A stretch of DNA of 19,808 bases from a virus (lineage: Duplodnaviria; Heunggongvirae; Uroviricota; Caudoviricetes). The stretch is taken from the IMG/VR virus record IMGVR_UViG_2617270952_000001; one strand, written 5' to 3'. Below, piece by piece: positions 1 to 19,808 of the stretch; within the stretch, counting starts at the first letter, position 1, and each line of letters begins with the position of its first letter. Under the pieces are notes generated by a model. It did no database searches. It had not been told where the DNA came from and was given only the letters and a program-made list of their open reading frames with translations. Made by a program: the position numbers and the translations under genes.

Positions 1-215
1 AACGCTGAAAAATGAGAGCCTGAGCCACTATCGTTTTAATAACCGGGATGAAGCCATCTCAGTAATACGGGAATACATTGAGATTTTCTACAATCGTCAG
101 CGTCGTCACTCTCGTCTGGGGAATATCTCCCCGGCAGCCTTCAGGGAAAAATATCATCAGATGGCTGCTTAAAAAAAGAACAAATGGTAGTGTCCGCTAT
201 TGCCAGTACACCTCA
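1..215 (+). mobile_element. Right end of an IS3-family insertion sequence (IS600-like); the element continues left of the window
   Basis: The transposase tail ends at 172. The terminal sequence ...CAGTACACCTCA ends in the IS3-family-typical CA at 215 (complement TGAGGTGTACTGGCAATAGCGG...). The IS600 assignment is from memory and is not verified. Confidence 0.8.
2..172 (+). CDS. IS3-family transposase OrfB, C-terminal 56 aa (5' partial at window edge)
   Basis: The frame reads TLKNESLSHYRFNNRDEAISVIREYIEIFYNRQRRHSRLGNISPAAFREKYHQMAA* (TAA 170-172). The YNRxRRHS...SP..F tail is characteristic of rve-type IS3 OrfB proteins. Confidence 0.85.
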   Translation, partial: TLKNESLSHYRFNNRDEAISVIREYIEIFYNRQRRHSRLGNISPAAFREKYHQMAA

Positions 216-646
216 CGCTTCCAGTCTTCGCGGTCGTTGTCGATAACTTCTTTTTTTGCCCAGCGATGGATGCTGCCGTCAATGTTTCCGGCATCCACAT
301 CACTAGGCCAGAGAGCGTAGGCCAGTTCGTCATCCAGTGTTTTCCATGTCTGCTTGTATTCGCGATGAATGGCAGCAATGACCGGGCTGATTTTTCCTGT
401 TGAATTTTCAGTGTACTGTTGATTGGCTCTGGCGCGGGCGAGATCAACAACAGACGTGTATTTTCCGGTTTCCTTGCGTTCACCTTCGCGACGTTTTTTC
501 CAGATGCGCATCTCTGCCTGAATTTCGGGCCATTTAGCACCAGGAATACATTTATGCTTAACCCACCCAATGGCGTGCAACTTAAGCTCCGGATACGGGT
601 TATTCCCCTCTGAACAGGCGCGTAAGGACTGGCAAAACGCCCGCAA
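216..646 (-). pseudogene. Phage-type hypothetical protein, 3' end removed by the IS insertion at 215/216
   Basis: The 149-aa ORF 197..646 has protein-like composition (...AAIHREYKQTWKTLDDELAYALWPSDVDAGNIDGSIHRWAKKEVIDNDREDW). Its last 6 codons and stop lie inside the IS terminus. The ORF-track start is a TTG at 646, and the first ATG is at 511. I did not recognise the family. Confidence 0.45.
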
Positions 647-836
647 AAAACTCTCGAGGGCAAAGGTGAAGAAACCTGCTGTGGTTGATCCGGACCTTAT
701 CTGGTCATCACCTGACGGAGAAATACGTCGCTACGACAGTCGCCTAAACATAATCTGTCGCGAGTGCCGGAAGAGCGAAGTTATGCAGCGCATACTGGCT
801 TTCTATCAGGGTAATTTTCAGGACGTGGCGCAGTGA
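570..836 (+). CDS. Small hypothetical protein translationally coupled to the methyltransferase gene; start uncertain (ATG 570 or GTG 665 behind GAGGG)
   Basis: Its stop TGA 834-836 overlaps the GTG start at 833 of the next gene (GTGA). The 5' part overlaps the divergent ORF 216..646, so the shorter version 665..836 may be the real one. Confidence 0.4.
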   Translation: MACNLSSGYGLFPSEQARKDWQNARKKLSRAKVKKPAVVDPDLIWSSPDGEIRRYDSRLNIICRECRKSEVMQRILAFYQGNFQDVAQ

Positions 837-1322
837 GTGCACCGGCAACCATTCTTGATATGTGCTGTGGCAGCCGCATGTTCTGGTTCGATAAGTCTGA
901 CGAACGGGCGATATTCAGCGATATCAGAAAAGAAGGATACACATTACGCAATGGGAGACGCTTGATTATCAGCCCTGACATTATCGCAGATTTTCGTGCA
1001 TTATCATTTGCAGACGCATCTTTTTCGATGGTTGTATTAGACCCTCCGCATCTTGAGAGTGTTGGTGATAACGCCTGGATGGGAAAGAAATATGGACGGC
1101 TGAATAAAGATGCCTGGCGTGATGATTCGCGACAGAAATTTAAAGAAGCCTTTCGGGTGTTGAGGCCGCACGGCGTTCTGATTTTTTAATGGAATGAAAC
1201 GCAAATACCGGTAAGCCAGATTCTGGCACTGACAGACAGAAAACCTGTTATCTGTCAACGAACAGGGAAAAAACGATAAAACCCACTGGATTATTTTTAT
1301 GAAAGAGGCATCCAGTGAGTAG
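833..1322 (+). pseudogene. SAM-dependent DNA methyltransferase (DPPH catalytic motif), inactivated by an in-frame TAA and a frameshift
   Basis: ILDMCCGSRMFWFDK (SAM-binding-like) and VVLDPPH (N6A/N4C methyltransferase motif IV) are present. TAA at 1187-1189 interrupts ...GVLIF*WNETQIPVSQILALTD.... The frame then breaks in the A-run at 1268-1273, and the shifted frame reads GKNDKTHWIIFMKEASSE* (stop 1320-1322). Confidence 0.7.
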
Positions 1323-1451
1323 ATTCGTAAGGCTACAGATACGTATATCTGAATAATTAAATTCAGTTCTGTAAATAAAATTTAATCCTTAACCGGATGG
1401 ATTTCTGCACCCTCAGAACATCAGGAGGCCGCCCGAAAGGGCGGTAGTGAA

Positions 1452-1634
1452 ATGCGAAAGTTCAAAATTATTATTGAAACGGGAATAGCTGGTGGAGATT
1501 TTGAGGATGTATTCGAAGTGGACGATGACGCAACACCTGAGGAAATTCATGACGGAGCATAAGAAATTTTCTTTAACTACTGCAATTACTCATACCACGA
1601 AATAAAAGACGATGAGGAAGAACAAAGTGGCTGA
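1452..1634 (+). pseudogene. Small acidic phage protein (about 60 codons) interrupted by an in-frame TAA at 1560-1562
   Basis: MRKFKIIIETGIAGGDFEDVFEVDDDATPEEIHDGA*EIFFNYCNYSYHEIKDDEEEQSG*. AGGAGG lies at 1423-1428 with a hairpin before the ATG. The frame stays open and protein-like after the stop. Confidence 0.5.
1488..1495 (+). other. Chi site (GCTGGTGG)
   Basis: Exact 8-mer match read directly from the sequence. Confidence 0.9.
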
Positions 1635-1803
1635 TTTTTGTTCAGCTAAATATAACATCAGTTTTGAAGAGCGGGATGAACTATTAATGGACTATGGTGA
1701 GTTACGCGGTGGAAGTGCTGCTGATGTCGAATCCTAGCGTGATGACTATGAAGCGGGAAAAACTCCGGTCGAAGCATATTGTGATGAGTGGGGCGATGAA
1801 TGA
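1627..1803 (+). pseudogene. Small phage ORF interrupted by an in-frame TAG at 1735-1737
   Basis: GTG 1627 sits behind GAGGAAG and overlaps the preceding stop (GTGGCTGA). An alternative ATG is at 1612. The frame reads VADFCSAKYNISFEERDELLMDYGELRGGSAADVES*RDDYEAGKTPVEAYCDEWGDE*, and its stop overlaps the next start (ATGA). Confidence 0.45.
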
Positions 1804-2087
1804 GCGAGATTAATTATCAGGAAGGGCATGAAACGGCGGGGGAAGCAAAACCAGTGGCATGGCGATATCGCTACGTGAAAAAAGGCGTTACGGACTTTCA
1901 GGGGAAGTAGTGGTCTGGTGACTGGAAATATGTACCGAAAAAAGAGGATTGTAACGACAGGCCGAACTATCAAATTCAGGCCTTATTCACTGCCTCACCA
2001 GTCCCAGTTACATCAGAAGAACTGGTTAAAGCTGTGCACTTTTATGAACAACTAAAACGCGAAAATCCACCAACATCCGGCAACTAG
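1800..2087 (+). pseudogene. Small phage ORF interrupted by an in-frame TAG at 1908-1910
   Basis: MSEINYQEGHETAGEAKPVAWRYRYVKKGVTDFQGK*WSGDWKYVPKKEDCNDRPNYQIQALFTASPVPVTSEELVKAVHFYEQLKRENPPTSGN* (stop 2085-2087). Confidence 0.5.
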
Positions 2088-2341
2088 ATTAATGGATTAA
2101 CTATGTCGGTTAAACGACCAGCCAACTGAAAAAGCGGAAACCTGATTACAGGTTGCCAGATAAGGCAATGAGCTACCTGGCGCGGAACGGACTGATAAGT
2201 ATGGGGAATGTTTTACGATGAACCTTTAGACTAAAGAGTTTGTAACGCTATGTAAGTGATTTTTTCTGGTTTAGATATTTATATGTCCGGCCAAATTGAG
2301 GTGTGTTTAAATGTAATTGCACATTGATTGTAGGAGGAATA

Positions 2342-2521
2342 ATGAAAAACGCATTGCAGTTTTTGTTTGTTGCGTTCTGGTTGTTCGCATCATGTATGCC
2401 CATCATCTTCACAGCAAGGTATATGGAAAAAGTTGATGTTTTGATATTAATATTTGGATATATAAATGCCCTTTTTTTAGGGGTGTTCATGGCGGTCATG
2501 TGCATTGAATACTGGCGGTAA
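2342..2521 (+). CDS. Small (59 aa) predicted two-helix membrane protein
   Basis: AGGAGG at 2332-2337 precedes ATG 2342. The protein is MKNALQFLFVAFWLFASCMPIIFTARYMEKVDVLILIFGYINALFLGVFMAVMCIEYWR, with two hydrophobic stretches. Confidence 0.55.
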   Translation: MKNALQFLFVAFWLFASCMPIIFTARYMEKVDVLILIFGYINALFLGVFMAVMCIEYWR

Positions 2522-2576
2522 ATACAGCGAACTCCATTGGTTTAGTTGGATATTTACTGTGCTGGACAAAAACGGT

Positions 2577-2604
2577 TTGCGGGGAAATCTTAGTTAAGTA
2601 GAAT
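2577..2604 (+). promoter_or_regulatory. Candidate sigma-70 promoter of the hok-like toxin mRNA
   Basis: TTGCGG (2577-2582), a 16-nt spacer, then TAGAAT (2599-2604). This places the start near 2611, where similarity to the 5' end of hok mRNAs (GCTTGAGGCT.TCTGCCTC) begins. Confidence 0.4.
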
Positions 2605-2610
2605 GACTGC

Positions 2611-2795
2611 GGGTGCTTGAGGCTATCTGCCTCGGGCATGGACACCAACGGCAGATAGAGAAAAGCCCCAGTTAACATTACGCGTCCTGCAAGACGCTTA
2701 ACATTAATCTGAGGCCAATTTCATGCTAGACACATGTAGGTTAGCCTCTTACGTGCCGAAAGGCACGGAGAAGCAGGCTATTGTTAACACCAAGC
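2611..2795 (+). pseudogene. hok/mok-type type I toxin locus, 5' half (leader, mok-like ORF, SD and first codons), cut by the IS
   Basis: The 15-nt string GGAGAAGCAGGCTAT (2767-2781) is identical to the SD/start region of hokD at 6056-6070, but is followed by T (ATT) instead of G (ATG). The leader resembles plasmid R1 hok mRNA as I recall it (GCTTGAGGCTaTCTGCCTC, GGCAGAtAGA, AGCCCC, ATGcTAGaCACAT, TAGCCTCTTAC). The mok-like ORF ATG 2723 now runs into the IS and stops at 2798-2800. Confidence 0.6.
2658..2735 (-). ncRNA. Sok-like antisense RNA (approximate ends)
   Basis: The minus strand reads ...GTGTCTAGCATGAAATTGGCCTCAGATTAATGTTAAGCGTCTTGCAGGACGCGTAATGTTAACTGGGGCTTTTCTCT. It is complementary to the mok start region, contains a hairpin (GCGTC-TTGCAG-GACGC), and ends in a U-rich tail in the position of R1 Sok (...ACGGGGCUAUCUUCUUU, from memory). 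Confidence 0.4.
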
Positions 2796-4222
2796 TGTAA
2801 TGTCCCCTTTGAACCATTCTAAAATGTCCCCAGACAATTCTCTGGGGGATTTTTCATGATCAAAGAGACTGTTACGATGAGTCATAAGGAACTCCACCGA
2901 CTTCAGATTATTCAGGAACAAGCTGCGGCACGCATTGGCATTTCTATTCGGCAGGTTAAACGTCTGGTGCAACGGTATAGAAATGAAGGGCCTTCTGGTC
3001 TGGTTTCCCACCGACGTGGAAAGCGTCCTAATAATTCCTTTTCTACTGAATTCAGAGCAACAGTAATTTCACTCCTCAAAGGCCGTTACGCTGATTTTGG
3101 ACCTACGTTTGCGTGCGAAAAATTGCGCGAGATACACGGTTTATCTTTATCCGTTGAAACTCTCAGAAAGTGGATGATAGAAGAGGGGTTATGGCGTGAA
3201 CGCCGTCGTAAAATTGCCCGTATATATCAACGCCGCATGCGACGACCATCTTACGGTGAACTGATCCAGATTGATGGCTCACCTCATGACTGGTTTGAAA
3301 ATCGAGGCCCCAGATGTACACTGATCGTTTTCATTGATGATGCCACCAGTGCGTTGATGGCGTTGCGTTTTGTGCCTGCTGAAACAACCCGGGCTTACAT
3401 GGAAACCCTCCGGGGTTACCTTAATGATCATGGCGTACCGCTCGCTCTCTACTCTGATAGACACAGTATATTCAGGGTAAATAACCCAGAGCGGGAAGGT
3501 GAGCTGACCCAGTTCACTCGTGCGATAAAGACACTGGGCATCGAGCCAATCCATGCCAACAGCCCGCAGGCAAAAGGGCGGGTAGAGCGCGCCAATCAGA
3601 CACTACAGGACAGGCTGGTCAAAGAAATGCGGCTTCAGAATATCAGTGATATTGAAACAGCAAATGCATGGTTGCCGACCTTTATTGAAGCCTATAACAA
3701 CCGGTTCGCTACGTCGCCTCGTACTACTGATAATGCTCATCTTGATGTGCACCATTCTGAAGAGGAACTGGGTTATATCTTCAGCCTACAGGCGAAGCGC
3801 GTTCTGTCTAAAAATCTCACTTTCCAGTACAAAAGCAGTGCGTTTCAGGTACGCAGTGAGGGCCGGGGATATCGACTTAGGCATTCGGTTGTTACTGTAT
3901 GCGAGAACTTTGACGGTGAAATTAACGTTCTGTATGACGGGAAAGCGCTGGGCTGGGAAAAGTATGTTGATGGCCCGGAGCCTATACCACTGGATGATGA
4001 AAAGAGTGTCCATGAACGAGTGGATAATGCCCGTATTGATTTACGCTCAAAATACTATGTTAAACCTAAAGCTGACCATCCCTGGCTTACGCGCCGAACG
4101 CAAAGTCATCAGCAAGTTAAGCCCCCGAAGTTACCTAAAAAGAAGCCTGATCCCGATAAAAAAGATTGAAACCAAGATCGATTCGGTTGAGTGCATATCC
4201 ATTCATAGGGTAGATTCTTAAG
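2795..4222 (+). mobile_element. Insertion sequence (~1.43 kb) with a single rve/DDE transposase, inserted in the hok-like gene; ends uncertain by about 3 nt
   Basis: Imperfect terminal inverted repeats: TGTAATGTCCCCTTTGAA (2796-2813) against the complement of 4202-4219, AAGAATCTACCCTATGAA (12/18). AAG occurs on both sides (2792-2794 and 4220-4222). hok-like sequence stops at about 2795 and resumes at about 4220. Confidence 0.7.
2856..4169 (+). CDS. DDE (rve, integrase-core) transposase with N-terminal helix-turn-helix; IS481/ISNCY-like
   Basis: The 437-aa ORF has an HTH region (IGISIRQVKRLVQRYRNEG) and a candidate catalytic triad in IQIDGSPHDW, LYSDRHSIF and GRVERANQTLQD. GGGGGA lies 6 nt upstream of ATG 2856. 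The family call is from general resemblance only. Confidence 0.9.
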   Translation: MIKETVTMSHKELHRLQIIQEQAAARIGISIRQVKRLVQRYRNEGPSGLVSHRRGKRPNNSFSTEFRATVISLLKGRYADFGPTFACEKLREIHGLSLSVETLRKWMIEEGLWRERRRKIARIYQRRMRRPSYGELIQIDGSPHDWFENRGPRCTLIVFIDDATSALMALRFVPAETTRAYMETLRGYLNDHGVPLALYSDRHSIFRVNNPEREGELTQFTRAIKTLGIEPIHANSPQAKGRVERANQTLQDRLVKEMRLQNISDIETANAWLPTFIEAYNNRFATSPRTTDNAHLDVHHSEEELGYIFSLQAKRVLSKNLTFQYKSSAFQVRSEGRGYRLRHSVVTVCENFDGEINVLYDGKALGWEKYVDGPEPIPLDDEKSVHERVDNARIDLRSKYYVKPKADHPWLTRRTQSHQQVKPPKLPKKKPDPDKKD

Positions 4223-4336
4223 TCGCGTTTCTGGTGTTCATTTTCGGGTGGTTTGTTACTTGTTTTACCGGGGATATGCCAGAAACGCGCTGAGTCAGTC
4301 TGGGCGGTGCGCGTAATGAGGCGTTATGGTAAATAG
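4220..4336 (+). pseudogene. hok-like toxin gene, 3' part (degenerate, frame-disrupted)
   Basis: A hydrophobic stretch (VAFLVFIFGWFVTCFTGD) aligns with the HokE transmembrane segment ending in GD. The C-terminal ...ICQKRAESVWAVRVMRRYGK* (stop 4334-4336; GGTAAATAGC versus R1 GGTAAGTAGC) lies in another frame. At least one frameshift is therefore present, in addition to ATT in place of ATG. Confidence 0.5.
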
Positions 4337-4562
4337 CCTATGCTAATGTCCGCTAAGAGCAAGAAGCGGAAGTTGGCAGTTTTGTGGACTGTCCCCACAA
4401 AAGTGACTACAGAAATAGTTGCAATTCATAATTGATCATGGGTTGTCAGTTAAACTCGTGGCGATTTAAATAGACTAATTGGGAGTGCGTCCATTACTTA
4501 TATCTTGTAATGTTAACTATCAGAAATGATACAAAGATAATATGTCTTTAAAGAAAAGGCTG

Positions 4563-4591
4563 ATGGCGAAAAGTGGCCCGATGAGGGCCAC
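4563..4591 (-). terminator. Rho-independent terminator downstream of flxA
   Basis: On the minus strand: GTGGCCC-TCATC-GGGCCAC followed by TTTTCGCC. Confidence 0.6.
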
Positions 4592-4605
4592 AATACGGCT
4601 GTCAC

Positions 4606-4938
4606 TTAGACGTAAATATCAATGGTGCCAGCGGTATTTGTATCGTCTTTTTTCTCTTCTTTTTTATCAGGCTGAACTGTCGCGTCTTCATTCTTTTTCT
4701 CTGCCTGCTGCCTTAACAACTGCTCCAGTTGAGCCCAGAGGCTTTCAATTTGCTTCTGTACCAATGCAGCCATTTCTTTTTTCTGCTGTGTCGTCATCCC
4801 CTCTTCCGATGAGATTTTCCCAAGCTTTTCAGTCAGCACCTGAATTTGTCTTGTGATTTTGGCTATTTCTGATGTTCCTTCCGGGGCGGAGTTGTTTGAA
4901 ATAACGGTTGAGGTATTTCCCTGAATTGTGACAGACAT
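4606..4938 (-). CDS. flxA: FlxA (Qin prophage, FliA-regulated protein)
   Basis: The 110-aa ORF MSVTIQGNTSTVISNNSAPEG...TAGTIDIYV is recognised as K-12 FlxA. An AAGGAG SD and a sigma-28 promoter lie upstream. Confidence 0.9.
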   Translation of the reverse strand: MSVTIQGNTSTVISNNSAPEGTSEIAKITRQIQVLTEKLGKISSEEGMTTQQKKEMAALVQKQIESLWAQLEQLLRQQAEKKNEDATVQPDKKEEKKDDTNTAGTIDIYV

Positions 4939-4961
4939 AGATTTCTCCTTTTAAAAAAGCA

Positions 4962-4988
4962 CTATCGGCATGCACAAAAAAATCTTTA
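4962..4988 (-). promoter_or_regulatory. Sigma-28 (FliA) class 3 promoter of flxA
   Basis: The minus strand reads TAAAGATT-N11-GCCGATAG, against the consensus TAAAGTTT-N11-GCCGATAA. Confidence 0.75.
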
Positions 4989-5069
4989 ATCGTATTTCTT
5001 GTGTCATTAATTGTTTGATGTTCAGATTGTTTTCCTCGCGGGCTGGCGCGCCTCAGAAAGTAAAGCTTG

Positions 5070-5097
5070 TTGACAGGGGTAAACGTTCGGCAATAAT
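5070..5097 (+). promoter_or_regulatory. Orphan near-consensus sigma-70 promoter pointing right (antisense to ydfV, towards relB)
   Basis: TTGACA (5070-5075), a 16-nt spacer, then AATAAT (5092-5097). No credible plus-strand ORF follows. Confidence 0.35.
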
Positions 5098-5140
5098 TTT
5101 CTGCCGCATGCGGGTGTTGCATAAAACGTGTTACGTTCCT

Positions 5141-5446
5141 TTATCGACAGGTCAGGTCACCGCTCACCCGCCGACGAGAAAGCAACACTGACATGCTAAA
5201 GCAAAAAATAGATGAATAAGTTGAGTTGTGCATATGTAGCCTGACCGTCACAAAGTATATGGTGTCTGTACCAGTAAGATGATGGCCGGACTCTTTAAAA
5301 ACGAGCTGACCTGCACAATACAGGATGGACTTAGCAATGGCTGCTCCTGGCACAAAGCGGACAGTGATCACCGTTCTTACGACTACTTTCTGACTTCCTT
5401 CGTGACTTGCCCTAAGCATGTTGTTGTGCGATACTTGTAATGACAT
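5141..5446 (-). CDS. ydfV: YdfV (Qin prophage, uncharacterised)
   Basis: The 101-aa ORF matches my recollection of K-12 YdfV. Its coding reality is doubtful because its start lies inside the relBE operator. Confidence 0.5.
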   Translation of the reverse strand: MSLQVSHNNMLRASHEGSQKVVVRTVITVRFVPGAAIAKSILYCAGQLVFKESGHHLTGTDTIYFVTVRLHMHNSTYSSIFCFSMSVLLSRRRVSGDLTCR

Positions 5447-5459
5447 TTGTAATTACAAG
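5432..5459 (+). promoter_or_regulatory. relBE operator (relO) / promoter region
   Basis: Palindromic repeats ACTTGTAATGACATTTGTAATTACAAG lie immediately upstream of the relB SD (AGAGG) and ATG 5471. Confidence 0.7.
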
Positions 5460-5470
5460 AGGTGTAAGAC

Positions 5471-5710
5471 ATGGGTAGCATTAACCTGCGTATTGACGAT
5501 GAACTTAAAGCGCGTTCTTACGCCGCGCTTGAAAAAATGGGTGTAACTCCTTCTGAAGCGCTTCGTCTCATGCTCGAGTATATCGCTGACAATGAACGCT
5601 TGCCGTTCAAACAGACACTCCTGAGTGATGAAGATGCTGAACTTGTGGAGATAGTGAAAGAACGGCTTCGTAATCCTAAGCCAGTACGTGTGACGCTGGA
5701 TGAACTCTGA
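5471..5710 (+). CDS. relB: RelB antitoxin
   Basis: The 79-aa MGSINLRIDDELKARSYAALEKMGV...VRVTLDEL is recognised as K-12 RelB. It overlaps relE by TGATG. Confidence 0.95.
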   Translation: MGSINLRIDDELKARSYAALEKMGVTPSEALRLMLEYIADNERLPFKQTLLSDEDAELVEIVKERLRNPKPVRVTLDEL

Positions 5711-5997
5711 TGGCGTATTTTCTGGATTTTGACGAGCGGGCACTAAAGGAATGGCGAAAGCTGGGCTCGACGGTACGTGAACAGTTGAAAAAGAAGCTGG
5801 TTGAAGTACTTGAGTCACCCCGGATTGAAGCAAACAAGCTCCGTGGTATGCCTGATTGTTACAAGATTAAGCTCCGGTCTTCAGGCTATCGCCTTGTATA
5901 CCAGGTTATAGACGAGAAAGTTGTCGTTTTCGTGATTTCTGTTGGGAAAAGAGAACGCTCGGAAGTATATAGCGAGGCGGTCAAACGCATTCTCTGA
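5710..5997 (+). CDS. relE: RelE mRNA interferase toxin
   Basis: The 95-aa MAYFLDFDERALKEWRKLGSTVREQLKKKL...AVKRIL is recognised as K-12 RelE. Confidence 0.95.
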   Translation: MAYFLDFDERALKEWRKLGSTVREQLKKKLVEVLESPRIEANKLRGMPDCYKIKLRSSGYRLVYQVIDEKVVVFVISVGKRERSEVYSEAVKRIL

Positions 5998-6068
5998 ACC
6001 AAAGCATGACATCTCTGTTTCGCACCGAAGGTGACACTTCTGCTTTGCGTTGACAGGAGAAGCAGGCT

Positions 6069-6224
6069 ATGAAGCAGCAAAAGGCGATGTTAATCGCCCT
6101 GATCGTCATCTGTTTAACCGTCATAGTGACGGCACTGGTAACGAGGAAAGACCTCTGCGAGGTACGAATCCGAACCGGCCAGACGGAGGTCGCTGTCTTC
6201 ACAGCTTACGAACCTGAGGAGTAA
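6069..6224 (+). CDS. hokD: HokD (RelF) small membrane toxin, 51 aa
   Basis: ATG 6069 sits behind GGAGAAG. The protein MKQQKAMLIALIVICLTVIVTALVTRKDLCEVRIRTGQTEVAVFTAYEPEE* is below the ORF-track length cut-off. Confidence 0.9.
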   Translation: MKQQKAMLIALIVICLTVIVTALVTRKDLCEVRIRTGQTEVAVFTAYEPEE

Positions 6225-6292
6225 GAGACCCGGCGGGGGAGAAATCCCTCGCCACCTCTGATGTGGCAGGCATCCTCAACGCACCCGCACTT

Positions 6293-6318
6293 AACCCGCT
6301 TCGGCGGGGTTTTGTTTT
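6293..6318 (+). terminator. Rho-independent terminator of relB-relE-hokD
   Basis: CCCGC-TTCG-GCGGG followed by GTTTTGTTTTTATTTT. Confidence 0.7.
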
Positions 6319-6440
6319 TATTTTCAACGCGTTTGAAGTTCTGGACGGTGCCGGAATAGAATCAAAAATACTTAAGTAGCGCGCAGGGATAAGAGGGATG
6401 GTCCCTTAAAGGGGAGAGCTAATTATCCGGAAGGATTCTG

Positions 6441-6692
6441 ATGATGAACATCGAAGAACTGCGTAAAATTTTTTGTGAAGATGGCCTCTATGCTGTGTGC
6501 GTTGAAAATGGAAATCTTGTTAGTCATTACCGCATTATGTGTTTGCGAAAGAATGGGGCTGCGTTAATTAATTTTGTGGATGCTCGGGTCACGGACGGAT
6601 TTATCTTGCGCGAAGGTGAGTTTGTCACTTCATTACAGGCATTGAAAGAGATCGGAATAAAAGCTGGCTTTTCTGCTTTTTCAGGAGAATAA
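6441..6692 (+). CDS. rem: Rem (Qin prophage, uncharacterised)
   Basis: The 83-aa MMNIEELRKIFCEDGLYAVCVENGNLVSHYRIMCLRKNG... is recognised as K-12 Rem. Confidence 0.85.
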   Translation: MMNIEELRKIFCEDGLYAVCVENGNLVSHYRIMCLRKNGAALINFVDARVTDGFILREGEFVTSLQALKEIGIKAGFSAFSGE

Positions 6693-6758
6693 ACTCATCT
6701 ACAATCTTGCGCGGGGCTGAACTCCCGCTGAGTAACACCGTGCCACCGGAGAAAACCG

Positions 6759-7158
6759 ATGGCACGCAACGCAAAATATTACAATTCTGATAATTCGCCC
6801 GTTCTTGCCTGCACGCACGGGCGGTATTCTCACGCATTCAAGTCTGAATGGTTCCAGCACCCTCCATGCACTGCAGAACAGGCCGAATGGCTGATTCATT
6901 CTTACCGCAGGCGCGGGTTCGAGGTTAAGAAAGCTCTCAGTCTCGACTATGCCAGCCGACGATCCGCATCATCTGATTGGTCACGGGCAGGGCGGAATGG
7001 GAACAAAAGCACATGATCTCTTTGTGTTGCCTTTGTGCAGAAAGCATCACAACGAGCTGCATACGGATACAGTGGCATTTGAAGATAAGTATGGCTCCCA
7101 ACTGGAGCTGATATTTCGTTTTATCGATCGCGCGCTGGCAATTGGCGTACTGGCGTAA
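6759..7158 (+). pseudogene. ydfU: ydfU-like (DUF968/HNH-like) gene, split over two frames and much shorter than I recall for K-12 ydfU
   Basis: ATG 6759 with a GGAGA SD opens frame 0 (stop 7014-7016). The conserved C-terminal module PADDPHHLIGHGQGGMGTKAHDLFVLPLCRKHHNELH (His-rich HNH-like) is in frame +1 (open 6895..7158). Only about 480 bp lie between rem and quuQ. Confidence 0.5.
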
Positions 7159-7171
7159 GTGGAGAACGAGC

Positions 7172-7924
7172 ATGAACCTTGAAGCCTTACCAAAATATTA
7201 CTCCCCAAAATCTCCAAAATTGAGCGATGACGCTCCAGCGACAGGCACCGGTTGTTTAACAATTACGGATGTAATGGCAGCGCAGGGGATGGTGCAGTCG
7301 AAAGCACCACTTGGGTTGGCCTTATTTCTGGCAAAAGTTGGTGTTCAGGACCCTCAGTTTGCGATTGAAGGCCTGCTAAATTACGCGATGGCACTGGATA
7401 ACCCGACATTGAACAAATTGAGTGAAGAAATCCGGTTACAGATTATTCCTTACCTCGTGAGTTTTGCCTTTGCTGATTACTCCAGGTCTGCGGCAAGTAA
7501 GGCTCGCTGTGAGCATTGTTCAGGTACGGGATTTTATAATGTATTGCGCGAAGTGGTGAAACACTACAGACGCGGGGAATCTGTAATCAAGGAAGAATGG
7601 GTGAAGGAACTATGTCAGCATTGCCATGGTAAGGGCGAAGCCAGCACAGCGTGCAGAGGGTGTAAGGGTAAAGGGATTGTTCTGGATGAAAAAAGAACCC
7701 GGTTTCATGGCGTACCGGTATATAAGATTTGTGGGCGTTGTAATGGAAACCGGTTTAGTCGTTTACCGACCACGCTGGCACGACGTCATGTCCAGAAGCT
7801 GGTACCAGACCTGACCGATTATCAGTGGTATAAGGGGTATGCGGACGTCATTGGTAAACTGGTAACAAAGTGCTGGCAGGAAGAAGCATACGCGGAAGCG
7901 CAATTGAGGAAGGTGACGAGATAA
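7172..7924 (+). CDS. quuQ: Late-gene antiterminator Q (Qin type)
   Basis: The 250-aa MNLEALPKYYSPKSPKLSDDAPATG...AQLRKVTR is recognised as K-12 QuuQ (YdfT). It is followed by a late promoter and terminator. Confidence 0.9.
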   Translation: MNLEALPKYYSPKSPKLSDDAPATGTGCLTITDVMAAQGMVQSKAPLGLALFLAKVGVQDPQFAIEGLLNYAMALDNPTLNKLSEEIRLQIIPYLVSFAFADYSRSAASKARCEHCSGTGFYNVLREVVKHYRRGESVIKEEWVKELCQHCHGKGEASTACRGCKGKGIVLDEKRTRFHGVPVYKICGRCNGNRFSRLPTTLARRHVQKLVPDLTDYQWYKGYADVIGKLVTKCWQEEAYAEAQLRKVTR

Positions 7925-7955
7925 ATGATTTTTGCTGAAGATGGCGACATGATGT

Positions 7956-7984
7956 TTGCATTTTTCAAAAAATATGGATAAAAT
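7956..7984 (+). promoter_or_regulatory. pR'-like late promoter
   Basis: TTGCAT (7956-7961), a 17-nt spacer, then TAAAAT (7979-7984), located 30 nt after the Q stop. Confidence 0.65.
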
Positions 7985-8029
7985 TTTTTCAACGATGGGC
8001 TTTGTATACCCGACGTTAAGAAAAAGTAG

Positions 8030-8060
8030 AAAACCCGCTGATGAGCGGGTTTTGTGCTTT
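8030..8060 (+). terminator. tR'-like intrinsic terminator (target of Q antitermination)
   Basis: AAACCCGC-TGATGA-GCGGGTTT followed by TGTGCTTT, about 65 nt downstream of the predicted start. Confidence 0.7.
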
Positions 8061-8345
8061 AAATGGGGCAATGGTAATGTTGAATCTCATCCCGGGACTC
8101 ATGTCTGTTAACTTATTATTTAGCTGGTGACTTGGTTATTTGCCTGATGTTTAAAATGTTTTCTTCCAGTACAATGTCCCTAAACACAATGAGTCTGCTT
8201 ATTATATTATTAGCAGAGCTATTACGGCCAAAGTACAGCATAAGCTTTTAAAGCCAATCAACCAGTCATCAAGACAGACGGGGTTATTCATAAAAACTCT
8301 CCATGTGTGATCCGATGGGGCCTGAAATTAAAGCTTTAATATAGC

Positions 8346-8558
8346 TCATGAAAGGTAAACATTGGCAGCTGAAGGGCCACGCAGACCATTTATCCGGCAA
8401 AATTCCACGCGTAATCCGGTGGTAATTTCTTCTGCATCGCGGAGATTGAGCGCTGAAACATGAAGCTGGACATCGATACGACCATCGGATGGGGTGATAA
8501 GACCCTTGCCGCTTTTGCCGTCAAAGGTTTTGACAATTCCTGTCATTTTACGGGACAA
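8346..8558 (-). CDS. cspF: CspF, CspA-family protein
   Basis: The 70-aa [45 protein letters not shown]... is recognised as K-12 CspF. Confidence 0.9.
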
Positions 8559-8662
8559 AAAAATTCCTTAATACTGATAACTTGGCGCACTATACACACG
8601 TTCCTGAAGAAAGCTATAGTTTTTTGATGGGGTTGAAGATGGCTGGATGTCTAAAATAAACA

Positions 8663-8716
8663 TTGCTTCATATGTTCAACTATGCGTTAATGATTGCGTC
8701 GGTTTGAAGAACAGAC
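8663..8716 (+). promoter_or_regulatory. cspB promoter and cold-box at the start of a long 5' UTR
   Basis: TTGCTT (8663-8668), a 17-nt spacer, then GTTAAT (8686-8691), then GGTTTGAAGAACAGAC (8701-8716). This parallels the cspA GGTTTGACGTACAGAC cold box. GCCGAAAGGC (8830-8839) lies upstream of the SD, as in cspA. Confidence 0.6.
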
Positions 8717-8858
8717 GATATACGAAGTAGTTTACTAAAGCAGTTCTCATTTCAGGTGTTATTCACTTATTCCTTCTTTGAGTCTCTCCAATTAAGTACG
8801 AAGTCGTTTCTGTTATGCAAACCATTTATGCCGAAAGGCTCAAGTTAAGGAATGTAGA

Positions 8859-9074
8859 ATGTCAAATAAAATGACTGGTTTAGTAAAATGGTTTAACGCT
8901 GATAAAGGTTTCGGCTTTATTTCTCCTGTTGATGGTAGTAAAGATGTGTTTGTGCATTTTTCTGCGATTCAGAATGATAATTATCGAACCTTATTTGAAG
9001 GTCAAAAGGTTACCTTCTCTATAGAGAGTGGTGCTAAAGGTCCTGCAGCAGCAAATGTCATCATTACTGATTAA
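8859..9074 (+). CDS. cspB: CspB cold-shock protein
   Basis: The 71-aa [38 protein letters not shown]... carries RNP1/RNP2 motifs and is recognised as K-12 CspB. Confidence 0.95.
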
Positions 9075-9185
9075 AATTCATCGCTCGTCTGTATACGATA
9101 ACGAAGAAGGCTGATGCCTGAGTAGAGATACGGACAGAGTAGTGAATATTGGATCTCTTTAATAAAAAGTAAGGAGGTCCAATAC

Positions 9186-9221
9186 ATGAAACAATGGCTA
9201 GCATATTTGGCAAAATCTTAA
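9186..9221 (+). CDS. Candidate 11-codon mini-ORF (MKQWLAYLAKS) behind a perfect SD
   Basis: AAGGAGG (9171-9177) lies 8 nt before ATG 9186. I recognise no homolog, so this is speculative. Confidence 0.25.
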   Translation: MKQWLAYLAKS

Positions 9222-9355
9222 TCAGGAAAAGTATGCTAACCATTGTGGTGAAGTGCAGGTTTGCTGCATGAATAGTTTTACAGCAGAAGCTAACTGCTGG
9301 CATGGCAAAACAAAGTGCGTAAGTGGATGACTCCCACAAAAAGCACCACAATCTC

Positions 9356-9379
9356 AAACCCGCTCAGGCGGGTTTTTTA
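9356..9379 (+). terminator. Rho-independent terminator
   Basis: AAACCCGC-TCAG-GCGGGTTT followed by TTTATT. Confidence 0.7.
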
Positions 9380-9437
9380 TTATCTGCTTTAAATATATTA
9401 TTAAAATATAAAAAATACTTGTTACTAATAAAATCAA

Positions 9438-9608
9438 TCAGGCTACAGCTTTAAGATTTGTCTGGAATACTTTGTTGCAATGAGGGCAGATCAAAAGGGC
9501 ACCTTTTTGTACTCTTGAAAAACTGTGTTCTGACTCTTGGGTGCAGTTTGGGCAGGAACATTTAACGAGATAATTACGGCGTGATTTTGAGTTTTTACGT
9601 TCTGACAT
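9438..9608 (-). CDS. ynfU: Small zinc-ribbon protein (56 aa), YnfU-like
   Basis: ATG 9608 sits behind an AGGA SD. The protein MSERKNSKSRRNYLVKCSCPNCTQESEHSFSRVQKGALLICPHCNKVFQTNLKAVA has CxxC...CxxC. The name is from memory of K-12 small-protein annotation. Confidence 0.6.
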   Translation of the reverse strand: MSERKNSKSRRNYLVKCSCPNCTQESEHSFSRVQKGALLICPHCNKVFQTNLKAVA

Positions 9609-9827
9609 AGGCTTTTCCTGTATAAATGGCCGTATACAGTACACTAAATATGAAAACATTTCTCGTATTATTATTTTATATATGACTTTCTTTCAAAATA
9701 ATTACCCACATTTTTAATGTGTATGTTTTTTTAGCGCCGTTGAGAACAACGTGTGCTGTCAAAACTACCCCGTAGACTCCGATCTTTTCAAACATATTGC
9801 ACCATCCGTGTACATCGGGGTGAGGAT

Positions 9828-10043
9828 ATGAAATCAATGGATAAGTTAACAACAGGTGTTGCCTATGGCACATCGGCGGGTAATGCTGGTTTCTGGGCAT
9901 TGCAGTTACTCGATAAAGTAACTCCGTCACAGTGGGCTGCAATCGGTGTGCTGGGTAGCCTGGTTTTTGGCCTGCTGACGTATCTGACAAATCTTTATTT
10001 CAAGATTAAAGAAGACAGGCGTAAGGCTGCGAGAGGAGAGTAA
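9828..10043 (+). CDS. essQ: Phage-21-type pinholin with dual start (MKSMDK)
   Basis: The 71-aa [71 protein letters not shown] is close to S21 as I recall it. It has two TM segments and Met1/Met4 starts. Confidence 0.9.
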
Positions 10044-10047
10044 TCCA

Positions 10048-10355
10048 ATGACTCAAGACTATGAACTGGTTGTGAAAGGAGTCCGTAATTTTGAGAATAA
10101 AGTTACGGTAACTGTAGCCTTACAGGACAAAGAACGCTTTGACGGTGAAATTTTTGACCTGGATGTCGCCATGGACCGTGTTGAAGGAGCTGCGCTGGAG
10201 TTTTATGAGGCAGCAGCCAGAAGGAGCGTCCGGCAAGTCTTCCTGGAAGTAGCAGAAAAATTGTCAGAAAAAGTTGAGTCTTATCTGCAGCATCAGTACT
10301 CCTTTAAGATTGAAAATCCTGCCAATAAGCACGAGCGTCCTCATCATAAATATCT

Positions 10356-10359
<4 letters not shown>
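10048..10359 (+). CDS. ydfR: YdfR (DUF1327)
   Basis: The 103-aa ORF lies between the holin and endolysin genes. Its stop overlaps the rrrQ start (ATGA). Confidence 0.8.
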
Positions 10360-11383
<1,024 letters not shown>

Positions 11384-11565
11384 GGTAATATTAAATCGGA
11401 ACATTTACATCGCGGAATGTAAAATTTAAATAAAAAGGACTCTTCCATGAGCCAAAATTCCTGAAATCTTAAGGGTAAGATAAAAGGTCTTAATCAGAAT
11501 GACACGTTTTATTAATAAATAAAGCTATTCTTTCATTGCTGTGTTTTTCTTTACAAAAGTAATCC

Positions 11566-11616
11566 TTGCTATGGGTGGTTAATCATGCGTTAATGGTGTT
11601 CTGGTTTGTTACAAAT
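11566..11616 (+). promoter_or_regulatory. cspI promoter and cold-box-like element
   Basis: TTGCTA (11566-11571), a 17-nt spacer, then GTTAAT (11589-11594), then GGTTTGTTACAAAT (11603-11616). This is the same architecture as upstream of cspB. Confidence 0.55.
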
Positions 11617-11745
11617 TTATCTGAAGCAGTCATTGTTATAATTTTATTATTTGTACCTCTTGAGATTTCCTTGTTGGTTTTTCTCTCTGATATTTTTTTT
11701 CGGACCATTCTGCCCAAGGGCTAATTTCTTCAAAAGGTAATAATT

Positions 11746-11958
11746 ATGTCTAACAAAATGACTGGTTTAGTGAAATGGTTTAACCCTGAAAAAGGTTTTG
11801 GTTTCATCACGCCGAAAGATGGCAGCAAAGATGTGTTTGTCCATTTCTCAGCAATTCAGAGCAACGATTTCAAAACATTAACTGAGAATCAGGAAGTTGA
11901 ATTTGGTATTGAGAACGGACCTAAAGGTCCTGCCGCTGTTCATGTAGTGGCGCTTTGA
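11746..11958 (+). CDS. cspI: CspI cold-shock protein
   Basis: The 70-aa [45 protein letters not shown]... is recognised as K-12 CspI. Confidence 0.95.
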
Positions 11959-11968
11959 GGTAGACAAT

Positions 11969-12157
11969 ATTACAAACCATATTCACTTTAGATGCCCGTG
12001 TTGTCATGGTTCCCAGTATAGAACATCATCTTTTGATGTTTCTGACATGAATCCTTTCGGGGCAAAATGTATCTTTTGTAAATCAATGATGATTACATTT
12101 GATAATATTTCACAATACTTAAATGCCAGCCGTCTGTCGTTGGATTTAAAAAAGTGA
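11969..12157 (+). CDS. Zinc-ribbon small protein ORF lacking a canonical start (possible ATT start or start-loss pseudogene)
   Basis: The frame is open from 11948 and reads (I)TNHIHFRCPCCHGSQYRTSSFDVSDMNPFGAKCIFCKSMMITFDNISQYLNASRLSLDLKK* (TGA 12155-12157). CxxC...CxxC is present. GAGG (11957-11960) lies 8 nt before ATT 11969, and the first ATG is codon 25 counting from ATT 11969, downstream of the first CxxC. A terminator follows. Confidence 0.4.
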   Translation: MTNHIHFRCPCCHGSQYRTSSFDVSDMNPFGAKCIFCKSMMITFDNISQYLNASRLSLDLKK

Positions 12158-12162
12158 AAATG

Positions 12163-12186
12163 AAGGCTCCTTCGGGAGCTTTTTTG
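12163..12186 (+). terminator. Rho-independent terminator
   Basis: AAGGCTCC-TTCG-GGAGCTT followed by TTTTG. Confidence 0.7.
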
Positions 12187-12229
12187 CTTGGTGTCTATTC
12201 GATGGATACTCACATACTACGGTAACATC

Positions 12230-12460
12230 ATGAAAAAAATCATAGTTTTTTTTAACTCTGAACCAGCAGTGGTAGTGCCAGCGATGACTGGAGTTAACAC
12301 CATCATGCGTGAATATCCAAATGGCGAAAAAACACACCTTACTGTAATGGCCGCAGGGTTTCCATCTCTGACCGGAGATCATAAAGTCATTTATGTAGCC
12401 GCGGATCGACATGTTACTTCAGAAGAAATTCTGGAAGCAGCAATAAGGCTCTTGAGTTGA
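12230..12460 (+). CDS. Hypothetical protein (76 aa)
   Basis: ATG 12230 opens MKKIIVFFNSEPAVVVPAMTGVNTIMREYPNGEKTHLTVMAAGFPSLTGDHKVIYVAADRHVTSEEILEAAIRLLS. The SD is weak and I did not recognise the family. Confidence 0.45.
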   Translation: MKKIIVFFNSEPAVVVPAMTGVNTIMREYPNGEKTHLTVMAAGFPSLTGDHKVIYVAADRHVTSEEILEAAIRLLS

Positions 12461-12631
12461 TTTGATGCTATTGCATTGATAATTCAGGAAAATTCTCTTT
12501 GTCTGTTTGTGTAAAATTTAGACTATCGTATGTTGATTATTGCGATGTTTCATCTTATCTTTTACACGTTTGCACCATATAATCGACTTACTGTGTAACT
12601 GGAAAGTCATAACAGACTAAAAGAGGAAATG

Positions 12632-12805
12632 ATGAATATTGAAAACTTAAAAACAAAAGCAGAAGCAGATATTTCTGAATATATAACAAAAAAAATTATT
12701 GAACTTAAGAAAAAGACCGGGAAAGAAGTTACCAGTATTCAGTTTACCGCACGGGAAAAAATGACGGGTCTTGAAAGCTATGATGTCAAGATTAATTTAA
12801 TCTGA
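12632..12805 (+). CDS. gnsB: Gns-family protein (GnsA/GnsB-like)
   Basis: MNIENLKTKAEADISEYITKKIIELKKKTGKEVTSIQFTAREKMTGLESYDVKINLI has the conserved FTAREKMTGLESYDVKI core. An AAGAGGAAA SD is present. There are tandem ATGs at 12629 and 12632. The sequence diverges from my recollection of K-12 GnsB. Confidence 0.7.
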   Translation: MNIENLKTKAEADISEYITKKIIELKKKTGKEVTSIQFTAREKMTGLESYDVKINLI

Positions 12806-12956
12806 TGTATTCAATAATAAAATTTATCCATAAACCTCGTTTTTACGGGGTTTTGTTATATTTGAATGGTTCCGAATATCTAAATCACAATTGTTGATGG
12901 TTTTTATTAAACCAATGCAGTCCGGCTCAGGAGTGAGAGAAGCCGGACGTTATGGT

Positions 12957-13367
12957 TTAGCGTGGTAAGATCTGTGTAGTTTTCTGGATGCTTTCAGTAA
13001 ATAGTAATGAATTATCAAAGGTATAGTAATATCTTTTTTGTTCGTGGATATTTGTAACCCACCGAAAAACTCCTGCTTTAGCAAGGTTTCTTCTGTATTC
13101 CTGAAATGTGATCTCTCTGGATTTCAGCTTATTAGAGGTCGTTTCTATAAGATGCCTATCCTTTGAAAATTTGACAGACACAATGTTTTTTAGGCCCTTT
13201 AATAACACTGTATTATCATTTTTTAATACAATATGAACATTCTCTGTGGCTAAATAGTAAATGTAATGTGAGACATTGTGACGTTTTAGCTCAGAATAAA
13301 ACCATTGATAGTTTAAATCGTTTCGAACTTTATCAAATATTTGTTTAAAAATGACTACCTGATCCAT
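12957..13367 (-). CDS. ydfO: YdfO (DUF1398)
   Basis: The 136-aa [45 protein letters not shown]... is recognised as K-12 YdfO. Confidence 0.85.
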
Positions 13368-13424
13368 AGATAAACCTTCCATGTGATATGAGGGGGCGTA
13401 GTCTGCACGATTATCTAAATTGCT

Positions 13425-13658
13425 TCAATCTGGTCTGACCTGTTTTCTGAGCAATTCAGTAATGTCACTCTTTTCTTTGTTTGCTTCAGAAGAAACTCTT
13501 TTTTCTGAGCACAGTCTCCGGCGGCAGGCTTCAATGACCCAGGCTGAGAAATTCCCGGACCCTTTTTGCTCAAGAGCGATGTTAATTTGTTCAATCATTT
13601 GGTTAGGAAAGCGGATGTTGCGGGTTGTTGTTCTGCGGGTTCTGTTCTTCGTTGACAT
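13425..13658 (-). CDS. ynfO: YnfO (homolog of the small ORF at the right end of lambda)
   Basis: 77 aa, MSTKNRTRRTTTRNIRFPNQMIEQINIALEQKGSGNFSAWVIEACRRRL.... The flanking DNA matches the lambda right arm end as I recall it. Confidence 0.75.
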   Translation of the reverse strand: MSTKNRTRRTTTRNIRFPNQMIEQINIALEQKGSGNFSAWVIEACRRRLCSEKRVSSEANKEKSDITELLRKQVRPD

Positions 13659-13857
13659 GAGGTTGCCCCGTATTCAGTGTCGCTGATTTGTATTGTCTGA
13701 AGTTGTTTTTACGTTAAGTTGATGCAGATCAATTAATACGATACCTGCGTCATAATTGATTATTTGACGTGGTTTGATGGCCTCCACGCACGTTGTGATA
13801 TGTAGATGATAATCATTATCACTTTACGGGTCCTTTCCGGTGATCCGACAGGTTACG

Positions 13858-13869
13858 GGGCGGCGACCT
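13858..13869 (+). other. cosN, the 12-nt lambda cohesive-end sequence
   Basis: GGGCGGCGACCT is preceded by ...TCCGACAGGTTACG and followed by CGCGGGTTTTCGCTATTTATG. This is the joined lambda right and left ends. Confidence 0.9.
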
Positions 13870-13904
13870 CGCGGGTTTTCGCTATTTATGAAAATTTTCC
13901 GGTT

Positions 13905-14030
13905 TAAGGTGTTTCCGTTCTTCTTCGTCGTAACTTAATGTTTTTATTTAAAATACCCCCTGAAAAGAAAGGAAACGACAGGTGCTGAAAGCGGGCTTTT
14001 TGGCCTTTGTCGTTTCCTTTCTCTGTTTTT
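13905..14030 (+). promoter_or_regulatory. cosB terminase (Nu1) binding region with R3, R2 and R1 repeats
   Basis: GTTTCCGTTCTTCTTCG (about 13911-13927), GAAAGGAAACGACAG (inverted, about 13967-13981) and TGTCGTTTCCTTTCTC (about 14008-14023) are present, as in lambda. Confidence 0.75.
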
Positions 14031-14046
14031 GTCCGTGGAATGAACA

Positions 14047-14592
14047 ATGGAAGTCAACAAAAAGCAGCTGGCTGACATTTTCGGTGCGAGTATCCGTACC
14101 ATTCAGAACTGGCAGGAACAGGGAATGCCCGTTCTGCGAGGCGGTGGCAAGGGTAATGAGGTGCTTTATGATTCTGCCGCCGTCATAAAATGGTATGCCG
14201 AAAGGGATGCTGAAATTGAGAACGAAAAGCTGCGCCGGGAAGTTGAAGAACTGCGGCAGGCCAGCGAGACAGATCTCCAGCCAGGGACTATTGAGTACGA
14301 ACGCCATCGACTTACGCGTGCGCAGGCCGACGCACAGGAGCTGAAAAATGCCAGAGACTCCGCTGAAGTGGTGGAAACCGCATTCTGTACTTTCGTGCTG
14401 TCGCGGATCGCAGGTGAAATTGCCAGTATTCTCGACGGGATCCCCCTGTCGGTGCAGCGGCGTTTTCCGGAACTGGAAAACCGACATGTTGATTTCCTGA
14501 AACGGGATATCATCAAAGCCATGAACAAAGCAGCCGCGCTGGATGAACTGATACCGGGGTTGCTGAGTGAATATATCGAACAGTCAGGTTAA
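14047..14592 (+). CDS. nu1: Terminase small subunit Nu1 (NohA/NohQ equivalent), full length
   Basis: The 181-aa MEVNKKQLADIFGASIRTIQNWQEQGMPVLRGGGKGNEVLYDSAAVIKWYAERD... is near-identical to lambda Nu1 from memory. Confidence 0.95.
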   Translation: MEVNKKQLADIFGASIRTIQNWQEQGMPVLRGGGKGNEVLYDSAAVIKWYAERDAEIENEKLRREVEELRQASETDLQPGTIEYERHRLTRAQADAQELKNARDSAEVVETAFCTFVLSRIAGEIASILDGIPLSVQRRFPELENRHVDFLKRDIIKAMNKAAALDELIPGLLSEYIEQSG

Positions 14593-15703
14593 CAGGCTGC
14601 GGCATTTTGTCCGCGCCGGGCTTCGCTCACTGTTCAGGCCGGAGCCACAGACCGCCGTTGAATGGGCGGATGCCAATTACTATCTCCCGAAAGAATCCGC
14701 ATACCAGGAAGGGCGCTGGGAAACACTGCCCTTTCAGCGGGCCATCATGAATGCGATGGGCAGCGACTACATCCGCGAGGTGAATGTGGTGAAGTCTGCC
14801 CGTGTTGGTTATTCCAAAATGCTGTTGGGTGTTTATGCCTACTTCATAGAGCATAAGCAGCGCAACACACTTATCTGGTTGCCGACGGATGGTGATGCCG
14901 AGAACTTTATGAAAACCCACGTTGAGCCGACCATCCGTGATATTCCTTCGCTGCTGGCGCTGGCCCCGTGGTATGGCAAAAAGCACCGGGATAACACGCT
15001 CACCATGAAGCGTTTCACCAATGGGCGTGGCTTCTGGTGCCTGGGCGGTAAAGCGGCAAAAAACTACCGTGAAAAGTCAGTGGATGTGGCGGGGTATGAT
15101 GAACTTGCTGCCTTTGATGAGGATATTGAACAGGAAGGCTCTCCGACGTTCCTGGGCGATAAGCGTATTGAAGGCTCTGTCTGGCCAAAATCCATCCGTG
15201 GCTCCACGCCCAAAGTGAGAGGCACCTGCCAGATTGAGCGTGCAGCCAGTGAATCCCCGCATTTTATGCGTTTTCATGTTGCCTGCCCGCACTGCGGGAA
15301 GGAGCAGTACCTTAAATTTGGCGACAAAGAGACGCCGTTTGGCCTCAAATGGATGCCGGATGATCCCTCCAGCGTGTTTTATCTCTGTGAGCATAATGCC
15401 TGCGTCATCCGTCAGCAGGAGCTGGACTTTACTGATGCCCGTTATATCTGCGAAAAGACCGGGATCTGGACCCGTGATGGCATTCTCTGGTTTTCGTCAT
15501 CCGGTGAAGAGATTGAACCGCCTGACAGTGTGACCTTTCACATCTGGACGGCGTACAGCCCGTTCACCACCTGGGTGCAGATTGTCAAAGACTGGATGAA
15601 GACGAAAGGGGATACTCCGTGTTTGAGCAGTCACTGTTGCGGTATATCGCTGCCGGGCTGGGTGTCTCGTATGAGCAGCTTTCCCGGAATTACGCCCAGA
15701 TGA
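14567..15703 (+). pseudogene. A: Terminase large subunit A, N-terminal ~349 codons only, fused out of frame to B-derived sequence
   Basis: The GTG 14567 start opens MNISNSQVNRLRHFVRAGLRS...KDWMKTKGDT, matching lambda gpA (641 aa) to about 15615. It then reads 28 unrelated codons to TGA 15701-15703. Confidence 0.9.
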
Positions 15704-16164
15704 GCTACTCCACGGCACGGGCCAGCGCGAACGAGTCGTGGGCGCACTTTATGGGGCGGCGAAAATTCGTCGCATCCCGTCAGGCGAGCCAGATGTTTCT
15801 GTGCTGGCTGGAAGAGGCCATCGTTCGCCGCGTGGTGACGTTACCTTCAAAAGCGCGCTTCAGCTTTCAGGAAGCCCGCAGCGCCTGGGGGAACTGTGAC
15901 TGGATAGGCTCCGGTCGTATGGCTATCGATGGTCTGAAAGAAGTACAGGAAGCGGTGATGCTGATAGAAGCCGGACTGAGCACCTACGAGAAAGAGTGCG
16001 CAAAACGCGGCGACGACTATCAGGAAATTTTTGCCCAGCAGGTCCGTGAAACGATGGAGCGCCGCGAAGCCGGTCTTAAACCGCCCGCCTGGGCGGCAGC
16101 GGCATTTGAATCCGGGCTGCGACAATCAACAGAGGAGGAGAAGAGTGACAGCAGAGCTGCGTAA
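15616..16164 (+). pseudogene. B: Portal protein B, C-terminal ~182 codons only
   Basis: SVFEQSLLRYIAAGLGVSYEQLSRNYAQMSYSTARASANESW...EEEKSDSRAA* matches the C-terminus of lambda gpB (533 aa). No N-terminal part or own start context is present. Confidence 0.9.
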
Positions 16165-17464
16165 TCTCCCGCATATTGCCAGCATGGCCTTTAATGAGCC
16201 GCTGATGCTTGAACCCGCCTATGCGCGGGTTTTCTTTTGTGCGCTTGCAGGCCAGCTTGGGATCAGCCGCCTGACGGATGCAGTATCCGGCGACAGCCTG
16301 ACTGCCGGAGAGGCACCCGCGGCGCTGGCGTTATCCGGTGATGATGACGGACCACGACAGGCCCGCAGTTATCAGGTCATGAACGGCATCGCCGTGCTGC
16401 CGGTGTCCGGTACGCTGGTCAGCCGGACGCGGGCGCTGCAGCCGTATTCGGGAATGACCGGTTACAACGGCATTATCGCCCGTCTGCAACAGGCTGCCAG
16501 CGATCCGATGGTGGACGGCATTCTGCTGGATATGGACACACCGGGCGGGATGGTGGCGGGAGCATTTGACTGTGCTGACATCATCGCCCGTGTGCGAGAC
16601 ATAAAACCGGTATGGGCGCTGGCCAACGACATGAACTGCAGTGCAGGTCAGCTGCTTGCCAGCGCCGCCTCCCGGCGTCTGGTCACGCAGACCGCCCGGA
16701 CAGGCTCCATCGGCGTCATGATGGCTCACAGTAATTACGGTGCTGCGCTGGAGAAACAGGGCGTGGAAATCACGCTGATTTACAGCGGCAGCCATAAGGT
16801 GGATGGCAACCCCTACAGCCATCTACCGGATGAGGTCCGGGAAACACTGCAGTCCCGGATGGATGCAACCCGCCGGATGTTTGCACAGAAGGTGTCGGCA
16901 TATACCGGCCTGTCCGTGCAGGCTGTGCTGGATACCGAGGCTGCAGTGTACAGCGGTCAGGAGGCCATTGATGCCGGACTGGCTGATGAACTTGTGAACA
17001 GTACCGATGCGATCACCGTCATGCGTGATGCACTGGATGCACGTAAATCCCGTCTCTCAGGAGGGCGAATGACCAAAGAGACTCAATCAACAACTGTTTC
17101 AGCCACTGCTTCGCAGGCTGACGTTACTGGCGTGGTGCAAGCGACGGAGGGCGAGAACGCCAGCGCTGCGCAGCCGGACGTGAACGCGCAGATCACCGCA
17201 GCGGTTGCGGCAGAAAACAGTCGCATTATGGGGATCCTCAACTGTGAGGAGGCTCACGGACGCGAAGAACAGGCATGCGTGCTGGCCGAAACCCCCGGTA
17301 TGACCGTGGAAACGGCCCGCCGTATTCTGGCCGCAGCACCACAGAGTGCACAGGCGCGCAGTGACACTGCGCTGGATCGTCTGATGCAGGGGGCACCGGC
17401 ACCGCTGGCTGCAGGTAACCCGGCATCTGATGCCGTTAACGATTTGCTGAACACACCAGTGTAA
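16145..17464 (+). CDS. C: Head maturation protease / scaffold C (ClpP/SppA-type), full length
   Basis: The GTG 16145 start opens (M)TAELRNLPHIASMAFNEPLMLEPAYARVFF...NDLLNTPV. It is 439 aa, with the 20-nt overlap with the B end seen in lambda. Confidence 0.9.
   Translation: MTAELRNLPHIASMAFNEPLMLEPAYARVFFCALAGQLGISRLTDAVSGDSLTAGEAPAALALSGDDDGPRQARSYQVMNGIAVLPVSGTLVSRTRALQPYSGMTGYNGIIARLQQAASDPMVDGILLDMDTPGGMVAGAFDCADIIARVRDIKPVWALANDMNCSAGQLLASAASRRLVTQTARTGSIGVMMAHSNYGAALEKQGVEITLIYSGSHKVDGNPYSHLPDEVRETLQSRMDATRRMFAQKVSAYTGLSVQAVLDTEAAVYSGQEAIDAGLADELVNSTDAITVMRDALDARKSRLSGGRMTKETQSTTVSATASQADVTGVVQATEGENASAAQPDVNAQITAAVAAENSRIMGILNCEEAHGREEQACVLAETPGMTVETARRILAAAPQSAQARSDTALDRLMQGAPAPLAAGNPASDAVNDLLNTPV
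16859..17464 (+). CDS. nu3: Scaffold protein Nu3, nested in frame in the 3' part of C
   Basis: The in-frame ATG 16859 (MDATRRMFAQKV...) corresponds to the lambda nu3 start position as I recall it (714 nt into C). Confidence 0.6.
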   Translation: MDATRRMFAQKVSAYTGLSVQAVLDTEAAVYSGQEAIDAGLADELVNSTDAITVMRDALDARKSRLSGGRMTKETQSTTVSATASQADVTGVVQATEGENASAAQPDVNAQITAAVAAENSRIMGILNCEEAHGREEQACVLAETPGMTVETARRILAAAPQSAQARSDTALDRLMQGAPAPLAAGNPASDAVNDLLNTPV

Positions 17465-17473
17465 GGGATGTTT

Positions 17474-17806
17474 ATGACGAGCAAAGAAACCTTTACCCAT
17501 TACCAGCCGCTGGGCAACAGTGACCCGGCTCATACCGCAACCGCGCCCGGCGGATTGAGTGCGAAAGCGCCTGCAATGACCCCGCTGATGCCGGACACCT
17601 CCACCCGTAAGCTGGTTGCGTGGGATGGCACCACCGACGGTGCTGCCGTTGGCATTCTTGCGGTTGCTGCTGACCAGACCAGCACCACACTGACGTTCTA
17701 CAAGTCCGGCACGTTCCGTTATGAGGATGTGCTCTGGCCGGAGGCTGCCAGCGACGAGACGAAAAAACGGACCGCGTTTGCCGGAACGGCAATCAGCATC
17801 GTTTAA
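17474..17806 (+). CDS. D: Head decoration protein D
   Basis: The 110-aa [39 protein letters not shown]...GTAISIV is near-identical to lambda gpD. Confidence 0.95.
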
Positions 17807-17823
17807 CCTGACCCTTCATCACT

Positions 17824-17849
17824 AAAGGCCGCCTGTGCGGCTTTTTTTA
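17824..17849 (+). terminator. Hairpin plus T-run between D and E (as in lambda)
   Basis: AGGCCGC-CTGT-GCGGCTT followed by TTTTTAC. Confidence 0.55.
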
Positions 17850-17861
17850 CGGGATTTTTTT

Positions 17862-19715
17862 ATGTCGATGTACACAACCGCCCAGCTGCTGGCGGCAAAT
17901 GAGCAGAAATTTAAGTTTGATCCGCTGTTTCTGCGTCTCTTTTTCCGTGAGAGCTATCCCTTCACTACGGAGAAAGTCTATCTCTCACAAATTCCGGGAC
18001 TGGTAAACATGGCGCTGTACGTTTCGCCGATTGTTTCCGGTGAGGTTATCCGTTCCCGTGGCGGCTCCACCTCTGAATTTACGCCGGGATATGTCAAACC
18101 CAAGCATGAGGTGAATCCGCAGATGACCCTGCGTCGCCTGCCGGATGAAGATCCGCAGAATCTGGCGGACCCGGCTTACCGCCGCCGTCGCATCATCATG
18201 CAGAACATGCGTGACGAAGAGCTGGCCATTGCTCAGGTCGAAGAGATGCAGGCAGTTTCTGCCGTGCTCAAGGGCAAATACACCATGACCGGTGAAGCCT
18301 TCGATCCGGTTGAGGTGGATACCGGAGCTTTGTGGAAGCGTACAGCCGTCGGATTAACGAATTTCGCCTGGATCAACACATCCGGCGATACATATGATAT
18401 TTACGTTGAGATTGGCAATTATGCGACGAGTGTAAATATCCATTGGGATTGTACTACAAATGCGTCAGTTTCTATTTATACCTCGCCAACATATTCAGCG
18501 AGTAAGCCTTCCAGCGTTACCGGTGGTGTTGTTTATACGATGTATAGCTCACATCAGAAACCTACACCATCAGATATTGGAGCGCTGCCAACGACTGGAG
18601 GGACTATTTCAGGTCCGTTGTCTGTTACTGATGGGATCACCGGGGCACTGAAGGGGAACGCCGATACCGCGACGAAACTTGCGGCAGCCCCAAAAATTAA
18701 CGGTGTTAAGTTTGATGGCTCGGCGGATATTAACCTCACGCCGGAAAATATTGGTGCATTTGCCCGACGTTCGACGGGGGCTTATGCGGATTCGGATGGA
18801 GCCGTTCCCTGGAATGCCGAATCAGGCGCTTACAATGTCACCCGCTCTGGCAACAGCTATATTCTGGTTAACTTCTATACCGGAGTCGGAAGTTGCCGGA
18901 CCTTGCAGATGAAGGCACATTACAGAAATGGAGGTCTGTTCTACCGTTCCTCAAGAGATGGCTATGGTTTTGAGGAAGACTGGGCAGAAGTTTATACCTC
19001 GAAAAATCTTCCACCAGAAAGCTACCCAGTCGGCGCACCAATCCCGTGGCCATCAGATACCGTTCCGTCTGGTTATGCCCTGATGCAGGGGCAGACTTTT
19101 GACAAATCTGCTTACCCGAAACTTGCAGCCGCTTATCCGTCAGGTGTGATCCCTGATATGCGTGGCTGGACGATTAAGGGCAAACCTGCCAGTGGTCGGG
19201 CCGTATTGTCTCAGGAACAGGACGGCATTAAATCGCACACCCACAGCGCCAGCGTATCCAGTACGGATTTGGGGACGAAAAACACATCGTCGTTTGATTA
19301 CGGAACCAAATCCACGAATAACACCGGGGCGCATACCCATAGTATTAGCGGGACTGCAAATAGTGCCGGTGCGCACCAACACAAGAGTTCCGGTGCATTT
19401 GGTGGCACGAACACGAGCATTTTCCCTAATGGTTATACCGCGATTTCAAATCTAAGCGCGGGGATTATGAGCACAACAAGCGGTAGTGGCCAGACTCGTA
19501 ATGCAGGGAAGACATCATCAGATGGTGCTCATACCCACTCGCTGTCCGGCACTGCTGCAAGCGCAGGCGCACACGCACATACTGTCGGTATTGGTGCTCA
19601 TACGCACTCCGTTGCGATTGGTTCACATGGACATACCATCACCGTTAACGCTGCTGGTAACGCGGAAAACACCGTCAAAAACATCGCATTTAACTATATT
19701 GTGAGGCTTGCGTAA
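17862..19715 (+). pseudogene. In-frame chimera: major capsid protein E codons 1 to ~153 fused to the distal ~464 codons of a side tail fibre (Stf) gene
   Basis: [28 protein letters not shown]...[10 protein letters not shown] matches lambda gpE up to nt 18321. [17 protein letters not shown]...[40 protein letters not shown] is StfR/lambda-Stf-like. The reading frame stays open across the junction. Confidence 0.85.
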
Positions 19716-19808
19716 TGGCATTCAGAATGAGTGAACAACCACGGACCATAAAAATTTATAATCTGCTGGCCGGAACTAATGAATTTATTGGTGAAGGTGA
19801 CGCATATA
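19715..19808 (+). CDS. tfa: Tail fibre assembly protein Tfa (3' partial at window edge)
   Basis: The start overlaps the stf stop (TAATG). [31 protein letters not shown] matches the lambda Tfa N-terminus. Confidence 0.9.

Follow-up and report, generated by a model that had tools for sequence, protein, structure and literature searches.

Gene content and prophage context

The window, by which we mean the whole 19,808-nt stretch of DNA that was analysed, matches Qin-type prophages with at least 99% identity across 91-94% of its length. The block considered here follows a remnant of a DUF977 gene and consists of an orphan DNA methyltransferase gene and a module of three small genes preceded by a conserved leader (Table 1). 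Upstream of this block, near-identical loci carry dicC, a ydaT-like gene, the replication gene O and a DUF977 (LygF) gene; downstream they carry an IS, ydfW, flxA and ydfV, with rspA/rspB adjoining. The Qin locus markers rspA/rspB, dicC, ydfW, flxA and ydfV were all found in three of these loci (L001, L003 and L023). Given that these neighbours (dicC, O and DUF977; ydfW, flxA and ydfV; rspA/rspB) are those of the Qin locus, the block belongs to the Qin cryptic prophage. It makes up the accessory region of a lambda-like phage, flanked on one side by the replication genes and on the other by the gene for the late-gene activator (antiterminator Q).

Qin has been described as a grounded prophage, carried by 48% of Escherichia and Shigella strains, that gathers mutations, IS insertions and deletions (PMC6379469). 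The chromosomal locus and flanking genes of the window are the same as those of Qin (Kim), the cryptic lambdoid prophage of K-12 (PMC6379469); however, the series of pseudogenes described below is seen only in longer Qin variants (such as those of W, ATCC 8739, IAI39, 042 and ECOR13). Thousands of E. coli records give nucleotide matches to the block, whereas K-12-derived records match just the first 37 bases of the block query, which indicates that K-12 is without the block.

Table 1. Features of the interrupted block, in window coordinates
Feature	Position	Strand	Evidence
DUF977 (LygF-like) gene, C-terminal remnant	570-836	+	Pfam DUF977, E=6e-15, profile positions 62-134 of 134
Phage orphan DNA methyltransferase pseudogene, DPPH motif	833-1322	+	phrog_954, E=5e-80
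Conserved leader of the ORF1-3 module	1349-1451	+	Homology with other prophages begins at window 1349 (query position 790)
ORF1, DUF7167 pseudogene (60 codons when intact)	1452-1634	+	Pfam DUF7167, E=1e-13; phrog_1997
ORF2, pseudogene of a 58-codon acidic protein of an unknown-function family	1627-1803	+	phrog_519, E=2e-13
ORF3, phrog_660 pseudogene of an unknown-function family (119-171 aa when intact)	1800-2221	+	phrog_660; intact homologs

The 5' part of the DUF977 gene has been lost in this strain, where what is left of it is fused to an exonuclease fragment at ~587. Start/stop overlaps typical of coupled genes, which a previous reading of this DNA from its sequence only (hereafter the sequence-only reading) had described as preserved, are indeed in place: the GTGA at 833-836, in which the TGA of the DUF977 remnant (834-836) overlaps the methyltransferase start, GTGGCTGA at 1627-1634 and ATGA at 1800-1803. 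Between the methyltransferase gene and ORF1, a mosaic junction is seen at the palindrome CTGAATAATTAAATTCAG (1349-1366), and alignment together with folding indicates a GC hairpin with a GAAA loop at ~1430-1446, between an AGGAGG and the ATG at 1452. When positions 600-2900 were scanned, promoter-like sites were no commoner than in shuffled sequences; terminator-like sites in the same interval numbered 6 against 1.9 expected, and none of them bears on the stops.

Lesions in the methyltransferase gene

Intact phrog_954 proteins of ~160 aa are encoded by a Klebsiella phage and by an E. coli plasmid, with relatives in many Enterobacterales and in Pseudomonas; a sequence search found no solved structure for the family. 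The window copy shows 73-89% DNA identity to the plasmid-borne WP_000172331.1 and to QBP07693.1 of Klebsiella phage ST846-OXA48phi9.2, with which it shares the length class of ~160 aa, the DPPH motif and a 4-nt overlap after an accessory gene. Unlike these, it has a nonsense codon in place of K119 and a +1 frameshift, along with 11 missense changes that are specific to its lineage. The nonsense codon, TAA at 1187-1189, replaces a lysine (AAA>TAA) that is retained, as AAA or AAG, in the relatives L006, L015, L016 and L018. A frameshift had also been recognized in the sequence-only reading, but was placed inside the A-run at 1268-1273; alignment to the intact copies in L015, L016 and L018 reveals that it is instead an extra G in the adjoining G-run at 1265-1267 (GG>GGG), and that the ancestral stop is the TAG at 1320-1322.

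Outside E. coli, the Qin-type methyltransferase was found only in Shigella flexneri, with the same stops, and all other species have diverged copies with 53-81% protein identity. The family has also been broken independently elsewhere, namely in an O157-type prophage (L006), where W94 has become a stop (W94*), in Salmonella phage Oslo, whose copy is frameshifted, and in AH21, where IS1 has inserted.

Lesions in the small-gene module

Intact versions of the DUF7167/phrog_519/phrog_660 module are encoded by lambda-like phages that are active or inducible, for instance by phage vB_Apl-pPE4 (gp18-gp20) and by the E. coli prophages L019 and L020, with 87-93% DNA identity to the window. Their gene order and overlapping start/stop junctions are identical to those of the window, yet their frames, of 58-60, 58 and 119 codons, are open, and the codons that they carry at the positions of the window's stops are AAA, TGG, and CAG or CCG.

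In ORF1, the TAA at 1560-1562 replaces K37 (AAA>TAA), a codon that reads AAA in L004, L005, L008, L009 and pPE4; the first four of these have intact 60-aa DUF7167 alleles. In ORF2, the TAG at 1735-1737 replaces Trp37 (TGG>TAG), which remains TGG in L004, L005, L009 and pPE4, all with intact 58-aa alleles (gp19 in the case of pPE4). The ORF2 of L008 has an 8-nt deletion, and in one of the near-identical Qin loci (L003) the ORF2 stop codon has become TAA (TAG>TAA). The start of ORF2 had been left ambiguous between GTG at 1627 and ATG at 1612. This is settled by the comparison with intact relatives: position 1627 is homologous to their ATG start, which was changed to GTG in the Qin lineage, and the ATG at 1612 is found only in that lineage.

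The first stop of ORF3, TAG at 1908-1910, is codon 37 and has CAG as its one-step ancestor (CAG>TAG); the homologous codon is CAG (Q) in L019 and L020, CCG (P) in pPE4 and mEp460, and CTG (L) in L022 and Av-05. Intact homologs are found in pPE4 (gp20), mEp460, Av-05 and L019-L022. The sequence-only reading took the gene to end at 2087; however, in an alignment with the allele of strain 55989, which encodes 171 aa, the TAG at 2085-2087 proves to be a second CAG>TAG nonsense change and the frame continues to an ancestral stop at TGA 2219-2221, in agreement with the 422-nt pseudogene of RefSeq. The alignment also reveals a 4-nt deletion near 2119 that shifts the frame. Relative to the 171-aa allele, ORF3 has further lost a middle module of ~30 codons.

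The A-run at 1877-1882 of ORF3 has 5, 6, 7 or 8 A across lineages. Although its length varies between strains, phase variation at this tract can be rejected, since no tract length restores the full conserved frame: the 6-A form has the ancestral frame, as in the intact pPE4 gene, but meets the TAG at 1908, and the 8-A form opens just a non-homologous frame. An alternative frame of 85 aa, as annotated for the 8-A allele of phage vB_EcoS-640R1, was likewise discarded, given that the distant homologs in mEp460 and Av-05 conserve the other frame.

The ORF3 TAG at 1908 is also present in L004, L005, L008 and L009, in which ORF1 is intact and, except in L008, ORF2 is intact too, and ORF3 shows no Qin-specific differences. 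Hence, the ORF3 stop lies on a broadly shared haplotype, which occurs widely, including in other prophages and induced phages.

Thus all four stops first reported from the sequence (TAA 1187-1189, TAA 1560-1562, TAG 1735-1737 and TAG 1908-1910) are confirmed, and so is the claim that the frames continue past them, as homologs that are intact read through each of these positions without a change of frame. The sense codons hit, which the sequence-only reading had proposed to recover by alignment to intact homologs, are AAA (1187), AAA (1560), TGG (1735) and CAG (1908). Each stop differs by a single base from a sense codon used by intact relatives, the residues found at these positions being K, K, W, Q/P/L and, at 2085, Q. 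Together, these alignments show that the methyltransferase, DUF7167, 58-codon and phrog_660 genes are pseudogenes whose stops arose by single-base substitutions. The impression that there was little other visible damage did not survive the comparison, which uncovered the +1 G, the ATG>GTG start change, the TAG at 2085, the 4-nt deletion, the deletion of the ORF3 module and an excess of missense changes.

Substitution patterns and selective constraint

The ratio of nonsense to missense and synonymous differences, suggested earlier as a check, was computed for the Qin branch, with fixed differences polarised by parsimony from few sequences of a mosaic, recombining gene pool: the methyltransferase gene has accumulated 11 missense, 5 synonymous and 1 nonsense change, ORF1 3 missense, 2 synonymous and 1 nonsense, and ORF2 8 missense plus the start change, 5-6 synonymous and 1 nonsense. 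What emerges is that missense changes are in excess in the Qin lineage, and that the nonsense count is at the neutral expectation. On these counts, the methyltransferase has 12 non-synonymous to 5 synonymous changes on the Qin branch versus 3 to 11 in the intact sister clade (p=0.011), and some of the Qin missense changes strike residues on which the copies of the Salmonella and Klebsiella phages agree. When the methyltransferase, ORF1 and ORF2 are pooled, the Qin lineage has 25 non-synonymous to 13 synonymous changes versus 16 to 27 for intact sequences (p=0.014). The signal of relaxed constraint in ORF1 and ORF2 alone is not significant (p=0.16); their intact alleles have 13 missense and 16 synonymous polymorphisms. 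Furthermore, the Qin-specific divergence of ORF2 (15 changes in ~110 nt) may in part reflect an old divergent allele and not decay. The substitution counts are consistent with decay but fall short of proof; taken at face value, these comparisons indicate that the Qin lineage is under relaxed selective constraint.

The density of stops, four nonsense codons in 1.25 kb, had been regarded as unusual, but is not so once it is set against the other changes. Stops are expected to make up 3.7-4.8% of random single-base changes in these sequences, and the 3 nonsense changes among ~38 lineage-specific substitutions are well within what random mutation would deliver, P(>=3)=0.16-0.28. The stops also have no shared context: TAA and TAG are mixed, the next base is G, T, C and T, respectively, and there is no gene for a suppressor tRNA, or indeed any tRNA gene, anywhere in the window.

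Prevalence and age of the stops

The stops in the methyltransferase, ORF1 and ORF2 are present in all Qin copies examined. We searched complete E. coli genomes for a pre-stop Qin allele with a query in which these three Qin-specific stops had been reverted, a design that an allele with one reversion and one extra SNP would escape; the best match, with 99.5% identity, had all three stops present. This query recovered 398 E. coli records with at least 99% identity, including W, ATCC 8739, IAI39, 042, CE10 and UMNK88, so that ~400 complete E. coli genomes, which belong to several phylogroups, have the same alleles. These stops recur in a Shigella flexneri genome, together with a private 1-nt deletion. 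Since they have become fixed in Shigella as well as throughout the phylogroups of E. coli, the stops predate the spread of this Qin lineage. Recurrence on this scale also disposes of sequencing or assembly error, the stops being identical in hundreds of independently assembled genomes, a phage record and Shigella; that they are mistakes in a single record has a vanishingly small probability.

Decay of the block is still running. It is visible in the TAG>TAA change in L003, the changes in the length of the A-run, the 1-nt deletion, the IS1 insertion in AH21 and the partial deletions of other strains.

The shared position of the stops in the small genes

The starts of ORF1, ORF2 and ORF3 at 1452, 1627 and 1800 place the first stop at codon 37 in each, an offset of 108 nt, exactly as the sequence-only reading had noticed. 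It had called this identity unusual, and in nominal terms it is improbable: under a one-hit model, a shared codon index would be expected with a probability of ~1.5% for ORF1 and ORF2, and of 1-4e-4 for all three. As a sign of one process, however, it fails. The codon-37 mutations differ in type (A>T, G>A and C>T), the ORF3 stop is on a different haplotype, and of the three stops only those of ORF1 and ORF2 are specific to Qin. Since the ORF3 TAG is also found in prophages in which both of the other small genes are intact, the three stops at codon 37 are separate events. The shared position looks like a post hoc coincidence, and we see no mechanism that would link codon index to mutation.

A position-specific process could in principle generate such a match, for example selection for a fixed distance of ~65 nt from the premature stop to the next start, which would tune re-initiation or polarity in the silent prophage operon, or selection for peptides of 36 residues. 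We give hardly any credence to such a process. Were the equal spacing to carry meaning, premature stops in coupled operons would be subject to a hitherto unrecognized constraint on their position, and nothing found here supports this.

Probable neutral decay and its alternatives

In light of the above observations, we propose that the block is very probably a case of ordinary neutral decay, in which genes of the accessory region of Qin, a defective prophage fixed in the chromosome, have become pseudogenes. The sequence-only reading had arrived at neutral decay of a cryptic prophage block as the simplest account, and this is borne out by the Qin location, by stops that are one base from sense codons and by the relaxed constraint. 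The extra G, the 4-nt deletion, the start change and the missense excess that accompany the stops make up the pattern that is expected once coding selection has ceased. The genes would have lost their use in a phage that has presumably become unable to replicate and whose operon the prophage repressor would keep silent. Breakage of the first gene in a translationally coupled series would further deprive the genes downstream of expression. The stops in the methyltransferase, ORF1 and ORF2 probably arose on the Qin stem and were then inherited vertically in E. coli and Shigella, and the ORF3 TAG would either be older or have been brought in by recombination.

Two alternatives would give the stops a selective value. 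One supposes that the stops were themselves selected, since any leakage of the prophage operon would burden or poison the host with the orphan methyltransferase and the small early proteins. The module has been hit in each of its consecutive genes, as this would lead one to expect, and the independent breakage of the methyltransferase family in L006 (W94*), phage Oslo (frameshift) and AH21 (IS1) points the same way. Nonetheless, nonsense changes are no more frequent than neutrality predicts, missense and synonymous changes gather as they do in unconstrained sequence, and a single inactivating change in the first gene of a coupled operon would have sufficed, yet damage downstream continues. Moreover, the ORF3 pseudogene circulates in inducible phages as well, and adaptive silencing of this kind is thus, in our assessment, improbable, and none of the observations calls for it. 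The other alternative holds that the stops are read through, or that the short products (a methyltransferase fragment of 118 aa and peptides of 36 aa) are functional, in which case the equal length of 36 codons would stem from a selected product size or a regulatory design. It would account for three stops at one codon index (nominal P 1-4e-4), for their fixation in ~400 genomes and for the occasional annotation in RefSeq of the 36-aa and 118-aa fragments as proteins. Recoding is, however, at odds with the sense codons that diverged homologs have everywhere at these positions, only close alleles sharing the ORF3 TAG, as well as with the mixture of TAA and TAG in no common context and in a window devoid of a suppressor tRNA gene. 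Frameshifts and further stops lie past the stops, where readthrough would have to proceed, the Qin lineage shows relaxed constraint, and the ORF3 TAG is on a haplotype that differs from that of the ORF1 and ORF2 stops. In addition, the 5-, 7- and 8-A variants of ORF3 shift the frame upstream of the TAG, such that their product is not one of 36 aa. We accordingly consider a function for the stops or the short products to be very improbable, and neutral decay of the Qin block remains the reading that we favor.

Annotation of the decayed genes

The decay of the block is already known in the sense that RefSeq marks three of the four genes as disrupted: the methyltransferase gene as 'frameshifted; internal stop', the DUF7167 gene as 'internal stop' and ORF3, over 422 nt, as 'frameshifted; internal stop'. 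For ORF2 the Qin-lineage records examined have no annotated feature. RefSeq is nevertheless inconsistent, in that the same alleles are entered as pseudogenes in some cases and in others as proteins, namely a 36-aa "DUF7167 family" protein and a 118-aa "class I SAM-dependent methyltransferase". Such truncated entries should not pass for functional proteins. The block offers a clean, small example of the decay of a grounded prophage, the importance of which is mostly one of housekeeping. The DUF977 gene is entered as a DUF977 family protein in the L001 and L003 records, and in that of AH21 as a pseudogene lacking its N terminus.

The left end of the window and related methyltransferases

At the left end of the window (1-836), an IS3-family transposase gene, represented by its 3' end, is followed by an exonuclease fragment that is joined at ~587 to the final third of the DUF977 gene. 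The stretch between the exonuclease gene and DUF977, which carries immunity and replication genes (the dicA/dicC side, a ydaT-like gene and O), is deleted in this strain. The best match in the homology search, strain AH21, is also, among the matches listed, the only record that spans this junction from query base 1. The phrog_954 methyltransferase family has been independently inactivated in three other elements, in a different manner in each (see table).

The leader and A-run of the ORF1-3 module

The three small pseudogenes ORF1-3 are preceded by a conserved leader of the module (1349-1451), and the palindrome CTGAATAATTAAATTCAG (1349-1366) marks the exact point where homology with other prophages starts. 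Between an AGGAGG and the ATG at 1452 lies a GC hairpin (~1430-1446) whose loop is GAAA; its folding could therefore draw the ribosome-binding sequence near the start codon. In the few hairpin variants seen, pairs are broken and not compensated. Within ORF3, the A-run at 1877-1882 has 6 A; other lineages have 5, 7 or 8, and the simplest reading of this length variation is slippage within a dead gene. The 8-A form opens a non-homologous frame of 85 aa, annotated as a protein in some phage records.

A small ORF, a sok match and cspA-type leaders

The ORF at 2342-2521 may encode a genuine, unannotated small membrane protein. It is open in three phage records at 98-100% identity, in which the annotation ('hornerin' or hypothetical) is instead placed on the opposite strand, and its site is without any feature in the RefSeq loci examined; a comparison with PHROG gave no match. 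The sok match appears to represent the regulatory portion of a hok/sok killer locus. In related prophages ORF3 is followed by an intact hokD. In the window the hok side seems to have been severed by insertion of the ISNCY / ISEsa1-like transposase gene. Both cspA-type leaders fit the known cold-shock genes of Qin, namely cspB, cspI and their relatives.

Features of the window and disrupted methyltransferase genes of other elements
Feature	Location	Strand	Remarks
IS3-family transposase gene, 3' end	to ~172		
Exonuclease fragment	197 to ~600	-	
59-aa ORF	2342-2521	+	MKNALQFLFVAFW...; two hydrophobic stretches; AGGAGG 5 nt upstream of ATG
sok (CssrC)	2611-2782	+	Rfam, 104 bits
ISNCY / ISEsa1-like transposase gene	2856-4169		437-aa ORF
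cspA-type thermoregulator leader	8698-9090	+	Rfam RF01766, 159 bits
cspA-type thermoregulator leader	11600-11985	+	Rfam RF01766, 113 bits
Methyltransferase, O157-type prophage	L006 2503-2976		Trp94 stop
Methyltransferase, Salmonella phage vB_SosS_Oslo	L017 286-780		Frameshift; annotated there as shorter protein
Methyltransferase, strain AH21	L023 4274-5540		IS1 insertion

Follow-up and report, generated by a model that had tools for sequence, protein, structure and literature searches.

A 3274-bp insertion carrying relBE in a prophage hok/sok locus, very probably an IS1202-family transposon close to ISEsa1

The 'dif hunters' ISAjo2 and ISAba32 insert 5 bp from the XerC site and generate a 5-bp duplication, and Tn7, which is directed to attTn7, requires TnsA, TnsC and TnsD. 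Within the IS1202 family, the ISTde1 subgroup has been described as elements of 1.3-2 kb with a single DDE transposase, 5'-TGT termini, an inner copy of the inverted-repeat core and duplications of 15-17 bp, which are almost never found on plasmids and are without target specificity (bioRxiv 10.1101/2022.12.17.520857). Transporter ISs (tIS) of this family, among them ISKpn21, ISKpn65 and ISRel10, harbour passenger genes in the interval that separates the transposase gene from one of the ends (PMC10132070; bioRxiv 10.1101/2022.12.17.520857). ISEsa1 (Cronobacter sakazakii; ISNCY/IS1202 group in ISfinder) has been tabulated with 1609 bp, terminal inverted repeats (TIR) of 15/22, no duplication and no target (PMC10132070), and the supplement of that paper contains nothing on it. 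For the toxin-antitoxin genes relBE, a plasmid origin and their being 'integrated' into the hokD/mok locus are already in the literature (PMC6379469).

Here we analyse viral DNA of the Caudoviricetes (IMG/VR record IMGVR_UViG_2617270952_000001), of which the whole stretch of 19,808 nucleotides is called the window. Positions 2782-6055 very probably constitute a single IS1202-family transposon of 3274 bp, which is close to ISEsa1 and in its behaviour resembles the ISTde1-type subgroup (Table 1). Its boundaries have been set by comparing about 200 related loci (L numbers) plus an empty site, which is found in E. coli CP53 (L086), where leader, one GGAGAAGCAGGCTAT and hokD are contiguous in the same prophage. 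L086 2655-3300 corresponds to window 2135-2781 and L086 3285-3673 to window 6055-6443, and the whole of 2782-6055 is absent, i.e., 3274 bp have been inserted. The insertion is bordered by a perfect 15-bp target duplication, which agrees with the 15-17 bp of the ISTde1-type subgroup (14-17 bp in relatives), and by imperfect 26-bp terminal inverted repeats running from TGT at 2782 to ACA at 6053-6055, as in the IS1202 family with its repeats of ∼24-26 bp and TGT...ACA ends. The left repeat (IRL) opens with TGTTAAC..., the right one (IRR) terminates in ...GCGTTGACA, and their cores read AATGTCCCC; within the window, the IRR is the sole match of at least 19/26 to the reverse complement of the IRL, for a chance expectation of 0.007. 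Identical IRR ends occur in L087, L089, L090 and L093, 25/26 in L078, L022 and L047, and the last 18 nt are shared by L038 (20/26). An inner copy of the repeat core, a further feature of the family, is present near each end, the right one mirroring the left, and the left inner copy is a probable second transposase-binding site. A relative from Hahella has a homologous IRL and the same inner-repeat layout as the left end of the window element.

Table 1. Features of the inserted element and of its target locus (window positions).
Feature	Position	Strand	Remarks
hok/sok leader (tac, mok start, sokT region)	2611-2781	+	target locus, left of the insertion
Left duplication copy, GGAGAAGCAGGCTAT	2767-2781		hok Shine-Dalgarno through AT of ATG; same 15-mer at 6056-6070
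IRL, TGTTAACACCAAGCTGTAATGTCCCC	2782-2807	+	5'-TGT terminus; start of conservation in all copies, irrespective of the flank
Inner repeat of IRL core, ACCATTCTAAAATGTCCCC	2813-2831	+	direct-repeat family D3; 79% identity to 2789-2807, 24-nt spacing
Transposase gene (tnp), 437 aa	2856-4169	+	N-terminal HTH domains, DDE core, C-terminal tail; NCBIfam NF033594, Pfam HTH_32/HTH_29/rve_3
27-bp in-frame deletion site	2911-2912	+	QESINRHIT of the 446-aa ISEsa1 transposase is missing; deletion between TCAGGA repeats
Non-coding tail of transposase module	4170-4374	+	205 bp; hairpins 4224-4234/4279-4289 and 4344-4353/4365-4374 (inverted repeats I17, I19)
Variable cargo segment	4375-5340		flxA (4606-4938, -) and most of ydfV (5141-5446, -), as annotated in RefSeq
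Right module	5341-6029	+	relB promoter region, relB (5471-5710), relE (5710-5997)
Inner repeat of IRR core, ATGACATCTCTGTTTCGCA	6006-6024	+	13/19 match to 6031-6049; 25-nt spacing
IRR, GGTGACACTTCTGCTTTGCGTTGACA	6030-6055	+	ACA-3' terminus; matches reverse complement of IRL 19/26
Right duplication copy	6056-6070		overlaps hokD start codon
hokD ORF	6069-6224	+	target-locus toxin gene, now 3' of relBE

The 437-aa reading frame of the earlier note runs uninterrupted and encodes a DDE transposase with HTH domains and a weak rve_3 match. The model NF033594 (ISNCY_2) is matched over its positions 7-365 of 368 with 456.4 bits (cut-off 250), and the IS481 model NF033577 stays below its cut-off (125.7 bits against 224). 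Of the two affiliations that had been left open, IS481-like and ISNCY/IS1202-like, only the latter holds, and judged by its sequence the protein is a DDE enzyme of the IS1202 family (ISNCY_2 model). Its DDE motifs QIDGSPHDWF, LYSDRHSIF and GRVERANQTLQ are conserved in the alignment with relatives, and a PDB sequence search has returned a marginal match to the retroviral integrase core alone (E = 0.0098). Over 2782-4374, and likewise over 2796-4222, the window has a DNA identity of 98.1% with plasmid copies labelled in RefSeq as 'IS1202-like element ISEsa1 family transposase' (446 aa, WP_004196353.1), from which it differs by lacking 27 bp of tnp; the 439 aa published for the ISEsa1 transposase are consistent with initiation at the second Met. 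The nine missing residues fall in the N-terminal DNA-binding region, and their loss may have abolished activity. In viral contigs and metagenomes, 16 copies at the same insertion site have 3274 bp and 17 copies 3299-3303 bp. As the window copy occupies one and the same site in ∼790 E. coli genomes, it gives no sign of recent movement; probably it has become fixed, without activity, and has been passed on as part of the prophage.

The element has been found to be modular. Several degenerate IRR-core-like motifs lie in the tail of the transposase module, which is conserved in relatives only 70% identical in DNA; as a 2-nt indel occurs in these relatives, 4222-4374 is not coding, and a small hydrophobic peptide, considered there along with a structured RNA, is ruled out, with no Rfam match to this segment either. 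After 4374, different elements carry different cargo and the right flank diverges by context. The variable segment, in which the flxA product scores 53.8 bits with Pfam FlxA, is exchanged for ncrYCBA-chrBA and other genes in elements of 12,843 bp and for other genes in L078 and L038, and the same left and right modules flank a nickel/chromate cargo of 10.5 kb on plasmids. The right module (Pfam RelB, 112 bits; ParE_toxin, 51 bits) is 90-99% identical in L087, L089, L078, L022 and L047. A right end of the element at ∼4374-4411 has been considered and rejected: flanks diverge there, yet neither a TGT/ACA terminus nor a duplication is present. Replicative or one-ended transposition, considered for a 'constant right flank, variable left flank', has become superfluous with the distal IRR, by which the constant flank is recognized as cargo. 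The exchange of cargo exactly at 4374 weighs against the model of a 3274-bp transposon. The ORFs within 2782-6055 are tnp, flxA, ydfV, relB and relE only, with no accessory transposition gene (TnsA, TnsC, TnsD/TniQ) among them that would place the element with Tn7-like systems. With 3274 bp and four passenger genes it exceeds a strict insertion sequence (1.3-2 kb in the family) and is a transporter IS or unit transposon.

Related copies repeat this architecture at other sites. L093 is the same element with 3301 bp, an intact tnp and a 14-bp duplication in a different plasmid hok locus; in two further hok loci, the 12,843-bp versions, with the same end modules, are bordered by duplications of 15 bp without mismatch (L089, GGAGAAGTCAGCTAT; L090, GGAAATGTATGGGTC), and a version of 7694 bp (L108) has a duplication of 16 bp. 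Duplications of 15 bp have also been observed at insertions outside hok (L038, perfect; L078, 13/15). The Hahella element is a simple IS of 1449 bp with 62% amino acid identity, and together with several metagenomic simple ISs (1330-1475 bp, IRRs near-identical to that of the window) it shows homologous ends and duplications of 15-17 bp. The plasmid copies L087, L088 and L091 have no matching duplications, from which it follows that recombination between copies or hok loci also reshuffles flanks.

The target in the window is a hok/sok locus of a Qin-like prophage, with the element sitting between the sok/mok leader and the hokD ORF. The leader, which adjoins the element directly upstream, is matched in full length by Rfam sok (RF01794) over 2611-2782 with 104 bits against a gathering score of 59, the final AUG of the model aligning to 2780-2782; hokD (6069-6221) scores 82.9 bits with HOK_GEF and is 100% identical to HokD in tblastn, and the two parts, sok leader and Hok/Gef ORF, are contiguous in the empty site. 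In the window, as in five other loci, full-length sok matches stop precisely where the IRL begins, and among divergent hok loci there are at least 15 in which the duplication begins directly after ...GGCAA and covers the hok ribosome-binding site. GGCA at -21 to -18 is found in 25 of 49 distinct left flanks, including 5 outside hok, for a chance level of ∼1.6%.

Shorter delimitations of the mobile unit have been weighed against these observations. The earlier note had read 2795-4222 as a single-ORF IS of 1.43 kb inside a hok ORF, with a duplication of 0 or 3 bp and the hok remainder, its TM segment included, after 4222. The AAG triplets on both sides (2792-2794 and 4220-4222) do exist, as does an inverted similarity of 12/15 between 2799-2813 and 4202-4216, equalled by just 1.35% of random 30-mer pairs from the window, and a hydrophobic ORF lies at 4222-4290. 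The triplets are a chance match, however, the true duplication being 15 bp, and the inverted similarity does not represent the true repeats of the element: its left end is 13 bp further out, and in all of the ∼30 copies first compared, with any flank and including relatives of only 70% DNA identity, conservation begins at 2782 and continues past 4222 to ∼4374. Copies with other termini, for which an extension to about 4411 had been given as an example, were what the earlier note itself had set against its reading, and the copy comparison has brought them to light. Neither a target duplication nor a Hok remainder has been found at the 2795/4222 ends; the ORF 4222-4290 gives no hit with HOK_GEF in Pfam or, by tblastn, with six Hok proteins, and a 2-nt indel disrupts it in relatives, where it is not preserved as an ORF, while hokD, lying 1.85 kb downstream, is the genuine hok ORF. 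That a DDE-transposase element interrupts a hok locus was correctly seen, but the transposed unit reaches 6055 with flxA, ydfV, relB and relE, and the 3274 bp missing from the empty site leave the 1.43-kb IS practically no credence. A mobile unit of 1.6 kb as catalogued for ISEsa1 (∼2796-4377, no duplication), with flxA-ydfV-relBE resident and with both the 15-bp repeat and the distal IRR due to chance or left behind by another element, would agree with the published table (1609 bp, TIR 15/22, no TSD; PMC10132070), with the sum of 2796-4377 and the 27 missing bp (1609 bp), with an IRR-core-like motif at 4366-4374 and with the variation by context to the right of 4374. We consider it very unlikely, as no duplication occurs at 2796/4377 ends in any distinct copy examined or in PMC10132070, every copy includes the 14 bp at 2782-2795, elements of three cargo lengths share the relBE-IRR module as their terminus and have duplications of 14-16 bp, and the empty site lacks all of 2782-6055. 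The published 1609-bp ISEsa1 rather appears to be the transposase module only; its correspondence to 2796-4377 is suggested by the exact length match and by a 14/22 repeat match in one copy.

The boundaries could also be right and the hok association nevertheless arise from homologous recombination via hok flanks and/or from selection for toxin-disarming insertions instead of target choice. Hybrid flanks in L087 (left GGAGATGTATGGGTC, right GGAGAAAAAGGCTAT), a non-hok left flank joined to a hok right flank in L088, and the accumulation of other IS types in hok leaders point in this direction. Five hok loci (window, L089, L090, L093, L108) have, however, their own matching duplications of 14-16 bp, with junctions that differ by 1-2 nt between loci; L021 is inserted at the same 15-mer but reversed, L022 and L191 contain tandem insertions at that 15-mer, GGCAA-N15 is common to non-hok targets, and selection for disarming the toxin would permit insertions anywhere in ∼400 bp. 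We therefore regard this origin of the association as unlikely, though clearly less so than the shorter delimitations.

With the 3274-bp transposon as the preferred reading, the comparison with described systems becomes specific. In contrast to published ISEsa1, the units span 3.3-12.8 kb, have 26-bp repeats starting 14 bp further left, generate duplications of 14-16 bp and prefer hok start regions. Likened to the ISTde1 subgroup by its description, the window element shares the DDE transposase, TGT ends, inner core and 15-bp duplication, and the simple-IS relatives (Hahella and metagenomic) fit that description exactly, whereas the enterobacterial elements bear cargo, are frequent both on plasmids and in prophages and have hok as their target. 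With tIS they share passenger genes that lie on one side of the transposase gene, before an element end, but tIS belong to the 5-bp-duplication group and carry one unrelated hypothetical ORF, while in the elements described here a conserved relBE module is combined with exchangeable cargo, which reaches 10.5 kb of metal-resistance genes. With the dif hunters and Tn7 they have in common a TnsB-like DDE transposase, TGT...ACA ends, repeated inner sites and insertion at constant spacing from a conserved sequence feature, with one orientation prevailing; here the hok leader serves as the landmark (GGCAA followed by 15 bp), and one insertion has the reverse orientation.

From these features a mechanism can be proposed, in which the transposase would cut the prophage hok/sok locus with a 15-bp stagger, directly after the leader hairpin ...GCCGAAAGGCA(A/C), so that the sequence from the hok Shine-Dalgarno to AT would be duplicated by the insertion. 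The sok/mok leader would come to lie to the left of the element, and hokD, equipped with a separate copy of the ribosome-binding site, to its right and following relBE. The cut-and-join chemistry would be that of a DDE enzyme, and either GGCAA-N15 or the hok leader may be what is recognized. We lean, with some reserve, towards regarding ISEsa1-type elements as site-directed 'hok hunters', whose single-protein transposase would read hok-leader DNA (minimally GGCAA) and cut 15 bp downstream, so that hok/sok loci on plasmids and in prophages would receive relBE together with metal-resistance genes or other cargo; the classical relBEF would have been created in this way, and the 1609-bp ISEsa1 would be a mis-delimited fragment.

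Window 3985-6822 is 99.9% identical to the Qin prophage region of K-12, where relBEF has the order relB-relE-hokD. K-12 lacks the IRL, 86% of tnp and the hok leader by a deletion that joins ydfX to ydfW, the latter being the last 49 codons of the transposase gene (4020-4169), and owing to this deletion the vehicle is invisible there, whereas the complete element is visible in the window. The K-12 arrangement thus results from insertion between the sok/mok leader and hokD, which accounts for a hokD without its own leader placed in the relB operon. For annotation this means that ydfW, and probably ydfV, are fragments of a transposon and not prophage genes. The anatomy of catalogued ISEsa1, listed among the few IS1202-family members without duplication or target, would be corrected hereby, and hok/sok loci are added as a second target class to a family so far known for dif sites. 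The vehicle by which the E. coli chromosome acquired relBE, a toxin-antitoxin system among those studied most, is identified, and the same vehicle moves a 10.5-kb block of nickel/cobalt and chromate resistance on plasmids of Klebsiella, Enterobacter, Citrobacter and Phytobacter. If the elements are indeed hok hunters, one toxin-antitoxin system would have been rewired behind another, and the classical relBEF operon created thereby.

The feature flagged in the earlier note, a single-ORF insertion sequence at 2795-4222, is real but has been mis-delimited: it represents the transposase module of an element type already known as ISEsa1 (IS1202 family). Its 437-aa ORF has been found uninterrupted; Pfam detects helix-turn-helix domains at the N-terminus and, below threshold, an rve_3 core. 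The family, previously left open, has been settled as ISNCY_2 (IS1202-type; NCBIfam 456 bits, cut-off 250), the IS481 model having been rejected at only 126 bits (cut-off 224). The proposed AAG flanks are indeed present at 2792-2794 and 4220-4222, and the weak inverted repeats reflect a genuine similarity (12/15 for 2799-2813 vs. 4202-4216, equalled by only 1.35% of random 30-mer pairs drawn from the window), but the element does not end there. In alignments of four plasmid copies and then of 79 loci from a species-representative genome collection, conservation has been observed to start at 2782 (TGTTAAC...), even in relatives only ~70% identical in DNA, and to pass 4222 up to ~4360-4374 in every context. 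A hok leader does adjoin the element: Rfam sok matches in full length at 2611-2782 (104 bits, gathering score 59), and the final AUG of the model, the hok start codon, coincides with 2780-2782. The hydrophobic ORF after 4222, which had been taken for the hok transmembrane segment, has shown no match to HOK_GEF or, by tblastn, to six Hok proteins, and its frame is broken in relatives by a 2-nt indel.

To the right of 4374, a few sequence types (Qin, ncrY and others) have been found, shuffled against many different left flanks. A Hahella relative (62% aa identity), present in ~10 copies in one genome as a 1449-bp IS with duplications of 15-16 bp, has the ends TGTTAGCCCAAAGCTGTAATGTCCCC (left) and GGGGACATTTTAGAATTGGGTTGACA (right), and with this IS as template the window has been scanned for the reverse complement of its own left inverted repeat (IRL, 2782-2807). 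The scan has returned a single hit, the right repeat (IRR) at 6030-6055 (GGTGACACTTCTGCTTTGCGTTGACA, 19/26, chance expectation 0.007), and the 15-mer directly behind it, GGAGAAGCAGGCTAT (6056-6070), recurs unchanged immediately before the IRL (2767-2781). Of 5426 complete E. coli genomes searched with an empty-site query, in which the left flank was joined to the sequence after 6070, 2514 gave a match in a single piece with a query coverage of at least 80%; in strain CP53, the sok leader is followed without interruption by a single 15-mer and by hokD, with flanks that align to window 2135-2781 and 6055-6443. Therefore, 3274 bp have been inserted in the window, and 15 bp of the target have been duplicated. 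Boundaries and insertion event are directly visible in the aligned sequences, and the transposition chemistry is presumed.

The window belongs to E. coli, and in RefSeq genomes the same DNA forms part of a Qin-like prophage with the gene order KwaB-like, 'ISNCY family transposase' pseudogene, ydfW (no more than the final 49 codons of the 437-aa ORF), flxA, ydfV, relB, relE, hokD and rem. An inner second copy of the repeat core, spaced by 24-25 nt, accompanies the repeat as in the description of the IS1202 family, and here it is found at both ends. The ydfV ORF, for which Pfam gives no match, crosses the boundary at ~5340 between variable cargo and conserved relBE module, and may be a hybrid reading frame formed by chance and not a gene. 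Just left of the hok locus, the prophage encodes a 'Kiwa anti-phage protein KwaB-like domain-containing protein' (~1350-2372, +), with QueH and DUF977 genes further upstream by correspondence with the comparison locus L001, a segment that is deleted in K-12.

Features inside the 3274-bp insertion (window coordinates)
Feature	Position	Length	Strand
tnp	2856-4169		+
conserved non-coding tail		205 bp	
flxA	4606-4938		-
ydfV	5141-5446		-
relB	5471-5710		
relE	5710-5997		

Plasmid copies named 'IS1202-like element ISEsa1' in RefSeq are 98.1% identical to the window and encode 446 aa. They contain 27 bp absent from the window after 2911, at a site between TCAGGA repeats, so that QESINRHIT, a stretch aligned in relatives down to 50% identity, is lost from the N-terminal region; the DDE residues are intact, and the 437-aa variant is presumably inactive. 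Since Qin-site copies of 3274 bp (16 loci) and of 3299-3303 bp (17 loci) are about equally frequent in viral contigs and metagenomes, the 27-bp deletion arose after the insertion. Two viral contigs contain further length variants with the same 15-bp duplication, L259 (4655 bp) presumably through a secondary insertion and L268 (2261 bp) through an internal deletion. ISEsa1 has been catalogued with 1609 bp, a TIR of 15/22, no detectable duplication and no target, and TGT...ACA has been given as the family termini (Harmer and Hall, PMC10132070). With the missing 27 bp added, 2796-4377 measures exactly 1609 bp, and an IRR-core-like motif ends at its right edge (14/22 match in the copy of locus L018); we infer that the catalogue entry corresponds to this interval. 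Duplications of 15-17 bp have been assigned to the ISTde1 subgroup, with no target reported (Siguier et al., preprint), and relBE has been described as plasmid-acquired and integrated into hokD, with no vehicle named (review of the Ramisetty group, PMC6379469). The complete mobile unit, the 15-bp duplication, the relBE-plus-cargo structure and the preference for hok starts appear in none of the descriptions found, and the literature searched has yielded no link between IS1202-family elements and hok.

The element is built of modules, and it has moved repeatedly. An Enterobacter asburiae plasmid hok locus (L093) holds a 3301-bp copy with intact tnp and the same cargo as the window; the duplication measures 14 bp, and the Hok ORF on the right side is intact. 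In Klebsiella, Enterobacter, Phytobacter and Citrobacter plasmids, the same left (2782-4374) and right (~5340-6055, relBE and the IRR) modules enclose a larger cargo (ncrY-ncrC-ncrB-ncrA, a methyltransferase, chrB-chrA and a HupE/UreJ gene; 12,843 bp in total), and two of these elements occupy two additional hok loci, L089 (GGAGAAGTCAGCTAT) and L090 (GGAAATGTATGGGTC), where the 15-bp duplications are perfect, while the non-matching flanks of others show later recombination. A 7694-bp version with a 16-bp duplication has been found in a metagenome (L108), and another locus (L078) combines relBE with a 333-aa unknown protein (duplication 13/15). The 70%-divergent 4275-bp element of Scandinavium (L038) occupies a non-hok site with a perfect 15-bp duplication; the last 18 nt of its IRR are the same as in the window, and the IRR is adjoined by a GNAT/RHH toxin-antitoxin pair, so that a toxin-antitoxin module beside the right end recurs even when it is not relBE. 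The same element also encodes a GrpB-like protein and a hexapeptide-repeat acetyltransferase (L038 4568-7020). In environmental simple ISs (1330-1475 bp), the IRRs are nearly identical and the duplications measure 15-17 bp.

Two conserved hairpins have been observed in the non-coding tail (4224-4289 and 4344-4374), the distal one with a compensatory change in locus L020 (CCGCT/AGCGG to CTGCT/AGCAG). It marks the exact point (4374) at which the cargo differs between elements; a terminator, binding sites or a recombination site are possible roles of the hairpins. In L010, L022 and L023, an IS30-like element (N-terminal in L022: ...RTRINYTPEQKAIIWDRYKQGDS) is inserted at the equivalent of 4360/4361, in the loop of the hairpin AATGTCCGCT-N10-AGCGGACATT that closes the transposase module, both in copies ~90% identical and in one ~70% identical.

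When all loci are pooled, the exact ISEsa1-type IRL has 33 distinct 45-nt left flanks, about two thirds of which belong to hok leaders, representing 15 or more different hok loci, and in the window as well as in L007, L011, L014, L025 and L039, full-length Rfam sok matches stop precisely where the IRL begins. The duplication in hok loci begins directly after the leader hairpin ...GCCGAAAGGCAA and spans GGAG...AT(G), with junctions that differ by 1-2 nt from locus to locus; in L021, the same 15-mer has been used in the opposite orientation, and the hok ORF, which is intact, points away from the IRL. Recombination between hok loci together with selection for disarming hok may add to this pattern, but the separate matching duplications of five hok loci cannot be accounted for in this way. 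GGCA stands at -21 to -18 in 25 of 49 distinct 30-nt left flanks of IRLs starting with TGTTAA (chance ~1.6%), five of these 25 being clearly non-hok (GGCAA plus 15-16 nt), vs. 8 of 98 in other clades. We conclude that the transposase prefers a GGCAA-N15 target, which hok leaders offer in an especially favoured form; recognition of GGCAA-N15 or of the hok leader is presumed. In L022 (2891-2952) and L191, the same hok site has been hit twice: the relE 3' end precedes the IRR of the first element, which is followed by 10-15 nt of hok Shine-Dalgarno/ATG and the IRL of a second, different family member. An IS3-family right end (annotated ISKpn8 in L004), ...TTTTTGGGGTCAGTACA, adjoins the hok leader just before CGAGGCC, ~70 nt upstream of the hok ATG, in the left flanks of L004, L006, L008, L016 and L090; its position is the same in at least four divergent hok loci, and this second, unrelated IS may also target a fixed point in hok leaders. 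In L018 (2837-2950, -), a match to Rfam isrO (Hfq-binding sRNA, RF01397; 58.8 bits) extends over the IRL's first 24 nt, possibly because the family model contains a piece of an ISEsa1-type end, or because an isrO-like locus was the target of the element.

The insertion cuts hokD off from its promoter, the mok reading frame and the sok target, and hokD, preceded by its own copy of the duplicated ribosome-binding site, is now located 71 nt behind relE. In K-12 strains, the match to the window starts only at 3985 (99.9% identity over 3985-6822), and a deletion joining ydfX to the transposase remnant ydfW has taken the hok leader, the IRL and the greater part of tnp; therefore, of the element's ends and its duplication, K-12 retains only the IRR and a single 15-mer. 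As a consequence of the insertion and the K-12 deletion, the classical relBEF operon looks like a toxin-antitoxin pair fused to a leaderless hok.

Follow-up and report, generated by a model that had tools for sequence, protein, structure and literature searches.

A terminase-to-portal deletion junction in the late operon of a lambda-like defective prophage of Escherichia coli

The element and its gene content

The window, i.e. the whole stretch of 19,808 nucleotides analysed here, is the entire contig JNMB01000053.1 of the draft short-read assembly GCA_000700205.1 from Escherichia coli 3-105-05_S3_C2. The sequence represents a defective lambdoid prophage. At least 99.9% identity is shared by positions 215-15615 with prophages at the Qin site, located between rspB and ydfJ in complete genomes such as those of B379, PCP06021 and BS74R-D. 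The Qin-type gene set is present (flxA-relBE-hokD-rem-ydfU-ydfT-cspBF-essD-rrrQ-cspI-gnsB-ydfO-ynfO-nohA). A lambda-type head module extends rightwards from cos, with lambda base 1 corresponding to position 13858. The cosN site (13846-13869, plus strand) reads GGTTACG|GGGCGGCGACCT, the same as in lambda. It is followed by nu1, also named nohA, which encodes a terminase small subunit of full length (14047-14592, plus strand, 181 aa; Pfam Phage_Nu1, E = 3.9e-101, columns 1-164 of 164). Next come a truncated terminase large subunit gene A and a remnant of the portal gene B, joined at the junction J3 that is the subject of this study. The downstream head genes had been described as intact in the initial annotation, and coordinate transfer together with the list of open reading frames (ORFs) agrees: the S49 protease/scaffold gene C (16145-17464, plus strand, 439 aa, also recognized by Pfam), the nested nu3 (16859-17464, plus strand) and the head decoration protein gene D (17474-17806, plus strand, 110 aa) are all of full length. 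Point-mutational decay is absent throughout, and the whole window is at least 99.9% identical to intact relatives.

Compared with B379, the window contains three further clean junctions (J1, J2 and J4) and one insertion of an IS element. J1 (587-596) is a 5.8-kb deletion from exo' to 'DUF977, which removes dicB-dicA-dicC-ydaT. Its junction reads CTCCGGATAC, and the parents are CTCCGGATAC and CTCCGGCTAC. J2 (6948-6950) is a 927-bp deletion within ydfU with the microhomology TAT. J4, at 18321/18322, reads ...GTGGATA|CCGGAG and yields the in-frame fusion E'::stf (17862-19715, plus strand), composed of approximately the first 153 codons of E and the C-terminal part of the side tail fibre gene. The fusion ORF of 626 aa contains Phage_cap_E and Collar domains. 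An IS600 end inserted in the prophage exonuclease gene occupies positions 1-214, and this IS600 copy explains the left end of the contig.

Anatomy of the A-B junction

BLASTN against lambda (NC_001416) aligned the region in exactly two collinear pieces. Positions 13858-15615 correspond to lambda 1-1759 with 97.56% identity, and positions 15610-18321 to lambda 3883-6594 with 97.57% identity, so that the divergence is equal on either side of J3. Sequence after the junction (15616-18321) represents lambda 3889-6594. The segment lost at J3 is thus lambda 1760-3888, or 2,129 bp. The initial annotation had recognized a deletion from A into B with a loss of about 2.1 kb at roughly these lambda coordinates. 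The BLASTN comparison and a direct reading bore out the junction and its break points to the base.

Read directly, the window at J3 is ...AAAGGGGATAC|TCCGTGTTTGAG. The left parent in lambda A is ...AAAGGGGATAC|GGGAAAACG, and the right parent in lambda B is ...ATAACGGCTAC|TCCGTGTTT. The crossover lies at 15610-15615. The trinucleotide TAC (15613-15615), earlier proposed as the shared crossover, proved to be an exact microhomology. It is part of an imperfect repeat matching at five of six positions, GG(A/C)TAC, with GGATAC on the A side and GGCTAC on the B side. J3 retains one copy of TAC, and the mismatched base upstream is the left variant from A. Neither an IS end nor an att core, a recombinase site or foreign DNA was seen in the junction sequence read directly. 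Both flanks are collinear with the B379 locus (L003), up to its position 25150 and then from 27280 onward.

A microhomology of 3 nt is expected at approximately 5% of random junctions by an analytic estimate, with which a simulation agrees; the match alone therefore tells little about the mechanism. The right parent site is situated where the 10-nt loop meets the 3' stem in a predicted hairpin, ACACGGA-TAACGGCTAC-TCCGTGT, with a calculated energy of -12.4 kcal/mol (z = -3.2 on the plus strand and -4.1 on the minus strand). No significant structure was predicted at the left parent site.

Coding consequences

The ORF at 14567-15703 encodes a 378-aa fusion of gpA residues 1-350 with 28 out-of-frame codons. 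The A' portion (14567-15616, plus strand) is identical to lambda gpA at 347 of 350 residues in BLASTP. The tail of 28 codons (15617-15703, plus strand) is B sequence read out of frame and ends with the stop codon TGA at 15701-15703, as had been noted before; it is visible in the BLASTP alignment of the fused ORF with gpA. The joint had been placed at about codon 349 of A before; the last retained codon is 350, because the change from ACG to ACT is synonymous. GpA_ATPase, at residues 47-285, is the sole Pfam match in A' (E = 4.1e-51). The C-terminal nuclease domain and the protein end (gpA residues from about 351 to 641) are missing. Since residue 350 is the last of the 641 gpA residues to be aligned and Pfam returned no match to a nuclease domain in A', the A' gene is a truncated pseudogene.

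The portal remnant 'B comprises codons 352-533 and the stop codon (15616-16164, plus strand) and is identical to gpB at 180 of 182 residues in BLASTP. Phage_portal_2 is retained only at profile columns 308-354 of 354, i.e. the last 47. Residues 1-351 of gpB are gone, and the junction does not supply the remnant with a start codon of its own. The loss of the A C-terminus, all of W and the B N-terminus, already proposed in the initial annotation, is confirmed by these limits, A' ending at residue 350 and 'B starting at residue 352. J3 inactivates the terminase, gpW and the portal. Deprived of its nuclease domain and C-terminus, the terminase cannot cut cos. As gpW is also lost and only an untranslated C-terminal third of the portal is left, the element cannot package DNA.

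Distribution, undeleted relatives and relative age

J3 was not found in phage records, where the best 25 of 178 matching records all aligned in two pieces. It was also absent from 5,426 complete E. coli genomes searched with a 601-nt junction probe; 3,375 records matched, and none covered 80% or more of the probe. An exact junction 30-mer had no match in GTDB species-representative genomes or in JGI metagenome contigs. The same 378-aa fusion is encoded on contigs of two independent sequencing runs, SRR30494792 and SRR7230694, which match the window at 99.9% or more across J3. The agreement of two independent read-set assemblies indicates that J3 is real, and its absence from complete genomes that it is rare. 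It represents a clean lineage marker for a small clone, comprising strain 3-105-05_S3_C2 and the two read sets.

These data also bear on the suggestion that J3 is an assembly artefact, or else a natural variant of an A-like gene from another phage. The window is a draft short-read contig, and nothing further speaks for such an origin. Against it stand the identical fusion on contigs from two unrelated runs and the separate alignment of A and B sequence in the phage records (the best 25 of 178) and in the 3,375 E. coli records. In addition, the ORF beyond codon 350 consists of B sequence out of frame. A continuous A-like gene spanning 15600-15640, which the initial annotation had named as the observation that would overturn the deletion, was encountered neither among those best-matching phage records nor in the E. 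coli genomes. An artefact, unless common to all three read sets, or a variant gene is accordingly very improbable.

Undeleted forms are frequent. At least 80% of the nu1-E module was present in 3,150 records. A survey for the undeleted form, proposed earlier, led to B379 (NZ_CP090456), which is nearly the parent: its Qin-site prophage has a contiguous A-W-B and is almost identical on both flanks. It differs from the window by one mismatch in 13400-15615 (2,216 bases) and by two in 15616-16281 (approximately 670 bases). B379, 2H10 and lambda share with the window the order cos-nu1-A-W-B-C-nu3-D-E and a flank identity of 97.6-99.98%; unlike the window, they retain the 2,129 bp lost at J3. Over the whole flanks, identity to B379 is 99.98% to the left of J3 and 98.16% to the right. 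This step was considered as a sign of two joined elements and rejected, as the additional mismatches cluster in a patch of gene C. The dense patch (16282-16996) has about 35 differences from B379 and looks like a recombinational mosaic. It is ordinary lambdoid mosaicism, not a switch of relative at J3.

Further rearrangements were observed beside J3 on the SRR7230694 contig (L006; sites 1-26, 1643-1650 and 1776-1796). They comprise a 996-bp deletion within gene C with the microhomology CGCA and two inversion-type joints, one to a reverse-complemented tfa and one to a reverse-complemented nu1. Both inversion-type joints are at the nu1 sequence CTGATA|CCGGGG, of which gene C holds a 9-nt inverted near-copy (17295-17306).

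The occurrence in the 5,426 complete E. coli genomes differs between the rearrangements: J1 was present in 90, the IS600 junction in 45 including BS74R-D, J4 in five, and J2 and J3 in none. On these counts J3 would be younger than J1, the IS600 insertion and J4, a relative timing that is partly supported. The initial annotation had regarded J3 as recent in comparison with the decay at the left end. This agrees with the counts for J1 and IS600. It does not extend to J2, a left-half junction as private as J3, which likewise occurs in no genome. The intact genes C, nu3 and D, on which the earlier argument was built, are uninformative, since the identity of at least 99.9% to intact relatives extends over the whole window and provides no clock.

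Chromosomal context

Five complete genomes carry J4, namely BS74R-D, IAL7250, IAL7252, IAL7254 and IAL7255. In all of them the prophage with J4 occupies att-lambda, flanked by ybhC and bioA, and not the Qin site. These prophages resemble the window in J4, in the right arm (100% identity over 3,581 nt) and in the sequence of nu1 and the 5' part of A. They differ in having other, larger deletions between A and B, and in DLP12-type lysis genes to the left. Having lost A-B sequence by other deletions, they are without the J3 junction.

The J3/J4 module might hence stem from an att-lambda prophage and have been connected to a Qin-type left arm by a mis-join of the contig or by an inversion between Qin and att-lambda. 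J3 would still be real in that case. This alternative is a serious one, to which somewhat less than an even chance is given. In its favour, the att-lambda prophage of IAL7255 matches positions 16228-19808 (3,581 nt) with 100.000% identity, and positions 13522-14880 are likewise identical to it. The att-lambda prophages combine J4 with deletions overlapping J3, from 14880 to 16228 in IAL7255 and from 14553 to 16605 in BS74R-D. The Qin-site prophage of BS74R-D, in turn, equals window positions 1-14553 at 99.9%, including IS600 and J1, and then continues as nohA-J'-stf'-tfaQ. As both prophages match 13522-14553, this cos-nu1 segment is an exact 1-kb repeat common to two prophages of opposite chromosomal orientation in these relatives. 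Moreover, the start of Logan contig L005, which comes from a strain with J3, lies exactly 30 nt before position 14553. This distance equals k-1 if k = 31 is assumed, and would imply a second nu1 copy with another continuation. On the other side, the Qin-site prophages of B379 and PCP06021 have a complete lambda-like module of head and tail genes, so that the architecture of the window is legitimate. The immediate flanks of J3 match the A-W-B of the B379 Qin-site prophage almost perfectly. An assembler normally halts at a 1-kb repeat with two entries and two exits, and the passage through it suggests pairing support or a single copy. Across 13522-14553, the link between the Qin-type arm on the left and the J3/J4 module may be real, inversion-derived or a mis-join; J3 is unaffected.

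Recurrent TA-centred break points

The sequence GGATAC lies exactly at the crossover in three of the four window junctions (591-596, 15610-15615 and 18317-18322), and it occurs just seven times on the plus strand of the window. The comparison was extended to independent deletions of the same module in complete genomes for which both parents are known (n = 27). This sample consists of a first set (n = 15) and a second set declared beforehand (n = 12, with 24 break points). TA is part of the microhomology in 14 of the 27 junctions (p approximately 1e-13), compared with 3.8% of simulated junctions having at least 2 nt of microhomology. TA is also the rarest dinucleotide in this region (4.2%). The frequency at the crossover was 10/15 in the first set (p = 2e-11) and 4/12 in the second (p = 8e-4). 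The prediction of more than 50% TA crossovers in the second set failed with this result, which is still above the 3.8% null. Parent sites aligned on TA have the consensus C-G-G-N-TA-Y-S-S-G, which is enriched in comparison with all TA sites on the same strand (G at position -2, p = 7e-5; G at position +4, p = 1e-4).

Break points are reused. Six of the 24 in the second set fall within 4 nt of an earlier one, where 0.22 are expected (p approximately 8e-8). One example is a site in nu1, GAACTGATA|CCGGGG (14545-14556), which is intact in the window and served as break point in at least six other rearrangements. This CTGATA|CC site (14553) was reused in both prophages of BS74R-D, in WCHEC020031, HCM-26C-1 and ATCC 8739, and in SRR7230694. 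A second nu1 break, CCAGCCA(G)| (14283-14292), is common to NCTC13148 and SCZE5. In A, the break GGGGATAC(G)| (15610-15616) is shared by J3 and XJ23PTE1. In B, GGGTA(T)| is common to 2017.11.01CC and APEC E123, and GGC|TAC| (27274-27280 of the B379 locus) holds the right break of J3 and the left break of MEI1O2-23. The break GGTGGATA| in E (18317-18322) is common to J4 and PI24, the break CTGGATA| in J to NCTC13148 and LR-46, and the break GGGG(A/T)TTA| in stf to J4 and E32. At 16218-16238, gene C contains the sequence CGCGGGTTTTC, an 11-mer that duplicates the right flank of cosN exactly. The IAL7255 deletion has its right break (GGGTT|TTC) within this copy. Prior reports of microhomology junctions in cryptic prophages were not found in a literature search.

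Origin of the deletion

J3 is very probably the scar of one illegitimate, short-homology deletion, which removed 2,129 bp from the late operon in a defective prophage of the lambda-like kind. Its ancestor would have had a contiguous A-W-B, as B379 still has. Breaks would have occurred at ...GGGGATAC in A and at ...ACGGCTAC in B. The most likely route is a strand misalignment, or a nick followed by annealing, while the DNA is single-stranded. A 3' end terminating in ...GGATAC would anneal anew to GGCTAC 2.1 kb downstream, and this target would lie in the loop of the strong predicted hairpin, against its 3' stem. A short-homology, hairpin-assisted deletion is most likely the correct reading of the anatomy. 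In view of the 5% chance rate of a 3-nt match, the choice between slippage and break-and-join can only be inferred.

In E. coli, short direct repeats give rise to spontaneous deletions by slipped mispairing, often aided by hairpins. J3 resembles this classical model in keeping one repeat copy, in the longer imperfect repeat around it and in the hairpin at one end point. It differs in the repeat being exact over 3 nt only and in its end points, which independent events have used with other partners; such reuse is not expected under the classical model. Against plain slippage counts that other independent deletions also used both parent sites of J3, XJ23PTE1 having its break at the same A site and MEI1O2-23 a break 3 nt away in B. 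This is a hint of site-specific breakage.

J3 agrees in element family and in outcome with the cryptic prophages Qin (nohA-stfQ) and DLP12 (nohD-A'-tfa) of K-12. These have clean late-operon deletions from nu1 or A into tail-fibre genes, with microhomologies of 2-3 nt (TAT for the DLP12 joint of A' to tfa, TA for the Qin dicC/ydfW joint). J3, in contrast, is much smaller (2.1 kb), lies within the head genes, leaves C, nu3 and D intact and is confined to few isolates. It is ordinary prophage decay, one further instance of a well-known kind.

Possible enzymes at the break sites

Alternatively, a sequence-specific nick or cut at G-flanked TA sites of the type GGNTAY initiated the deletion, and the microhomology is only a trace of the re-joining. 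This is considered rather unlikely. It would account for the excess of TA at the crossovers over the null, for the G-flanked consensus at the parent sites, for the reuse of earlier sites in the second set and for GGATAC at three of the four window junctions. The right break of LR-46 is also in line with it, being located directly after GGATA without detectable microhomology to the left parent. However, 13 of the 27 junctions are without TA, and no fitting enzyme was found among RAYT, IS30, IS5, IS629 and the Qin att core.

A possible but unproven candidate is the lambda-type terminase, with action at sequences similar to the left half of cosN, GGTTACG^GGGG. The sequences GGGGATACGGG, CTGATACCGGGG, GGTGGATATGGG and ACGGCTACTCCG would be candidate break sites for such an activity. 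Similarity to the left half of cosN averaged 7.12 of 14 compared with 6.25 in the null (SD of the mean 0.20), on the plus strand only, and controls with the opposite strand and with the right half of cosN were at the null level. This comparison was picked after the consensus had been seen and with about 15 other candidates tried, and its p-value is inflated by the post hoc choice. Terminase requires a conserved CG at the nick and anchoring by cosB (PMC4669245). Only three sites read TACG and have this CG. J1, J2 and the K-12 dicC/ydfW junction are left of cos, outside the packaging path. Given the post hoc choice, the three CG sites and the junctions left of cos, an enzyme-seeded origin is possible and unproven, and the short-homology deletion remains the preferred explanation of J3.

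Other activities were compared with the junctions and rejected. The att core of the Qin integrase, TTATGGATTT, is unrelated to the J3 junction and to the GGNTAY motif. For secondary sites of lambda Int, considered by reasoning only, the T-rich overlap region is absent, and the CAACTT near J1 is 16 nt off. IS30 generates a 2-bp target duplication, but its lambda hot spot LHS, GGCGA|TAGTG, fits poorly. The real insertions of IS5 (target YTAR) and of IS1203/IS629 (AAG target duplication) in relatives do not match. RAYT/TnpA-REP requires a CT cleavage site, a strict GTAG and a bulged REP hairpin. The crossover geometry at sites of the Pin invertase does not fit. Gyrase was set aside, as the published text gives no usable central consensus for it.

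Significance

J3 itself is of little import; it adds one more inactivating step to a defective prophage. The recurrent TA-centred break points are the sole part that might repay more work. The late-region decay of lambda-like prophages in E. coli could be non-random, with recurrent breaks at a few GGNTAY sites, among them both J3 parents, the nu1 site CTGATA|CCGGGG and the E site GGTGGATA|, produced by sequence-specific nicking or cleavage through terminase or a host enzyme, although this is regarded as improbable. If true, the deletions would be self-inflicted and would remove the terminase genes. A specific DNA-breaking activity of this kind would explain mechanistically why packaging genes are lost fast and in a stereotyped manner when prophages are domesticated.

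Follow-up and report, generated by a model that had tools for sequence, protein, structure and literature searches.

The open reading frame that joins the lambda capsid gene E to a side tail fibre gene (E'::'stf, plus strand, 17862–19715) is, with a probability of about 85%, a scar left by a deletion in a defective lambda-like E. coli prophage, produced by ordinary decay at a recurrent break point. The window, i.e., the whole stretch of DNA that was analysed, is the full 19,808-bp draft contig JNMB01000053.1 of E. coli 3-105-05_S3_C2. One non-homologous joining event, at a TA found in both genes, would have removed around 15 kb (a size taken from the map of lambda rather than from the actual parent), comprising the remainder of E, the genes FI to J, lom and the first 588 codons of stf. 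The retention of the reading frame would then be an arithmetic accident. Both halves of the ORF are 98.7–99.9% identical to separate intact genes found elsewhere, which abut directly here, and the intervening genes are absent, as the first-pass annotation of this DNA had proposed.

The two halves of the fusion

The ATG at 17862 is the authentic start of E, and the frame remains open for 617 codons up to the stop at 19713–19715; an ORF listing gives the same frame as 17835(GTG)..19715. The fusion consists of lambda E codons 1–153 followed by codons 589–1052 of a 1052-residue side tail fibre. The D–E intergenic region (17807–17861, plus strand) carries the native E translation start region. It is colinear with lambda 6080–6134 and with the regions upstream of intact prophage E genes, shows zero differences from the sequence L003 past 17810, and contains a GC hairpin and a T-run (about 17826–17850).

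The capsid part, E', spans 17862–18321 on the plus strand and comprises codons 1–153 of the major capsid protein plus the first base of codon 154. Its position after D, its start codon and its upstream region are as in lambda, with D and C intact upstream. Residues 1–153 of the fusion are 100% identical to lambda gpE (PDB 7VI9/7SJ5). At the DNA level, 17400–18321 is 98.7% identical to lambda J02459 5673–6594 and 98.8% identical to the intact E region of E. coli PCP06021; both alignments stop at 18321, where identity to L003 also ends. The Pfam match (PF03864) covers profile positions 1–147 of 329 only, and the identity to solved gpE (7VI9) ends at residue 153 of 341. Thus, of the elements of the gpE-type HK97 fold (N-arm, E-loop, P-domain with its spine helix and A-domain, PMC5701804; about 341 residues in total), E' retains the N-arm, the E-loop and the spine-helix region, and the A-domain and the remaining P-domain are missing: the fold is incomplete.

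The fibre part, 'stf, occupies 18322–19715 (plus strand) and contains codons 589–1052 and the stop. The encoded protein is 100% identical to residues 589–1052 of an ordinary Stf (P0014), and the DNA from 18320/18322 onward is 99.7–99.9% identical to the distal part of intact 1052-residue stf genes (L006 and L007), from which it differs by two to four substitutions, at most one of them non-synonymous. It matches the tail fibre profile PHROG 295 with E = 9.5e-153. The GC content drops across the join from 54.1% to 50.5%, with 48.6% in the first 480 nt. The first-pass annotation, which had placed the end of lambda E identity at 18321, AT-richer side-tail-fibre sequence from 18322 and an in-frame 617-codon ORF behind the native E start region, is borne out on each point, and the peptides it quoted are all present.

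The C-terminal end of the fusion is a T4 gp37-like receptor-binding tip (19017–19712, plus strand; residues 386–617 match PDB 2XGF with E = 4e-83). It includes a collar domain (19032–19175, plus strand; Pfam Collar PF07484, residues 391–438, E = 3.7e-12) and a needle with seven HxH motifs (19236–19634, plus strand). The N-terminal prophage tail-fibre domain used for tail attachment (PF08400), which makes up residues 1–134 of the intact 1052-residue parent, is absent from the fusion. Judging from its sequence pattern, the fibre part probably starts inside a domain or globular insert. A structure prediction run without alignment on a natural N-truncated Stf of 597 residues (P0002) gave a pLDDT of 33, too low to be informative.

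The start of tfa overlaps the stop of stf (TAATG, 19713–19717), so the retention of the tail fibre assembly gene claimed earlier is correct for the overlap; only its 5' end of 31 codons lies in the window (19715–19808, plus strand), where it is cut by the contig end. It is complete, with 193 residues, after the identical junction in the complete genomes L001 and L004.

The annotations of the fusion differ, which calls for caution: the same ORF is a 626-residue "phage major capsid E family protein" starting from the upstream GTG in the GenBank draft, and two pseudogene fragments (partial major capsid protein and partial tail fibre protein) according to PGAP in the complete genomes.

The junction, its setting and the meaning of the open frame

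The only exact microhomology at the junction, defined by alignment to both parents, is the TA dinucleotide at 18320–18321. The parents read ...GGTGGATA|TGGG in E and ...AGGGATTA|CCGG in stf, and no flanking homology is found at the join. E contributes 460 nt (153 codons and one base). The frame is kept because the single base left of E codon 154 is followed by stf sequence that starts at codon position 2.

Downstream of the junction, the in-register DNA identity between the two parents is 34% over 111 nt (P = 0.02), and 8 of 37 fibre residues are identical in register to E 154–190, a weak similarity (P about 0.002, post hoc) that is most likely a coincidence rather than the trace of a homology-guided join. 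HMMER also extends the E alignments to residue 190, and the sequence from residue 154 onward might accordingly be seen as part of a naturally occurring E-family protein extended by a fibre-like C-terminus. The chance of this is negligible: the weak protein similarity is absent at the DNA level, residues 154–617 are those of an ordinary Stf, and the fused architecture is confined to one protein cluster, on two contigs, and is carried by none of the phage records searched. A hairpin adjoining the break point in E was also considered, but its folding energy is no better than that of shuffled sequences (z = +0.7).

The window is a short-read draft contig of 19.8 kb that ends in an IS600 copy (1–214) on one side and in the repeated tfa on the other, and it is probably bridged elsewhere through a repeat (see below), so that the junction could in principle be an artefact of assembly or sequencing. 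However, it is found with 100% identical flanks in 5 of 5426 complete E. coli genomes (BS74R-D, IAL7250, IAL7252, IAL7254 and IAL7255; Switzerland and Brazil), in a sibling draft assembly and in an IMG/VR contig, which refutes an artefact for the junction itself and leaves this explanation next to no probability. All copies of the E153::stf scar are identical. None of 50,697 phage genome records spans the junction.

In all the complete genomes, the scar lies in a heavily eroded prophage at att-lambda, between ybhC and ybhB-bioA; in these five genomes the prophage is devoid of immunity, replication and tail genes. The window itself is composite. Positions 1–14559 are 99.9% identical to the Qin prophage of BS74R-D, and positions 13522–14880 and 16228–19808 are 100% identical to the att-lambda prophage of IAL7255. 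The two parts share an exact repeat of 1032 bp (13522–14553, from the ynfO/ylcI upstream region to nohA), which is present in both the Qin and the att-lambda prophages of related strains, and a contig of the sibling assembly begins exactly at 13522. The repeat is probably the bridge of a chimeric or recombinant contig. The Qin setting of the window may thus result from a repeat-bridged assembly or from a real recombination event, and a placement of the scar in Qin is not supported.

A second scar is present in the same late operon (15610–15615): it joins codon 349 of A to codon 350 of B, out of frame, with a crossover in TAC and a loss of 2.1 kb. This lineage also carries nested further deletions, two of them out of frame (A'/'B in the window and A'/'C in IAL7255) and one in frame (Nu1'::'C in BS74R-D). 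The operon of the window retains nohA, A', 'B, C, D and E'.

The first-pass annotation regarded a translatable fusion as unusual and suggested that it displays a receptor-binding fibre tip on a capsid arm. Neither view is supported. Among nine independent X::stf scars, three are in frame (the window, K-12 stfQ and the Nu1::stf of metagenome contig L115), and six are out of frame (P377, VE-T2 and the IMG/VR contigs L018, L019, L021 and L022); the first set of scars gave 3 of 7. The 3/9 proportion equals the chance rate of one third, and an open frame across the join is thus no more than expected by chance. Since 'stf differs so little from intact alleles and all copies are the same, the scar is too recent for its intact frame to be a sign of selection, and the identical copies yield no dN/dS. 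Against the display of the tip stand the loss of over half of the HK97 fold, the absence of PF08400, the pseudogene calls and the lack of promoter-like signals: promoter-like and terminator-like matches in 13400–19808 show no excess over shuffled sequences.

A functional chimera could nevertheless take two forms: a fibre tip displayed on, or delivered by, the capsid N-arm, or a dominant-negative stump that poisons the heads of superinfecting lambda-like phages. The open frame, the native E start, the retained tfa and the completeness of the gp37-like tip are compatible with both, and the N-arm and E-loop of E contact neighbouring subunits and gpD (PMC5701804). Such a function is very unlikely, since in-frame joins are as frequent as chance predicts, the frame is lost in sister scars that use the same E site, the fusion is rare and shows no sequence divergence that could reveal selection, and PGAP calls pseudogenes; moreover, the predicted product has neither a signal peptide nor an export route, and its fibre fragment seems to begin within a domain. 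We conclude that the scar is recent, rare and of the pseudogene type, and that its translatability is accidental.

As a deletion scar, the ORF keeps the start codon of E within the late operon, and its translation would depend on transcription of that operon; a low-level product with some activity is conceivable. The protein would be a capsid stump incapable of assembly, followed by a fibre fragment unable to attach to a tail. N-terminally tagged needle fragments of gp37 fold into native-like trimers in the presence of the chaperones gp38 and gp57A (PMC6957217), which suggests that the tip could fold if it were made, and perhaps still form trimers with Tfa. As DNA, the tip and tfa could also act as a homologous donor for infecting lambdoid phages. 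This role, already put forward in the first-pass annotation, is plausible by analogy with the recombination of lambda with Qin or Rac in the stf-tfa regions, which occurs at a frequency of about 2x10^-6 (PMC3945230). The scar would thus be one further reservoir of a gp37-like tip and tfa open to capture by infecting phages.

Recurrent break points at TA

The end point in E is not particular to the window. The E153 site is used in three independent scars: that of the window, that of P377 and that of metagenome contig L121, where it is joined to Nu1. The P377 scar has the same E end point and a different stf partner, and its E' allele differs from that of the window at seven sites, which indicates that the P377 event is independent. 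The stf partner site of P377, GGTCGGGTA|ACCGCG, is the site used in K-12 Qin.

Seventeen scars from seven prophages (K-12 Qin and DLP12 among them) were compared with their parents. TA lies inside the exact microhomology in 14 of the 17 (three of these 14 were examined after the rule had been formulated), compared with 5% in a simulation on lambda restricted to joints whose microhomology is 2 nt or longer. Two more sites are reused extensively. For the Nu1-171 site (GAACTGATA|), IMG/VR and metagenome contigs show at least 17 different partners on the right-hand side, including the right side of E153, and TA precedes 10 of the 11 new partners for which a parent could be identified. The stfQ708 site has at least nine left-hand partners (E62, E153, E297, A3, A80, Z, Nu1 and two unknown), and no copy of this site without TA was found in IMG/VR. 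Scans of genome and metagenome contigs with an 18-base pattern returned mostly chance matches from unrelated taxa; only the hits with lambda-like upstream sequence were used. Overall, among the 28 joints with a partner left free by the search pattern, 24 have TA in the crossover, when about 5% is expected.

The parental sites (n = 32) fit a two-fold symmetric motif, CNNN-TA-NNNG. A cytosine is found 4 nt 5' of TA in 44 of 64 half-sites, compared to a background of 24% (P = 4e-14). It is present on at least one strand in 30 of the 32 sites (41% expected) and on both strands in 14 (6% expected). Four sites found after the motif had been defined score in 7 of their 8 half-sites. G is also enriched at positions -3 and -2. 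At the window junction, the -4 C is present on the bottom strand only, in each parent. Chi-like GGTGG/GCTGG sequences were noticed by eye 3–8 nt upstream of three of the left sites.

These observations bear on how the scar was formed. Generic microhomology-mediated illegitimate recombination has no sequence preference, and both the TA and the reuse of sites would then be coincidental. A microhomology of 2 nt is typical of this process, and the local DNA folding is unremarkable. It remains an improbable explanation, because TA recurs far above expectation, exact end points are used repeatedly (three times for E153, with 17 or more partners for Nu1-171 and nine or more for stfQ708) and the flanking motif is symmetric. 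The break point therefore appears non-random, and the data suggest a sequence-selective cut-and-rejoin activity.

A DNA invertase of the Pin type, acting on quasi crossover sites, was considered as the maker of the deletion. The identical 2-nt core at the join is what serine recombinases require, pinQ adjoins tfaQ in related prophages, and exchange of fibre genes driven by invertases has been discussed (PMC3945230). However, the inverted AAACC and GGTTT half-sites that flank the 2-bp crossover of Hin, Gin, Cin and Pin are found neither at nor near the junction, and matches to such a core across the whole window are no more frequent than expected by chance. Nor do the conserved positions of the sites (C at -4, G at -3 and -2) look like hix or gix half-sites, and most scars of the same kind are far from stf. 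The involvement of an invertase is thus highly unlikely.

The -4 cytosine would fit another type of enzyme. Cutting by E. coli topoisomerase I depends on a cytosine at -4 relative to the cleaved bond, and its R169A variant prefers A there (PMC3467081); this type IA topoisomerase is a candidate on the basis of the motif. Cuts just 5' of TA on both strands would generate 2-nt TA overhangs, and an exchange of partners between such overhangs would give the left parent up to -3, TA, and the right parent from +1, which is the arrangement observed. It is conceivable, at odds somewhat short of even, that E153 is a node in a network of recurrent break points at which the late operons of lambdoid prophages in E. 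coli are worn away, and that this decay proceeds largely through sequence-selective breaking and rejoining 5' of TA, with a 2-nt stagger, rather than through random illegitimate recombination.

Several other activities were examined and set aside. Cutting by terminase at a cosN-like pseudo-site does not fit, as the site matrix places the cos junction 377th among 4345 TA sites and the known nick lies at a distance of 2 nt from TA. On inspection, one of 21 sites agrees with the IS5 target (YTAR), and the one IS30 copy that was inspected lies in a different target, in which AC is duplicated. The papers on excision by IEE of IS3-family elements and on Rpn nucleases report no TA or comparable sequence rule. 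Nothing comparable to the TA rule at prophage deletion joints was found in the literature searched.

If cryptic prophages of E. coli do erode through a small number of motif-defined sites centred on TA, the recurrent architecture of K-12 Qin and DLP12, where nohA or nohD lies beside fibre-tip genes, would have a mechanistic and not only a selective cause. The decay of prophages would become predictable from sequence, and a specific enzyme would be a testable driver of genome reduction.

Comparison with known systems

Accidental in-frame joins of late genes are not limited to the capsid gene. In the same prophage lineage, BS74R-D contains a Nu1 1–171::C fusion of 452 residues, also formed at TA, which is annotated as "terminase small subunit". 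PGAP accepts this fusion as a CDS but breaks E'::'stf up into two pseudogenes.

Other E'::'stf scars are those of P377, at att-lambda, and of VE-T2 and VE-T10, at the DLP12 site. In all of them, a capsid gene is joined directly to the distal part of stf with a crossover at TA, and tfa is retained. The E end point of P377 is identical to that of the window, while E is broken at codon 241 in VE-T2. Unlike the fusion of the window, these scars are out of frame, and they end elsewhere in stf: at codon ~708 of a Qin-type allele in P377, and at a more proximal GGTCGGGTA site in VE-T2 and VE-T10.

The distal part of the fusion resembles functional fibres. Its C-terminal 232 residues align with the tip of T4 gp37 (2XGF), with the same collar and HxH needle, and a chaperone gene of the tfa/gp38 type comes next, as in lambda and T4. 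The tip is also 68% identical to lambda orf-314. In contrast to lambda Stf and T4 gp37, the fusion has neither the proximal fibre nor the tail-attachment domain but carries a capsid fragment instead, and it cannot be a virion component. The stf gene is also disrupted in lambda PaPa, by the frameshift that separates orf-401 from orf-314.

A further counterpart is the nohA-stfQ-tfaQ region of K-12 Qin (b1548–b1546), which was rightly described as an analogous but larger deletion in the first-pass annotation. There too, the late genes between the packaging region and distal stf are missing, and the tip and tfa are kept; the K-12 StfQ tip is 92% identical to that of the fusion over 259 residues. 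K-12 stfQ is itself an in-frame scar, in which codons 1–3 of A (GTG AAT ATA, the own start of A) are joined to stf codon ~708 with a crossover at TA. The K-12 deletion starts at codon 3 of A instead of codon 153 of E and ends 119 codons further into stf, and it lies in Qin, whereas the scar of the window type lies at att-lambda in the complete genomes. The ORF alone matters little, and a scar of this kind is already present in K-12.

TA at the break points of decaying lambdoid prophages

The dinucleotide TA is found at the crossover in 24 of the 28 deletion joints of E. coli lambdoid prophages whose partner site was not fixed by the search pattern, compared to 5% in a null simulated on lambda. 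The observation draws on four positions in the window (18320-18321, 15613-15615, 6948-6950 and 594-596) and on the compared loci L001, L002, L004, L005, L013, L014, L017, L018-L040 and L086-L149. Several end points are reused to the nucleotide: codon 171 of Nu1 has at least 17 partners, the stfQ708 site (stf codon ~708) has at least nine and E codon 153 has three, and lambda position 31323 serves joints from both sides. The parental sites share the motif CNNN-TA-NNNG, with a C at position -4 in 44 of 64 half-sites (P=4e-14). Topoisomerase I, with its -4 C rule, is a candidate source of the TA joints.

The late operon and its scars

The operon that carries the E'::'stf fusion has a second scar at 15610-15615, where A codon 349 is joined out of frame to B codon 350 and 2.1 kb are missing. 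It leaves an A' ORF of 378 amino acids (14567-15703) and an ORF for the C-terminal part of B (B', 15619-16164).

At the E'::'stf junction, HMMER capsid alignments run on to residue 190 because fusion residues 154-190 (window 18321-18431) resemble E 154-190 in register: the match is ungapped, with 8 of 37 positions in common (P ~0.002), including W170, TYD177-179, I184 and YA187-188. This likeness is probably a coincidence, since the DNA identity between fibre and E over the same interval is only 34%.

As in lambda, the gap between D and E (17826-17850) holds a GC hairpin followed by a run of seven Ts. It resembles an intrinsic terminator; the terminator scan did not report this hairpin.

The left arm and the origin of the contig

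The contig starts with the end of an IS600 copy (1-214). At 2856-4169, where the genomes of related strains show an ISNCY / IS1202-like ISEsa1 transposase with a partial annotation, the contig has an intact ORF of 437 amino acids. Compared to fuller Qin-like prophages, the left arm is shortened by two deletions, one of 4.7 kb that took the dicB-immunity region and one of 0.9 kb that took most of ydfU, with deletion positions at 596/587 and 6950/6948; relBE, hokD, cspB/F/I and a Q-like antiterminator are kept.

An exact 1032-bp repeat (13522-14553) links this Qin-type arm to the att-lambda-type late region. When the two arms (1-14559 and 13522-19808) were compared, their counterparts proved to be two separate prophages in BS74R-D, and a sibling assembly breaks at 13522. 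Either the assembly of the contig is chimeric, or the two prophages have genuinely recombined.

Fusions in related prophages and K-12 stfQ

Other in-frame fusions are Nu1(1-171)::C (452 aa, L001, the BS74R-D genome, 18707-20065), which PGAP accepts as 'terminase small subunit', essD'::'C (190 aa, prophage L005, 5493-6065) and Nu1(1-171)::distal Stf (metagenome contig L115). These fusions are accidental.

An N-terminally truncated Stf ORF of 597 amino acids (cluster P0002) is widespread, with 84 member sequences from Shigella/E. coli. It starts 133 residues upstream of the stf entry point in the window and presumably reflects either one more common scar in this fibre allele or its disruption by an IS.

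In K-12, the annotated gene stfQ (b1547) consists of the first three codons of A fused in frame to stf at codon ~708, so that the gene of the terminase large subunit supplies its GTG start; it overlaps nohA at 1635798-1635860 of MG1655 (Qin, L013).
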